Below are positions 1 through 32,000 of a stretch of DNA of 32,000 nt, in pieces. The stretch covers positions 1,350,001 to 1,382,000 of the forward strand of contig NC_005072.1 in assembly GCF_000011465.1 (NCBI RefSeq). The letters run 5' to 3'. The position numbers were made by a program, and so were the translations under genes. Under the pieces are notes generated by a model. That model was not told where the DNA came from. It made no database searches and worked only from the letters and a program-made list of their open reading frames with translations. Origin of the DNA: Prochlorococcus marinus subsp. pastoris str. CCMP1986 (GTDB lineage: Bacteria; Cyanobacteriota; Cyanobacteriia; PCC-6307; Cyanobiaceae). Positions within the stretch are counted from its first letter, which is position 1; each line of letters opens with the position of its first letter.

Positions 1-101
1 GGAATATGAGCAGTTATTGGAAAAGGATTTAAAAATCTGCATTAAAAAGTGCTTGCCAGTATCACTATTGGCAAACACTCATGACGATGTTTTTTGAAAA
101 T

Positions 102-212
102 CTAAACGAACATTTCTGTTGATGTAGTGATACTTAAAATTACAGAAATAAAGAAAATGTAAGGAACTACCTTAAAAGGAACATATCCTCGGCGTTTAGA
201 AATAAAGTCCAT
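102..212 (-). CDS. hypothetical 36-aa hydrophobic micro-protein directly abutting the hli stop codon
   Basis: Hand translation gives MDFISKRRGYVPFKVVPYIFFISVILSITTSTEMFV*. The ATG at 212 immediately follows the TAA of the hli ORF (TAAATG). It is below the 60-aa cutoff of the ORF track. Confidence 0.3.
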   Translation of the reverse strand: MDFISKRRGYVPFKVVPYIFFISVILSITTSTEMFV

Positions 213-368
213 TTAGACGAATCCAGGAATAATTTGACCTGTTGTTAAATAAGCACCAATAGCAGCTATGAAGCCAATCATGGCAAATCTGCCGTTGAGC
301 TTTTCTGCAACAACTTTTTCCTTCTCAACTGTTTTTGTTTCGAGAACTTTAACTTTTTTTGAGTTCAT
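213..368 (-). CDS. hli: high-light-inducible protein (HLIP, one-helix CAB-like protein)
   Basis: Hand translation gives 51 aa: MNSKKVKVLETKTVEKEKVVAEKLNGRFAMIGFIAAIGAYLTTGQIIPGFV*. The AEKLNGRxAMIGF...G helix motif is diagnostic of cyanobacterial HLIPs. Track ORF 268..483 (+) is its antisense shadow. Confidence 0.85.
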   Translation of the reverse strand: MNSKKVKVLETKTVEKEKVVAEKLNGRFAMIGFIAAIGAYLTTGQIIPGFV

Positions 369-540
369 AAGAAAAATAGATTGCTACGTAAACAAATATA
401 ACATTAATATTACTTTCTGTAAAGAAATAATGCTATTTATCTTGGATTTTAGATATCTTAACACAATCCTGGCACAGTTATGAGTCAAAATATAAATATC
501 CTTTATGTAGTTACCCTTTTAAAAAATTTCCCTTTCAGAA

Positions 541-580
541 GCGGACTAATCCTTCGTGGAGTTTATGGACCTTAGTCCGC
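541..580. other. GC-rich stem-loop (terminator or small-RNA candidate)
   Basis: Perfect 9-bp stem GCGGACTAA (541-549) / TTAGTCCGC (572-580) with a 22-nt loop. It lies in an otherwise AT-rich intergenic stretch between the 757..987 gene and hli. Confidence 0.5.
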
Positions 581-648
581 AATATATAAATAGCCTTTTA
601 TTTAATATCATAAGGTAAGGAAAGTTTAAAAATTTTTTAAGATAACGA

Positions 649-689
649 AACCTCCCTATTTTTGGGCAAGAAAATACCCTTGCGAGGTT
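649..689. other. nested stem-loop (terminator or small-RNA candidate)
   Basis: Outer stem AACCTC (649-654) / GAGGTT (684-689) with inner stem GCAAG / CTTGC. It lies about 70 nt downstream of the stop of the minus-strand ORF 757..987. Confidence 0.4.
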
Positions 690-756
690 AGATAATGGGG
701 ATGAACTGGATTTTTAAAAGGACTCGTTTATATCTTCTTTAATTTTTTTAAAGATC

Positions 757-987
757 TTAGTCGCAATACTTTCCAGAGCTAATAAATTCTGAATTTTGTG
801 AAGTAATTCTTTCTAAGTTTTTGTTTAAATTTTTAGTTTGATTAGAAGCTAAATAAAATCCAATGGTTAAAAAAACAAGTGCTATTGAAGTAACTATTGT
901 GCTTAACTGAAGAACCCCATCTGCCAAAATAGTTGGAGTTTTTGGAGATAAAATAGCTTTTCCCCCCTTCACTTTTGATTTTGCCAT
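757..987 (-). CDS. hypothetical small membrane protein (76 aa)
   Basis: Track ORF with an ATG start and one clear hydrophobic segment (LQLSTIVTSIALVFLTIGFYLA). No recognisable family. Confidence 0.6.
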   Translation of the reverse strand: MAKSKVKGGKAILSPKTPTILADGVLQLSTIVTSIALVFLTIGFYLASNQTKNLNKNLERITSQNSEFISSGKYCD

Positions 988-1143
988 AATCTTAATCTTT
1001 ACTTTTACTTAACTAATTGTTAACAATAGGTCGAAAATATTAATTTGTCAGCTAGTCACATTACCTATTTGGATGACTTAAGTATGATAAATACTCCTGG
1101 AACAATTACGAACAATTGGAGATAAGAGAAATAATCGTTTCAA

Positions 1144-1515
1144 TTAAAATTTAAGTTTTGTTTTTACTCTATTTTTATTTTCAGAATTAAATTTAAAAAG
1201 TCCCGAGTCAGTAAATATAGTCAATTCATCGCCATATGATTCCTGGATAGATAAACCTTCATCAGAATCTAAATTTTTAACAAATACATTTCCGACTAGT
1301 TTTAAAGTTCTCGCATCTTTGTCGTAAGTAAGCTTATTTGAGGAGGCTTCAAAATTATTCTTATTACTTTTGATAACTACATTTCCAATAGCTTCAAAAC
1401 TCCCTTTTACGTTTTGTATCTGAGAATCAGAGGTAACTGTATAATTCAGCTTCTCTTTTGCAAATGAAATTTCAGTTAAAAGTAATAGTAGCGGGGCAAA
1501 TAGTAAGCGTTTCAT
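1144..1515 (-). CDS. secreted protein with the shared MKRLL leader; weak OstA/LptA-like repeat pattern
   Basis: Starts with ATGAAACGCTTACT. Signal peptide is MKRLLFAPLLLLLTEISFA. The mature part has recurring GNVVI / GNVFV strands reminiscent of the OstA/LptA fold (weak, from memory). Confidence 0.8.
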   Translation of the reverse strand: MKRLLFAPLLLLLTEISFAKEKLNYTVTSDSQIQNVKGSFEAIGNVVIKSNKNNFEASSNKLTYDKDARTLKLVGNVFVKNLDSDEGLSIQESYGDELTIFTDSGLFKFNSENKNRVKTKLKF

Positions 1516-1803
1516 TTATGGATCAAGCTTCGTTGTTAGTTGGCAAAAAGTAGCATTATTATTTTTGAGACATTTATTGTATTTTGTCTGTAAAACTTTT
1601 TGTGCTTCTTTCTTTATGCAAAGATCCAAGTAATTTTTTGCAAATTGAGTCATCCCAATTTCGTTATATTCTGCATATTTCAAACCTGGTCTTTTGCATT
1701 GAGAGACTATTTGTTTGTAAGTAGGTTCTTTATGAAAAAGATTTGCTTTAACAGCAGTAGGTAAAGCGACAACAGCTAAAAGTGGGAGTAGTAAGCGTTT
1801 CAT
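1516..1803 (-). CDS. secreted Cys-containing small protein with the shared leader (95 aa)
   Basis: Starts with ATGAAACGCTTACT. Signal peptide is MKRLLLPLLAVVALPTAVKA. Its stop codon directly abuts the ATG of the next ORF. Confidence 0.8.
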   Translation of the reverse strand: MKRLLLPLLAVVALPTAVKANLFHKEPTYKQIVSQCKRPGLKYAEYNEIGMTQFAKNYLDLCIKKEAQKVLQTKYNKCLKNNNATFCQLTTKLDP

Positions 1804-2031
1804 TCAATCTTCTGCATCTTCAAATTCTCTTAGCAAACGAAAAGTTTTGGAAATAAAAGGAAAGATCCAAACAAACAAACCTACTACTGTTATCAAAGCG
1901 ACAAGAAAACCCAAAATTGCTAAGAATCCACCAGTTGCATCTCCTTCGTAAAAGCGATCAAGTCCAATTGGAGCACCAACTCCTAAAAGGAAGAGTCTTG
2001 TTAAAGTTTGTTTTTCTTTTTTTCTCAACAT
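1804..2031 (-). CDS. TM2-domain membrane protein (75 aa)
   Basis: The GAPIGLDRFYEGD motif followed by a second hydrophobic helix matches the TM2 domain pattern (G..G.h+FY.G). Its stop TGA abuts the next ATG. Confidence 0.75.
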   Translation of the reverse strand: MLRKKEKQTLTRLFLLGVGAPIGLDRFYEGDATGGFLAILGFLVALITVVGLFVWIFPFISKTFRLLREFEDAED

Positions 2032-2040
2032 AAATAATGT

Positions 2041-2086
2041 AAAAAGAGGGTTTTACCCCTCTAATATAGATTAACTGTCAATCAAT
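2041..2086 (-). repeat. diverged copy of the ATTGACAGTCGATCTAAAAT boundary element, plus hairpin and T-tract
   Basis: The minus strand reads ATTGATTGACAGTTAATCTATATT, then hairpin AGAGGGGTAAAACCCTCT, then TTTTT. It sits between the stop of 2091..2411 and the ATG at 2031. Confidence 0.7.
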
Positions 2087-2090
2087 TAAA

Positions 2091-2411
2091 TTATCCCATC
2101 GCTGCGACTTCATCAGCAAGTTGCTTATTTCTTAGAATAACTTCTTCATCATTAAAAACAGGAAGTACATTCCATTCCACTCCAAATTTTGCTCTCCAGA
2201 TACCAAAATGTTCAGCCATTTTGAGATGATTGTCAGCCTTGCAAGTCACAAAAACTTCTCCAGTTTGAGGAGCATGGACTCTACTTATCAATTCAAATCC
2301 ATCAAATTTATCCTTAGGTGCTCCAGAAGCAATATATTTTTCAAAGAGTTTGTAACCTTCTGATTGAGAAAGAGTATCTGGGATAATTCCATGAACGTGA
2401 TAGTAAGCCAT
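2091..2411 (-). CDS. small conserved protein, paralog of 5592..5930 (DUF3303-like, family name from memory)
   Basis: Track ORF 2091..2438 starts at TTG; the likely ATG is at 2411 (MAYYHVHG...). It aligns with 5592..5930: F.GF....R.HA......V...A......M.EHF..W..KF......PV..D.E. Confidence 0.8.
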   Translation of the reverse strand: MAYYHVHGIIPDTLSQSEGYKLFEKYIASGAPKDKFDGFELISRVHAPQTGEVFVTCKADNHLKMAEHFGIWRAKFGVEWNVLPVFNDEEVILRNKQLADEVAAMG

Positions 2412-2480
2412 AACTAAAATTGGATAGTGTAATTTCAATCTAAAAACGATAATTTAAAAAGAATTTAATTTATCTTTAAA

Positions 2481-2500
2481 TTTAGATCGACTGTCAATCG
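2481..2500 (-). repeat. boundary element core copy
   Basis: The minus strand reads CGATTGACAGTCGATCTAAA and contains the exact 16-mer TTGACAGTCGATCTAA. Confidence 0.85.
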
Positions 2501-2510
2501 TATTTAATTT

Positions 2511-2534
2511 AGCTGCAAGTAGTAAGCGTTTCAT
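2511..2534 (-). pseudogene. orphan signal-peptide leader (ATGAAACGCTTACTACTTGCAGCT) with no gene body
   Basis: A perfect 14-mer ATGAAACGCTTACT abuts the TAA of ORF 2535..3047. The reading frame runs straight into the boundary element and dies (MKRLLLAAKLNTIDSRSKF...). Confidence 0.6.
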
Positions 2535-3047
2535 TTAAAAATCATAAGTGACTTTATCGCATTTTTTCTTTCGATATATTTTCTGCATTTCTTTTTGTTC
2601 TGATAAATAATCTTCTTTTGCTTGTTTATTAATTGGATCATATTTGGCTTTAAATTCTTCTTTGATAGCTTGAGCATTTTGTCTTCTTTCTTCTGCCATG
2701 AAATCAAAATCACCATCACTATAATTTCCACTTTTTAAGGTAGTTTCAAACAAATAACATTCATTAGATAAAGCAATATCAAATTCTTTTAGTAAGAAAT
2801 ATTCAGTACAAAAGCTTGCTAATTTATAAGGACTATTATAAAAGTCTCTCCAATTTATATCTATTCCATAAACTTCAGCAATTTTTTCATTAGTAAATTC
2901 TTTGCTTTGTTTTACAAATAATATTTTTTGCTGATAATCATCTTTTGATTGATTTATTGCAAATTGAAGGTCTTTGCATAGTCTTACTTTATCGTTTCCA
3001 AAACCAACTATAAGTGGGAAAACAATAAATAAAACTAAGCGTTTCAT
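2535..3047 (-). CDS. secreted hypothetical protein (170 aa) with a leader variant
   Basis: Starts with ATGAAACGCTTAGT, one mismatch from the shared 14-mer. Signal peptide is MKRLVLFIVFPLIVGFG. Track ORF 2531..2731 is an out-of-frame shadow. Confidence 0.8.
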   Translation of the reverse strand: MKRLVLFIVFPLIVGFGNDKVRLCKDLQFAINQSKDDYQQKILFVKQSKEFTNEKIAEVYGIDINWRDFYNSPYKLASFCTEYFLLKEFDIALSNECYLFETTLKSGNYSDGDFDFMAEERRQNAQAIKEEFKAKYDPINKQAKEDYLSEQKEMQKIYRKKKCDKVTYDF

Positions 3048-3278
3048 TTAATCTTTGACTTTTTGGTCTAATAATTCTTTTAATTCCTTTGGGAAGTTTA
3101 AAAAAGAATCTTTTAAATTTTCATTCTTTTCTCCTATATGTAGTATCCACTCTCTAAATTCTTCTGCTATTGCATAACTGTCTTCATATTTTTCTAGGGT
3201 ATCCATAACAGAAATTCTGTTAGTAGCCCAACAAGTCGCAATATCAATCCTTTTTTTTTGTTTAGTATTTACTGCCAA
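3048..3278 (-). CDS. hypothetical small acidic protein (start uncertain)
   Basis: Track ORF with a TTG start that overlaps the end of the upstream micro-ORF by 10 nt. An internal ATG (MDTLEKYED...) is an alternative start. Confidence 0.55.
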   Translation of the reverse strand: MAVNTKQKKRIDIATCWATNRISVMDTLEKYEDSYAIAEEFREWILHIGEKNENLKDSFLNFPKELKELLDQKVKD

Positions 3279-3433
3279 AACTCATCTAATGCATCAAACA
3301 CTCTGTTGAGATAATCGTTTGCTCCTATACATTCCCATTTTCCCTTTTCACCAATCGCACATTTGTAGTGCAGTTCTCTCTTGAGCTGCATTAGTTTATT
3401 TGTCATCGCAACCTTGTCTAGTCTTCCGTTCAT
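3269..3433 (-). CDS. hypothetical 54-aa protein, not in the ORF track
   Basis: Hand translation gives MNGRLDKVAMTNKLMQLKRELHYKCAIGEKGKWECIGANDYLNRVFDALDEFWQ*. Its ATG overlaps the TGA of the upstream ORF (ATGA). Confidence 0.5.
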   Translation of the reverse strand: MNGRLDKVAMTNKLMQLKRELHYKCAIGEKGKWECIGANDYLNRVFDALDEFWQ

Positions 3434-3606
3434 AGTAAGTCTTCCGCTTCCGTCAATATTTGATTCTTTAAAAAAACAAGCGCGTCTAGTTTTTCTTCTT
3501 TTTCTTCATAATTTTCAAATTTCATTTCTGCAATTTCAACAATTGCTTTATTTATATTTTTAAGCCGTTTCTTAATAACTCTTTTTGGGGTTTTGGTTGA
3601 TTCCAT
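3430..3606 (-). CDS. hypothetical lysine-rich small protein
   Basis: Track ORF 3430..3663 starts at GTG; the first ATG is at 3606 (MESTKTPKRVIKK...). Its stop is coupled to the next ORF through an ATGA overlap. Confidence 0.5.
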   Translation of the reverse strand: MESTKTPKRVIKKRLKNINKAIVEIAEMKFENYEEKEEKLDALVFLKNQILTEAEDLL

Positions 3607-3731
3607 CGGAATTACTTTTTTCTTTATATTCGCTTTCTTTTCTTCAAAATGCGAGCCCCACACTTTAAATTCTGGTTAAATTTTCTACATAATGTCTTTA
3701 AGAATATAGTTTCTGCTCTTTTAATTTTAAT

Positions 3732-3764
3732 TTAATCAATAGATTTAAGTGGTGAGCTTTTCAT
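3732..3764 (-). pseudogene. degenerate orphan leader (ATGAAAAGCTCACCACTT...)
   Basis: Its ATG abuts the TAA of ORF 3765..3932, giving the same stop|ATGAAA architecture. It is only 10 codons long (MKSSPLKSID*). Confidence 0.35.
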
Positions 3765-3932
3765 TTAAAAGGTAATATTTTCTTCTTCAAGTTTTTTCTT
3801 TAGTTCTAGTGGCATATGAGCAATATCTTTTTTAATTGCATCTAAAGCATCATTATACTTTTCAGGATCAGATAAAAGCGTTTTTATCAAGTTATATTGA
3901 CTTTCTATTTCCTGAGAGGAAAATTTACTCAT
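3765..3932 (-). CDS. hypothetical 55-aa protein, not in the ORF track
   Basis: Hand translation gives MSKFSSQEIESQYNLIKTLLSDPEKYNDALDAIKKDIAHMPLELKKKLEEENITF*. It lies 25 nt downstream of a boundary-element copy. Confidence 0.5.
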   Translation of the reverse strand: MSKFSSQEIESQYNLIKTLLSDPEKYNDALDAIKKDIAHMPLELKKKLEEENITF

Positions 3933-3956
3933 TTTTAAAAACTTATTACTTTTTTT

Positions 3957-3978
3957 ATTTTAGATTGACTGTCAATTT
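3957..3978 (-). repeat. boundary element core copy
   Basis: The minus strand reads AAATTGACAGTCAATCTAAAAT, one mismatch from the consensus core. Confidence 0.8.
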
Positions 3979-4029
3979 AATCTGTCTTTAAATATCAACT
4001 CCTAAAATGAATTTAATTTTTAAATTAAT

Positions 4030-4287
4030 TTGGTTTACTTTAAGAAAGAGTTTATTAAATCCCTTAAATTAAAAGGCTCTATATTTTTAATTGTGGTAAT
4101 TATTGGATTTATTTACTCAAGTCCAAAATCAAGGGTAATTATTGCAAATTCTTTGACTTCTTCCGCTAAATTTTTAAACGAAACTGTAGAAACAACAAAT
4201 AAGGATATTTGGTTTTCTGAACCTGATTTCATTTTTAGTATTAGGTTAAAATTACGAGAATTATTGAGAGGAACTCAAAGAGGTTGA
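4030..4287 (+). CDS. doubtful ORF (85 aa, TTG start) with one TM segment
   Basis: It is the only long frame in this interval. It shows weak similarity (SPKSRVIIANSL..FL vs KPISRIYIADYL..FL) to 11905..12117. It runs against the local minus-strand gene direction, and its 3' end overlaps a minus-oriented boundary element. Confidence 0.3.
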   Translation: MVYFKKEFIKSLKLKGSIFLIVVIIGFIYSSPKSRVIIANSLTSSAKFLNETVETTNKDIWFSEPDFIFSIRLKLRELLRGTQRG

Positions 4288-4288
4288 G

Positions 4289-4328
4289 AAGGAGCTAATT
4301 ACCCCTTATTTTAGATCGACTGTCAATC
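4289..4328 (-). repeat. boundary element with hairpin
   Basis: The minus strand reads GATTGACAGTCGATCTAAAATAAGGGGTAATTAGCTCCTT. It starts 3 nt after the stop of micro-ORF 4331..4444. Confidence 0.85.
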
Positions 4329-4330
4329 TA

Positions 4331-4444
4331 TTAATAATTAATTAATTTTTTATTTTCATCTGTTTTATTTACTTTTAACCCAATAAACAATACCCATATA
4401 ACTGCAAAAACTATTGGCAAGAAAACGATAGCAAGCCTCATCAT
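4331..4444 (-). CDS. hypothetical 37-aa membrane micro-protein, not in the ORF track
   Basis: Hand translation gives MMRLAIVFLPIVFAVIWVLFIGLKVNKTDENKKLINY*, with a single hydrophobic helix. Confidence 0.4.
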   Translation of the reverse strand: MMRLAIVFLPIVFAVIWVLFIGLKVNKTDENKKLINY

Positions 4445-4550
4445 TTTTTAATCCTATTATTTGCTAAAAATAATACCGTTTAAATAAATAATTAAAACTA
4501 GGTACTTTACCTATTTCTGGATGACTTCCTATTAGGGAGAGAAGCAAAAA

Positions 4551-4610
4551 CCACCAATCACTTTCCTAAATAGGAACTTTGATGGATAGTAAATTTATAC
4601 CCAAAAAGTT
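4551..4610 (+). repeat. orphan 5' module (leader plus first codons) of the 16747..17064 gene family
   Basis: About 92% identical over ~60 nt to 7073..7134: CCACCAATCACTTTCCTAAATAGGAACTTTGATGGATAGTAAATTTATACCCAAAAAGTT. It includes the family start ATGGATA (4582). No gene body follows, and the cupin gene starts 70 nt later. Confidence 0.6.
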
Positions 4611-4681
4611 AAATTTAGTACTGACAAATATTTTAAAAATTAATAATATAAGCCTAAATAATTTTCTAGGAATTCAAATTG

Positions 4682-5110
4682 ATGATTAAAAATTTATTCA
4701 TAGCAATAGCCTTTGCTTTAATGCTCATTAACCCAAGTATTTCTATAGCTGCAGAATCTCCTGTAGATGTACAAGAAATCTTTGTAGGTTCTGAAACTAT
4801 GGATGGTGATTCTCTTAAATATCCAAAAGGAAAAGCAGAAATAAGATTACAAAGAGTCGAGTTAGCTGAGGGAGGGGTAGTCCCACTCCACTCTCATCCA
4901 ATTCCATTATTAGGTAATGTTGAGCAAGGTACGATTGTTGTCAAAAGACAAGGAATGGAAGATCTTACCTATACAGCAGGGGATACTTTTATAGTTGGTC
5001 CAAAGACACCAAAACATACAATGGGTAATGCAAAAACTGATAACGCAGTAGTTTGGTTCGCAGCAATAGGTGCAAAAGATGTTCCAATACTAATTCCCGC
5101 AGAAGGATAA
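4682..5110 (+). CDS. secreted cupin-domain protein
   Basis: Signal peptide is MIKNLFIAIAFALMLINPSISIAA. GGVVPLHSHP...G....GD matches the cupin_2 metal-binding motifs. The track ORF starts one codon earlier, at TTG 4679. Confidence 0.85.
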   Translation: MIKNLFIAIAFALMLINPSISIAAESPVDVQEIFVGSETMDGDSLKYPKGKAEIRLQRVELAEGGVVPLHSHPIPLLGNVEQGTIVVKRQGMEDLTYTAGDTFIVGPKTPKHTMGNAKTDNAVVWFAAIGAKDVPILIPAEG

Positions 5111-5133
5111 TTTCAACTTTAAATCAATTATTT

Positions 5134-5181
5134 TTGATTGATAGTCAAACTATAATGAGGAGCAATTAGCTCCTTTTTTTT
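5134..5181 (+). repeat. diverged boundary element with a perfect hairpin and T8 directly before an ATG
   Basis: Sequence is TTGATTGATAGTCAAACTATAATGA, then GGAGC-AATTA-GCTCC, then TTTTTTTT, then the ATG at 5182. Confidence 0.75.
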
Positions 5182-5490
5182 ATGACTGCTCAAAATTTTA
5201 TGAATGTTGTTCGATTTAAATTAAAGTCAGATTGTGTAGATAAGTATTTTGAAGTAATAGATAAAACAAGTTTTGAGGGGATGACTCAAAGATATATCGC
5301 TAAAACTGGAGTTTATGATTACTGTTTTGTTGGGATCTGGAAAAGTGTAGAAGCTATTGCAGCTCAAAGACCAGCTATGATTGCTCACCTTGATGAGGTT
5401 AGAGGATTTATGGAAGAGTTGTCTCCTGAACTTGGAGTTACTGATCCTGTTTCAGGAAATATTGTTTCTAAAGTTGGTTATCATGATTAA
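5182..5490 (+). CDS. hypothetical 102-aa protein, possibly ABM/Dabb-like ferredoxin fold
   Basis: Track ORF with an ATG start. The fold guess rests only on size and the pattern V.F.LK...........G...........W.S.EA. Confidence 0.75.
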   Translation: MTAQNFMNVVRFKLKSDCVDKYFEVIDKTSFEGMTQRYIAKTGVYDYCFVGIWKSVEAIAAQRPAMIAHLDEVRGFMEELSPELGVTDPVSGNIVSKVGYHD

Positions 5491-5506
5491 TAGTCGATTT
5501 TAAAAG
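5486..5506 (+). repeat. degenerate boundary element copy
   Basis: GATTAATAGTCGATTTTAAAAG compared with GATTGACAGTCGATCTAAAAT. It overlaps the stop codon of 5182..5490. Confidence 0.45.
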
Positions 5507-5591
5507 TTCCATAGTCCAAGTATTCAATTCAAGATCCTTAACTCAATTTTAAATAACATATCCTAGAAATAATTTTAGATTTATTAATTAA

Positions 5592-5930
5592 ATGAATACT
5601 TATTTTGTAACTGCAACTTTTAAAAATGTTGCTCTCATGGGTGCAGCTTATGACCTGTTTTTAAAGGTTATTGAAGACGGAACTTTGAATGATGAGTTTG
5701 AAGGATTTAAAGTTATGGGAAGATATCATGCCTCTTACTCAAATAATGTATATATTATTGTCCAAGCTTCAACAGGTATAAAAATGACAGAACACTTCGC
5801 TCCTTGGAAGGTCAAGTTTGATATAGATTTTGATATCAAGCCAGTTATGACTGACGATGAAAAAGTTGCTGAGCATAAGCTTGTTGGTTCATTAATGGCA
5901 GCAGAAAAGAAAATGGGATTTTCAGGGTAA
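5592..5930 (+). CDS. small conserved protein, paralog of 2091..2411 (DUF3303-like, family name from memory)
   Basis: Track ORF. It aligns along its whole length with the minus-strand ORF 2091..2411. Confidence 0.85.
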   Translation: MNTYFVTATFKNVALMGAAYDLFLKVIEDGTLNDEFEGFKVMGRYHASYSNNVYIIVQASTGIKMTEHFAPWKVKFDIDFDIKPVMTDDEKVAEHKLVGSLMAAEKKMGFSG

Positions 5931-6006
5931 TTATTTTTTAGAGATTTAGATTATGAATATATAATCCTATCTTGAAAGAGACTTGGGAAATAGCATGCAG
6001 AAAAGA

Positions 6007-6975
6007 ATGAAACGCTTACTACTTCCACTACTAGCTGCTCTCGCTATAAATTCTCAACCTGTTCTTACGAATGAAGATAGAGCTAACTTTTCAGAGGCTG
6101 AAATAATTAAAGTAAATAATAAAAATATAGAAGTAATTAAATTTAAAGTGCCTGATAAGAAGTTTCCAGATAGAAATGATGTTTTAGCTCAAATTCATTT
6201 TCCAAAATATTACAAGAATAAAAAATTATCCCTAATTATTCACCAACATGGAAGTAATAGAGATGGTTTAAGGTTCGAGAAATGGGGAGGTAGAACAGAC
6301 GAATGGGGGAGAAGGTTAGTAGAAAAAGCTTTAGAAAGAGGTTATGCGGTAGCTTTGCTTGATTCTTTTTATAAAAGAAAGTTAAAACCTTCAGATAAAG
6401 GAAAGTTTCCAAACGGTATTTTGATTAGTGAAAAACTTAACTCGATACTATCTAAGGATGAAAGATTTGATAAATCAAAAATTTTTTACTCTGGTTTTAG
6501 TTATGGTGCAAGTCAAGTATTGAAGCTTCAAGACAAAAGGGCAAACAGCGATTTATTTAAAGCAGCAGTGGCAGCAGAACCTGGATGTAACAAAGTTTCT
6601 TTTCCATTCAAATCTAATATAAAAACTTTAATAATTAAAGGTGAGGACAGCCATTATAACCCCATCGCATGCGAATATTATTATAATCTTGTTAAAGAAA
6701 CGGGAAATCAAATTGAATATGTATCTATACCGAAAGTAAATCATTTCTTCAGCTTAAACGGATCAATTGGAAAAGGAATAGCAGTTAATGGATGCTCAGA
6801 AAATATAGTAATACAATATCCAGATCGGACATTCAAACTTGCAGATGGAACATCAATCAATAAAGAAGAAGCTCAAAGAAGGTGTTTAACAAAGGAGTCG
6901 GGTGAAGGTACGACAAGAGAGAAATTGGATGAAGCAATAAATATATCGCTTAATTATTTTGATAAGTACAAATAA
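6007..6975 (+). CDS. secreted alpha/beta hydrolase (dienelactone-hydrolase/esterase-like) with the shared leader
   Basis: The ATGAAACGCTTACT start at 6007 gives MKRLLLPLLAALA; the track ORF begins earlier, at TTG 5983. It has a nucleophile elbow GFSYG (GxSxG) and an HQHGS oxyanion-type motif. Confidence 0.85.
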   Translation: MKRLLLPLLAALAINSQPVLTNEDRANFSEAEIIKVNNKNIEVIKFKVPDKKFPDRNDVLAQIHFPKYYKNKKLSLIIHQHGSNRDGLRFEKWGGRTDEWGRRLVEKALERGYAVALLDSFYKRKLKPSDKGKFPNGILISEKLNSILSKDERFDKSKIFYSGFSYGASQVLKLQDKRANSDLFKAAVAAEPGCNKVSFPFKSNIKTLIIKGEDSHYNPIACEYYYNLVKETGNQIEYVSIPKVNHFFSLNGSIGKGIAVNGCSENIVIQYPDRTFKLADGTSINKEEAQRRCLTKESGEGTTREKLDEAINISLNYFDKYK

Positions 6976-7065
6976 AAAGCTTGTTACTTGCCTATCTATT
7001 TTTGTTGTCACCTTTTTGACATGAATTTATTGATCCCATATCAATACAGAAAGGATCTAAATTAA

Positions 7066-7276
7066 CCCCATACCACCCATCACTTTCCTAAATAAGAACT
7101 TTGATGGATAATAAATTTATAACCGAAAAAGTTTGGATAACACTTCCTCCAAGCTTCAAAAATCACCAAGGTCCCCTAATATAACTGAAGAAAAGTTTTG
7201 GTTAATGAACCTTGAGAGAGACAAGCTTGAGAGGTAGGACGGAAGCGTTTGCTTCGGTAAATCAAAATATAAATAA
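7066..7276 (+). pseudogene. decayed paralog of 16747..17064, including its 5' module
   Basis: The leader CCCCATACCACCCATCAC plus ATGGATA (7104) matches 16686..16750. Positions 7208..7249 match 16852..16892 (AACCTT.AGAGAGACAAGCTTGAGAGGT...GGAAGCGTT) but carry an indel and in-frame TAA/TAG stops (..NHQGPLI*, ..WLMNLERDKLER*). Confidence 0.6.
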
Positions 7277-7390
7277 GCTCTAAATTAAATAATATTAATA
7301 GTACTTTAGAGCTAAAAATAGAATCTTTAATTAATAATATTACTATCAATCTAGGAACCTATAAATGCAAATAAGTTCTTAAGCTAATTG

Positions 7391-7424
7391 TTATATAGTA
7401 ATCTAGGTTATATAGTAATCTATA
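7391..7424. repeat. tandem direct repeat, 2 x 17 bp
   Basis: TTATATAGTAATCTA occurs perfectly at 7391-7405 and 7408-7422. Confidence 0.85.
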
Positions 7425-7445
7425 TAATATAAATAATTACTTTCT

Positions 7446-7514
7446 AAGAGTATAAATGTTTACACAGTAAGAGTATAAGTATTTAAATAGAAAGAGTATA
7501 AGTGTATACATAGA
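7446..7514. repeat. tandem direct repeat, 3 x 23 bp (iteron-like)
   Basis: The three units are contiguous: AAGAGTATAAATGTTTACACAGT, AAGAGTATAAGTATTTAAATAGA and AAGAGTATAAGTGTATACATAGA. Confidence 0.85.
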
Positions 7515-7643
7515 AATGGTTTATAGCTTTTTCATTTTATTTTTTTTAGTATATTAATAAAAAAAATCTATATGTCAATTTATTTTTTCAAAAATTTACT
7601 AACGTATCTTTATTTACTAATGCTAATCAAAATTTATAAATTA

Positions 7644-7681
7644 CTTAAATTTAATTTAACCCTAATACAAAATCCTTAATC
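7644..7681 (+). promoter_or_regulatory. possible Pho-box-like direct repeats (weak)
   Basis: CTTAAATT-taa-TTTAACCC-taa-TACAAAAT shows 8-mers at 11-bp phasing, followed by CCTTAATC. It resembles the cyanobacterial PhoB box PyTTAAPyPy(T/A) repeated every 11 bp. Only two units are good matches. Confidence 0.2.
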
Positions 7682-7702
7682 AGTGACAAGCAAATTGTCA
7701 CT
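7682..7702. promoter_or_regulatory. perfect inverted repeat AGTGACA-N7-TGTCACT upstream of the 694-aa gene
   Basis: Perfect 7-bp arms lie 33-53 nt upstream of the ATG at 7735. They are followed by a -10-like TATAGAAT sequence. Confidence 0.45.
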
Positions 7703-7734
7703 AGAACTAATTTATAGAATTTGCAAATTACAAA

Positions 7735-9819
7735 ATGAAAAGAAAACTCTTTTCTGCGATATTAACAGGCACGATGCTAGTAGCTCCTGCCAGTACTCTT
7801 GCAGAAACAAAACGTATTGGTGAGACCAGAGCTCTAATTCCTGAAGCAGGTCTTGCTTTGAACCCAGTCTTAGATGGTGGTAACGGAAACGTTGACTTCC
7901 CATTTGGAAACTTTAAAGCACTCGCTACTGTTGGTGAAGTAGGAGACAACGGACTTGCACTGACTGGATATCCAGATGGACAGGCAGCATATCTGCTTGA
8001 TAACGATACTATTCGAGTTGTTTATCAGTCCGAATCTTATGCGACCATGGGTAAAGCACCAGTCCCTGAGACTTATAACTGGGAAATGAAAAATGGTGTA
8101 ACTTTCTCTGGTTCTCACATTCACACGATTGATTATGATCGTGCAAAATTTGCTAAATTCATGAAAAATGGTTCTTCTGCAGAAGGAATGGTCAAGGATT
8201 CTGGTAAATTATTCAACACAATCTACAACGTATTTGGTGATGAAGTAACGAAGGAGAATTTAGTCTGGGGTAACCAAGCACTTCCCAGTCAACGCGTTGT
8301 TCCTTTCCTAGATAAATACAAACTTTCTGAAGCCGACTTCTTCCTACAGTCCTTTTGTGGTGCATGGTATGAACAAGCAAATAAATATGGTAATGGTATA
8401 GGGCTTGAGGATGATGTATGGCTTACTGCTGAAGAGTGGGAAATCGGTCGTATGTTCACTGGCTCTAAGAAGACTGGTAGAACAGAATCTGATAAAACGA
8501 TGGGTCTTGCATCAATAGCTGTTGATGTTAAGAACGAAGTTGCCTACACTGCACCTGCTTTAGGTCAGACTGGTTATGAAAAACTAATGCCAATCAACCC
8601 TCAACACAAAGACTATGTTGTTATCGTTGGTGCTGGTTATAATCACAATCAAGAACCTGCTCCTCTTAAGGTTTATGTCGGCATGAAGGATCGTCTTCCT
8701 GATGGTTCTGAGATTGATTACTCTACTGCTAATGAGCGCGATGCCTTCCTTGGACGAAATGGCATGCTCTACGGTCGCATCTACGGATTTGCAATGCCTA
8801 CCAAATCTTATGCTTCACTAGGTCTTGAAGCGAACCCTGCCGCAAAGATGATGGATGAGTATCTTCAGAATGCTGATGCACCTAACTCCTTTGAGGGTCG
8901 TTTCTATCCTACTTCCTATCAGTGGGGTGGCTGGGATAATCCAGTCTCAGTAAACAATACTGAGATGATGTTGTGGGAGCAAGCAGGTGAACAACCTGAG
9001 GGTTACACCTTCTTCAACGGAGATTCAAAAGCAGAACATCCTGCAGTAGATCCTGATATCAACCGTACTCGTTATGTTCAGAACATGACTAACAAAGGTG
9101 GGATTCTTGGTTTCGATTTTGGTTTCATTGGAGCCACTCTAGACGCTGCTGATGGCGATCTACCTGAATTCCTTCCTGCTACTGGTATTCGTGTTGTTCC
9201 TGCCATTGATGGTGCTCTTACTCTCAAGACTGGTGGTGAAGGTGTTGTGAAGGATGGCTCTGCCGCAATTCACGTTGAGAAAAATAAGGCAGCAATGGTT
9301 TCTCCAGATGGCCTTTATTGGACTAAACACGCTGATGGTTCTTACCTTATCGTTGATGAGGATTCTGGAAACGACTTTGGAGAACGTAAGTATGTCCTAC
9401 CCATCAAAGAGTCAGATATGACTCTTAGTGAACCGAACACTGGCTACCTATTAGGTCTTGCTGGTGGTAAGCACTCCTCACGTTATGAAGCAGGTGCATC
9501 TGCTCTTGGTGGTGCATTTTCCAAAGCAACTACTTCTGAGTTCTCTGGTTCTTGGAACGTAACTGCTCTGACAACTAAGAAGTCAAATGGTTTATTCGGA
9601 AGCAAATTCTACTCTATGGATGAACTTGCAGGAACTGGTGAACAAGAGATCATTCAGGGTATTGACACTGATGATCAACTCTTTATCGGTGTTGTTCAAG
9701 CCCGTGGTGAGTCAGGTGGTGCAGTTGCTGAAGAAGGTGGTGATGCTGGTGGACAAGTCTTCCAATTCACTTTTAACTTGCCTGAAAAATCAGAGGGAGA
9801 GAATATTGCTCAGTTCTGA
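7735..9819 (+). CDS. secreted PhoX/DUF839-like beta-propeller protein (putative phosphatase), 694 aa
   Basis: Signal peptide is MKRKLFSAILTGTMLVAPASTLA. Three motifs resemble PhoX family landmarks (recalled, not searched): GYPDGQAAY, SFCGAW...DDVWLTAEEWE and SPDG....DGSYLIVDEDSG. The gene is clearly richer in G+C than its neighbours. Four overlapping track ORFs are shadows. Confidence 0.9.
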   Translation: MKRKLFSAILTGTMLVAPASTLAETKRIGETRALIPEAGLALNPVLDGGNGNVDFPFGNFKALATVGEVGDNGLALTGYPDGQAAYLLDNDTIRVVYQSESYATMGKAPVPETYNWEMKNGVTFSGSHIHTIDYDRAKFAKFMKNGSSAEGMVKDSGKLFNTIYNVFGDEVTKENLVWGNQALPSQRVVPFLDKYKLSEADFFLQSFCGAWYEQANKYGNGIGLEDDVWLTAEEWEIGRMFTGSKKTGRTESDKTMGLASIAVDVKNEVAYTAPALGQTGYEKLMPINPQHKDYVVIVGAGYNHNQEPAPLKVYVGMKDRLPDGSEIDYSTANERDAFLGRNGMLYGRIYGFAMPTKSYASLGLEANPAAKMMDEYLQNADAPNSFEGRFYPTSYQWGGWDNPVSVNNTEMMLWEQAGEQPEGYTFFNGDSKAEHPAVDPDINRTRYVQNMTNKGGILGFDFGFIGATLDAADGDLPEFLPATGIRVVPAIDGALTLKTGGEGVVKDGSAAIHVEKNKAAMVSPDGLYWTKHADGSYLIVDEDSGNDFGERKYVLPIKESDMTLSEPNTGYLLGLAGGKHSSRYEAGASALGGAFSKATTSEFSGSWNVTALTTKKSNGLFGSKFYSMDELAGTGEQEIIQGIDTDDQLFIGVVQARGESGGAVAEEGGDAGGQVFQFTFNLPEKSEGENIAQF

Positions 9820-9862
9820 TTTTAAAACTAAATTAAGCAAATAAAAATTGCGACTTTATAAG

Positions 9863-9903
9863 ACCTATAAACTCATTAATTTAGTGAGTTTATAGGTTTT
9901 TTA
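9863..9903 (+). terminator. rho-independent terminator of the 694-aa gene
   Basis: 13-bp stem ACCTATAAACTCA (9863-9875) / TGAGTTTATAGGT (9885-9897), followed by a T-run. Confidence 0.85.
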
Positions 9904-10009
9904 TATTTCAAACCTAAGTTTTTATATCTTTGCAATCTCATAAATGGTTAATAAGCTGTTCGTATATGAGGATATGATTATTAGGAAAATAATCCAAGTA
10001 ACAGTCGAT

Positions 10010-10168
10010 TTACTGTAATGGATAATTTAAATAAGCATATTTGTACATTTTCCTATAATCATCATGCAATCTTTCAGTTGCTAACTTTCTATTTTCCATT
10101 CCATCTCTAATCAAATCCATTTCATGGAAGTTTTGATTTAGGATTGTGAAAGGAGTAATGAGTTTCAT
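10010..10168 (-). CDS. 52-aa micro-protein, family member A, not in the ORF track
   Basis: Hand translation gives MKLITPFTILNQNFHEMDLIRDGMENRKLATERLHDDYRKMYKYAYLNYPLQ*. A GGAGG lies 4 nt upstream of the ATG. The N-terminus is homologous to the 14193..14333 product (P[FY]TI[LI]...F....D[IL]..G). Confidence 0.5.
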   Translation of the reverse strand: MKLITPFTILNQNFHEMDLIRDGMENRKLATERLHDDYRKMYKYAYLNYPLQ

Positions 10169-10283
10169 AAAACCTCCTGTATCTACACCTTTATTGTCCT
10201 CCTATTGTTATTAAATTAATAGAGCGGTTTGAGGAACAATTAGGTACGGGAAGAGGACTAAATTTTCGACTAGATTGTTAAAT
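10169..10283 (-). promoter_or_regulatory. conserved leader of micro-protein family, copy A
   Basis: The core at 10225..10283 is about 85% identical to 14403..14461 over its first ~45 nt; the distal ~15 nt aligns only with a gap. The proximal AGGTGTAG..AGGAGG block is also shared. The transcribed (minus) strand is pyrimidine-rich (GTCCTCTTCCCGTAC..GTTCCTCAAACCG). Confidence 0.45.
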
Positions 10284-10430
10284 TGATTGGAGTAGTTTCT
10301 GACGCTTCTACTGCTTTCTTTCATTTTGCTATTTTTCTCTATTGCCATGTTCCTTAATGTTGTTAGTTTGTGACATAAGGTAATCCAGAAACAATTAGTT
10401 TGTTTGATGAATAAGCCTGGAATTAATTTC

Positions 10431-10814
10431 ATGAGAAGCTTATTAGTAATGTTTCTAATAATAAGTTTTTCTTCAAAAGCATATTCAGCTCTACCAACCA
10501 CAATCATCAAAAGTTGCTACGACGGGGATACCTGCACAACCATTGATGGAGAGAAAATAAGACTTGCTTGTATTGATACGCCAGAATTAAAAGGTAAAAA
10601 AGCTGATCCTGTTGCGGCTAGAGAAGCAAGAGATTTTTTGAATAATTTAGTTACCAATGAAGAGGTTTCTATTAGGAGAATTACTAAAGATAAATATGAG
10701 AGAACAGTAGCTGAATTATTTAAAAATGATACTAACGTTCAAGAACTAATTGTTGATGATAGTTATGGGAAAATCTATGAAAGGTATGCATATCAATGTA
10801 ATTGGACTCAATAA
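10431..10814 (+). CDS. secreted thermonuclease (staphylococcal nuclease/SNase family)
   Basis: The pattern GDT....G..IRLACIDTPE......DP.....A..FL......V.......DKY.R.VAE........ELI.....G..YERY is the classical SNase pattern. Signal peptide MRSLLVMFLIISFSSKAYS runs from the ATG at 10431. Alternative starts are at 10404 and 10407. Confidence 0.85.
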   Translation: MRSLLVMFLIISFSSKAYSALPTTIIKSCYDGDTCTTIDGEKIRLACIDTPELKGKKADPVAAREARDFLNNLVTNEEVSIRRITKDKYERTVAELFKNDTNVQELIVDDSYGKIYERYAYQCNWTQ

Positions 10815-11025
10815 AGATTCTGCACCCTAGAAATCTTATCCCCATAGCCAAAAAGCTCTTCGAATATATGGTTTTAGCTGCCAACCCCAGAATCCATATC
10901 CAAAGACAAGGAATTGAGGGAAAAAACGAATTAACAGTAAAATAATTCCTCCTCTACCTCTCGCTTTCGTTGAAATCCTTGCTGCATCACTTGAATCAAA
11001 GTTTTATACAGTAGATACAGATTTG

Positions 11026-11424
11026 ATGACAGATGAAACAAAAATAAGATTTTATATTGAGAGTGAAACCCAAGTCCAAGACTCAATAGGAGGAAGAGAT
11101 ACGATTAATCTTTGGGTTAGATGTAACAATAGTTATCCACAAATCTTTTTTACAACTCCTACCTATAACGCTGACAATACTAGAGTTGGTGTTAGATGGG
11201 ATAAAGATAAAGCATCTTTCTACAACTGGAATAAGTCAACAGATAGCCAAGCTTTTTTTCATCCAAGACCTAAAGAATTTGCTCAAAAACTGAAAGAAAA
11301 AAGTTTTTTAACAGTTCAGTGGAGCCCATACAGCAGTTCAAGTCGTACGGCAAAGTTTGATTTAAATTCTCAAGAATTTAGAGAAGATATTTCAAAAGCC
11401 ATAGCAGATGGGTGTAATTTTTAA
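11026..11424 (+). CDS. hypothetical protein (132 aa)
   Basis: Track ORF with the ATG at 11026. Its TAA directly abuts an orphan ATGAAACGCTTACT leader. Confidence 0.7.
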   Translation: MTDETKIRFYIESETQVQDSIGGRDTINLWVRCNNSYPQIFFTTPTYNADNTRVGVRWDKDKASFYNWNKSTDSQAFFHPRPKEFAQKLKEKSFLTVQWSPYSSSSRTAKFDLNSQEFREDISKAIADGCNF

Positions 11425-11466
11425 ATGAAACGCTTACTACTTGCACCGCTAATAGTTAGTAATTGA
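11425..11466 (+). pseudogene. orphan signal-peptide leader (13 codons) running into a boundary element
   Basis: ATGAAACGCTTACTACTTGCACCGCTAATAGTTAGTAATTGA encodes MKRLLLAPLIVSN*. The stop lies inside the ATTGACAG core. Confidence 0.6.
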
Positions 11467-11503
11467 CAGTCGATCTAAAATAAGGGGCAATTAGCTTCTT
11501 TTT
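11461..11503 (+). repeat. boundary element with hairpin and T-tract directly before an ATG
   Basis: Sequence is AATTGACAGTCGATCTAAAATAA, then GGGGC-AATTA-GCTTC, then TTTTT, then the ATG at 11504. Confidence 0.85.
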
Positions 11504-11908
11504 ATGGAAAAATTTTCCCAGAATCTTCTTAGGCTTTCTCTTTCAATATTATTTTTAAGTTTTCCTATTGGTTTTTTATTCGCAGGGATTGAATATATAA
11601 ACACCAAAAAGTTTTTAACAACAAAATATGATGAATTAAATGAAAAGACAGAAGACTATATAGAGGATATGGAAGAAACTTATCCTGAAACTATAAAATA
11701 TTTTCCTTCAACTAAATTGGCAGATAAATCTCCTCTTGCAACATTACTTTTAACAAAATCAACTATGAAATTATTTCAAGTTTCCGAATATCTAAAATAT
11801 AAAAATTCAATTTTGGATACTACTGACGAGATATCAAAGACTGTTGATGCTTTTATAGAAGAATTAAGAATTGAATATCCCGAATTAAATAGAATACTTC
11901 CTAGATGA
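11504..11908 (+). CDS. hypothetical membrane-anchored protein (134 aa)
   Basis: Track ORF with an N-terminal hydrophobic segment. Its TGA overlaps the next ATG (ATGA). Confidence 0.7.
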   Translation: MEKFSQNLLRLSLSILFLSFPIGFLFAGIEYINTKKFLTTKYDELNEKTEDYIEDMEETYPETIKYFPSTKLADKSPLATLLLTKSTMKLFQVSEYLKYKNSILDTTDEISKTVDAFIEELRIEYPELNRILPR

Positions 11909-12117
11909 AACGCTTACTCTTAGCTGAGCTTTTGTTAGTTTTAATTACTCTAATTTTTGTTTCTCTAAAACCAATTTCTAGAATTTATATTGCTGATTAT
12001 TTGGAAAAGATATCCTTATTTTTATTTAGAACAGTAAGCGATGAAGATTTAAATAAGTGGTATGAGAAAAGAGATAAGTATGAATTACTTGAGGAATCAG
12101 GAGGAACTGCTTACTAA
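11905..12117 (+). CDS. small protein with the shared leader used as a TM anchor (70 aa)
   Basis: Starts with ATGAAACGCTTACT (MKRLLLAELLLVLITLIFV). Its stop TAA lies inside the next boundary element. Confidence 0.7.
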   Translation: MKRLLLAELLLVLITLIFVSLKPISRIYIADYLEKISLFLFRTVSDEDLNKWYEKRDKYELLEESGGTAY

Positions 12118-12136
12118 TTGACAGTCGATCTAAAAT
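12116..12136 (+). repeat. boundary element core copy
   Basis: AATTGACAGTCGATCTAAAAT is identical to 11461..11481. Confidence 0.85.
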
Positions 12137-12258
12137 ATTGGCAAATGGCGATTAAATATTAAGAAAATGCCAACTAGAGAAAAACTTGAAGGAAAACAAA
12201 TTAATAAACGGCTGCTTAAGCATTGCCTATGCATAGTTGTCGGTACTTTAGGTTAAAG

Positions 12259-12519
12259 CTAAGAATTTTTTTGTAATAATCTAATGCCAGATATTACAGA
12301 GATTATCGATGCAATACCAAGAAATATCGAATAAAAAGGCTGCAAATTAATAATGCCAAAATTACCTGTATGCCATTTGATCAACCAAAAAGCATCAACT
12401 CCTAATGGTTGAAGAAAACTATAGATAGTCCCAGATATAAGAGTAATTAATAAAGGTATTGAAGAAATTGCAGCTACTTTTCTGTGTATTTTTCTTTTAT
12501 TTGATTTCAAATTTTTCAT
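12259..12519 (-). CDS. small two-TM membrane protein (86 aa), possibly PepSY-TM-like
   Basis: Track ORF. Its ATG abuts the TAA of the upstream ORF (TAAATG). The family guess is weak. Confidence 0.65.
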   Translation of the reverse strand: MKNLKSNKRKIHRKVAAISSIPLLITLISGTIYSFLQPLGVDAFWLIKWHTGNFGIINLQPFYSIFLGIASIISVISGIRLLQKNS

Positions 12520-12849
12520 TTATTTTCTTTTTATTTTGACTATTGATAGCCATAATATTCCAAAGCTTGAAGATAAAATAAAAATCCATGCCAAGCTACT
12601 AGCTAAATTATTTCCTCTACTTGATCCCTTTTTATTAAGGAACTTATGTAATTCTTTTTCGTTTTTGCATGGCATCCATTTATCTTGGTTTTTATGTATT
12701 CCTTCGCAACCAAGTTCTAAAGATCTGTTTCTAGCATCCTCCTCAGAAAGAAATGTACCCCTCATATGTGCATTCGAATAACCACTTAAATTTAGAGATA
12801 AGAGAAATAAAAAAATCAAAAATTTAAAATTTCTAAGAACAATATGCAT
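12520..12849 (-). CDS. secreted/anchored Cys-containing protein
   Basis: The track ORF extends to 12891, but the ATG at 12849 gives a clean signal peptide, MHIVLRNFKFLIFLFLLSLNLSGYSNA. An alternative ATG is at 12888. It has a C-terminal TM helix. Confidence 0.65.
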   Translation of the reverse strand: MHIVLRNFKFLIFLFLLSLNLSGYSNAHMRGTFLSEEDARNRSLELGCEGIHKNQDKWMPCKNEKELHKFLNKKGSSRGNNLASSLAWIFILSSSFGILWLSIVKIKRK

Positions 12850-12871
12850 TATTTCAAATTTAGTATGTGTA

Positions 12872-13390
12872 TTAAGGAGAGATTTCATCAAATTTTTTTA
12901 TTTTGCCATTTTTGCTAAATGAAACTACATTGTATTCCTCATAATCATGAGAATGCGAGTCGTGAGAATTTATTTCCATTCCAGGCGAACCAAGAGGCAT
13001 TCCAGGGACTGCTATACCAGAGATAATTGGTTTTTCTTTAAAAAGTTTGGTGATAGATTCAATCGGCACATGTCCTTCAATTGCGTAGGTTCCTATTTTT
13101 GCAGAGTGGCAGGACCTTAAATTATTGGGAATTTTATATTGGTTTTTAATTCCCGAAACATCTTCAATAATGTTATCAACAACTTCTAATCCATTTTGGC
13201 GTAAATGATTTACCCATTTCTTACAACAACCGCACGATGCTGATCTATAAGAAACGACTTTAGGTATATCTATATTATCTTGAGTTTTAGCACTACTCTT
13301 TTCGTCATTAAATATATTTACTATGAGAAATCCAGAGAATACAAGAGTTTTTAGTAAATTCTTCTTAAAGAATGATTTCTTAAATGCCAT
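12872..13390 (-). CDS. DUF411 / CopG-like periplasmic metal-binding protein
   Basis: CGCCKKW...L...G..V........IK....IP..L.SCH.A.I..Y.IEGHVP...I..L......I.GIAVPGMP.GSPGME is the DUF411 signature. The ATG is at 13390; the track uses TTG 13408. Confidence 0.85.
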   Translation of the reverse strand: MAFKKSFFKKNLLKTLVFSGFLIVNIFNDEKSSAKTQDNIDIPKVVSYRSASCGCCKKWVNHLRQNGLEVVDNIIEDVSGIKNQYKIPNNLRSCHSAKIGTYAIEGHVPIESITKLFKEKPIISGIAVPGMPLGSPGMEINSHDSHSHDYEEYNVVSFSKNGKIKKFDEISP

Positions 13391-13450
13391 CTCAGTAAGG
13401 GATTCCAATTTTAAAACTATTTATAAGATAATTGAAATTTTATTTGATTG

Positions 13451-13903
13451 TTATTTAATCAATATCAAAGCACTCATAATTGCCATTAAAAGATTTTCAA
13501 TAAAACTAATAATTCCTAAAGGAGTTTTTGTATATCCGCCAACGCATGCACAATTTAATTTTAATTTATCTAAATAAACAGCTTTAAATACTGATGCCAT
13601 TCCAACAATTCCTAGAATTAAAGCAATTAAAATAATTGAAGAGGGTGGTGCAGAAAGTAAAAAGCATATGCCAATTAATAATTCGCAAAAAGGATAGATA
13701 TAAATCCAATTTTTAAATCGAGAAGTAATTAAATCATATTTTTTATAACTCAAACCAAAAGCTTCAATATCCATAAGCTTCAGCATCGCTAAAAGACATA
13801 TTGATATGCCCATAAAAACTTGGAAGCTTTTAATCAAAGTAATAGTTATAAGAAATGAAGTACCAAATACTGCAACCAATGGTGTAAAAGACTTTAATTG
13901 CAT
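13451..13903 (-). CDS. polytopic membrane protein, MauE/DoxX-like
   Basis: It has four to five hydrophobic helices and the LNCACVGG motif typical of MauE-type proteins (from memory). The ATG is at 13903; the track uses GTG 13930. Confidence 0.75.
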   Translation of the reverse strand: MQLKSFTPLVAVFGTSFLITITLIKSFQVFMGISICLLAMLKLMDIEAFGLSYKKYDLITSRFKNWIYIYPFCELLIGICFLLSAPPSSIILIALILGIVGMASVFKAVYLDKLKLNCACVGGYTKTPLGIISFIENLLMAIMSALILIK

Positions 13904-13907
13904 TTTT

Positions 13908-14150
13908 TTAACTTTTAAGAACAGAGTCACAAATACTAGATGGATTTGCCTGCTTAACTATTCTTAGCTTTTTGATAAGAGTGTCTCGATCTATTTGATG
14001 TTTTAAATATTTAATACAAAGATTCTTTTCCCTATTTAAATAAGCTTCTGTTCTTAAACTGCTAGCAATAGAGAATAAATTAATAGCAATAATCGCTAAT
14101 AAAATGCTCATTGGGTATTTTTTGATAAAAGGAAAAACTTTATTTTTCAT
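13908..14150 (-). CDS. hypothetical small anchored protein (80 aa)
   Basis: Track ORF with an N-terminal TM segment. It is the first gene of the minus-strand run 14150..12259. Confidence 0.6.
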   Translation of the reverse strand: MKNKVFPFIKKYPMSILLAIIAINLFSIASSLRTEAYLNREKNLCIKYLKHQIDRDTLIKKLRIVKQANPSSICDSVLKS

Positions 14151-14192
14151 TATTTATACTCTTTATTTTAATCTAAATAGCATAGCAATATT

Positions 14193-14333
14193 TTAAATTT
14201 CGCAGCCGCGATATGAAGGGTTCTCTTCACACTTAAGTTTCCAATAAATTACTTTAATATTTGCTCCATTATCTATATCGTTAATAGTCCTAAAGTATTT
14301 AGGAATGATTGTATAAGGAACTCTTTTATTCAT
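14193..14333 (-). CDS. 46-aa micro-protein, family member B, not in the ORF track
   Basis: Hand translation gives MNKRVPYTIIPKYFRTINDIDNGANIKVIYWKLKCEENPSYRGCEI*. GAAGGAGG lies 5 nt upstream of the ATG. It has the same leader as copy A. Confidence 0.5.
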   Translation of the reverse strand: MNKRVPYTIIPKYFRTINDIDNGANIKVIYWKLKCEENPSYRGCEI

Positions 14334-14461
14334 GATTTCCTCCTTCTTACTACACCTATGTTCTAACTACCAACGCATATCATTTATGAGTATCAAAATG
14401 TACGGTTTAAGGAAGAATAAAGTACGGGTAGAGGACCAAATTTTGAGACTGTTATTTAATT
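14334..14461 (-). promoter_or_regulatory. conserved leader of micro-protein family, copy B
   Basis: 14403..14461 aligns with 10225..10283. The proximal block CCTCCTTCTTACTACACCTAT aligns with CCTCCTGTATCTACACCTTT. Confidence 0.45.
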
Positions 14462-14583
14462 ACCAGTCCTAGGATTAATACATGGTTGTCATGAGGCAGT
14501 TGCAGGCATATAACTGAAGCCAACCATAAATTATTTGAGATAAAGTCGAGAGAGAGATATCACTCATCAATCAGTAAATAGAT

Positions 14584-14604
14584 GATTGACAGTGGATCTA
14601 AAAT
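14584..14604 (+). repeat. boundary element core copy
   Basis: GATTGACAGTGGATCTAAAAT has one mismatch from the consensus. Confidence 0.8.
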
Positions 14605-14789
14605 ATTTAAAAACAAATTCATTATCTTGTGTGAAAAATTATCTAATATCAGGTTTGGTTGATGACTACAGAATAAAGATAAATCTTTTCGCTATTTCTC
14701 CTAATCATGCAATAAAAGTGTTTCAGCAGAAGTATCCAGAAGCAACCGATATTTATGTGATACAAGATCTATTTAAAGGGAATAAATGA
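14586..14789 (+). CDS. doubtful ORF (67 aa); the annotated TTG start is the TTGACA of the repeat
   Basis: The frame is open from inside the boundary element, so the true start, if any, is downstream. No family recognised. Confidence 0.3.
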   Translation: MTVDLKYLKTNSLSCVKNYLISGLVDDYRIKINLFAISPNHAIKVFQQKYPEATDIYVIQDLFKGNK

Positions 14790-14811
14790 CTTAATAGAAC
14801 TTTGGGATTTA

Positions 14812-15033
14812 TTAGCAGTCAGAAATACCATAAATAATGTCTGCGATAATGCAGTGATCTGATCCACTAGTTAGGTAGAAATCGTTTTGGACTAGGTTGT
14901 TTTTAATTTGCTCTTGGGTCATAAGATAACCATTATCTGCCTTAACTTGGCTTGGGCTTATTAGTGCGATTACCAATCCTGTACCAATTACTGATAAAGC
15001 AGTAAATTTCTTAAAAAGATTTGTTTTTTTCAT
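14812..15033 (-). CDS. small secreted protein (73 aa)
   Basis: Signal peptide is MKKTNLFKKFTALSVIGTGLVIALISPSQVKA. Two Cys lie in the C-terminal part. Confidence 0.7.
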   Translation of the reverse strand: MKKTNLFKKFTALSVIGTGLVIALISPSQVKADNGYLMTQEQIKNNLVQNDFYLTSGSDHCIIADIIYGISDC

Positions 15034-15185
15034 TTGACTAAATAAATTACGTTACATCTTTATGTTGTTCTGAATCTTATTTAGTGATTCCAATTCAGAA
15101 TCAATAAATTAATTAATAGTCATTAATAGATTATTGATTGGATTAGAGGTATTCACTATGATTCCTGTTAATTAACTCTTTATTT

Positions 15186-16526
15186 TTGAGAAGGTTTCTA
15201 CTCCCATTACTAGCTGCTCTCGCTCTACCTACTACTGTTAATGCAGCTAAAATTAACTGTAATTCTCCTGTTTGGAAAAATAAACCGCAATGCAAAAATG
15301 AATCTGTAAGAAAAAAGGTAAAAACAATACTTGATGAAGAAACAGGTTTAATGGTTATAGAAATGGAAGCAGATATACCTTGGAGATCGACATCTAATCC
15401 AAAAATTCCTTATAAAAATATAGTTAAGCTTACGTCGAGCTTTGACGGAAGTTCGGAATATGTTGTTTTTGATAGAGACTACATAAGAGGTGCATTTAGT
15501 AGATTTACTGTTTTAACTAAATGGAGTTCAGATTATTTAAGTGCAACATATTTTTTAGAAAATGATTGTTCCTATGTTTTTAATACATGTTTTGGTGGTA
15601 TTTCTGATTCTGGTGAATTAGATTCTCCAATTGAATTAAAATTCAATAACCGAAATTACACATTATATGGAGAGGATGGTCAATTCTCATTACCCAATGA
15701 TTTTATTGAACAAGTAAAAAATACAAGATCATATACCGGGCTCTCGGTAAGAGGTAACAATAGAATTATTCCTATCGGAGAAGTTACTGTTGAGAAATTA
15801 TCTGAGTTGTATAAAAAAGTTTTAAAAAAATGGACAATACCAGAAATTAACTTCAAAGCTAAAAATATAAAATTAAAACCATCAATTAAAGAGATAGCAG
15901 GAAATACACTTCCAAAAGTTGTGACTGTAAGGTCAAGCAGAGGTCAAGGTACGGGCTTTTTTATAAATGATGAGGGTTTACTAATTACAAATAGACATGT
16001 AATTGGCGCTGGAAAAAAAATTGATATCCAAATAGAAACTGCTACTGGATCAGAATTAACTGCGAAAACCATTTATGTAAGTAGAAAAGATGACTTTGCA
16101 ATTCTTAAGGTTCAAGGGGAGATTTTTCCCGAGGCTCTTCCAATTTGTTATGCAACCTATCCTACTGCTGGAGAAGAAGTAATAGCTATTGGTTCACCGA
16201 GGGGATTAACAAATACAATTACTAGAGGAATTGTAAGTGCATTTAGGAGATCAGGAAATTATTCAGAGGGTTTTGCTACAACTGGCACCTCATTAATACA
16301 AACTGATGCTGCAATAAATCCAGGTAATAGTGGTGGTCCTTTATTAAATGAGAATGGAGAAGTTATTGGTATAAATACTTTCGGAGCAACCTCATCTGGT
16401 GGGTCTCAAGGTTTAAATTTTGCTGTTTCAATGATTGATGTACTTCAGCAATTAAATGTTAGAAAACCTGATCTAAAAAATATAAATGAATCATCTATAA
16501 ATGAATGTGGAAATATTAAATTGTGA
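15186..16526 (+). CDS. secreted trypsin-like serine protease (S1C/DegP-type catalytic domain, no PDZ) with a novel ~240-aa N-terminal domain
   Basis: TTG start. The leader MRRFLLPLLAALALPTTVNA shares CTAGCTGCTCTCGCT with the 6007 leader. The catalytic triad contexts are ITNRHV, DFAILKV and TDAAINPGNSGGPLLN. Confidence 0.9.
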   Translation: MRRFLLPLLAALALPTTVNAAKINCNSPVWKNKPQCKNESVRKKVKTILDEETGLMVIEMEADIPWRSTSNPKIPYKNIVKLTSSFDGSSEYVVFDRDYIRGAFSRFTVLTKWSSDYLSATYFLENDCSYVFNTCFGGISDSGELDSPIELKFNNRNYTLYGEDGQFSLPNDFIEQVKNTRSYTGLSVRGNNRIIPIGEVTVEKLSELYKKVLKKWTIPEINFKAKNIKLKPSIKEIAGNTLPKVVTVRSSRGQGTGFFINDEGLLITNRHVIGAGKKIDIQIETATGSELTAKTIYVSRKDDFAILKVQGEIFPEALPICYATYPTAGEEVIAIGSPRGLTNTITRGIVSAFRRSGNYSEGFATTGTSLIQTDAAINPGNSGGPLLNENGEVIGINTFGATSSGGSQGLNFAVSMIDVLQQLNVRKPDLKNINESSINECGNIKL

Positions 16527-16746
16527 TTCTCCAGTTAGGGGAAATAAGCCTAGATGTAATTAATAAGGGATCTGCCGTCCAGCTATAGAAGCCCGCATCC
16601 AACCCCTATCTATTAAATTAATCAGCTCTAAACTTTTGGCAGAAATTTGTGAGGTGTCGTATTTACGTATAGGCAAAGATGATTACCCCCATGCCACCCC
16701 ATCGAAAACCACTCATAGATAACTAATCAATTAAAACTTAAAACAA

Positions 16747-17064
16747 ATGGACAGAACACAACAAATTAAGGATGCTCATCCTTGGCTTTCCTACGAAGAA
16801 GTAGTGAAGGTAATTCTCTATCATCATCATCAGGGTTCAATGTGGATTCATAACCTTCAGAGAGACAAGCTTGAGAGGTCGATGGAAGCGTTCACAAAGC
16901 TTCTTAAATCAAAGAGCATGAAAGCCCTTAAACCCTTTGTAGAGTACGTTCTAGGCGTCTACTACAGGGGTGTAGATAAGTATGGTAATCAGACAGAAGT
17001 AAACAAAGAGTCCTTCGAGAATAGATGGCATAAAGCAAGAACAATTTTACTAACAAGCAAATAA
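16747..17064 (+). CDS. hypothetical 105-aa protein (intact member of the family with decayed copies at 7066 and 4551)
   Basis: Track ORF. It is richer in G+C than the surrounding island. No family recognised. Confidence 0.75.
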   Translation: MDRTQQIKDAHPWLSYEEVVKVILYHHHQGSMWIHNLQRDKLERSMEAFTKLLKSKSMKALKPFVEYVLGVYYRGVDKYGNQTEVNKESFENRWHKARTILLTSK

Positions 17065-17125
17065 GTTTATTGACCTCCAACCTTTACTAATGATATAAAT
17101 ATTAGTACACTTGTACTAACTAATC

Positions 17126-17356
17126 ATGGAGGACTGGCAGGAATGGGAATACTTCGATTATCACGGAGAACTGAGAAGCAAACGCACAAAGATTTGCATT
17201 ACTTGCACTCACTTTCGTTACAGCACGACAGATCAATGTGTAACTATCTTGACCTGTCCCTTTCACCAGAAGCTTATTCCTCAAGGAGATCATTTAGTTA
17301 AGGGCTGTACTTACTGGAGGAAAGATAGTCGAATATTTGCTCCAGAAGCAGCTTAA
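17126..17356 (+). CDS. hypothetical Cys-rich 76-aa protein (possible metal-binding)
   Basis: Track ORF. It has CxxC (CITC) plus four further Cys and several His. Confidence 0.65.
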   Translation: MEDWQEWEYFDYHGELRSKRTKICITCTHFRYSTTDQCVTILTCPFHQKLIPQGDHLVKGCTYWRKDSRIFAPEAA

Positions 17357-17422
17357 GGATCTGGCACGTAGTTCAGTAGAGAGAGTATTAAACCTTTTCT
17401 ATAACTAGGTTTTATATCTCTA

Positions 17423-17651
17423 GCTGGTATAGATTATTAAAACTGCTGGTATAAAAGACTGTCTAACTCCTTAAAAAGCATTGCAAATACTGGGTTTATT
17501 GAACTCAGCAAAAAGTTTGCTCCAAGCGATCTGTTTCTATATTTTTCTAAACTTTCTTCGACCAACTATCTTCGATAAACTAAATAAAATGCTTTGGATT
17601 TAGCTGGCTTATGAAAAAGTTAACATAATGCCATACCAGCATCATACCAGC
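17423..17651. repeat. cluster of GCTGGTATA direct and inverted repeats at the island/core boundary
   Basis: GCTGGTATA occurs at 17423-17431 and 17445-17453. GCTGGCTTA occurs at 17603. The inverse CATACCAGC occurs at 17632-17640 and 17643-17651. Confidence 0.7.
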
Positions 17652-17678
17652 AGCACAATTTCCCGAAAATTATAGACT

Positions 17679-18140
17679 ATGACTGAACCTAACTACTGGC
17701 TAATGAAAAGTGAACCAGACGCTTACAGTATTGATACTTTAAAAAAAGATGGAGTTACTTTATGGGATGGCATCCGAAATTATCAGGCGCGCAATTTTAT
17801 GAGAAGAATGTCTCTTGGAGATAAAGTATTTTTTTACCATTCAAATTGCAAACCTCCTGGAATAGTTGGATTTATGGAGGTTATCGATCTAAATATTATT
17901 GACCCAACTCAATTCCAAAAAGAATCTAAATATTATGATCCTAAATCAAGTCAAGAGGAACCAAGATGGGATTGTGTGAAAGTCAAATATCTATTTAAAG
18001 CAAATAAATTTTTAAGCTTAACTGAATTAAAAATTTTATTTAATGAGGAGGAACTGTTATTAGTTAAGAAAGGTAATAGATTATCTATTATTCCAATAAA
18101 AAAAGAAATAGCTAAATTGATCTTAGAGAAAATTAAATAA
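17679..18140 (+). CDS. EVE (PUA-like) domain protein
   Basis: YWLMKSEPD.YSI..L.......WDG.RNYQARNFMR.M..GD.VFFYHS is the EVE domain N-terminal signature. Confidence 0.9.
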   Translation: MTEPNYWLMKSEPDAYSIDTLKKDGVTLWDGIRNYQARNFMRRMSLGDKVFFYHSNCKPPGIVGFMEVIDLNIIDPTQFQKESKYYDPKSSQEEPRWDCVKVKYLFKANKFLSLTELKILFNEEELLLVKKGNRLSIIPIKKEIAKLILEKIK

Positions 18141-18153
18141 AGTTAATTCTTGA

Positions 18154-18405
18154 TTAGTTATCAAAATCCATAGAAAACATTTTACCTATATAAAGCCTTG
18201 TGAGATCCCTATTTTGAAATCCTTTTTGCATCAAAAAGCCAGCAATTGCTGCTTGTAAGATTCTATATTGATCCCAATTAGGATGTTCCTCAACAAATTT
18301 ATTCATAGCTTGTTGAAGGTTTTCATGAAGGTCACATTTAAAGCTAATTATTTCTTCTTTATTGTTGATATTTTTTTGTTTAACATCACAATTTAATTCT
18401 TGCAT
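18154..18405 (-). CDS. conserved cyanobacterial hypothetical protein (DUF2811-like, name from memory)
   Basis: Track ORF. The HPNWDQYRILQAAIAGFLMQKG segment looks like the conserved core of a small cyanobacterial family. Confidence 0.75.
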   Translation of the reverse strand: MQELNCDVKQKNINNKEEIISFKCDLHENLQQAMNKFVEEHPNWDQYRILQAAIAGFLMQKGFQNRDLTRLYIGKMFSMDFDN

Positions 18406-18720
18406 AATTCAAATAGGGGGAAAAGATCAATAGGGCATGGGATCAGTTTTCTCTAAAAAAAGTAAATAGTCAACTTTTTAATATTTATATATGTCTCATT
18501 CGTATTAGAGATGAGACCCCTTAAGAAGACTAAGTTTCTATAGAAATTTGTCTGAATAACATAAATCTCATTAAGTAATATAAAAATTGCTTAAAATTAC
18601 AAGTTTTCCACATAAGGTTGATCTGCAAATATTTTTTTAGAAATTAGCTGTGGAAAAGATGTTAAAAAAGATTTTTAGATCGGGGAATTTTTTCAAAAAA
18701 TTTCCAATTTAATTAATTTT

Positions 18721-19092
18721 TCAATCCATTGATTCCCACATTTTTTTTATTTCATAAAATAAATTTTCAGCTATTGGTATAGGCCAATACATTTCAAATG
18801 ATCGAGTTTGTTCTGAGCTTTCAAATATTAGTCTTAAATTCCATCCATATTTTTTACCCTCCAATTCTGCGTACCAGGGTAATTGTTCTATTTCTAAATT
18901 AATAAACTCTTCGTCCATTAATTCATCCTTTATTTCCAACAATTGATTATTCAGTTTTATAAGTAATTTATATAGCAATTCGAATTCATGTTTCTGTAAC
19001 TCAATAGCCCAATTATTTACACCAATCAAAAAACAAAATTTACCTTTTTTAGTATCTTTAATTAATCTCCAATTATTTTCTTCAAATGACAA
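18721..19092 (-). CDS. conserved cyanobacterial hypothetical protein (DUF1818-like, name from memory)
   Basis: Track ORF lying 2 nt downstream of rpoZ, apparently in the same operon. Confidence 0.8.
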   Translation of the reverse strand: MSFEENNWRLIKDTKKGKFCFLIGVNNWAIELQKHEFELLYKLLIKLNNQLLEIKDELMDEEFINLEIEQLPWYAELEGKKYGWNLRLIFESSEQTRSFEMYWPIPIAENLFYEIKKMWESMD

Positions 19093-19094
19093 AG

Positions 19095-19331
19095 CTAACC
19101 TGGAAGTAAATCTGGTTGATCTTGTTCATCGCTTAATTCAATAATTGATCTTTGAACTGGTTTAATAGCTGATTCTTCTAATAAACCATCAAAATCGTCA
19201 AACCTTCTTTGTTTAGCTCTAAAAGCAATTCTTACAGTTGTTAAGTATCTATTTGTAGATTTCCTTATTAAACTTTCGCCTCTTTTTGCAAGATCATTAT
19301 GATCCATATTGGAATTATTCGATACGTTCAT
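19095..19331 (-). CDS. rpoZ: DNA-directed RNA polymerase omega subunit
   Basis: 78 aa. The NRY.LT...A.RAK........D segment and the acidic C-terminus are typical of cyanobacterial RpoZ. Confidence 0.8.
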
Positions 19332-19432
19332 AAAAAAATATTTTTAAATATACAATATAGTTTACATTAATATTAACATCATTAAAATTATAAATTTTCA
19401 AACGAACTTAAAAAAATAATAAGAAATCTGTT

Positions 19433-20998
19433 ATGGAAAATAATTGTTCAGGAACCCTTGCTCTTGATTTAGGAAATACTAATACTGTATTAGCTTTTCA
19501 AGCGGAGAAAGATAGAGATTTTATTTTAATAGAAATACCAGGTATTACGTCTTCTCCTGGAGTCATCCCATCAGTAGTTTGGTTCGAAGGTGGAGATAAT
19601 GTTGGAAGGATAGGATTATCTGCATTGAAAAAGAAAAATTTATCTTATTCAGAAAAATATTTTCATTCAAATTTTAAAAGATTAATTGGTAATCCTATTG
19701 AAAGGCAAAAAAAGAAAGTTTTAAGTCCCATAGAATCAGGTGAAAAATTTTTCAAAATTCTTTGGGAAAACATTCCACTAGAATTTAACATTAAAAGGCT
19801 GGTTTTAACAGCCCCAATTGACACTTATAAGGGTTACAGAAAGTGGTTAATAAGTCTATGTGAAAGTTTACCTATTAATGAGGTAGCACTTGTTGATGAA
19901 CCAACTGCAGCCGGGATAGGAATGAATGTTCCACTAGGTTCAATTATTATGATTATCGATATTGGTGGGAGTACTATCGATATGAGCGTAATCAAAACAC
20001 AAGGTGGGGAAGGTAAATCTGCACCTATTGCAGAACTATTAAAGTTCCAAGGAAAGGATGTAAGTGCAATATCAAAGCAAAAATTAAGATGTGCTGAAAT
20101 AATAAGCAAATCGGGTTCAAAAGTCGGAGGTAAAGATATAGATCAGTGGATTGTTAATTACTTTTTACCATCAAATCAAGATGAGAGGAATTTTTCCATA
20201 GCAGAAAAATTAAAATGTAAGCTTAGTGGCCAAGAAATTGAATCTGAGAGAAAATACCTTATCTCTTTATTTACAGCAGAGAACGAAGAAAAAGAATTTT
20301 TCATTAGTAAAGAAATTTTTGAAAAGATTATGATGCAGAATAATCTTTTGAGTCACTTAAATTCCCTACTTAAGGATTTATTAAATGAGGCTAGAGGAAA
20401 ATTTTTTAATTTAGATGATTTAAACTCTGTGATTTTGGTTGGAGGAGGAACACAAATTCCATTAATAAAAAAGTGGATCACTAATAAGATGTCAGGAATA
20501 CAAATCAATTCTCCACCACCGATTGAATCAATAGCAATTGGAGCTCTTGCTATGACTCCTGGAGTAAAGATTAAAGATATCTTAATTAAAGGCTTATCAA
20601 TTAGATTATTTAATAAAAGAGAACAAAAACATTTCTGGCATCCAATTTTTTATAAAGGGCAAACATGGCCTACAGAAAAACCATTTGAGTTAATTCTTCA
20701 AGCCAGTAAAGATGGTCAGAACATTTTCGAGATAATTATTGGAGAAACTAAAACGAAGAGAAATTTTGATGTAATTTTTGAGAATGGATTACCAAAGTTA
20801 TCAGAATCTCAAAATGAAGAAGAGGTTTTTAAATGGAATAAAAAACCTCTTCAAATAAATGTGAACAATGAGTGTAAAATTGGAGAAGATAGCTTAAAAC
20901 TTTATTTCAGCATTAAAAAGGATTCATCTCTTTATCTCAGATGTCTAGATATTTATGAAAAAGAATTAGGTGTATTTAATTTAGGAAATATCTTTTAA
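19433..20998 (+). CDS. Hsp70/DnaK-family ATPase-like protein with a divergent C-terminal region
   Basis: It has the actin-fold phosphate motifs LALDLGNTNT, VDEPTAAGIG, IDIGGSTIDMS and LVGGGTQIPL. No canonical DnaK substrate-binding domain sequence was recognised. Confidence 0.9.
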   Translation: MENNCSGTLALDLGNTNTVLAFQAEKDRDFILIEIPGITSSPGVIPSVVWFEGGDNVGRIGLSALKKKNLSYSEKYFHSNFKRLIGNPIERQKKKVLSPIESGEKFFKILWENIPLEFNIKRLVLTAPIDTYKGYRKWLISLCESLPINEVALVDEPTAAGIGMNVPLGSIIMIIDIGGSTIDMSVIKTQGGEGKSAPIAELLKFQGKDVSAISKQKLRCAEIISKSGSKVGGKDIDQWIVNYFLPSNQDERNFSIAEKLKCKLSGQEIESERKYLISLFTAENEEKEFFISKEIFEKIMMQNNLLSHLNSLLKDLLNEARGKFFNLDDLNSVILVGGGTQIPLIKKWITNKMSGIQINSPPPIESIAIGALAMTPGVKIKDILIKGLSIRLFNKREQKHFWHPIFYKGQTWPTEKPFELILQASKDGQNIFEIIIGETKTKRNFDVIFENGLPKLSESQNEEEVFKWNKKPLQINVNNECKIGEDSLKLYFSIKKDSSLYLRCLDIYEKELGVFNLGNIF

Positions 20999-21537
20999 AT
21001 TTTATCCAAGTAGACACCATCTTCTCCATCAACTTCTTTTAAACTTAAATAAACAATTTCCTTTTTGCTAGTCGGAACTTTTCTTCCGCAAAAATCAGGC
21101 TGAATTGGTAATTCTCTATGACCTCTATCAATCATTACCAATAACATAATACTTTTTGGTCTTCCCCATAAAAGAAGAGCCTCAATTGCAGCTCGAATTG
21201 TTCTTCCTGTATAAATGACATCATCAATTAAAACAATATCTTTTTTTTCTATAGATGTAGGAAAATCAGTTGCCTCTATTAAACGAGTTCCAACTCTATT
21301 TTGATCATCTCTATAAAAAGTTGGGTCAATTATTCCTTTTTTTACATCAACGCCTGTTTTATCCAACATTTCTTTTCTCAAAACTTCAGCGAGATGAACT
21401 CCTCTCGTAGGGATACCAACCAATAAGAGATTTTCTAAATTTGAGATCTTTTCTATAATTTCGAAAGTTAGTCTAGAGAAAGTTTTTCTTAGCTCATCTT
21501 CAGTAAGTATTATGATTTTTTTATCTGGTTTGGACAT
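20995..21537 (-). CDS. pyrR: bifunctional pyrimidine regulatory protein / uracil phosphoribosyltransferase
   Basis: It has the PRPP-binding loop VLIDDVIYTGRTIRAA and RGHRELPI, with typical PyrR length. It overlaps the convergent upstream gene by 4 nt. Confidence 0.93.
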   Translation of the reverse strand: MSKPDKKIIILTEDELRKTFSRLTFEIIEKISNLENLLLVGIPTRGVHLAEVLRKEMLDKTGVDVKKGIIDPTFYRDDQNRVGTRLIEATDFPTSIEKKDIVLIDDVIYTGRTIRAAIEALLLWGRPKSIMLLVMIDRGHRELPIQPDFCGRKVPTSKKEIVYLSLKEVDGEDGVYLDKI

Positions 21538-21676
21538 GATTCATCTAAAAATTAACTTTATTCAATATCCTTAATAAATTAGCAAAAGCTAACTAAATTA
21601 CATATAAATTGTATGGAACAGCTTTTACGGCTAAATTAAAGATTACTTCTTTAAAACCATGCATTTTAATTAAGAG

Positions 21677-23299
21677 ATGTCAAAGTTTAGCAGCAAGAAT
21701 ATAAATAAAACAAAAGTTCCTGAGAGTCCAGTGGTTCTAGCAATTCTGGACGGATGGGGACATCGTGAAGAGAATTTAGATAATGCCATAAAAAATGCCA
21801 ATACTCCTATAATGGATTCTTTATGGCACGCTTATCCTCATACTCTTATTAATGCGAGCGGAGCTGATGTAGGTTTACCCAATGGTCAAATGGGTAATTC
21901 CGAAGTAGGGCATCTCACGATTGGATCAGGGAGAATCATTCAACAAGAACTTGTAAGAATTACAAATGTTGTGAAAAACAACCAATTAACTCAAGTAAAT
22001 GAGTTAAAGGAAATGGCTAATTCAATTAAGAAAAAAAAGGGTACCTTACACATAACTGGTCTATGTTCAGATGGAGGGGTTCATAGCCACATTGATCACT
22101 TATTAGGATTAATAAAATGGGCTTCAGAAGAACATATAGAAAAAGTAGCTATTCACATTATTACCGATGGTAGAGATACTCCAGCAAAAAGTGCTTATAA
22201 ATACATAAGACAAATAGAAGATTGCATAAAGAAATTTAAAGTAGGAGAAATAGCATCTATATGCGGAAGATATTGGATAATGGATAGAAATTTAATATGG
22301 GAAAGAACAGAAAAAGCTTTTGTAAATTTAACTGATCCAAATGGCAAAAAAATTGACATTTCCCCTGCAGATTATTTAAATAAAAGTTATAACGCAAATA
22401 TTACAGATGAATTCTTAGAGCCTATAAGAATATCTAAAGACTTTTTAAAAGATGAAGATAGTTTAATTTGTTTTAACTTCCGACCTGATAGGGCCAGACA
22501 AATAATAAAAGCTCTTTCGGAAAAAGAATTTGATAATTTTAAAAGAAAAAGTATCCCTGATGTAGATATATTAACTTTCACTCAATACGAAGCAAATTTA
22601 CCAGTTAAAATAGCTTTTCCTCCTGAGTCTCTCAATAACTTTATTGGCCAAATAGTTTCAGAAAATGGACTTAAGCAATACAGAACAGCAGAGACCGAAA
22701 AATATCCACATGTTACTTATTTTTTTAATGGAGGAGTAGAAGTCCCCTCGCCAGGAGAACAAAGACATTTAATTCCTTCGCCAAGAGTTGCAACTTATGA
22801 TATGGCACCGGAAATGTCTGCCGAAGAATTAACTATTAGTTGCTCAAATGCTATAAAAACTGGACAGTATTCTTTTGTAGTTATAAATTTTGCTAATCCT
22901 GACATGGTTGGACATACAGGTAATATGGCCGCAGCTATAAAGGCCATCGAAACCGTCGATAGATGTATAGGTAAGATAGTAAATGCTACAGGAGAAATGG
23001 GAGGCAGTATTCTTATTACTGCAGATCATGGCAATGCTGAACTGATGAAAGGTCCTGATGGAGAACCCTGGACAGCTCACACTATTAATAAAGTCCCCTT
23101 AATTTTTATTGAAGGTGAGAAAAGAAAAATTCCAAATATGGGAAATGAGATTTATTTGAGAGAAAATGCTGGATTAGCAGATATTGCTCCAACATTATTG
23201 CAATTATTAAATCTTCCTATTCCAAAAGAGATGACAGGAAAATCACTTATTAAAGAAATCGAATTAAAAGGATTTAATAAAGTCGTTCAACATGTTTAA
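21677..23299 (+). CDS. gpmI: 2,3-bisphosphoglycerate-independent phosphoglycerate mutase
   Basis: [39 protein letters not shown] and TADHGNAE are iPGM signatures. Confidence 0.95.
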
Positions 23300-23324
23300 A
23301 TTAGATATATAACAAATACAAAAT

Positions 23325-23549
23325 ATGAGTCAAATATTTACTTGGATATGGGTTAGTTCTGGAATACTACTAATACTTTTAGTTCTACTTCATAGTCCCA
23401 AAGGCGATGGTATGGGAGGAATAGCAGCTAGTGGAAGCTCAATGTTTACTAGCGCCAGCAGCGCTGAAGCATCCCTAAACAAAATAACATGGACCATTTT
23501 AATTATATTTTTATCTCTCGCAATCATTCTTAGTGCAGGTTGGATATAG
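23325..23549 (+). CDS. secG: preprotein translocase subunit SecG
   Basis: 74 aa with two TM helices and LLHSPKGDG between them. It has the typical position after gpmI. Confidence 0.85.
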   Translation: MSQIFTWIWVSSGILLILLVLLHSPKGDGMGGIAASGSSMFTSASSAEASLNKITWTILIIFLSLAIILSAGWI

Positions 23550-23592
23550 AAATATTCAATTTAACTATCTTTAAAATAAATCAATAAATAAG

Positions 23593-23618
23593 AAAGGGAT
23601 TGTCAAAACAATCCCTTT
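23593..23618. terminator. bidirectional terminator hairpin between secG and groEL
   Basis: Perfect 11-bp stem AAAGGGATTGT / ACAATCCCTTT with loop CAAA. On the minus strand a U-rich tail follows (CTTATTTATT). Confidence 0.75.
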
Positions 23619-23639
23619 AAAACTAAAAATTTTAGTTAT

Positions 23640-25301
<1,662 letters not shown>

Positions 25302-25325
25302 TTAATAATTTTTGAAACAAATAAA

Positions 25326-25637
25326 TTAGCCAACTACAGCTAATATATCCTTTTCTGAAAGTAAGACGTACTCATCTCCTCCCAATTTGATGTCAGTTCC
25401 AGCATATTTGCTGTATAAGACTTTATCGCCAATACTCACTTCGGGAGTTTGTCGAGAACCATCGTCGTTGAGCTTCCCAGGGCCGACCTGAGCAACTTCT
25501 CCTACCTGTGGTTTTTCTTTAGCTGAGTCGGGCAAAAGGATGCCACCAGCAGTTTTTTCCTCAGATTCGGAAACTTTGATAAATATTCTATCTCCCAGTG
25601 GTTTGACTGTAGAGACTGTAAGTGAAACAGCTGCCAT
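25326..25637 (-). CDS. groES: co-chaperonin GroES (10 kDa)
   Basis: 103 aa with [12 protein letters not shown]...KTAGGILLP, immediately upstream of groEL. Confidence 0.97.
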
Positions 25638-25854
25638 AGATTAATGGTGGATCATAAATGCGACGCAATGCGTCAAAAGTCTGGTGAGAGTATTACTCAA
25701 ACCGTATGGTAAATAACATAATCTGTTAAGCAGCAATTAAACCACTCTTTAACTGTGCGGTTGGCCGAACCCAGTTAACGAATATACCCTCGGGATGGTA
25801 ATATTTCGCATTATGAGCTGTTCTAAAATCAGCTAATCCTCACCAAGTCAATAA

Positions 25855-27318
<1,464 letters not shown>

Positions 27319-27366
27319 ATTATCAACTTTCATAAATAATTTTAATCTCTTTAAAAATTTAAATTC

Positions 27367-27771
27367 ATGGCAATTTCACTCAAGGTTTTAGCTCCAAATC
27401 AGAATGTTTACGAAGGTGATGCTGAAGAGGTAATTCTTCCAAGCACCACTGGTCAAATTGGGGTACTCCCTGGACATATATCTTTAGTAACGGCTATCGA
27501 TATTGGTGTCTTAAGACTAAGAATGAATTCCAAATGGAAATCTATAGCTTTAATGGGTGGCTTTGCTGAAATAGAGTCAGATGAAGTTATAGTTCTTGTT
27601 AACAGCGCTGAAATTGGGTCCGAAATTAATATCCAAAATGCTGAAGATGCTCTTAAAAAAGCAAAATCCGCAATTAGTAAATTTCCCGAAAATGAGAAAA
27701 GCTCAGAAAAGATTAAAGCCCTTAATGAAGTCTCAAAAGCTGAGGCAAGAATTCAAGCTTCAAAAAACTAA
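27367..27771 (+). CDS. atpC: F1 ATP synthase epsilon subunit
   Basis: 134 aa with [13 protein letters not shown] and a helical C-terminus, directly after the beta subunit. This gene is named atpE in plastid-style naming. Confidence 0.93.
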
Positions 27772-27774
27772 ATT

Positions 27775-28251
27775 TTAAGCAGTCCCACAGAAAGCGACTT
27801 CAGGAAATTTAAGCTTTGCTTCTTCCAATTTTTTCGTTTTACCTTCTTCTTGCCAGTAATTAATTACTTCAGTAGCTTTATTCAATATTTCAACTCTTTC
27901 ATTATCTGTAATCCAACTTTTATTCTCTAATTCGCTCTTTAATTTTTCCCATGCGTCATCTCTTGGCCAAAAATAGTAAGCAGTTAATGGACTTGAACCT
28001 CCTCCAACTATTTGATCTACTGCCAATGCGACATTATCAGGTAACCATAAGATTTTGATAATAAATCTACCCTCATCTGGTTTTGGAGTATAGCCTGTGG
28101 GAACTCCATCTTCATCAATTTTAGCAGCCGCTAAAACGGCGTTTGCTCCCATCATCCCTGCATTTGGTGAGGTTATTTTTGATTTTTGAGAAACATTTTT
28201 TTGTTCTTGCTGCTCCTTAGCATTCTCATTACCCTTATCTGATGAAGTCAT
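27775..28251 (-). CDS. 30S ribosomal protein PSRP-3 / Ycf65 homolog
   Basis: The segment [52 protein letters not shown]...[18 protein letters not shown] matches the conserved PSRP-3 core (recalled). Confidence 0.85.
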
Positions 28252-28359
28252 TCAGTAATATTAGATTTATTTTTATAATTTATCAGTTAATGGTCACTAA
28301 TTGATCATTTTGATCAAAAATTCTTGCTTTTATTTATTGATTATCACTAAAAGTTAATC

Positions 28360-28518
28360 TTATCTTTCTCTTGATACTTCATAAAAATCATAAATTTTTG
28401 CCTCTAAAGAATCCCAAAGATCTTTAGGAATATCATTTTCTTCTGCAAACATTCCAAGTTGACTAGCCAAGCCTCTTGCTTGAGATAATTTAGAATCATA
28501 AGAACTAGTTTTATCCAT
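28360..28518 (-). CDS. hypothetical 52-aa acidic micro-protein, not in the ORF track
   Basis: Hand translation gives MDKTSSYDSKLSQARGLASQLGMFAEENDIPKDLWDSLEAKIYDFYEVSRER*. It fills an otherwise empty 320-nt gap between two minus-strand core genes. Confidence 0.4.
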   Translation of the reverse strand: MDKTSSYDSKLSQARGLASQLGMFAEENDIPKDLWDSLEAKIYDFYEVSRER

Positions 28519-28575
28519 GTTAAAATTTTTAATTATCTTAAAAAATTAAATCTATTAACTGTAAAAGTCAAATAT

Positions 28576-29901
28576 TCAATACTCTAAATCAGAAATTTCT
28601 TTAAGTGCGGCGAAGCTAAGAATTTCTGGCTCTTTTTCATTTACAAGGACATCATCTTCTATTCTTATTCCTATACCTTTCCATTTTTCTTCAATAGTAG
28701 GTTGACCTTCTGGAACGGGAATTCTGTCACTTATGTAAATACCTGGTTCGACAGTAAGTATCATCCCATTCTGTAAGGGAACATCATATTCTCCCATCCT
28801 ATATGCACCAACATCGTGAACATCTAAACCAAGCCAATGTCCAGTTCTATGCATATATAAATGTTTATAAGATCCGTTTTCAATTATTCCATCAGTATCT
28901 CCTCTTAATAGTCCAATTTCTTTTAATCCCTCTACCAGAATTCTCAAAGCAATATTATGAACGTTAGTAGAATTAGATCCTTTAACAGAATTTTTGATTG
29001 CATTTTTTTGTGCTTCTAAAACAATTTCATAAATAAGTTTCTGCTCCTTAGAAAATTTACCACCGATAGGAAAAGTTCTTGTAATATCACCATTGTAATA
29101 ATCAATTAATGAACAACCTGCATCTACTAATAATAAATCCCCATTATTCAGCTCAGAGTTATTTAATGTGTAATGCAAAATGCATGCATTATCACCTGAA
29201 GCAACGATAGAGTTATAAGCAGGACCTCTTGCACCTTTTTCTAAAAAGAATCCTTCTATTAATCCTTGAATTTGTCTTTCATTTTTCTTTGATGAAATAG
29301 ATTCCCTTACTAATTCATGGGCTTCAGCTGAAATTTGAGTAGCCTCTCTCATTCTATTTATTTCAAAATCACTTTTAATTAAGCGCATTTCATTGAGATA
29401 TATTTCAGGCGATTTTATAGAATTTGCTCCTATTCCTACCCTTGACCTAGCTTCTTGTTGTTGAGAAAATATTTCCAAAACAATTTTTTCAACTTTGCTA
29501 TGTTTACCAATTGAATAAACAATCTCTTCTGATTCACCGATATAAACTGGAAGCAGATCCTTAAACTCATTAATTGAATGAGCTTTATCAGCCTTAAATT
29601 CTCTTTCGGCACCTTCTATTCCCCACCTAAAGCCATGCCATACCTCACCTAAAATATCCTTTGGAGCAACAAACAAAATAAACCTTTCCCCTTTTGGCTT
29701 ATGAGATAAGAAAAGAGCAATAGAATCAGGCTCATCAAAGCCAGTCAGATACCAAAAATTACTGTCTTGTCTAAAAGGATATTCACAATCTGCATGATGC
29801 CTAACCAAGCTAGAACTTGGAATAATAGCAGCTTTGCCATTTAATTTTTTGAAGAAAATTTCTCTTCTTTCTTCAAATACTCTACAGTCAGGTTTAAACA
29901 T
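28576..29901 (-). CDS. pepP: Xaa-Pro aminopeptidase (M24B, aminopeptidase P)
   Basis: It has the N-terminal AMP_N-type domain and the metal ligand contexts DAG.....Y..DITRT, HGTGH-like HRTGHWLGLDVHD, EPG and RIEDD. Confidence 0.9.
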   Translation of the reverse strand: MFKPDCRVFEERREIFFKKLNGKAAIIPSSSLVRHHADCEYPFRQDSNFWYLTGFDEPDSIALFLSHKPKGERFILFVAPKDILGEVWHGFRWGIEGAEREFKADKAHSINEFKDLLPVYIGESEEIVYSIGKHSKVEKIVLEIFSQQQEARSRVGIGANSIKSPEIYLNEMRLIKSDFEINRMREATQISAEAHELVRESISSKKNERQIQGLIEGFFLEKGARGPAYNSIVASGDNACILHYTLNNSELNNGDLLLVDAGCSLIDYYNGDITRTFPIGGKFSKEQKLIYEIVLEAQKNAIKNSVKGSNSTNVHNIALRILVEGLKEIGLLRGDTDGIIENGSYKHLYMHRTGHWLGLDVHDVGAYRMGEYDVPLQNGMILTVEPGIYISDRIPVPEGQPTIEEKWKGIGIRIEDDVLVNEKEPEILSFAALKEISDLEY

Positions 29902-29975
29902 AAAATTTTGGATTGGCGAATTTTATAAAAAAATGGAAGAATGAATTAGAAGATATTTAAAAACTAATCTTTTTA

Positions 29976-30953
29976 ATGGAACCAAATGTCTACATTCTAA
30001 TTTTACTTATAATTATAATTTTAGTAGGTTCAGCATGTTGTTCAGGAGTAGAAGCAGCTTTTTTAGCAGTCAATTCAATAAGGATTTTAGAATTAGCATC
30101 AAAACAAAAACCCAAGAGTTCTGCAAATCAACTACTTAAACTTAGAAAACATCTTGGGAGAACTTTAACTGTAATTACCATAACTAATAATGGGTTTAAC
30201 ATAATTGGTAGTCTCCTTTTAGGAGTCTATGGGGCACTAATAATTAAAAGTAGTTTGGGATTAACATTATTTTCAATCGCTTTTTATGTATTAGTTGTAT
30301 TACTTGGCGAAGTACTTCCAAAAGCATTAGGTACAAGATTTTCCCTACAAATAGCCATGTTTTCTGTTCCTATTTTGAGGATGTTAAATAGTTTAATGAG
30401 GCCATTTTTATTATTAATAGAACAATTATTTCCTGTTATAACTGCGGAGAACGAAATATCGACTGATGAAGCAGAGATTAGACAAATGGCGAAAATAGGC
30501 TCACAGAAGGGATTTATAGAGGCTGATGAAGCAGAAATGATACTTAAGGTTTTTCAATTAAATGACTTAAAAGCGAAAGATTTAATGATCCCAAGAGTGT
30601 CAGCGCCTAGTCTTGATGGGTCCTCAAATCTTGATGAAATTTCCAAACTTATAATTTCAAATAATTCTCCATGGTGGGTTGTTTTGGGAGATAAAGTTGA
30701 CAAAATACAAGGGATAGCTAAACGTGAGAACTTACTAACTAGTCTTATCAAAGGAGAAAATAAAAAATTAATATCTGAATTATGTGATCCTGTCGACTAC
30801 ATCCCGGAAATGATAAAAGTAGACAAGTTGTTAACAAGATTTGACAAGGATCATAAAGGAGTGAAAGTAGTAGTAGATGAATTTGGAGGATTCGTGGGAA
30901 TAATCGGATCAGAAGCTGTGCTCTCGGTATTGGCAGGTTGGTGGAAAGAATAA
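29976..30953 (+). CDS. DUF21 (CNNM) transmembrane domain plus CBS-pair protein (TlyC/hemolysin-like)
   Basis: It has four N-terminal TM helices with the GE.LPK motif, then a CBS-pair region (DLMIPR..., V.DEFGG..GI.). No CorC_HlyC tail was seen. Confidence 0.85.
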   Translation: MEPNVYILILLIIIILVGSACCSGVEAAFLAVNSIRILELASKQKPKSSANQLLKLRKHLGRTLTVITITNNGFNIIGSLLLGVYGALIIKSSLGLTLFSIAFYVLVVLLGEVLPKALGTRFSLQIAMFSVPILRMLNSLMRPFLLLIEQLFPVITAENEISTDEAEIRQMAKIGSQKGFIEADEAEMILKVFQLNDLKAKDLMIPRVSAPSLDGSSNLDEISKLIISNNSPWWVVLGDKVDKIQGIAKRENLLTSLIKGENKKLISELCDPVDYIPEMIKVDKLLTRFDKDHKGVKVVVDEFGGFVGIIGSEAVLSVLAGWWKE

Positions 30954-30955
30954 AA

Positions 30956-32000
30956 ATGAAGCAAATTAATATTGATAAAAGTTATTTACTTTTGAAAAAA
31001 TGGTGGGAAAGTATTGATCTTACAAACTATGAAAAATGTAATTTAAACAATGAAATTATTTCTTTAAATCAACAACTTTTCAGACTTAACGAAAAGCAAT
31101 TAAGAATTGGAATATATGGCAAAGCAGGAGTTGGTAAATCCTCTATTTTGAATTTAATATTAAATAAAAACGTATTTAAGACAGGCATTATAAATGGGAC
31201 CACAAAAAATATTGAAAGGGAAGAGTGGAATTTCAAGCATCAAAGTCTAAGAACAATCGAATTAATTGATGCTCCAGGCTTTGATTTTTGTGACATCAAA
31301 GATCCAGAAAATATATTCTCGCAAATCAATAGTTCAGAACTAATTTTATTTACAATAACTGGAGATATAAACAGAAATGAAGTATCTCAAATCAATTCAT
31401 TTATTAAGAATGGGAAAAAAATTATTCTTGTTTTTAATAAAATTGATATGTGGGAAGGGCATGATTTAAAAGAAATTTTAAAAAATATAAGGTTAAAACT
31501 TCCACAATATATAAAAATCCCGATAATAATAAATTCGAAAAATAATATTAGGAACCAGTTAAGTGAGTTAATTAATAATTATGGAGAAAGTCTATTGACT
31601 TTAAACTCTCTTCAATTAGCTGATAAATTATTCTTAAAAATAAAAGAACAAAGATTAAAAAAAAGACAACGCGAAGCTCAATCGATTATAGGTAAATTTG
31701 CAACAATAAAAGCATCAGGTGTAGCATTGAATCCATTGATTTTGCTTGATATTGCAGGAGGTTTTGCATTAGATACTGCATTAGTTAGTGAGTTGAGCAA
31801 AGTTTATGGATTAAATCTTAAAGGTGAATCAGTACGAAAAATCATCAAAAAGATTTCTATAAATAATATCTTCCTTGGAGCCACTCAAGTTGGTATAAAT
31901 ACATCTTTTAATTTATTGCGTAAAATTTTCTTGGCCACTGCTCCTTTTACAAATGGTTTATCATTATTACCCTACGGACCTATTGCTATTGTACAAGCAG
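30956..32000 (+). CDS. GTP-binding protein (MMR_HSR1-type G domain plus C-terminal membrane-associated region), 3' end outside the window
   Basis: It is not in the track because no stop occurs before the window edge. The ATG is at 30956. Motifs are G1 GKAGVGKSS, G3 DAPG and G4 NKID. The hydrophobic tail is DUF697-like. Confidence 0.85.
   Translation, partial: MKQINIDKSYLLLKKWWESIDLTNYEKCNLNNEIISLNQQLFRLNEKQLRIGIYGKAGVGKSSILNLILNKNVFKTGIINGTTKNIEREEWNFKHQSLRTIELIDAPGFDFCDIKDPENIFSQINSSELILFTITGDINRNEVSQINSFIKNGKKIILVFNKIDMWEGHDLKEILKNIRLKLPQYIKIPIIINSKNNIRNQLSELINNYGESLLTLNSLQLADKLFLKIKEQRLKKRQREAQSIIGKFATIKASGVALNPLILLDIAGGFALDTALVSELSKVYGLNLKGESVRKIIKKISINNIFLGATQVGINTSFNLLRKIFLATAPFTNGLSLLPYGPIAIVQA

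Follow-up and report, generated by a model that had tools for sequence, protein, structure and literature searches.

A shared signal-peptide start and a promoter/terminator repeat as probable joints of gene exchange in Prochlorococcus islands

Why should the same 14 nucleotides head genes whose mature proteins are unrelated? The DNA analysed here (the window, 32,000 nt) is positions 1,350,001-1,382,000 of the Prochlorococcus MED4 genome, a P-stress island carrying psip1. A preliminary description had proposed that the 14-mer ATGAAACGCTTACT (repeat L) is a recombination joint behind which unrelated mature domains are swapped. We scanned the window sequence for L and found six exact copies and a seventh with one mismatch, at the coordinates and on the strands described earlier (Table 1). 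The mean chance expectation was 0.26 copies, and 0 of 100 shuffles reached seven. A stop codon abutted or overlapped the ATG (TAA-ATG, TGA-ATG or ATGA) at six of the seven copies; the earlier count of five direct abutments and one ATGA overlap, at 11905, was reproduced. At 6007, four in-frame codons (ATGCAGAAAAGA) precede the ATG. No L was found in the ~15 kb of core genes in the window, which served as a small-scale core-genome control.

Two earlier statements held only in part. Each copy encodes MKRL(L/V), in agreement with the claim that all copies are ORF starts, but those at 2521 and 11425 start stubs of 26 and 13 codons, not real genes. Of the two degenerate relatives, 3751-3764 is a decayed L, whereas 15186-15230 has only the DNA of the hydrophobic region and lacks the 14-mer. 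The stub at 11425 shares 29 identical nt with 2514-2542, and two further L stubs lie just beyond the left edge of the window. In locus L148, the intact counterpart of the decayed stub at 1130-1143 is followed by the second repeat, E. The ortholog of the 133-aa protein in locus L163 carries a full MKRLLLPLLAAIALPTAVES leader, while a headless leader stands upstream of the window gene.

Table 1. Repeat L, its stubs and relatives, and repeat E in the window
Feature	Position	Strand	Context
Decayed L stub (TTGAAACGATTATT)	1130-1143	-	Immediately behind TAA of gene 1144-1515
L copy	1502-1515	-	Starts 123-aa LptA/LptC-like gene 1144-1515 (PMM1406 by numbering); ATG abuts TAA of upstream gene
L copy	1790-1803	-	Starts 95-aa Cys-rich secreted protein 1516-1803 (PMM1407 by numbering); ATG abuts TGA of PMM1408
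L stub	2521-2534	-	26 codons; ATG abuts TAA of 170-aa ORF; reads into E at 2479-2498
L copy, one mismatch (ATGAAACGCTTAGT)	3034-3047	-	Starts 170-aa ORF 2535-3047; ATG abuts TAA of 76-aa ORF
Decayed L stub (ATGAAAAGCTCACC)	3751-3764	-	Behind TAA of 55-aa ORF; followed by degenerate E and published TSS 3716 (-)
L copy	6007-6020	+	Starts 322-aa hydrolase-like protein PMM1415 (annotated start 5995); no stop abutment
Headless leader (..LAFVEILAASLESKFYTVDTDL)	10960-11022	+	Remnant of hydrophobic and cleavage region without 14-mer, upstream of 133-aa ORF
L stub	11425-11438	+	13 codons (MKRLLLAPLIVSN); ATG abuts TAA of 133-aa ORF; reads into E at 11462
L copy	11905-11918	+	Starts 70-aa membrane-anchored ORF; ATGA overlap with 134-aa ORF
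L relative without 14-mer	15186-15230	+	HtrA-like protease PMM1425; start TTG/ATGAGAAGGTTT; hydrophobic-region DNA in common; own TSS 15171
E + hairpin	2063-2082	-	Promoter of operon PMM1408 / 1516-1803 / 1144-1515; published TSS 2055, 8 nt past TATATT, in hairpin loop
E	2479-2498	-	Downstream of stub 2521; without reported TSS, nearest 2429
E	3957-3976	-	24 nt upstream of ATG of 55-aa ORF 3765-3932
E + hairpin	4308-4327	-	
E (ATTGATAGTCAAACTATAAT) + hairpin	5137-5156	+	Promoter of PMM1413; published TSS 5165 in hairpin loop
E + hairpin	11462-11481	+	ATG of 134-aa ORF (11504) 22 nt further
E	12117-12136	+	Adjoins TAA of 70-aa ORF
E, one mismatch	14585-14604	+	

A stereotyped module predicted to encode a Sec-type signal peptide, MKRLLLPLLAALALPTAVNA, begins with L, which covers its initial 14-26 nt (up to ~60 nt); the module usually follows directly on the stop codon of the gene before it. 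On inspection, the leaders showed the features of a signal peptidase I substrate, with M-K-R, LLLPLLAALALP, and then T-A-V-N-A or A-V-K-A. There is also a lipoprotein variant (MKRLLLAPLLL..FGC); a lipobox for signal peptidase II was present only in a subset of leaders (MKRLLLAPLLLTLLFGC, MKRLLLTPFLLVLIFGC, MKRLLLPLLAALALPAC) and in no window copy. The junctions have the layout of translational coupling, with the stop abutting or overlapping the start and no promoter in between, and reinitiation is predicted from this layout. The published MED4 dRNA-seq data (PMC5607370 supplements) contain no TSS at any L copy. RNA at the L junctions was unstructured (-1.9 kcal/mol, no better than shuffles) and less structured than at other gene starts, and folding revealed no dyad symmetry or stable hairpin in L.

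Species-representative genomes were scanned for the L pattern, yielding at least 106 Prochlorococcus loci with at least 137 complete sites (at least 58 ORFs and at least 79 stubs). Among the 58 L ORFs listed from these loci in other genomes, L heads at least 32 mature-protein families that are unrelated by BLASTP. The domains behind it include PDZ, SdiA-regulated/phytase-like, TPR, amidohydrolase, SNase, LptC-like and S9-like hydrolase (Pfam and BLASTP, in agreement with the earlier view of unrelated mature parts). The SNase and the 133-aa protein each occur both with and without the L leader. A profile of 22 N-termini matched at least 942 short marine-metagenome proteins, no NCBIfam leader model matched, and the open-access papers searched contained no description of L or E, although earlier work may exist.

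L also showed the frozen codon choice suggested earlier. Of 42 MKRLL starts that lay outside the selection by the scan pattern, 27 used CGC for Arg and 23 had the exact 14-mer. By comparison, the Arg codons in long ORFs from related island DNA are CGC in 2.7% of cases and AGA in 66%. At loci elsewhere, the stop directly abutted the ATG in 74% of L ORFs compared with 13% of other ORFs. Signal-peptide genes that follow the E promoter start with ATGAGAAAGAGATTT, GTGAAAAGATTT or ATGCGTAAATTA and never carry the 14-mer.

The second repeat, E, consists of ATTGACAGTCGATCTAAAAT followed by a terminator-like hairpin and spans ~45 nt. We compared its copies with the published dRNA-seq TSSs at 2055 (-) and 5165 (+) (PMC5607370 supplements). 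The TATATT and TATAAT boxes of the copies at 2063 and 5137 lie 8-9 nt before these TSSs, as expected of a sigma-70-type -10 element, which shows that E is an active promoter. No TSS was found at the other six window copies in the two dRNA-seq conditions covered. The TTGACA in E is not a canonical -35 box, because it lies only 7 nt from the -10 box. E abuts upstream stop codons and downstream ATGs and is concentrated in island DNA, at about one copy per 3.6 kb. Of 228 E copies, 24 have an exact L no more than 70 nt upstream, and decayed L-like stubs accompany several others among those listed. The palindrome ATTGACnGTCAAT is a candidate protein-binding site. Inspection against the consensus sequences of a Pho box, an NtcA site and a LexA site led us to reject these assignments for E. 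The idea that a stub is an attenuator leader peptide was also set aside, since stub peptides vary in length (6-28 codons) and in sequence, and an active promoter lies between stub and hairpin. The window contains no tRNA gene and no Rfam family, and this speaks against both a tRNA-linked att site and a known RNA.

At the level of sequence, genes are gained, lost and swapped at the shared L start, as becomes evident when about 100 wild genomes are compared. The loci compared were selected for the presence of the motif. Depending on the genome, the same upstream gene was followed by different L-led genes or stubs, the upstream neighbours of the same L-led gene varied, and the left and right homology classes at L were discordant. 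Homology stopped 0-8 nt before the ATG or 14-32 nt past it; an end at +17 to +22 partly reflects the length of the scan pattern, because loci were picked for containing the motif. The zone from -10 to +70 of L makes up 1.5% of the sequence and held 9.8% of homology-block ends, a 6.5-fold enrichment. A breakpoint was carried by 61% of L-ORF starts compared with 24% of other ORF starts, and also by 44% of ordinary gene ends in these loci. Of 160 indels or replacements, 19 were bounded by L on both sides (2.6±1.9 by chance) and 55 by E or L on both sides (other gene boundaries: 8.8±2.8), while 68 had neither at their ends. Three clean L×L indels had both flanks conserved (L148/L158, L161/L248 and L154/L157). 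The earlier expectation that synteny breakpoints coincide with the motif was thus borne out, with L as a preferred, not the sole, breakpoint and E as an at least equally frequent joint.

Individual window genes gave the same picture. The 123-aa gene (1144-1515) has an ortholog behind a different gene in locus L195 and is absent from L158, where a stub remains. The upstream gene of stub 2521 is followed by four different stubs in other genomes, the sequence upstream of 6007 heads an amidohydrolase in locus L235, and the upstream gene of 11905 is followed by a stub and E in locus L194. For the 95-aa protein, 15 metagenomic orthologs were found through the mature part only; they lie in at least nine different upstream contexts, and 12 of the 15 have the exact 14-mer, indicating that synonymous variation there is not free. 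The divergence of orthologs is 0.04-0.07 per site over the mature part but 0.26 over leader codons 6-13, indicating imported sequence, and one ortholog has a lipoprotein-type leader. These results demonstrate leader swapping on the same mature protein.

The findings support the proposal of a recombination joint and extend it, with E as a second joint and the stubs as scars or empty sockets; we give the explanation as a whole, for L and E together, a probability of roughly 65%. According to this explanation, L-led genes would be add-ons without promoters of their own: an E promoter upstream would drive their transcription, and their translation would presumably depend on termination-reinitiation coupling at the unstructured junction. 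Across the Prochlorococcus population, hundreds of genes for unrelated secreted proteins would share the L string, and one string heading so many unrelated genes would make L a short portable homology patch. The E promoter/terminator module would be a second such patch. Recombination of L with L and of E with E would then delete, insert or swap single genes or small blocks, and would leave behind headless genes, mosaic leaders and, at operon ends, L stubs that are scars or empty sockets. We infer that the process is ordinary homology-dependent recombination, as we do its direction and its vehicle, that coupling and export take place in the cell, and that the arrangement is selected, not a by-product. 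L measures only 14-26 nt, which is short for RecA-dependent exchange.

The main competitor is pure functional constraint, in which reinitiation or early elongation and export need this exact RNA, and breakpoints coincide with L only because it marks gene starts and every boundary there breaks. Much of the above is in keeping with it: the 14-mer is tied to the stop-ATG context and absent from promoter-proximal signal peptides, the L junction is less structured than other gene starts, and ordinary gene ends in these loci also carry breakpoints. The 14-mer is moreover the most conserved part despite sitting at the extreme edge of homology, so that direct selection on translation or export fits better than homogenisation by gene conversion alone. 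Gene-start marking, however, does not place junctions inside the leader, where the stubs have them, and does not predict the enrichment of L at event ends over other gene boundaries, the clean L×L indels or the imported leader codons 6-13. As a full account, constraint on its own therefore seems improbable to us, although constraint and recombination are compatible and not mutually exclusive. A separate reading, in which one antisense RNA or sRNA targets all L starts and co-regulates secreted proteins, had been offered as the original alternative. Conservation at the nucleotide level at translation starts is typical of such targets, but every copy with up to two mismatches on both strands of the window is a sense ORF start, the published MED4 dRNA-seq has no antisense TSS near any L, Rfam has no matches in the window, and stubs and breakpoints would be left unexplained. 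We consider this alternative very unlikely and drop it.

Two further alternatives were considered. L, alone or with E, could be the site of a recombinase encoded elsewhere, making the arrays integron-like in mechanism too. Many stubs do stop near the same point, past ..GCACCGCT at +26, and the stub+E+hairpin unit is almost unchanged in at least eight contexts. We nevertheless hold such a site-specific system to be unlikely, since neither the scanned island ORFs nor the Pfam list of the 20-kb locus yielded an integrase or recombinase domain, L lacks dyad symmetry and a stable hairpin, junction positions spread from +14 to +60, and a chimeric L in locus L158 resembles a crossover anywhere in the repeat. 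That the ~85-nt stub+E+hairpin is instead a MITE-like element which inserts behind stops, with full L genes as secondary 5'-end fusions, appears marginally less probable still. The high identity of the unit in many contexts and the E copies with an exact L close upstream would agree with it. Against it, most E copies lack L and most stubs lack E, neither terminal inverted repeats nor target duplications stood out in the sequences looked at, and full leaders share 60 nt of signal-peptide DNA that is missing from the unit.

Several known systems resemble the recombination joints proposed here. As in integrons, mostly promoter-less single-gene cassettes of unrelated function stand behind an upstream promoter, the joint is short and repeated, content varies between strains, and empty sites occur. 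Here, however, the joint lies within coding sequence, at the signal-peptide start, and sets the reading frame and export route, and junction positions are variable, as homology-driven exchange predicts. No IntI-type integrase or other recombinase was found in the scanned island ORFs, and the nuclease-type domains in the Pfam list for the 20-kb locus are limited to HNH and SNase. Nor was an attC hairpin found at the L junctions (-1.9 kcal/mol), the sole hairpin being the terminator-like one past E. REP/BIME and the Correia elements of Neisseria are short hairpin repeats dispersed between genes, where they start or stop transcription and mark points of rearrangement. E, not L, is like them in being a dispersed hairpin repeat with a promoter/terminator role at rearrangement points, but it is ~45 nt long, adjoins stop and ATG, has no transposon-like ends that were noted, and is concentrated in islands.

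CdiA-CT/CdiI and Rhs orphan modules contain a short conserved coding handle, handle-only fragments and a variable part that is swapped by homologous recombination. L is similar in that a conserved handle precedes unrelated parts and handle-only fragments are left over. In the polymorphic toxin loci, however, the handle links a large, conserved N-terminal protein with a toxin at the C-terminus and an immunity gene, whereas at L the handle is the first 5-9 signal-peptide codons and the exchange takes in the mature protein as a whole; the mature parts (PDZ, TPR, SNase, LptC-like, hydrolases, unknowns) showed no pairing of toxin with immunity gene. The prochlorosin (ProcA) system, from the same Prochlorococcus/Synechococcus group (bioRxiv 10.1101/2020.03.09.984088), also combines a nucleotide-conserved leader, common to many genes, with hypervariable products. 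Its leader, however, is of the Nif11 type, a long sequence that LanM recognises, and its products are short related peptides. The L leader is instead a predicted 20-aa Sec signal before unrelated folds, and ProcA is not known to have stop-ATG coupling; no Pfam or NCBIfam leader family, such as Nif11-like or nitrile-hydratase-like, matched L. Flexible gene cassettes and tycheposons have been described for the same Prochlorococcus islands (Hackl et al., bioRxiv 10.1101/2020.12.28.424599), and variation by small cassettes is what needs explaining there. Tycheposons are large elements that bear an integrase and target tRNA genes, whereas L and E work gene by gene; that paper does not use the words "signal peptide", "promoter" or "terminator".

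The same paper reports that most Prochlorococcus cells are without plasmids, conjugation and competence genes (bioRxiv 10.1101/2020.12.28.424599). In viral contigs, the matches listed for the bare 14-mer were rejected as chance matches. With the longer L pattern, 24 of 27 matches were one conserved phage-group locus (…GTGATA followed directly by ATGAAACGCTTACTATTTGCAGCC…, a 14-20 codon ORF), which we treated as coincidence because it has no stop abutment and no further similarity, and only one contig was of the Prochlorococcus type. E had only four matches, giving no sign of phage carriage.

A bolder version of the recombination-joint explanation is that L and E make up an integron-like plug-in system that needs no recombinase and serves secreted proteins of the Earth's most abundant phototroph. 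Stubs at operon ends would then be maintained docking sockets, and single-gene circles from L×L exchange could re-enter any L in any cell. We regard this version as speculative and rather doubtful. If it were true, a captured gene would instantly gain transcription, coupled translation and export, and the system would be the molecular basis of gene-cassette microdiversity among coexisting Prochlorococcus subpopulations. In practical terms, L and E can serve as sequence tags to delimit cassettes in metagenomes, and might be handles for expression or secretion constructs in Prochlorococcus, which has almost no genetic tools. A joint that is at once a coding module and a homology patch would be a concrete, testable mechanism for single-gene gain and loss in Prochlorococcus islands, and would account for the exported proteome being the most lineage-specific fraction (PMC4949707).

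The preliminary description reported six exact copies and one single-mismatch copy of the 14-mer ATGAAACGCTTACT (L), all at ORF starts, and these were recovered in full. Shuffled windows contained a mean of 0.26 copies, and no shuffle attained 7. The encoded start was MKRL(L/V) at all seven copies, and ORF inspection confirmed that the preceding stop codon directly adjoins the ATG at five of them, while the copy at 11905 overlaps it as ATGA; at 6007, four in-frame codons precede L instead of an abutting stop. However, not every copy starts a gene: the ORFs at 2521 and 11425 end after 26 and 13 codons, and these stubs reach E, a second repeat (ATTGACAGTCGATCTAAAAT), within about 35 nt. Two further stubs lie in the 8.5 kb left of the window.

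Coordinates of repeats, genes and related features in the window
Feature	Position	Strand	Basis or remark
L, exact	1502, 1790, 2521	-	sequence match
L, exact	6007, 11425, 11905	+	sequence match
L, one mismatch	3034	-	sequence match
L, decayed	3751-3764, 1130-1143		
E	2063-2082, 2479-2498, 3957-3976, 4308-4327	-	
E	5137-5156, 11462-11481, 12117-12136, 14585-14604	+	
Third repeat (..CCACCAATCACTTTCCTAAATAGGAACTTTGATGGATAGTAAATTTATA..)	4550-4607, 7072-7129	+	copies 91% identical
28-nt direct repeat AACCTTSAGAGAGACAAGCTTGAGAGGT	7208-7235, 16852-16879	+	96% identical, 9.6 kb apart
LptA/LptC-like gene	1144-1515	-	L-led
95-aa Cys-rich secreted protein	1516-1803	-	L-led
PMM1412-1413 operon	4682-5490		genome 1354682-1355490 (PMC5607370)
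694-aa protein	7735-9819	+	at MED4 coordinates given to PMM1416 (psip1) in PMC5607370 tables
19-bp perfect hairpin terminator	9860-9900		after psip1
Unannotated 52-aa ORF	10010-10168	-	AGGAGG ribosome-binding site
Secreted SNase-like nuclease	10404-10814	+	signal peptide MMNKPGINFMRSLLVMFLIISFSS..
Leader remnant	10960-11022		plus strand; no 14-mer or start codon
133-aa ORF	11023	+	headless

To define the spread of L, we scanned one genome per species with the pattern AATGAAACGCTTACTAYTY. Among the matches listed, at least 106 Prochlorococcus loci carried L, and about 14 others were chance matches in other phyla. At least 137 L sites were complete in the listed Prochlorococcus loci (58 ORFs of at least 40 aa and 79 stubs), and TAA directly preceded the ATG at 88 of these 137. 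The mature proteins behind L proved as unrelated as had been claimed, since the 58 L-led ORFs of at least 60 aa in the listed loci and the extended window fell into 32 families without BLASTP relation. Other loci contributed PDZ, SdiA-regulated/phytase-like, TPR, amidohydrolase and SNase domains, and LptC/LptA-like and S9-like hydrolase domains came from the window. Judged from these sequences, proteins this different cannot owe their common start to whole-gene duplication and divergence. A search of open-access papers turned up no account of L or E. Matches of ATGAAACGCTTACTATTTGCAGCC on viral contigs showed no further similarity to Prochlorococcus leader genes and are probably coincidental; the string lies in a 14-20 codon ORF at a conserved locus in one group of 40-90 kb IMG/VR contigs (L034, L036, L048 and L267-L286), mostly from a single metagenome.

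The frozen codon choice noted earlier was also evident. Among 42 MKRLL starts not selected by the scan pattern, Arg was CGC in 27 and the exact 14-mer was present in 23, whereas across the long ORFs of this DNA CGC makes up 2.7% and AGA 66% of Arg codons. An unbiased metagenome search with only the mature portion of the 95-aa protein as query yielded 15 loci; NCBI records CP138976.1 and JNAG01000005.1 and hundreds of sequencing runs also carry the gene for this protein. The exact 14-mer was retained in 12 of the 15, behind at least 9 distinct upstream sequences across the sample, nearly all with the stop|ATG junction; one ortholog carried a lipoprotein-type leader, and two downstream of E and its hairpin began with ATGCGTAAATTATTA instead of the 14-mer. 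A stop codon adjoined the ATG in 74% of L ORFs versus 13% of other ORFs, and signal-peptide genes following E encoded a similar peptide in ordinary codons (e.g. ATGAGAAAGAGATTTTTA or GTGAAAAGATTT), never the 14-mer. The 14-mer is specific to its stop|ATG context. The RNA was unstructured at the 1790 and 1502 junctions (folding energy -1.9 kcal/mol), and L starts were less structured than others (mean -4.1 for 46 L starts vs -5.5 for 549 other starts, p = 0.005) despite their higher G+C.

L had been proposed as a joint at which unrelated mature domains are swapped behind one export signal. We therefore extended pairwise homology outward from the ATG. Upstream homology stopped within 0-8 nt of the ATG in 60 pairs, and downstream homology ended 14-32 nt past it in most of 92 pairs; 22 site groups with at least 30 nt of common upstream sequence mostly led into different genes or stubs, and several of 13 groups with a common downstream gene differed in upstream neighbours. 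In comparison loci chosen through L itself, three measures labelled motif-blind showed that 9.8% of internal BLAST block ends fell within -10 to +70 of an L (1.5% of the sequence), that 61% of L ORF starts had a breakpoint versus 24% of other ORF starts, and that 55 of 160 indel or replacement events had E or L at both ends (8.5±3.4 for random placement, 8.8±2.8 for other gene boundaries). The figures were 19/160 for L alone (vs 2.6±1.9) and 32/160 for E alone (vs 4.3±2.5). Synteny breaks thus coincide with L, but it is not the sole joint: E is at least as frequent, and 68 of the 160 events had neither. In other genomes, every L of the 1502-3047 span has alternative partners. Behind the PMM1408-type gene lies the 95-aa gene, a 19-codon stub or a 50-aa ORF; behind the 95-aa gene, the LptC-like gene, a stub plus E or a 114-aa lipoprotein; and behind the 170-aa gene, one of four different stubs. 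Three indels had conserved flanks on both sides: an LptC-like gene lies between L and an L stub in L148, where L158 has one chimeric stub; 3.76 kb separates two L-type starts in L248, where L161 has one; and 2.1 kb separates two L copies in L157, where L154 has one.

Exchange also appears to have left traces inside genes. Among the unbiased 95-aa orthologs, divergence per site was 0.58 upstream of the ATG, 0.09 in codons 1-5, 0.26 in codons 6-13, 0.08 in codons 14-20 and 0.04-0.07 in the mature part. Because this short stretch diverges several-fold above adjacent coding DNA, synonymous sites included, the pattern points to codons 6-13 as imported sequence rather than mutation in place. The headless 133-aa ORF of MED4 follows a leader remnant, and its ortholog in locus L163 has a complete L leader. 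The MIT 9107 homolog (L193) of the MED4 nuclease carries an L leader, so the same mature domain has swapped leaders. Together, the breakpoint excess, the three indels and the mosaic leaders support L as a recombination joint.

Behind most of the eight E copies in the window come a G+C-rich hairpin and a T-run that adjoins the next ATG; 228 copies were counted in 826 kb of sister island DNA. E comprises a near-palindrome ATTGACnGTCAAT and a -10-like box; the hairpin behind it is of one of two types, and E often adjoins the upstream stop codon as well as the downstream ATG. Its TTGACA lies just 7 nt away from the -10 box and could indicate a regulator site. Published MED4 dRNA-seq tables (Read et al. 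2017, PMC5607370) fit the window ORFs at offset +1,350,000; position 386 matches the TSS mapped 18 nt ahead of PMM1404. The E copies at 2063 and 5137 have TSSs, at 2055 (-) and 5165 (+) respectively, that follow their TATATT and TATAAT boxes by 8-9 nt and fall in the loop of the adjoining hairpin; a third TSS, 3716 (-), comes after a degenerate E. Transcripts that reach E from upstream carry the complete hairpin and T-run, which is terminator-like, whereas in those initiated at E the hairpin's 5' arm is missing; E thus resembles a punctuation mark that combines terminator and promoter in compact form. These tables place no TSS at any window L copy, and therefore PMM1408 and the two downstream L-led genes appear to form a single operon driven from E at 2063.

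Beyond about 17 kb, the window contains core genes (DnaK-like protein, iPGM, GroEL, AtpB/E, PepP, PSRP-3) and neither L nor E. The 28-nt direct repeat lies near this island/core transition. psip1 has 40-42% G+C against a 30% background, a composition that fits a possible foreign origin; it starts with MKRKLF, its own signal peptide and not L, and several internal and antisense TSSs have been published for it. The island's highest published TSS is an orphan at 10185 (-), with about 21,000-24,000 reads; the 52-aa ORF starts 17 nt downstream, and the 10010-10185 (-) region could yield a small protein or an ncRNA. The third repeat flanks the PMM1412-PMM1415 block on both sides, is often preceded by AACCCCATACCACCCATCA, and has 13 copies in the comparison set (11 in sister loci and two in the window). 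One copy, in L140, is directly continuous with an L stub, and the repeat may serve as a further site of recombination or attachment.

We scanned the island ORFs and domains and found no integrase, nor any attC-like structure at L junctions, and junction positions vary; on these grounds, general homology-dependent recombination seems to us a better candidate than a site-specific system. The 14-mer is conserved better than any other part although it sits at the margin of the homologous tract, so it is probably also under direct selection, and constraint and recombination probably act jointly. L is the start of a stereotyped, predicted export signal, and in this position the gene behind it would require no promoter and no ribosome-binding site of its own. 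As an identical string at very many sites, L could, together with E, provide portable homology patches, and exchange at these patches would give rise to stubs, headless genes, mosaic leaders and cassette-level differences between strains.

Follow-up and report, generated by a model that had tools for sequence, protein, structure and literature searches.

A 32,000-nt window of the Prochlorococcus marinus MED4 genome, the whole stretch of DNA analysed here, carries a short leader (L) at the start of unrelated genes, and we lean toward the view that L is a portable start-plus-signal-peptide module that also provides a homology seam for cassette shuffling, by a mechanism that we infer. L is a gene start of 14-17 bases encoding MKRLL, with the same nucleotides in each copy, including a very rare Arg codon. 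The 14-mer ATGAAACGCTTACT occurs in the window as six exact copies and one with a single mismatch (Table 1), all at the positions reported by a first-pass annotation made from the letters alone; with up to two mismatches 0.26 copies per window are expected by chance, and seven copies were reached in 0 of 100 shuffles. The genome as a whole (1.66 Mb) contains nine exact copies, seven of them between 1345981 and 1361918, within 16 kb of genomic island 5. All nine lie in flexible, mosaic regions and none is at a core gene, as the first-pass annotation would have it. Two degenerate relatives that it had listed are real: the copy at 3751 has three mismatches, and the leader at 15186 begins with the codons TTG AGA AGG TTT, the remainder of its 60 nt being 83-85% identical to other copies.

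Table 1. Leader (L) copies, promoter modules with a predicted terminator (P) and composites of the two (LP) in the window. The core is the 14-mer for L and the 19-mer for P; block ends are ends of homology blocks shared with other genomes; TSS, published transcription start sites. All positions are window positions.
Feature	Position	Strand	Core	Gene and junction	Block ends	TSS
L	1502..1515	-	1502-1515	starts 123-aa LptA/LptC-like ORF 1144-1515 (PMM1406); abuts TAA of preceding ORF	1518, recurs in other genomes	
L with full 60-nt class-A signal-peptide coding region MKRLLLPLLAVVALPTAVKA	1744..1803	-	1790-1803	starts 95-aa Cys-containing ORF 1516-1803 (PMM1407); abuts TGA	1804	
P	2037..2083	-	2081-2063	hairpin, T-run; upstream of ORF 1804-2031	2053	2055
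LP composite	2455..2537	-	L 2521-2534; P 2497-2479	stump 2534-2509 abuts TAA of 170-aa ORF; linker; P	2481-2487, 2524	
L, one mismatch	3034..3047	-	3034-3047	starts 170-aa ORF 2535-3047; abuts TAA		
Degenerate L stump, 10 codons	3751..3764	-		abuts TAA of 55-aa ORF 3765-3932	3736-3740 and 3763, recur in >10 genomes	
P	3931..3977	-	3975-3957	upstream of 55-aa ORF 3765-3932		none in published tables searched
P	4282..4328	-	4326-4308 (exact)		4328-4331	
P	5136..5182	+	5138-5156 (variant)	hairpin, T-run; upstream of ORF 5182-5490 (PMM1413)	many, 5131-5187	5165, all four data sets
L, first 39 nt of class-A haplotype	6007..6045	+	6007-6020	starts 322-aa alpha/beta-hydrolase-like ORF (PMM1415); does not abut a stop	6006 (G103), 6041-6045 (G016, G045, G088)	
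LP composite	11422..11503	+	L 11425-11438; P 11463-11481	TAA, 26-nt stump, 12-nt linker, P, hairpin, T-run; ATG of next ORF at 11504	11480, 11496, 11503	
L	11905..11918	+	11905-11918	starts 70-aa membrane-anchored peptide ORF 11905-12117; ATGA overlaps stop of ORF 11504-11908	11918	
P	12116..12162	+	12118-12136 (exact)	right after stop of 70-aa ORF	12117	
P	14584..14630	+	14586-14604 (one mismatch)		14583-14619	
Diverged class-A leader	15186..15245	+		starts 446-aa HtrA/Do-type serine protease ORF		15 nt upstream of ORF

The length shared among L copies is 14-17 nt in all, 26 nt in one class and 60 nt in another. Their 5' limit falls precisely on the ATG or on the stop/ATG junction, and a stop triplet stands immediately 5' of the ATG in 31 of 57 L copies as compared to 11.7% of ordinary ORF starts. 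Five such abutments (at 1515, 1803, 2534, 3047 and 11425) and the ATGA overlap at 11905 had been described correctly. The accompanying statement that every copy is an ORF start fails for those at 2534 and 11425, whose frames close after 26 and 13 codons; neither starts a protein, and both are 26-nt stumps rather than true gene starts. Only 1.6% of the Arg codons in 963 long ORFs are CGC, and the codon set AAA CGC TTA CTN, which has a per-site chance of 0.0025, is used at 9 of the 14 genome sites that encode MKRLL (P for at least 9 of 14, ∼7e-21). The nucleotide identity of the copies is therefore due to descent and not to convergence, as the first-pass annotation had argued from the same rare codon.

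The proteins that follow L are unrelated to each other. BLAST separates 25 of them into 17 mature families, and when 80 marine metagenome contigs are added to the genomes, 71 proteins fall into 42, a lower bound, so that the earlier claim of unrelated mature proteins behind one leader now extends to at least 42 families. The cargo ranges from 49 to 446 aa, with unrelated folds, and includes LptA-like proteins, an alpha/beta-hydrolase, an HtrA protease, an SNase and many small Cys proteins, for most of which NCBIfam gave no family name. Paralogues of PMM1406 at genome positions 357890 and 1080133 carry the same leader. Leaders are also swapped or absent among homologues: of two SNases that are 62% identical, one has L and the MED4 one a different signal peptide, and the MED4 ORF 11023-11424 is without the leader carried by its homologues in G016 and G122 (G numbers denote compared genomes). 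Within the genus, 21 of 24 genomes have the exact 14-mer, in many cases as tandem arrays on one strand, and the same 17-mer heads the same type of signal peptide, again in tandem, in other genera of the family; L thus occurs genus-wide and in low-light sister genera. Phage reference genomes gave no blastn match to a 66-nt leader. A scan of IMG/VR for the 17-mer returned 17 contigs, near the chance level, the only notable ones being a Prochlorococcus-like contig and a cyanomyovirus gene family. The string 'MKRLLL' was absent from the literature searched, and neither the MED4 ncRNA survey nor the tycheposon study of Prochlorococcus islands mentions L or P (10.1101/2020.12.28.424599).

Comparison with about 120 genomes showed that the island is a mosaic of 1-3-gene cassettes whose ends fall repeatedly in L and P. 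Of 64 distinct homology-block ends, 21 lie in L or P, as compared to 3.1 expected for elements that occupy 4.9% of the sequence, a statistic drawn from related genomes and motif-chosen samples with element intervals set after seeing the data; 6 of 9 L copies are hit, and strain breakpoints thus coincide with the motif as first proposed. A good many of the block ends map to junctions that contain neither L nor P, which makes the island mosaic at each gene boundary. L and P are the only sequences common to otherwise unrelated neighbours. Among 102 L copies, 16 pairs have both flanks in common, 61 the upstream flank only and 29 the downstream flank only. The flank that follows PMM1414 precedes the hydrolase gene in MED4, the 95-aa gene in G016 and, in G088 and G045 alike, an unrelated gene of 311 aa, and each of these three genes is also found behind another flank; the 95-aa gene (PMM1407) sits behind other upstream flanks in G016 and G044. 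In G054, where MED4 has a single L between a 134-aa ORF and the 70-aa gene, a 578-bp cassette lies between two L copies (134-aa ORF, L with a 189-aa gene, L with the 70-aa gene). The switch point is within the first 17 nt of L in one case and at +34 to +39 in another. Upstream and downstream flanks thus reassort at L, the mature parts are unrelated and the crossover positions vary. The earlier proposal of a recombination or gene-conversion joint is supported, and checks of all three conditions that it had named as refuting did not go against it; L is not the sole joint, and since leader haplotypes track the gene family and not the genome, within-genome conversion is not evident.

The second recurrent element, P, consists of an operator-like palindrome TTGACAGTCGATC followed by a −10 box, a hairpin and a T-run. 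Published TSSs at genome positions 1355165, 1352055, 358183, 359627 and 359991 lie 7-9 nt past the −10 box of five P copies, which have the TANNNT box and the start 6-9 nt downstream that define a −10-type promoter. At these five copies P acts as a promoter. The published tables list no TSS for the P copies at 1361490, 1354299, 1353948, 358562, 347652, 816259, 656681, 123192, 681227 and 1364612. The hairpin, which has two stem types followed by the T-run among 66 unique copies, has a minimum free energy of −6.0 as compared to −2.3 for shuffled sequences, and we describe P as a compact terminator-promoter unit whose terminator part is predicted. The palindrome points to an island-wide regulon; no DNA-binding domain was found by Pfam in ten small island ORFs examined for a regulator.

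Genes behind L are co-transcribed with the genes upstream of them. The published dRNA-seq tables list no TSS adjoining L copies, in answer to a check for internal starts that the first-pass annotation had raised, and predict an operon PMM1406-1409; the HtrA/Do-type protease ORF has its own TSS. Genes behind L appear to be transcribed from an upstream promoter and translated by what would be translational coupling. Among RNA data, the region is covered only by Logan contigs of four runs from a single metatranscriptome study, and these break at the repeats and yield no starts, strands or levels. All coding L copies encode MKR followed by a Leu/Ala/Pro-rich stretch, which reads as the n-region and h-region of a putative Sec-type signal peptide. 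Class-A leaders end in VNA, VKA, VEA, ASA or INA as read from the sequence, the products of the copies at 6007, 3047 and 11905 have no clear cleavage site and one L copy has a lipobox. The leader probably exports the proteins that it heads.

In the mechanism that we favor, L would combine a start codon on or overlapping the preceding stop with the N-terminal part of a Sec-type signal peptide (MKRLLL...), and recombination would have placed this same DNA before many unrelated island genes. L and P would then act as seams for the homology-guided insertion, deletion and re-pairing of 1-3-gene cassettes, both within a genome and with DNA from other cells. Because transcription comes from upstream and translation appears coupled, a gene would be expressed and exported as soon as it was joined on. 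Recombination at L would be homology-dependent, by RecA or through short homology, and would need no dedicated enzyme. The homology common to the two L copies that flank the G054 indel is about 14 nt, which is short for RecA-dependent exchange. Three further observations sit uneasily with a homology reading: the stump class pattern, the constraint on codons 2-5, both described below, and the block ends outside L and P.

One alternative, which we regard as unlikely, is that the first 14-17 nt of L are kept for a role at the RNA level, and that the breakpoints are a by-product of its position at a gene start in a mosaic island, where block ends fall at most gene boundaries and not at L alone. 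Such a role could be re-initiation at the stop/start junction in a setting of weak Shine-Dalgarno usage, the pacing of early elongation for export, or a protein- or RNA-binding site. The TGA built into ATGA and the frequent stop abutment fit coupling, and the 17-mer is kept across genera whose other synonymous sites differ. Only 1 of 40 codon instances deviates in codons 2-5 of L, as compared to 24 of 70 in codons 6-12, and synonymous sites after codon 5 vary 3-4 times more than those before it. Together with the family-tracking haplotypes, which show no sign of ongoing homogenisation, this low variability suggests that more than shared descent constrains the first 17 nt. The codons are thus close to frozen in the sense of the first-pass annotation, although genus-wide the claim is too strong: about one third of 124 leaders have a change in the L core, and these variants include non-synonymous changes, a point against an RNA-level role. 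Such a role also leaves unexplained the presence of identical nucleotides at the start of 42 unrelated genes, for which recombination is still needed, and non-coding stumps retain the sequence. An antisense or small RNA target, also suggested in the first pass, found no support in the genome match search: outside the known copies there is no trans match of 11 nt or more beyond chance in-gene matches and a further stump at genome position 1347415. The window contains no Rfam match at the gathering score and no tRNA.

The stumps bear on a second alternative. Those at 2534 and 11425 are each part of an ∼85-nt repeat that joins a leader stump to a promoter module, and non-coding stumps account for 65 of 139 L copies, about half. 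They are enriched in the 26-nt class (35 of 63 stumps as compared to 6 of 73 genes), occur in more than 20 unrelated contexts (27 upstream, 21 downstream), are always at operon tails and often lie at a fixed 35-39 nt from the P operator. A distinct class in so many contexts is not predicted by the passive decay of deleted genes, and the lengths of L ORFs are bimodal, either <30 aa or ≥45 aa. It is conceivable, though quite improbable, that L, and especially the 26-nt stump, is the core site of a dedicated site-specific system in which cassettes excise and integrate at L and are added to the operon tail, the stump being a docking site with no cassette in it. Such a system would resemble an integron dedicated to secreted proteins, with a recombinase that is yet to be recognised or has its gene elsewhere. 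The sharp 5' boundary, the fact that the 14-mer is the only sequence common to the two sides of the cassette indel, and the co-oriented, head-to-tail arrays without spacers would fit such a system. Against it, Pfam searches of all long window ORFs, and of the whole genome for PF00589 and PF00239, found no integrase or resolvase gene either inside the island or close to it, the only genome-wide matches being a weak tyrosine recombinase (PF00589) at 495 kb, far from the islands, and a serine recombinase at 1457 kb. Moreover, the alignments show no inverted repeat in L, crossover points within L differ between events, cassettes also end at P and at plain junctions, and core point changes are as frequent genus-wide as noted above. 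Were L and the 26-nt stump nonetheless the recognition sites of an undescribed cassette-capture system, for which we see only a slim chance, it would function as an integron with a start codon and export signal as its repeat: genes that encode secreted proteins and lack promoters would dock in frame on the stop at an operon tail, just upstream of P, and be exchanged across the Prochlorococcus collective, possibly with cyanophages. We give practically no credence to a chance resemblance or to selection converging on a good signal peptide, since MKR followed by leucines is a common signal-peptide opening but the codon statistics and the shuffles given above, together with reversed-pattern controls (0 matches), reject both.

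In the wild, Prochlorococcus populations are made up of numerous subpopulations distinguished by small island cassettes, and most cells are without the usual gene-mobility machinery. Tycheposons explain large insertions at tRNA genes, not gene-by-gene shuffling. With L proposed to supply a start codon, translational coupling and export, and P a predicted terminator-promoter with an invariant palindrome, the occurrence of both at cassette seams would offer a concrete and testable route for shuffling at this fine scale. L also defines a large, rapidly exchanged secretome, given the number of families in so small a sample, and the two elements could serve as ready-made expression and secretion parts for an organism that is hard to engineer.

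Several known systems resemble L in part. In cone-snail toxins and in the prochlorosins (ProcA) of Prochlorococcus, the leader is conserved and the product hypervariable; as with L, conservation of the N-terminal leader, silent sites included, far exceeds that of the mature part. These are, however, single families that diverge in the mature region, and the folds behind L are unrelated. The OspE/OspF/Elp lipoprotein genes on the cp32 plasmids of Borrelia burgdorferi have a common upstream homology box and leader peptide, attributed to recombination. There too a near-identical leader coding sequence precedes unrelated mature proteins and the loci are mosaic between strains, but the common block includes the promoter region and is carried on plasmid prophages, whereas for L the identity starts right at the ATG, behind the stop of the previous gene, on a chromosomal island of a free-living phototroph. 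Mycoplasma systems of the vsa/vsp type switch surface proteins by means of a recombination site inside the 5' coding region. They share with L a joint in the signal-peptide or 5' coding region and one start with alternative mature parts; they differ in that expression is from a single site, the silent copies are truncated at the 5' end, a site-specific recombinase is encoded next to them and the inversions are reversible within one cell. L genes, by contrast, each carry their own start codon, have no recombinase gene nearby and vary from genome to genome. In replacement islands and in the 'minimal mobile elements' of Neisseria, homologous recombination exchanges flexible genes that lie between conserved flanks. 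Such swaps, through conserved sequence on both sides, have been described with whole core genes as the flanks (10.1101/2020.12.28.424599). For L and P, the flanks would instead be linkers of 14-85 nt inside the island. The arrays of L genes are also like those of integrons, being packed, co-oriented and promoterless single-gene cassettes with a short recurrent element, read from an upstream promoter, and the cassette content of the island varies between strains. Unlike an integron, the island has no IntI or attI and no imperfect inverted repeat of the attC type; P does have a palindrome and a hairpin, but these are parts of a promoter whose starts are mapped. In addition, crossover positions vary, and the recurrent element of the L arrays is itself coding, a start codon together with a signal peptide.

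The gene start L (14-17 nt: ATG and MKRLL codons, with CGC for Arg), which heads secreted-protein genes of the islands, occurs in the window as six exact copies of the 14-mer ATGAAACGCTTACT and one copy with a single mismatch, where 0.26 copies with up to two mismatches are expected. The copies lie where the first-pass annotation had placed them, and stop codons abut their ATGs as it described. There are nine exact copies in the MED4 genome, a single contig of 1,657,990 bp with 30.8% G+C in which the window takes up bases 1350001-1382000; seven are clustered in 16 kb of island 5, with one more in island 1 and one in another mosaic region at 1.08 Mb. The window region is genomic island 5 of the MED4 ncRNA study (PMC2518516), whose Yfr RNA coordinates agree with this genome, and core genome (groESL, atpBE, iPGM and others) extends from ~19 kb rightward in the window. 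CGC makes up 1.6% of Arg codons, and AAA CGC TTA CTN is used at 9 of the 14 genome sites encoding MKRLL (per-site expectation 0.25%). Because this rare codon set recurs so often, the nucleotide identity among L copies is by descent and not by convergence, as had been argued from the sequence. The accompanying claim that every copy is an ORF start fails at two positions, where the reading frames end at 26 and 13 codons and the copies therefore do not start proteins.

Exact matches to the 14-mer occur in 21 of the 24 genus genomes, often as same-strand tandem arrays, with five copies within 2.5 kb in G016. In sister genera, genes for small secreted proteins have an identical 17-mer and a similar type of signal peptide; they too stand in tandem and abut stops. 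We assessed leader conservation by two pattern searches in which the codons of the leader were left open. The first, with full degeneracy for MK(R/S)LLLPLLAALA, found ten sites in 200 genomes of the family, in four genera and all in small genomes. ATGAAACGCTTACTACT opens nine of these, and the remaining one departs from it at the CGC codon alone (CGA). Silent positions of codons 6-12 vary freely; deviating codon instances number 1/40 in codons 2-5 versus 24/70 in codons 6-12 (Fisher 8e-5, overstated because the genomes are related). With codons 2-5 completely free, a second pattern recovered 124 leaders in 98 of 285 genomes, about two-thirds with the consensus 12 nt (hand tally) and about one-third with single or double changes, silent as well as replacing. 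Conservation at the start of L is thus strong, though short of complete.

Mature parts behind L are unrelated to one another, as first noted: 25 proteins fall into 17 BLASTP-unrelated families, and 71 L proteins into 42 when 80 marine metagenome contigs (31% G+C) are added. Recognisable cargo includes LptA/LptC-like, alpha/beta-hydrolase-like, HtrA-type protease and staphylococcal-nuclease-like proteins. Nine IMG/VR viral contigs (39-43% G+C) start a gene for a 165-172-aa secreted protein with the same 17-mer, and this protein has 'hypothetical' homologues in the T4-like Synechococcus cyanophages S-T4, S-H9-1 and S-SSM7; the match could be chance or a leader shared by phages.

No TSS adjoins any L copy in the published MED4 tables, which do contain starts at the linker P (below) or other upstream promoters, and the same authors' operon table joins PMM1406-1409 (PMC5607370). 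Together these support co-transcription of L genes with upstream genes. A stop triplet lies immediately 5' of the ATG in 31 of 57 L copies, versus 11.7% of ordinary ORF starts, and in 23 of the 31 it ends an open frame of 40 codons or more; ATGA in L gives a stop in a second frame. We infer translational coupling at L and export by the L leader.

A BLAST search of the genome with two window stumps (L copies whose frame closes soon after the start) identified both as members of a ~85-nt dispersed repeat. Its 3' part is a far more conserved motif, TTGACAGTCGATCTAAAAT, named P, with ~20 genome copies, mainly in islands 1 and 5. Among the genus genomes 23 of 24 contain P; all 16 genomes from other families lack it. 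The layout of 66 unique copies is highly stereotyped: an invariant TTGACAGTCGATC within the near-palindrome GATTGACAGTCGATC, a TANNNT box directly downstream, a hairpin that comes in two sequence types (MFE -6.0 versus -2.3 in shuffles), a T-run and, 41-46 nt from the motif start, an ATG. MED4 dRNA-seq places a TSS 7-9 nt past the box at five copies (PMC5607370, supplementary tables 8-11), and P is thus a promoter. Since the TSS sits inside the hairpin, hairpin and T-run could form only in transcripts from upstream. The layout suggests a putative combined terminator-promoter unit, in which GATTGACAGTCGATC looks like a candidate operator of some regulator. The published ncRNA Yfr11 has its 3' end 17 nt before one copy, so P can follow a separate terminator rather than replace one.

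Coordinates of features in and around the window (TSSs at P from PMC5607370)
Feature	Location	Strand	Remark
Cassette arm	window 1-4444	-	
Cassette arm	window 4579-12117	+	
DUF3303 paralogue	window 2091-2438	-	
DUF3303 paralogue	window 5592-5930	+	
P 19-mer	window 2063-2081		
P 19-mer	window 2479-2497		
P 19-mer	window 3957-3975		
P 19-mer	window 4308-4326		
P 19-mer	window 5138-5156		
P 19-mer	window 11463-11481		
P 19-mer	window 12118-12136		
P 19-mer	window 14586-14604		
P copies outside the window	genome 347-360 kb		island 1
TSS at P	genome 1355165		window
TSS at P	genome 1352055		window
TSS at P	genome 358183		island 1
TSS at P	genome 359627		island 1
TSS at P	genome 359991		island 1
Locus of Yfr11 with P downstream	genome 358571-358754	-	
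L copy, short frame	window 2534		26 codons
L copy, short frame	window 11425		13 codons
Stump	genome 1345981		4.0 kb left of window
Stump	genome 1347415		2.6 kb left of window
PMM1416 ORF	window 7735-9819		
Region lacking in G103	window 6979-9842		
Orphan-listed TSS	genome 1360185 (window 10185)	-	
52-aa ORF	window 10010-10168	-	
Nuclease-like protein, MED4	window 10404-10814		other signal peptide
Nuclease-like protein, metagenome	L095:1191-1583		L leader
TTG-start ORF	window 11023-11424		region 10991-11424
ORF before the G054 cassette site	window 11504-11908		
17-mer in viral contigs	L058, L060, L062, L063, L066, L067, L069, L070, L073		

The two cassette arms of the window are divergent; in G054, another genome of the comparison, homologues of both arms' cassettes are all co-oriented with junctions at P copies, and an inversion between P modules is suggested behind the divergent arms. 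Two DUF3303 paralogues lie on opposite arms, each adjoining L or P linkers. PMM1416 (694 aa, 40-42% G+C versus ~30% in its surroundings) gave no match in Pfam and NCBIfam searches and has homologues of 95-96% identity in G136 and G007; it is missing in G103 between the hydrolase gene and position 9843, a ~2.9-kb insertion or deletion. An unannotated 52-aa ORF, for which Pfam gave no match, begins 17 nt after the region's strongest TSS in N-deprived cells (21127 reads, orphan-listed).

The frames of complete L copies (139) end within 30 codons in 65 cases and between 30 and 44 codons in none. A distinct class with the 26-nt consensus ATGAAACGCTTACTACTTGCACCGCT makes up 35/63 stumps versus 6/73 genes. 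Stumps abut the stop of an operon's last gene; their upstream contexts are of 27 different kinds and their downstream contexts of 21. After about two-thirds of stumps of the 26-nt class, the candidate operator of P lies 35-39 nt from the ATG, and two variants of the stump-to-P linker give 10- or 13-codon frames. The L-P composite is a portable inter-operon linker in its own right, and simple decay of deleted genes does not explain the good preservation of stumps. Stumps may serve L-to-L exchange as docking sites or be its remnants, may belong to the upstream part of the promoter, or may hitch-hike with P. Left of the window lie two extra stumps, an exact one whose P is decayed and one in which TTG replaces ATG.

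Compared with 120 genomes of the genus, window 1-16600 shows homology in blocks of 1-3 genes spread across different contigs. Inside L or P elements (4.9% of the sequence) fall 21 of 64 distinct block ends (3.1 expected), a contrast whose P value is indicative only, the intervals having been set after the data were seen and the genomes being related. Block ends occur at 6/9 L and 7/8 P copies and also, in numbers, at junctions with neither element. Three direct examples are stronger than this count. In G054, the homologue of a MED4 ORF is followed by the same ATGA overlap, L and a 189-aa gene, then TGA, a second L and the homologue of the 70-aa ORF; MED4 lacks the 189-aa gene and has a single L here. 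What the L copies on either side of that gene have in common is the 14-mer alone, with one difference. The flank downstream of PMM1414 leads to the hydrolase in MED4 and to a 95-aa gene in G016; in G088 and G045 it leads to a 311-aa protein that has no relation to the hydrolase (E 0.4). Each of these genes also lies behind another flank in some other genome. One haplotype switch inside L falls in its first 17 nt, another at +34 to +39. Finally, among 102 L copies, 16 pairs have both flanks in common, 61 the upstream flank only, and 29 are alike only beyond the signal peptide.

Leader exchange also affects single mature proteins. A staphylococcal-nuclease-like protein has the L leader in a metagenome contig and another signal peptide in MED4, with mature parts 62% identical. 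A second MED4 ORF has a TTG start and no signal peptide; its G016 and G122 homologues (161 aa) have the L leader, and homology starts ~52 nt past their ATG, at the signal-peptide/mature junction.

Neither island contains or adjoins a gene for an integrase or resolvase; inverted repeats are absent from L, and the crossover position varies between events. On these grounds we favour homology-guided recombination at the linkers as the basis of cassette exchange. Genome-wide, one weak tyrosine-recombinase match and one serine-recombinase match are both far from the islands. Recombination would be guided by identity at L (14-60 nt), P (~45 nt) or L-P (~85 nt), and selection would retain in-frame, exportable fusions. 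The very short identity in the clearest indel, the 26-nt stump as a discrete unit and the extra constraint on the first five codons may point instead to one of two alternatives, a dedicated site-specific system acting at L or an RNA-level function of its first 17 nt. An antisense partner for L, as the first-pass annotation had suggested, was looked for and not found.

The literature on Prochlorococcus islands and ncRNAs, as far as searched, does not describe L and P, which are of clear interest for how small island cassettes are assembled and exchanged. The lipoprotein genes of Borrelia cp32 work alike with a shared leader, but L genes have no shared upstream box. Mycoplasma surface-protein loci recombine at 5'-end sites as L would, whereas L has neither an adjacent recombinase nor a single expression site. 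The packing of L arrays resembles that of integrons, but without an adjacent recombinase or attC. In what defines each of these three systems, the L arrangement stands apart.

Follow-up and report, generated by a model that had tools for sequence, protein, structure and literature searches.

A conserved signal-peptide start module on unrelated protein bodies in a genomic island of Prochlorococcus MED4

A genomic island of Prochlorococcus marinus subsp. pastoris str. CCMP1986 (MED4) contains a nucleotide-identical 5' module that encodes a translation start and the beginning of a signal peptide, and this module stands on protein bodies that are not homologous to one another. In two cases, strain-to-strain breakpoints fall exactly where the module abuts the stop codon of the upstream gene. 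The window, meaning the whole stretch of DNA that was analysed, is 32,000 nucleotides long (NC_005072.1, positions 1,350,001 to 1,382,000). Coordinates written without commas refer to the window, and those with commas refer to the genome.

Results

The core of the module is the 14-mer ATGAAACGCTTACT, which has six exact copies and one single-mismatch copy in the window. Minus-strand copies are at 1502-1515, 1790-1803, 2521-2534, and 3034-3047 (the last with the mismatch, TTAGT), and plus-strand copies start at 6007, 11425, and 11905. All seven had been listed by the first-pass annotation, and each was recovered at its place and strand. The shuffle expectation in the window is 0.03 copies, and none of 100 shuffles attained seven. 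The host genome is a single contig of 1,657,990 bp with nine exact copies, seven of which are within the island (1,345,981-1,361,918); the other two are at 348,632 and 1,080,146. The island forms the left ~16 kb of the window, and the right half carries housekeeping ORFs (gpmI-, GroEL/ES-, and AtpD/AtpC-like, called by sequence motif). Twenty-three of 40 sampled genomes contain the 14-mer, including most Prochlorococcus sampled and almost none outside the genus, and the copies are clustered in islands. A reversed-pattern control gave 0 matches in every genome searched. Viral contigs searched with a 17-mer gave 17 matches, mostly in higher-GC phage genes with MKRLLLL signals. Proteins starting with MKRLLL are common elsewhere, so outside Prochlorococcus this sequence is not diagnostic by itself.

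The position of the copies relative to upstream genes was as first read. The ATG directly abuts a stop codon in five copies (TAA at 1515, 2534, 3047, and 11425; TGA at 1803), and at 11905 it overlaps the upstream stop (ATGA). Two degenerate relatives were also borne out: ATGAAAAGCTCACC lies behind a TAA at 3751-3764 on the minus strand, and the gene at 15186 shares a 44-nt signal-peptide region with the 1516-1803 gene at 84% identity. The statement that every copy is an ORF start holds for most copies; those at 11425 and 2521 open stubs of 13 and 26 codons.

All 14-mer copies use the arginine codon CGC, which makes up 1.7% of the genome's Arg codons. The rarity of this codon argues for nucleotide identity from common descent rather than convergence, as had been proposed, and the identical copies share ancestry. 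The remaining MKRLL-starting genes of the genome, which are core genes, use codons unlike those of the 14-mer. Alternatively, the 14-mer could be under nucleotide-level selection as an RNA element (for translation control, or as an sRNA or antisense site) and not be a recombination joint. In the ortholog pairs found, the 14-mer is 100% conserved and positions 15-30 vary more, as such selection would produce; however, this conservation is ascertainment-biased because the copies were found by exact 14-mer. An earlier suggestion that codon choice is frozen did not survive unbiased comparison: the ortholog in strain G013 has a synonymous change at codon 4 (TTA to CTA), and the module of the HtrA-like gene has changes at 5 of 14 positions. 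These changes and the different codons of the MKRLL core genes argue against an RNA element, as does an Rfam search with the module and the 3' element described below, which found no known RNA family. Selection on RNA is an improbable explanation, and the antisense or sRNA reading gained no support.

One signal-coding start is found here on several kinds of protein. The module consists of a start codon and a Sec-type signal, MKRLLL(PLLAALAL...), and extends over 14 to 60 nt, with the 14-mer as its conserved 5' part. The Sec-type reading is taken from the translations, which have MKRLLL, a hydrophobic core, and an AxA-like site. Module genes and neighboring features in the window are as follows.

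1144 to 1515, minus strand: LptC/LptA-like exported protein P0001 (predicted), with module signal peptide; Pfam LptC 8.1e-5
1502 to 1515, minus strand: 14-mer start of the LptC-like gene (P0001), directly behind the TAA of the 95-aa gene
1516 to 1803, minus strand: 95-aa Cys-containing exported protein P0005 (predicted), with the full ~60-nt module MKRLLLPLLAVVALPTAVKA
1790 to 1803, minus strand: 14-mer abutting the TGA of a 75-aa gene (1804-2031); strain-variable junction
2535 to 3047, minus strand: 170-aa exported protein P0003 (predicted); its one-mismatch 14-mer (3034-3047) is fused to the TAA of gene X
3048 to 3278, minus strand: gene X, 76 aa; conserved (14 relatives, plus a paralog in MED4)
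6007 to 6975, plus strand: S9-peptidase-like exported protein P0002 (predicted), with module signal peptide MKRLLLPLLAALAINS
11905 to 12117, plus strand: 70-aa protein P0004 with hydrophobic N-terminus; its ATG overlaps the TGA of the 11504-11908 gene, and a 3' element follows at 12118
15186 to 16526, plus strand: HtrA-like trypsin-fold protease P0006 (predicted); its signal peptide is the island module with a diverged 5' end

The bodies behind the exact 14-mer are LptC-like, S9-like, 95-aa, 170-aa (with the mismatch given above), 70-aa, and, at 348,632, 49-aa proteins. The HtrA-like trypsin shares the signal-peptide part of the module, and its first 14 nt have diverged. A longer module of ~44-60 nt is common to the 95-aa, S9-like, and HtrA-like genes (84-93% identity). 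Domains seen among the bodies are LptC-like, S9 peptidase-like, trypsin-like, and DUF3303, and others are uncharacterized. The earlier observation that unrelated proteins stand behind a shared signal-peptide start is therefore correct for LptC-like, S9-like, trypsin-like, and further bodies. The S9-like ORF may begin upstream of the module, at a TTG (5983) or an ATG (5995). A search for homologs of the P0002 body found them in MED4 only.

Genes with a common start can also be explained by vertical inheritance, in which the starts of module families come from an old ancestor, the bodies diverged or were gained separately, and no exchange is ongoing. Identity of nucleotides 15-30 was compared with body identity in 780 pairs, and the two are correlated (Spearman 0.28). 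This indicates that the majority of module copies have passed down along with the gene families that carry them, without recent re-conversion; same-family pairs likewise retain the module, for example in the family of the copy at 348,632. Gene conversion as a general pattern, which the first-pass annotation had raised alongside recombination, was not upheld, since this systematic test gave no mosaics in general. Conversion mosaics were accordingly dropped as a general feature, except in the LptC family. However, the LptC, S9, and trypsin folds are non-homologous, so a single paralog origin of the bodies is impossible. Vertical inheritance is also opposed by HtrA-like orthologs with different signal peptides and by joins placed exactly at strain-variable stop/ATG sites. 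It is already refuted in part, by the HtrA-like gene and by gene X, and as an account of the whole pattern we consider it unlikely.

The HtrA-like gene gives an example of a mature body behind a swapped export signal, as had been predicted for this island. Its close orthologs (57-68%) in five other strains (G059, G053, G057, G056, and G058) have signal peptides unrelated to the module, including MNKTIFSILLLF…, MRFKNSIIS…, and MRKFISIVILL…. In the MED4 protein this position is taken by the island module, LRRFLLPLLAALALPTTVNAA, which meets the body precisely at the mature N-terminus, (K)INCNSPV. The native signal peptide of the HtrA-like body has been replaced by the module. LptC-like orthologs in five distant strains (G009, G001, G011, G006, and G004) begin with MKSLFFASFLFLL (MKSLFFA; DNA ATGAAAAGCTTATT…) and have conserved upstream DNA, and the LptC-like copies of MED4, G008, and G012 begin with the 14-mer. 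In LptC-like 14-mer pairs, conservation is lower at nucleotides 15-30 than across the body. The change from ATGAAAAGCTTATT to ATGAAACGCTTACT in the LptC start involves only 2 nt, so it could have arisen by point mutation.

In 14 relatives and in the MED4 paralog, what comes after the TAA of gene X is a conserved stretch of intergenic DNA (…CCGCCCTACATTATTTGGG…), and the module is absent. In the window, ATGAAACGCTTAGT and the 170-aa gene come immediately after this TAA. The 75-aa gene (1804-2031) ends with TAA and then unrelated DNA in G005, and the MED4 version ends with TGA fused to the 95-aa module gene. Both are clean breakpoints located exactly at the junction of stop and module ATG. The prediction that breakpoints coincide with the motif holds to the nucleotide in these two cases; for the 95-aa and LptC-like genes, the comparison gives a changed upstream context. 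The G013 homolog of the 95-aa gene has different upstream DNA. This is also true of the LptC-like gene with the module in strains G008 and G012; the degenerate empty module that comes after this gene in MED4 comes after it there too. Because the island is compact and gene bodies abut, a breakpoint that separates two genes will always lie at a stop/start junction.

Metagenomic contigs contain further joins, between module copies or 3' element copies. One connects 2536 to 6006, with 19 letters that fit either side, and others connect 1487/1488 to 2512 (with AAACT between) and 2062 to 2481. These joins hint at natural variants; each rests on a single contig, and chimeric assembly across repeats could also have produced it. 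Metatranscriptome contigs match the island at >99% identity and cover it. Both kinds of contig inform on presence and joints, not on strand, start sites, or expression level.

Some module copies have no body of usual length. Three MED4 14-mer copies (1,345,981; 11425; 2521) are "empty" modules, consisting of the start, a stub of 10-26 codons, and a repeated 3' element. The 3' element consists of ATTGACAGTCGATCTA, with its short palindrome (TAGATTGAC-AG-TCGATCTA), and downstream of this a hairpin of the intrinsic-terminator type and a T-run. Empty modules and 3' element copies in the window include the following.

2456 to 2534, minus strand: empty module, 14-mer and 26-codon stub, with 3' element ATTGACAGTCGATCTA at 2479-2498
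11425 to 11503, plus strand: empty module, 14-mer and 13-codon stub (MKRLLLAPLIVSN, then stop), palindrome, terminator, and T-run; next ATG at 11504
3937 to 3976, minus strand: 3' element copy directly upstream of a 55-aa gene (3765-3932), which ends in TAA joined to ATGAAAAGCTCACC
4289 to 4345, minus strand: 3' element copy, palindrome TAGATTGAC-AG-TCGATCTA and hairpin, z = -2.6
5119 to 5178, plus strand: 3' element copy with terminator-like hairpin (5157-5175), after the cupin gene (4679-5110)

Stops of full genes also precede the 3' element, as in the 11905-12117 gene and the cupin gene, and the ATG of the next gene often follows directly after the T-run. The 3' element was found in 25 of the 40 sampled genomes, clustered in islands and almost never outside Prochlorococcus. 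An empty module occupies an orthologous-looking site in six strains, behind conserved upstream DNA and a T-run. RNAalifold found no common structure in 66 aligned copies of the 3' element because terminator stems differ between subfamilies, and this result does not count against the hairpins of single copies.

A defined unit of this kind may suggest a MITE- or REP-like mobile repeat of ~90-100 bp, made up of the empty module and the 3' element. MKRLL would be encoded by chance at its 5' end, and genes would have become fused to the inserts. The site shared by six strains is consistent with such a repeat, as are the terminator and T-run at its end with an ATG often directly next, and the 3' element alone is REP-like. 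On the other hand, the genome has no transposase or RAYT (no PF01797, Y1_Tnp, match), and the 3' element is missing from many module genes; a mobile repeat is therefore an improbable source of the pattern. Membership in the REP/REPIN class was rejected for the lack of a RAYT in the genome, and the 3' element is a REP-like palindrome plus terminator only.

Integrons and CALINs are arrays of gene units bounded by short repeated elements. The island resembles them in its 3' elements repeated after bodies and in its cassette-like empty units, which could be read as a site-specific cassette array. It differs from them in several respects. No recombinase was found among the island ORFs, and the sole genome-wide PF00589 (tyrosine recombinase) match, at 495 kb, has the catalytic domain only and matches the integron-integrase/XerA NCBIfam models below cutoff. 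The 3' element does not have attC R''/R' or R/L boxes or the GTTRRRY core, and its T-run stands before the next ATG. Module genes are on both strands, unlike the genes of a one-orientation cassette array. The integron/CALIN class was rejected on these grounds (IntI absent from the neighborhood of the island, attC motifs lacking, both orientations), and a site-specific cassette array is very unlikely.

Discussion

Marine picocyanobacteria encode prochlorosins (ProcA, Nif11-leader lanthipeptides), whose families have a conserved N-terminal module and hypervariable C-terminal parts, and prochlorosin gene clusters carry recombination-related genes (PMC10783134). The island genes are similar in being from the same organism group and in combining a conserved N-terminus with varied C-terminal parts. 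However, prochlorosins are short peptides with a Nif11-type modification leader, whereas the island module encodes a Sec signal and stands before mature proteins of diverse kinds. A prochlorosin-type family was rejected because the module is Sec-type in the translations and has no Nif11/N11P leader with GG cleavage. A search for LanC-like proteins gave no match, and the controls were also unmatched.

Polymorphic toxins have a modular N-terminal trafficking domain and C-terminal cassettes exchanged by recombination (PMC3482391). They are like the island in that a conserved export N-terminus is reused on unrelated bodies, and their orphan fragments are comparable to the empty modules. They differ in having a large domain and toxin bodies; the island module is 14-60 nt, with enzyme and LPS-transport-like bodies, and no immunity-like genes were recognized among the neighbors of module genes in the island. 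The antigenic-variation cassettes of Borrelia vls, Neisseria pilS/pilE, and Anaplasma msp2 are also similar, in that conserved flanks allow exchange of variable central parts in surface-protein genes. However, the island has no single expression site or silent library, every copy is equipped with a start of its own, and any exchange would take place between strains over evolutionary time. The island arrangement is a new module-shuffling variant akin to polymorphic toxins, prochlorosin leaders, and cassette conversion, and it is a member of none of them.

We give a probability of about one half to the reading that the module and 3' element serve as joints for recombination, through which new bodies come to stand behind one common start and export signal. 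In this scheme, the export module would be joined to many unrelated bodies, usually right behind an upstream stop, and TAA/ATG joins of this kind would provide translational coupling. The 3' element after gene bodies would be the matching 3' joint. Segments around the copies would be exchanged when two modules or two 3' elements recombine, by deletion, duplication, or junction-specific joining, giving new exported proteins with start, export signal, and coupling context already in place. Remnants composed of an empty module and a 3' element would be a by-product. The underlying recombination may be RecA-driven homologous, microhomology-mediated, or site-specific, and homology of ~5-20 nt at the joins is marginal for RecA-dependent exchange. 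The module may have an adaptive role.

A more far-reaching possibility, which we consider doubtful, is that the module and 3' element form a dedicated export-cassette system of HL Prochlorococcus islands, where RecA-dependent or other recombination would routinely swap, delete, and fuse bodies to create a population-level surface and exported repertoire. Island genes of MED4 are known to vary phage receptors. If such a system exists, its repertoire could, for example, contribute to variation in phage receptors.

If the recombination-joint reading is true, fusions of bodies and signals would occur at predictable sites, where they could be counted in strain and metagenome comparisons and watched in MED4. 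For genome annotation, it would mean that what is annotated in islands as a "gene start" or small ORF is, in many cases, a copy of the module or an empty remnant and not an independent gene. Prochlorococcus islands are hypervariable and rich in small exported proteins tied to phage interaction and niche adaptation. An export module that sits at recombination junctions and can be reused would offer these islands a concrete route to new exported proteins.

Repeats and metatranscriptomic coverage of the island

Repeated or duplicated features in the island and the exported-protein gene (window coordinates)
2091-2438 (-) and 5592-5930 (+), DUF3303 paralog pair, both within the island
4550-4607 and 7072-7129, 58-nt direct repeat, copies 91% identical
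7428-7519, intergenic tandem repeat (three copies, 23-bp period) upstream of the 694-aa gene
7735-9819 (+), 694-aa exported protein, signal MKRKLFSAIL…

One copy of the 58-nt repeat lies 5' of the cupin gene (4679-5110) and the other close to the 694-aa gene, and this repeat may be a second repeated 5' element. The 694-aa protein has no Pfam match; at its gene, another genome (G007) is 95% identical to the window across 2.4 kb. A single study's metatranscriptomic contigs (X1, X4) span the island (1000-12300) at >99% identity. Breaks between these contigs coincide with copies of the module and the 3' element, as expected of repeats.

To the right of the island (21677-30953) lie core housekeeping genes, named solely from sequence motifs:
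21677-23299 (+), gpmI-like mutase
23640-25283 (-), GroEL
25326-25637 (-), GroES
25858-27318 (+), AtpD-like ATP synthase beta
27367-27771 (+), AtpC
28576-29901 (-), Xaa-Pro aminopeptidase-like protein
29976-30953 (+), CNNM/CorC-like protein

Recombinase and a phage gene family

The sole tyrosine recombinase of the host genome (G000), distant from the island, is:
495095-495520 (genome, G000:C1), L010, 389 aa, PF00589 catalytic domain only

Its match to the NCBIfam model "site-specific tyrosine recombinase/integron integrase" (XerA_Arch) falls below the cutoff.

A phage gene family starting MKRLLLLSTLFLINPVSAGVVHKITASAQG… recurs in IMG/VR viral contigs (L074, L078, L082, L089, L079, and L085), and it contains a 17-mer of the module at higher GC. 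The MKRLLL start thus recurs in phage secreted proteins.

Follow-up and report, generated by a model that had tools for sequence, protein, structure and literature searches.

Short sequences that recur beside unrelated bacterial genes have been described in several forms. Correia elements of Neisseria and the REP/BIME, ERIC and BOX sequences are short, abundant intergenic repeats able to create promoters, terminators or RNA-processing sites; they resemble MITEs in having terminal inverted repeats and target duplications, and lie in either orientation and at variable distances from genes. The attC sites of integrons are orientation-locked imperfect palindromes at the junctions of co-oriented small, unrelated, exchangeable genes, and integron cassettes usually lack a promoter. 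Among repressor-controlled, -35-less promoters, those of the SOS response with LexA boxes carry a palindromic operator abutting or overlapping the -10 region and form a regulon of many dispersed genes. Finally, putative mobile promoters are promoter-bearing upstream sequences that recur almost unchanged before non-homologous genes, either in one genome or across several (Matus-Garcia et al. 2012; Nijveen et al. 2012, PMC3575422).

Setting aside the formal cut-offs for length and identity in the first screen, the element analyzed here corresponds to a putative mobile promoter, as it leads 140 open reading frames (ORFs) from 51 unrelated families and has transcription start sites (TSSs) at two copies. 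Unlike the described mobile promoters, it is about 46 bp long, is fused to the start codon, contains an operator-like palindrome and a terminator-like hairpin, and lies at cassette boundaries. No paper linking mobile promoters to Prochlorococcus, and no prior description of this element, was found in the literature. With moderate confidence, the element is interpreted as a portable, orientation-locked promoter/leader module that heads flexible-gene cassettes at their 5' end in Prochlorococcus islands and is probably operator-controlled.

The window, the whole 32,000-nucleotide stretch analyzed, corresponds to positions 1,350,001-1,382,000 of the MED4 genome (genome coordinate = window coordinate + 1,350,000, checked at four gene starts). 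The nine copies of the original prediction were all located, compared with 0.3-0.6 matches in dinucleotide-preserving shuffles, where the observed count was reached in 0 of 100. Every copy maps before 15 kb, within the island half of the window; the sole match in the core-genome half (28011-28026, intragenic, 3 mismatches) is at chance level. The counts of four perfect 16-mers and of four hairpins, three of which have a T-run that stops 0-10 nt ahead of an ATG, likewise hold. The copies are as follows.

2040-2083, minus strand: complete copy heading PMM1408, transcriptionally active; core GATTGACAGTTAATC at 2069-2083, TATATT -10 box at 2063-2068, AGAGGG/CCCTCT hairpin at 2045-2062, T-run at 2040-2044, TSS at 2055, ATG at 2031
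2479-2499, minus strand: hairpin-less copy with perfect core (2485-2499; perfect 16-mer at 2482) and TAAATT hexamer
3957-3977, minus strand: hairpin-less perfect-palindrome copy, AATTGACAGTCAATC (core 3963-3977) and TAAAAT; no TSS called
4289-4328, minus strand: copy with perfect core (4314-4328; perfect 16-mer at 4311), TAAAAT and hairpin GGGGT-AATTA-GCTCC (4289-4307); no TSS called
5136-5181, plus strand: complete copy heading PMM1413, transcriptionally active; core GATTGATAGTCAAAC at 5136-5150, TATAAT -10 box at 5151-5156, hairpin at 5157-5175, T-run to 5181, TSS at 5165, ATG at 5182
5485-5505, plus strand: degenerate remnant GATTAATAGTCGATT (core 5485-5499), overlapping the PMM1413 stop codon
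11461-11503, plus strand: complete consensus copy heading PMM1419; core (11461-11475; perfect 16-mer at 11463), TAAAAT, hairpin GGGGC-AATTA-GCTTC (11482-11500), T5, ATG at 11504
12116-12136, plus strand: hairpin-less copy with perfect core (12116-12130; perfect 16-mer at 12118) and TAAAAT, overlapping the PMM1420 stop codon
14584-14604, plus strand: hairpin-less copy with one core mismatch (GATTGACAGTGGATC; core 14584-14598) and TAAAAT; no TSS called

A remnant mini-ORF, MKRLLLAA, stands just before the copy at 2479-2499, and the mini-ORF MKRLLLAPLIVSN lies ahead of the copy at 11461-11503. The copy at 3957-3977 is followed after 24 nt by a 55-aa ORF (ATG at 3932), a locus kept in at least 10 other genomes, and a possible 52-aa ORF lies 26 nt 3' of the copy at 14584-14604. 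The copy at 4289-4328, which has neither a T-run nor a gene downstream, is a truncated cassette head, and homology-block ends cluster at it (4320-4334). Such ends also concentrate at 12116-12136, which is followed only by a 29-aa ORF. At the place of the remnant at 5485-5505, other genomes have a full element after the PMM1413 homologue.

Beyond MED4, an identical 20-mer is present at no fewer than 120 Prochlorococcus genome stretches from different GTDB species-level genomes. The order is fixed from 5' to 3': a variable flank, RATTGACAGTCGATC, TAnnnT, a G-rich hairpin of one of two alternative types, a T-run and the start codon of a variable gene. The conserved unit of about 46 bp starts at palindrome position -1, continues through the hairpin and finishes with the T-run; information content is at background 3 nt 5' of the palindrome and beyond both edges, and no duplicated flank is observed. 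For both hairpin types, the core lies ahead in >90% of cases, and the density of the element reaches 6 copies per 8 kb. Rfam covariance models gave no match at the gathering threshold over the whole window and, at E<=1, none over 1900-5700 and none at any element over 9900-14800, which agrees with the literature search and with the earlier view that the element belongs to no named repeat family. A lone weak Rfam match, IS009, lies within 9900-14800, away from the elements.

The element is tied to the gene downstream of it, not to the one upstream. On the sense side, an ORF of at least 40 aa starts 15-34 nt after the 20-mer in 117 of 168 copies, compared with 9 on the antisense side, and the module heads at least 51 gene families over >100 Prochlorococcus genomes plus some cyanophages. 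Hairpin and gene are retained together in five clearly divergent contexts. The original prediction, in which each copy shares the orientation of the upstream gene, needs correction here: the copies with cores at 3963 and 4314 (minus strand) lack a convincing normal-sized gene upstream in the same orientation. When genes are called strictly, a co-oriented gene does precede 66 of 75 classifiable copies, often with its stop codon 0-10 nt away.

TSS mapping, a check that had been proposed with the element, is available from published dRNA-seq of MED4 (four libraries, uninfected cultures; Read et al. 2017, PMC5607370), in which two copies have primary TSSs. One, at 1355165 on the plus strand (window 5165), carries the label '17nt upstream of PMM1413' in each of the four TSSAR libraries, with values of 970-1806 in the fourth table column, taken here as read counts; the other, at 1352055 on the minus strand (window 2055), is listed as '24nt upstream of PMM1408', also in all four (Read et al. 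2017, PMC5607370). Both coincide with the second nucleotide of the hairpin loop, 9 nt past TATAAT (core at 5136) and 8 nt past TATATT (core at 2069), and other TSSs in the window show the same +7/+8 spacing. The hexamer has the conservation pattern of a -10 box: among 66 copies found via the hairpin rather than the seed 20-mer, T1 (64), A2 (66) and T6 (65) are fixed, whereas positions 3-5 are free (only 50-52). No -35 hexamer is present 16-18 bp 5' of the -10 box; TTGACA sits just 7 bp from the hexamer, and the sequence further upstream is at background. Promoters that lack a -35 hexamer are reportedly the rule in Prochlorococcus. The predicted combination of an operator with a -10 promoter is thus supported by the two primary TSSs, the TAnnnT pattern and the palindrome as a sequence motif, but the transcript does not begin in a stabilizing 5' hairpin, since a start in the loop leaves the 5' arm out of the mRNA.

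A mapped 5' end lies 5-9 nt after TAnnnT in two of the nine window copies, and the other seven have none. These seven comprise the remnant at 5485-5505, where PMM1414 is served by a TSS at 5578, and six non-degenerate copies (the four perfect 16-mers among them) without a TSS in the four libraries. Among them, the copy at 2479-2499 has no mapped TSS and PMM1409 is served by a separate TSS at 2429; for the complete copy at 11461-11503, none is present in the published libraries. The TSS-bearing copies are the two most diverged and have the best -10 boxes, and conservation suggests that the consensus form has promoter activity as well. The silence of the consensus copies may reflect a detection threshold rather than repression, because PMM1419 is among the 'top 50% expression' tables.

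Substitutions in the palindrome are nearly all one-sided: pair 3/9 has 11 single changes and 1 double change, which is non-complementary, and pair 5/7 has 15 single and 3 double changes. As the hairpin arms covary and the palindrome does not, the latter looks like a protein site. Based on its position and substitution pattern, RATTGACAGTCGATC most likely binds a dimeric transcription factor, an arrangement similar to that of the SOS promoters described above. The palindrome is unrelated to the GntR site CGRE1 and to TAGTAC-N4-GTACTA, which we take to be a LexA-box-like consensus and which occurs separately in the window at 17103-18. It is presumably also unlike the NtcA, Fur and PhoB sites.

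In the proposed module, the 15-bp imperfect palindrome would span about -28 to -14, so that a protein bound there should obstruct RNA polymerase at a sigma-70-type -10 box, TAnnnT, that has no usable -35 partner. The G-rich 7 nt between the -10 box and the start would double as the 5' arm of the hairpin, with transcription probably beginning in the loop, as mapped for two copies. The predicted leader of 13-24 nt, pyrimidine-/U-rich and without a Shine-Dalgarno sequence, would then consist of the 3' arm and the T-run and end 0-3 nt from the start codon in most complete copies. Under read-through from the upstream gene, the hairpin and U-tract, shaped as an intrinsic terminator, may also insulate the cassette from upstream transcription.

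An alternative is that the element acts first of all on the upstream gene, as an intrinsic and possibly bidirectional terminator or attenuator, with TAAAAT as the A-tract partner of the U-tract and the two TSSs incidental. A G+C-rich stem-loop followed by a U-tract is indeed present, the element hairpins fit a terminator consensus scan, and the A-tract, stem and U-tract form an extended helix in the consensus fold (z about -4). The arms covary, in line with the test for compensatory changes that had been proposed with the element: native arms reach -4.11 kcal/mol compared with -2.77 +/- 0.16 when permuted, the native value being reached in 0 of 300 permutations, and the same position in the module is filled by either of two stems unrelated in sequence. 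A hairpin of <= -3 kcal/mol plus a T-run is found in 100 of 168 near-consensus copies, and hairpins are more common in tandem (77/116) than in divergent (19/46) contexts. Each of the three frames of the type A consensus contains stop codons, and the frequent position behind a co-oriented gene (66 of 75) is also consistent with termination. Nevertheless, an A-tract would not be expected to keep T1, A2 and T6 invariant while leaving positions 3-5 free, and the invariant palindrome, the tight 20-29-nt distance to the start codon and primary TSSs inside the loop are left unexplained. In addition, copies with divergent neighbors keep both hairpin and gene. Because hairpin-less copies are kept 24 nt before a start codon and some upstream neighbors are divergent, the intercistronic terminator of the original prediction is plausible as a secondary role but not as the primary one, and this alternative is considered improbable. 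Hairpin stability is similar in sense and antisense, so that a role at the RNA level is tentative. Rockhopper operons span two copies (PMM1412-1413 and PMM1406-1409 are joined), which suggests that the element terminates transcription only in part, at best, or that the internal promoter hides its effect; these joins say little on termination because the TSS lies inside the hairpin.

The boundaries of homology blocks coincide with the element: 89 of 163 internal ends (55%) lie at or within 15 nt of it compared with 3.4% expected, a 16-fold enrichment that is inflated because the loci were chosen for containing the element. Among 81 upstream and 59 downstream classes, 101 combinations are seen; one gene is found behind up to 7 different upstream contexts, and the hairpin type is exchangeable in front of the same gene. 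Together with the orientation-locked arrays, the imperfect palindrome and the presence of the module in cyanophage contigs, these observations would also fit a site-specific recombination site analogous to integron attC, at which a recombinase would insert and excise cassettes, with promoter activity secondary. In contrast to integrons, no R''/R' core sites and, in the island half of the window, no integrase or attI accompany the element, which lies at the 5' end of the gene and carries its own promoter. By direct reading, the attC cores RYYYAAC/GTTRRRY are absent from the consensus GATTGACAGTCGATCTAAAATAAGGGGCAATTAGCTCCTTTTTTT, and the length is about 46 bp rather than 57-141 bp; the palindrome is 7-1-7, without the 6-8-bp spacer used by tyrosine recombinases. 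No integrase, transposase or recombinase is encoded among the ORFs in the island half of the window. The identity with attC is therefore rejected, and a site of this general kind is given little weight, as RecA-type recombination between 46-bp repeats would give equal boundaries. Of the 3' recombination joint originally suggested, the breakage of blocks at the element stands, but the element is fused to the downstream start codon rather than to an ORF 3' end and travels with the downstream gene as a cassette 5' head.

In the preferred reading as a promoter/leader module, the element, a 46-bp head shared by many cassettes, thereby also marks the points at which these are exchanged among genomes and with T4-like cyanophages, and it would probably supply the homology. 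Exchange thus probably occurs via homology and not by site-specific recombination, a mechanism that we infer from the shared sequence. Only three IMG/VR contigs contain true copies: two with T4-like gene content, and L121, an unclassified contig without a PHROG match. Complete modules head host-like genes near uvsX, a DnaB-like helicase and mazG in one cyanomyovirus contig, and near phoH in another. A broader and rather doubtful extension would be a cassette system that operates without an integrase in a streamlined genome, in which cassettes with 46-bp heads are swapped by RecA or another factor, T4-like cyanophages serve as vectors and one repressor controls an 'island regulon'. If this extension is true, one head would equip each incoming flexible gene with its promoter and the start region for translation, shield it from its neighbor and provide homology for swapping, and island cassettes would remain silent under standard culture until infection, stress or a similar signal relieved the repression.

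A selfish or decaying MITE- or REP-like repeat with a chance -10-like hexamer and no selected function is very unlikely. Such a repeat could account for the many copies per region (up to 6 per 8 kb), for truncated or degenerate copies without a gene (4314, 5485 and 12116) and for the fact that no published function was found. However, the 20-mer is identical across different GTDB species-level genomes, the constraint by position obeys the -10 rule, change in the hairpin is compensatory, and orientation and spacing to start codons are strict (117 versus 9). Unlike Correia, REP/BIME, ERIC and BOX sequences, the element has no terminal inverted repeats or target duplications, and no transposase partner was found; a MITE/REP identity is rejected on these grounds.

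Least probable, and largely refuted, is a promoter for a phage T7-like single-subunit RNA polymerase or another phage-specific sequence, which would explain infection-time induction of islands and which resembles T7, T3 and SP6 promoters (about 20 bp of invariant sequence followed by GG-rich initial bases) and occurs in viral contigs, but the 20-mer has no match in 50,697 isolate phage genomes (cyanophages being absent among the weak matches), T4-like phages such as two of the three IMG/VR contigs are without a single-subunit polymerase, and the mapped TSSs come from uninfected cultures and lie 8-9 nt past TAnnnT, not at GG.

The nine copies of the intergenic element are all confined to the window's low-numbered half, at the places and in the orientations of the original prediction. 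The copies were recovered by a window search with TTGACAGTCGATCTAA at up to three mismatches (dinucleotide-preserving shuffles give a mean of 0.33), and the degenerate 15-mer GAYTGAYAGTCRAWC returns every one of the palindromic cores.

Element cores, each a match to the 15-mer GAYTGAYAGTCRAWC
2069-2083, minus strand, element core
2485-2499, minus strand, element core
3963-3977, minus strand, element core
4314-4328, minus strand, element core
5136-5150, plus strand, element core
5485-5499, plus strand, element core
11461-11475, plus strand, element core
12116-12130, plus strand, element core
14584-14598, plus strand, element core

Reading of the oriented flanks confirmed the −10-like hexamers, the four hairpins and the three T-runs adjoining an ATG. 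Genome coordinates equal window positions plus 1,350,000, an offset that fits four gene starts and one operon span in the supplementary tables of Read et al. 2017 (PMC5607370).

Genes numbered from CAE accessions and confirmed by coordinates
1804-2031, minus strand, PMM1408
5182-5490, plus strand, PMM1413
7735-9819, plus strand, PMM1416
11504-11908, plus strand, PMM1419

The exact 20-mer ATTGACAGTCRATCTAAAAT occurs in at least 120 genome stretches of a species-level genome collection. Among the matches listed, all carriers are Prochlorococcus or uncultured Synechococcaceae single-cell genomes, and the median G+C of the loci (31%) suggests that these are high-light-type genomes. The 877 kb of fetched loci and the 32-kb window together hold 313 copies at four or fewer mismatches, with a maximum density of six per 8 kb; mononucleotide shuffles of the loci alone gave four matches, all at four mismatches. 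One architecture is common to 130 distinct contexts among the matches listed: unrelated upstream sequence, R-ATTGACAGTCGATC, TAAAAT, 1-3 nt, a hairpin, five to nine T, 0-3 nt and the ATG or GTG of a variable gene. The hairpin is of two types (A and B), AAGGGGC-AATTA-GCTCCTT and (G)GAGGG-ATAAAA-CCCTC(T). Information content, high as far as ~+43, falls to background 3 nt ahead of the palindrome, and a core with four or fewer mismatches precedes more than 90% of hairpins when the two hairpin sequences are searched alone. Core, hexamer, hairpin and T-run therefore constitute one module. At two fetched loci (L006, ~3905, and L109, ~3989), a type A-like hairpin stands without the palindrome and is followed by CTCCTCACCC. 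Given its similarity to the ultraconserved Yfr1/Yfr10 motif ACUCCUCACAC (Steglich et al. 2008), this sequence may belong to an sRNA gene.

The module is locked to the gene that follows it. For 168 copies with at most one mismatch, the start codon of an ORF of at least 40 aa lies 15-34 nt past the 20-mer in 117 cases on the sense side versus 9 on the antisense side, so orientation relative to genes is not random in the fetched loci. Element-led ORFs number 140 and represent 51 unrelated families, whose members are small and for the most part uncharacterised proteins (DUF3764 among them). The hairpin-less copy at 3963 sits in a locus that at least 10 other genomes share, and in each the distance from the copy to one and the same 55-aa gene is 24 nt. 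Between this copy and that at 4314 lies an 85-aa plus-strand ORF (4030-4287) that keeps its length in 10 genomes; its codon differences, 62 synonymous versus 161 nonsynonymous, do not clearly mark it as coding, and the stretch may be the remnant of a gene formerly headed by copy 4314 on the opposite strand. Because the coding status of this ORF is ambiguous, upstream contexts were recounted with ORFs of at least 100 aa. By these strict calls, 66 contexts have a co-oriented gene upstream and 9 a divergent one, and five of the nine keep both hairpin and gene.

Evidence that the hexamer is part of a promoter comes from published transcription start sites (TSSs). Read et al. 2017 (PMC5607370) list primary TSSs in all four TSSAR libraries at 1355165(+), "17nt upstream of PMM1413", and 1352055(−), "24nt upstream of PMM1408", with 970-1806 and 196-503, respectively, in the fourth table column (taken as read counts, with a detection threshold of ~100). 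In the window these are 5165(+) and 2055(−), each the second nucleotide of a hairpin loop, 9 nt after TATAAT and 8 nt after TATATT, respectively. By our own estimate, the chance of such matches on two of nine copies is ~2e-4. The +7/+8 spacing to TAnnnT is also seen at other TSSs of the window. In 66 copies found through the hairpin and differing from the seed 20-mer, the hexamer is nearly invariant at T1 (64/66), A2 (66/66) and T6 (65/66), and positions 3-5 are conserved in only 50-52 of 66 (variants TACAAT, TAACAT and TAAACT). Judged by conservation, this pattern is that expected for a −10 box and not for an A-tract pairing with the U-tract. The TTGACA of the palindrome is ruled out as a −35 element by its 7-bp distance to TAAAAT, and the −10 that would lie at 17 bp instead (GGCAAT or GGGATA) does not agree with the mapped TSS. 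The transcription signal that inert DNA would lack is thus present at two copies; the same tables list no TSS near 2471, 3949, 4300, 11489, 12144 or 14612, at the other copies. Absence at all consensus copies fits repression and fits equally well a weaker TAAAAT hexamer or the detection threshold.

The hairpin and the palindrome appear to be selected differently. Native hairpin arms have a mean fold of −4.11 kcal/mol compared with −2.77 ± 0.16 for arms permuted among copies, and 0 of 300 permutations were as stable as native; by type, with pre-selection, the native value was reached by 17/300 (type A) and 0/300 (type B). This permutation test replaced RNAalifold-type covariation on a MAFFT alignment of all copies because MAFFT left the two hairpin types out of register. 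Compensated variants such as GGGGC/GCCCC and AGAGC/GCTCT are present, in agreement with the compensatory substitutions anticipated for a functional hairpin. Since the arms covary but changes in the palindrome are almost exclusively one-sided, we conclude that the hairpin is selected as a structure and the palindrome as a sequence, as expected for a protein-binding site. Counted from the TSS (+1), the palindrome covers ~−28 to −14, a position suggestive of a repressor site.

Because the TSS sits in the loop, mRNA from this promoter lacks the 5′ arm of the hairpin, leaving a leader of 17 or 24 nt that is rich in pyrimidines and U. With that arm missing, the simplest reason for the conserved arm complementarity would be a putative termination, by hairpin and U-tract, of transcripts arriving from the gene upstream. 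A consensus terminator scan picks up the hairpins at 5157-5175 and 2045-2062, and the consensus module folds into a palindrome stem plus an extended A-tract/stem/U-tract helix (z ~−4). A hairpin is found in 77 of 116 tandem versus 19 of 46 divergent contexts, counts drawn from non-independent copies.

In a BLAST comparison of the island, the first ~15 kb of the window, with 120 loci, 89 of 163 internal homology-block ends fall within 15 nt of an element, versus 3.4% expected by position, a figure inflated by the selection of loci that contain the element. Other genomes also have blocks 2053-2487, 3763-4328, 5131-5498 and 11905-12136, in varying order and orientation. The 81 upstream-flank and 59 downstream-gene classes occur in 101 combinations, and a single gene was found behind seven different flanks. 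Hairpin type mostly tracks the downstream gene, with occasional swaps, and the element is therefore part of that gene's cassette. The suggestion of a 3′ recombination joint is accordingly retained in that blocks do end at the element and abandoned as to the 3′ position. The island part of the window has no gene for an integrase, transposase or recombinase. A mini-ORF remnant, ATGAAACGCTTACTACTTGCACCGCTA... (MKRLLLAPL...), stands directly upstream of many copies and is also found in ~14 of 130 contexts.

Mini-ORF remnants directly upstream of element copies
11425-11463, plus strand, mini-ORF remnant
2500-2537, minus strand, mini-ORF remnant

Many island genes begin with MKRLL (1144-1515, 1516-1803, 2535-3047 and 11905-12117); in 5983-6975 and 15186-16526 this motif is found at an internal ATG or in the form MRRFLL. 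Block ends also accumulate at 11900-11905, and the conserved 5′ end, which encodes a signal peptide, may act as another hot spot of recombination.

Isolate phage genomes gave zero matches, with no cyanophage among the weak ones, and a loosened 15-mer gave 111 matches in IMG/VR, about chance level by our rough estimate, with true copies on only three contigs; these scans largely rule out a phage-polymerase promoter. One of the three, L191 (uvsX, DnaB-like helicase, mazG), has host island cassettes at 1-1100: its three complete modules stand ahead of a DUF3764-like gene, of a small ORF and of the uvsX region, and between the modules is a PMM1412 (MED4 cupin) homologue that has a promoter region of its own. 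On L202, phoH is followed by a module and a 41-aa gene (400-600), and the same gene follows the module in host loci. Because the gene content of both contigs is T4-like, element-headed cassettes occur in cyanomyoviruses. The third, the 85-kb viral contig L121, has zero PHROG matches.

The evidence best supports a portable module of promoter and leader that includes an operator-like palindrome, in which the hairpin and T-run probably also act as an insulator. Promoter and leader would travel with each cassette, with consensus copies putatively active as promoters and subject to palindrome-mediated repression; the hairpin and T-run would shield the cassette from upstream read-through. Repetition of the module marks cassette exchange points and probably mediates exchange, for which it would supply the homology for a putative recombination between cassettes. 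The element matches no Rfam family, and no description of the motif or a similar element was found in the literature searched, which did not include Voigt et al. 2014 (PMC4184020), in agreement with the view that it is not a named repeat family. Nothing comparable appears in Steglich 2008 and its supplements, the tycheposon preprint, the 2025 HLII recombination preprint or the Red Sea mdRNA-seq paper, and the motif of the CGRE1/PMM1637 paper (PMC6191309) is different. The element would work in the manner of 'mobile promoters' (Matus-Garcia; Nijveen). Its arrangement is similar to that of integron cassettes, but every attC criterion tested failed, and unlike MITE-type repeats it has neither terminal repeats nor random orientation.

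Prochlorococcus is among the most abundant ocean phototrophs, and its ecological diversity resides largely in small cassettes of hypervariable islands. The usual gene-transfer machinery is absent from most cells and regulators are few (tycheposon preprint; Steglich et al. 2008). A common 46-bp head would be a concrete, testable answer to how newly gained genes are expressed immediately, and it indicates cassette exchange sites, cyanophages included. A previously unnoticed regulon is predicted, for which the palindrome is a defined DNA bait to find the regulator, and, for an organism that resists genetic manipulation, the module would be a compact promoter and leader of native origin.

Several further features of the window were observed. 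The ORFs 3048-3278, 3269-3433 and 3430-3663 have no gene name in the Read et al. 2017 tables, and two 'orphan' primary TSSs, 3716(−) and 3625(−), lie just upstream of and inside the 77-aa ORF 3430-3663(−); there may be unannotated genes between PMM1410 and PMM1412. The TSSs of PMM1409, 2429(−), and PMM1414, 5578(+), adjoin TTTTAGATT, which matches the reverse complement of the element right end ATTTTAGATCGA; these sites may represent inverted copies that have decayed, or the match may have arisen by chance in AT-rich DNA. A palindrome unrelated to the element, TAGTACACTTGTACTA at 17103-17118(+), has its last base 2 nt ahead of TSS 17120, mapped for PMM1427 (17126-17356), and resembles the cyanobacterial LexA box. 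Finally, two very similar promoter/leader regions, ..ATAAAGGTGTAG..AGGAGG..ATG, at 10185(−) and 14352(−) precede the small ORFs 10010-10168 (52 aa) and 14193-14333 (46 aa), and no TSS of the region is stronger than 10185, which is of the orphan class and has a fourth-column value of 21,127, taken as read counts (Read et al. 2017, PMC5607370).

Follow-up and report, generated by a model that had tools for sequence, protein, structure and literature searches.

A leader stub joined to a box repeat as a probable empty gene slot in a high-light Prochlorococcus island

An 86-nt feature, in which the beginning of a signal-peptide leader runs into a conserved box and a hairpin, is best read as an empty slot (null allele) in a repeat-mediated shuffling of gene modules in high-light Prochlorococcus islands, comparable to that at the PeSL motifs (promoter-early stem-loops) of phages; we put the probability of this reading at about 0.6. 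On this reading, the spot where stub and box meet is an unoccupied gene slot and is not proof of a dedicated excision enzyme. The left repeat of the slot would be the first 26 nt of a conserved leader module, here a non-coding stub, and the right repeat would be a 20-nt box with an intrinsic-terminator hairpin and a T-run leading into the next ATG, i.e. a compact terminator module that may double as a promoter.

The window (the whole 32,000-nt stretch of DNA analysed) has a GC content of about 30%, and its exact proteins are present in NCBI record CP138976.1. Its first part is a variable high-light Prochlorococcus genomic island: positions 1 to about 17,000 contain many small ORFs on both strands, a high-light-inducible protein (HLIP) gene is located at 213–368, and core genes (EVE, Hsp70-like, phosphoglycerate mutase, GroEL and ATP synthase) follow from 17.6 kb on. 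Seven boxes and two degenerate ones were found, all within 1–15 kb and none in the core-gene half of the window. No tRNA genes were detected in the window by ARAGORN and the Rfam search returned no relevant match, so that a tRNA or known RNA family was rejected as the identity of the feature. The window had no DNA match to isolate phages, and a phage origin was rejected. A Pfam scan of 20 of the window ORFs revealed no integrase, transposase or recombinase family.

The initial annotation had described, at 11425–11503, a leader that runs into a boundary element (the box), then a hairpin and a T-run, with the next gene's ATG after them, and reading of the sequence confirmed this order, with a short ORF of 13 codons whose stop lies in the box. 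The features of this first copy are as follows.

11026–11424, plus strand: upstream gene, 132 aa as annotated
11425–11450, plus strand: orphan leader stub ATGAAACGCTTACTACTTGCACCGCT, adjoining the TAA of the upstream gene
11425–11466, plus strand: 13-codon ORF MKRLLLAPLIVSN, its TGA stop provided by the box
11451–11461, plus strand: linker AATAGTTAGTA, joint type 2, also found in L060, L050, L124 and L111
11462–11481, plus strand: box ATTGACAGTCGATCTAAAAT, its final six bases TAAAAT (11476–11481) forming a -10-like TAnnnT
11482–11500, plus strand: hairpin AAGGGGC/AATTA/GCTTCTT, 7 pairs, 2 of them G-T
11504–11908, plus strand: downstream gene, 134 aa, with four different upstream arrangements in other genomes

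The 132-aa gene ends with a TAA at 11424, directly before the stub, and the hairpin is followed by TTT (to 11503), after which the 134-aa gene begins with its ATG at 11504. The 13-codon ORF reads ATG AAA CGC TTA CTA CTT GCA CCG CTA ATA GTT AGT AAT TGA, and the peptide varies among copies with no conservation. Homologues of the 132-aa gene elsewhere have 161 aa and open with a MKRLLLPLLAALALPTALES leader; in the window this gene's own leader has decayed, leaving a remnant at about 10945–11022. Logan contigs break at 11465–11494, which we read as a repeat-induced assembly break rather than as alleles within the culture, and the two Logan contigs that span the site (L003 and L015) agree with the window.

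A second copy and a supposed third example lie on the opposite strand.

2511–2534, minus strand: second orphan leader stub ATGAAACGCTTACTACTTGCAGCT, adjoining the TAA of a 170-aa gene (2535–3047)
2479–2498, minus strand: second box ATTGACAGTCGATCTAAATT, at a distance of 36 nt from the ATG of the stub and upstream of a DUF3303 gene (2091–2438)
3732–3764, minus strand: supposed third example, with a leader-like start ATGAAAAGCTCACCACTT broken by a 6-nt insertion and with no box

The first 21 nt of the two leaders (the 21-mer at 2534–2514 in the second copy) are identical, as had been noted, and the identity extends to 29 nt when the preceding ATTTTTAA is counted; each leader reaches the box ATTGACAGTCGATCTAAA about 37 nt on (the 18-mer at 2498–2481 in the second copy). 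The same arrangement had been claimed for 2481–2534 as a whole, but it recurs for the leader and box only, since the second box is followed by a weak A/T stem and by no convincing hairpin, T-run and ATG, the next gene starting 43–70 nt further along. The degenerate third example was not upheld: its start is homologous to that of a 44-codon ORF in L042, relative to which the 6-nt insertion introduces a TAA, and its supposed box remnant ATTGATTAAATTAAAAT aligns with ordinary L042 sequence and not with a box. A chance origin of the leader and box matches is excluded, the leader 21-mer having 5 matches in the window at ≤3 mismatches (0.00 expected from shuffles) and the box 18-mer 7 matches (0.07 expected).

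Other boxes and leaders in the window are arranged as follows.

1078–1143, minus strand: leader-like stub TTGAAACGATTATTTCTC..., adjoining the stop of the 123-aa gene
1144–1515, minus strand: 123-aa LptC/LptA-like gene, whose leader (..TTTGCCCCGCTA..) is the closest real leader to the orphan stub
1516–1803, minus strand: 95-aa gene with a full leader, its stop adjoining the next leader
2065–2082, minus strand: box with 3 mismatches, then hairpin AGAGGGGTAAAACCCTCT at 2062–2045
3959–3976, minus strand: box with 1 mismatch, a perfect palindrome variant (GTCAATC), upstream of a 55-aa gene
4310–4327, minus strand: box, then hairpin AAGGGGTAATTAGCTCCTT
5137–5175, plus strand: degenerate box ATTGATAGTCAAACTATAAT and hairpin GAGGAGCAATTAGCTCCTT, then a T-run and an ATG at 5182
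5486–5505, plus strand: decayed box ATTAATAGTCGATTTTAAAA at the stop of a 102-aa gene, without a hairpin
6007–6975, plus strand: 322-aa gene with a full leader and a degenerate stub after its stop
11905–12117, plus strand: 70-aa gene with leader (MKRLLLAELLL...)
12117–12136, plus strand: box adjoining the stop codon of the 70-aa gene
14585–14602, plus strand: box with 1 mismatch in a divergent intergenic region, without a hairpin

We found that the real leader is a 60-nt signal-peptide module encoding MKRLLLPLLAALALPTAVNA and heading unrelated secreted/mature proteins. Real leaders are conserved from -3 to +59; conservation of the stubs stops at about +25. The orphan ORFs of the two window copies end after 13 and 26 codons, without an AxA cleavage site, and neither has the set of features of a functional Sec-type signal peptide (n-, h- and c-regions, AxA site and mature protein). 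The 26-nt leader stub is more often orphaned than functional: 118 unique leader-like sites comprise 44 that head ORFs of at least 40 codons and 74 that are orphaned, 22 of the latter with a box at 36–38 nt and 52 being other short stubs. The stub consensus (..TTGCACCGCT) differs from that of most real leaders (..CTCCCACTACT) and most resembles the leader found in the LptC-like family of the 123-aa gene. About half of the real leaders and about half of the stubs adjoin the stop codon of the preceding gene, and another leader or stub is present at the stop of 18 of the 55 complete leader genes. Non-box partners of the stub also recur, at least 6 of them (e.g. stub, TAAAAAAAA and hairpin, or stub, T-run and ATG). 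A box directly after a leader gene, with leader, body and box directly joined, was found in the 70-aa family only. Together with the 52 stubs that meet something other than a box (against 22 that meet one), this does not bear out the proposal that leader and box are the two ends of one standard cassette.

In the 22 unique stub-box joints the distance from the ATG to the box is always 36–38 nt, and the linkers fall into two or three homologous types, the main ones each lying behind several different upstream sequences. This constancy of length, with few linker types behind varied upstream sequences, indicates that a few ancestral joints were inherited and spread, and the joints are thus not the products of repeated independent excisions, as had been proposed. 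It also bears on the view that the stubs are ordinary pseudogene debris, in which leader genes lost their bodies to random deletions with no relation to one another and the likeness of the two window copies is incidental. Decay is indeed widespread (the leader of the 132-aa gene, a frameshifted leader gene in L139 and the cut-short third example) and the partners of the stub are many and different; but debris of this kind predicts variable end points, whereas the joints keep one length and few linker types and stub conservation ends sharply near +25. This view is already disfavoured, and we consider it very unlikely.

The box is a composite repeat. An exact scan of species-representative genomes gave at least 120 matching 8-kb stretches, and 117 of the stretches listed are from Prochlorococcus or Synechococcaceae assemblies; the loci analysed were chosen for a perfect box, and the sample is biased to that extent. 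In 228 unique contexts, conservation begins sharply at -2, with nothing conserved farther upstream, and extends through the 20-nt box, a purine-rich arm, an A/T loop and a pyrimidine arm to a T-run, after which it ends (consensus of box and hairpin, tG-ATTGACAGTCGATCTAAAAT-AAGGGGCAATTAGCTCCTTTTTT). The core of the box is nearly palindromic (GATTGAC-A-GTCGATC). A hairpin of at least 5 bp with a T-run follows 134 of 217 box copies, against 14% of random windows, and the stems comprise 64 distinct complementary pairs; since they differ but remain complementary, it is the pairing and not the sequence that is maintained. Terminators were called at the hairpins behind two of the window boxes (5157–5175 and 2062–2045). 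A terminator role of the box hairpin, as a prediction from sequence, is thereby supported by structure and covariation. The upstream gene is divergent at 19% of boxes and the downstream gene convergent at 18%, so that the element serves gene ends and gene starts alike; in L142, two convergent boxes have one hairpin in common.

Using only the first 12 nt of the box as an unbiased anchor to gather copies, we found TAnnnT at box positions 14–19 in 194 of 220 copies, most commonly as TAAAAT (103), TAAACT (35), TAACAT (20) or TACAAT (13). This pattern is the conservation expected of a -10 hexamer and suggests a possible promoter role of the box. TTGACA lies just 7 nt upstream of the hexamer, a spacing that is wrong for a -35 element, and a sigma-70 promoter of that composition was rejected; no -35/-10 pair or standard promoter was called at any box. 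A promoter of the phage RNA-polymerase type, an idea raised by the contiguous 20-nt motif and the GGGG or GAGGG after it, was likewise rejected, box and hairpin being absent from 50,697 phage records.

The hundreds of near-identical copies that exist, with sharp 5' and 3' limits, might also be expected if box and hairpin formed a small non-autonomous mobile element of the REP or MITE kind that copies itself to new intergenic sites, its long form including the stub; upstream ORFs that receive their stop codons from the box, and copies on contigs of T4-like cyanophages, would be consistent with this. Target-site duplications and terminal inverted repeats are absent, however, nothing is conserved outside the stretch from -2 to the T-run, and the scanned ORFs yielded no REP-associated transposase. 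Moreover, the copies stand in constant register with the downstream ATG, which lies 3–8 nt past the stem in 96 of the 134 hairpin-bearing copies, and this register is better suited by co-inheritance with genes than by insertion. We therefore regard such an element as quite improbable.

Stub, linker and box could instead form a regulatory unit, either a short upstream ORF or attenuator before a terminator or a bipartite protein-binding or promoter site, as two conserved motifs separated by a variable spacer of constant length, a short ORF that stops within the box or immediately ahead of it, with a terminator hairpin farther on, and the conserved TAnnnT at the 3' end of the box would suggest. 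A leader-peptide attenuator does not agree with the loss of the ATG in 26 of the 74 stubs (about 35%) or with peptides that vary in length and sequence. The RNA fold of the stretch from stub to hairpin is no improvement on shuffled sequences (z = 0.10), its centroid consisting merely of two independent small hairpins, and a structured RNA over this stretch was rejected. Rfam gave no match, most boxes have no stub and most stubs no box, and the downstream genes are mutually unrelated. A regulatory unit is accordingly quite unlikely.

Leader and box are both population-wide sites at which neighbouring sequence changes its partners. Across the box, locus pairs with one homologous flank share the other in 0.50 of cases, against 0.69–1.00 at clean control offsets (150–250 nt); across the leader, flank linkage falls to 0.36 and 0.17, against 0.86–0.95 at the controls. 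The start of the leader thus behaves as a boundary, as the initial annotation had supposed, and so does the box, homology between related loci switching exactly within it. The switch in the identity profiles falls at box position 0 and at about position 19: in pairs that have only the upstream gene in common, identity drops to background just past position 19, and in pairs that have only the downstream gene in common it climbs from position 20 onward. The exchange point is located inside the box, and the rise from position 20 indicates that the hairpin mostly moves with the downstream gene. Hairpin type is not strictly linked to either neighbouring gene. A homologue of the window gene at 5182 is found behind the box after four different upstream genes, and one upstream 3' end (..GGTTATCATGATTGACAG, which takes its stop from the box) is followed by four different sequences downstream. 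In L050 and L094, the upstream flank of the 14585 box is joined to the downstream flank of the 2481 box, which is the product expected of inversion between these two inverted boxes.

A gene body between stub and box in related genomes, which the initial annotation had predicted, was found at one of the two sites. At site 1, directly after the stop of homologues of the 132-aa gene, the stub and box are present with three linkers (in the window, in L054 and in L143/144), whereas L142 contains a 72-aa leader gene followed by box and hairpin, and L145 a 140-aa leader gene; the 72-aa and 140-aa genes show that occupied alleles exist. The leader gene at this site carries a frameshift in L139/L146, and a decayed stub lies beside a tRNA gene in L140/141. 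Homologues of the 134-aa protein were used to seek an allele with a gene between the 132-aa gene and the box in front of the 134-aa gene, and revealed four upstream arrangements, none with a leader gene in the slot. At site 2, upstream of the DUF3303 gene, the stub and box occur in four genomes, behind three different upstream genes, and the box without the stub in three; no occupied allele was found among these 7 genomes. The original idea of an emptied cassette thus stands in its boundaries and its occupied alleles, but not in repeated excision or in standard cassette ends.

The empty-slot reading may be put together as follows: i) the two repeats would delimit small gene modules that are freely reshuffled, ii) exchange would follow the transfer of DNA between cells and use the repeats for homologous recombination or gene conversion, iii) the stub-box joint may have been born a few times through loss of the gene body, iv) it may then have been passed on by descent and, as a null allele, carried about by that recombination, and v) since the joint retains both junction sequences, reloading of the slot would be possible. 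Homologous recombination or gene conversion is the probable route of exchange because there is no evident enzyme, hairpin type and neighbours are not strictly coupled and the joints look inherited. Several points tell against the reading. A 20-bp repeat is barely long enough for RecA-type recombination, and a site-specific enzyme could also account for a switch so sharply confined to the box. The stub's own consensus, with its constant distance from the box, could mark a functional bipartite element rather than debris. Neither a properly spaced -35 element nor, among the 7 genomes, an occupied allele at site 2 was found.

As the switch is kept within so short a stretch, 20 bp, a site-specific process is possible, while nothing in the data requires one. 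In its strict form it would be integron-like, with a dedicated recombinase cutting within leader and box, excising gene bodies and leaving a standard scar. Restriction of the exchange point to the box, the near-palindrome at its core, the uniform geometry of every scar and a slot after the 132-aa gene that is both occupied and empty are in its favour; yet integrase, transposase and recombinase families are absent from the 20 window ORFs scanned, linkers homologous within types point to shared ancestry, the stub has at least six other recurrent partners, leader, body and box are directly joined in one family only, and neighbours are not strictly tied to hairpin type. We consider this unlikely.

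We hold only tentatively, as a possibility well short of an even chance, a broader alternative: a dedicated population-wide system of module exchange, with the box plus terminator and the 26-nt stub as defined points at which small island genes would cross over or land. T4-like cyanophages would have these sites too and would carry boxed genes from cell to cell, excised circles or a site-specific factor might take part, and stub with box would be a reloadable empty slot. If true, it would explain in concrete molecular terms how the many coexisting Prochlorococcus subpopulations come to be distinguished by small differences in their cassettes. The usual gene-transfer machinery is missing from most Prochlorococcus cells (tycheposon preprint), and the two motifs would make the gain and loss of small gene sets in the islands a testable question. 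Because both are short, searchable and placed exactly where exchange occurs, junctions can be catalogued across thousands of single-cell genomes, primers can be designed for circles and for empty and occupied alleles, and boxed genes can be sought in phage particles and vesicles. The box-hairpin-ATG layout may also show how terminator and start signals are packed into about 45 nt in a streamlined genome.

No earlier description of the box, the leader DNA or the leader peptide was found in the literature open to search, which excludes subscription papers, but several known systems are comparable. Prochlorosin ProcA precursors of Prochlorococcus are an example of a gene family with conserved leader and variable body. 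As in such families, a conserved 5' coding module is common at the nucleotide level to otherwise diverse genes; here, in contrast, the module encodes a Sec-type signal peptide of 20 aa, the proteins that form the bodies have no relation to one another and are not variants of one peptide, and the first 26 nt of the module are orphaned in most copies. REP/BIME elements are likewise abundant short hairpin-containing repeats just past genes and, like the box, possible terminators or RNA stabilisers, whereas here a non-palindromic conserved 20-nt box lies upstream of a variable hairpin, in constant register with the next ATG and with no associated transposase seen.

With integrons and their attC sites the box shares arrays of small genes, a conserved and partly palindromic element at each 3' boundary, an exchange point within that element, 'empty' units without an ORF and, as tested after homologues of the 132-aa gene, a site both occupied and empty. 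It differs in that no integrase was found (20 window ORFs scanned), the inverse core RYYYAAC and core GTTRRRY are absent from the consensus of box and hairpin, with no attC architecture, genes lie on both strands, the element has its own terminator and the joints are apparently shared by descent. On these tests of the defining features, the box element is not an integron.

The box element is absent from 50,697 isolate phage records and is a host-genome element. In IMG/VR, genuine copies of box and hairpin were found on 3 contigs only (L137, L138 and L164), and most of the 18 IMG/VR stretches were rejected as chance matches in high-GC phages. T4-like phage genes are present on L138 and L164. 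On L138, three boxes delimit two genes of island type, one of them a cupin gene with close similarity to the window ORF at 4679–5110, and the last of these boxes immediately precedes uvsX and a gp41-type helicase gene; the order on L164 is phoH, box and a 41-aa island gene. On both contigs the boundary between phage-like and host-like sequence falls at a box, which fits capture by recombination but also a chimeric assembly. L137 has a box and hairpin at the contig end and ORFs without a phage family match, and no sequences of the types on these three contigs were found in isolate phages.

The closest analogue of the box element is the PeSLs of T4-like phages, composite promoter/terminator motifs that precede small ORFs and through which sequences are inserted, deleted and replaced (Arbiol et al. 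2010, PMC2839356; Comeau et al. 2014, PMC4122927). The box element differs from them in sitting in a cellular genome, in its order (box then stem-loop, against stem-loop before promoter in PeSLs), in having no properly spaced -35 element and no Shine-Dalgarno sequence, and in being accompanied by an additional class of junction, the leader, inside coding sequence. In both, however, a short conserved composite motif with a stem-loop terminator immediately precedes the small ORFs of hyperplastic regions, 'half' motifs left by degradation are common, the stem-loop could act as an intrinsic terminator (predicted here for 134 of 217 boxes), and the end points of insertions, deletions and replacements between close relatives fall at the motif.

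Host-island genes flanked by genuine box-hairpin elements were found on two IMG/VR contigs of T4-like cyanophages, L138 (1-1120) and L164 (1-640), the former carrying uvsX and a gp41-type helicase gene and the latter phoH and an RNase H-like gene. On both contigs, a box marks the exact point where phage sequence gives way to host-like sequence. Since none of the box-hairpin or island sequences of L138 and L164 was found in isolate phage genomes, the phage-host joins may still be products of chimeric assembly.

Two of the boxes in the window, at 2481-2498 (-) and 14585-14602 (+), are inverted relative to each other. In comparison stretches L050 and L094, the flank upstream of the 14585 box is joined to the flank downstream of the 2481 box; relative to the window, this implies that about 12 kb has been inverted, or that some other rearrangement has taken place, between inverted boxes. 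Many short-read contigs (L002, L004-L008 and L011-L014) start or stop within the box and hairpin at window 11465-11494, with a 30-nt overlap; these ends represent an assembly-graph branch due to the repeat. In another stretch (L142:815-880), two oppositely oriented boxes between convergent genes share one hairpin, and this is a bidirectional terminator arrangement.

Proteins of a 49-aa family (MKRLLLTPIFKRFKKS...), found in L027, L029, L044, L069, L109 and L134, use only the first 18–21 nt of the leader and have no signal peptide, suggesting that its first six codons form a transferable start module by themselves.

Two other genes of the window are as follows:

Window 7735-9819: 694-aa ORF with a signal-peptide-like start and 41–42% GC, within a region of 30% GC.
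Window 213-368, (-) strand: high-light-inducible protein (HLIP) gene, at the island edge.

The 694-aa ORF, for which no Pfam match was obtained, looks like foreign DNA. In comparison stretches L171-L180, an HLIP gene is followed directly by a box that has decayed and by a gene homologous to the 134-aa gene.

The 132-aa gene (11026-11424, +) has a decayed leader remnant at window 10945-11022, while its 161-aa homologues possess the leader; it could be a pseudogene, or its start could lie at an internal ATG. Its homologues are often adjoined by a tRNA gene or tRNA 3' fragment (L140, L145, L150 and L153). Prochlorococcus islands usually integrate at such genes and fragments.
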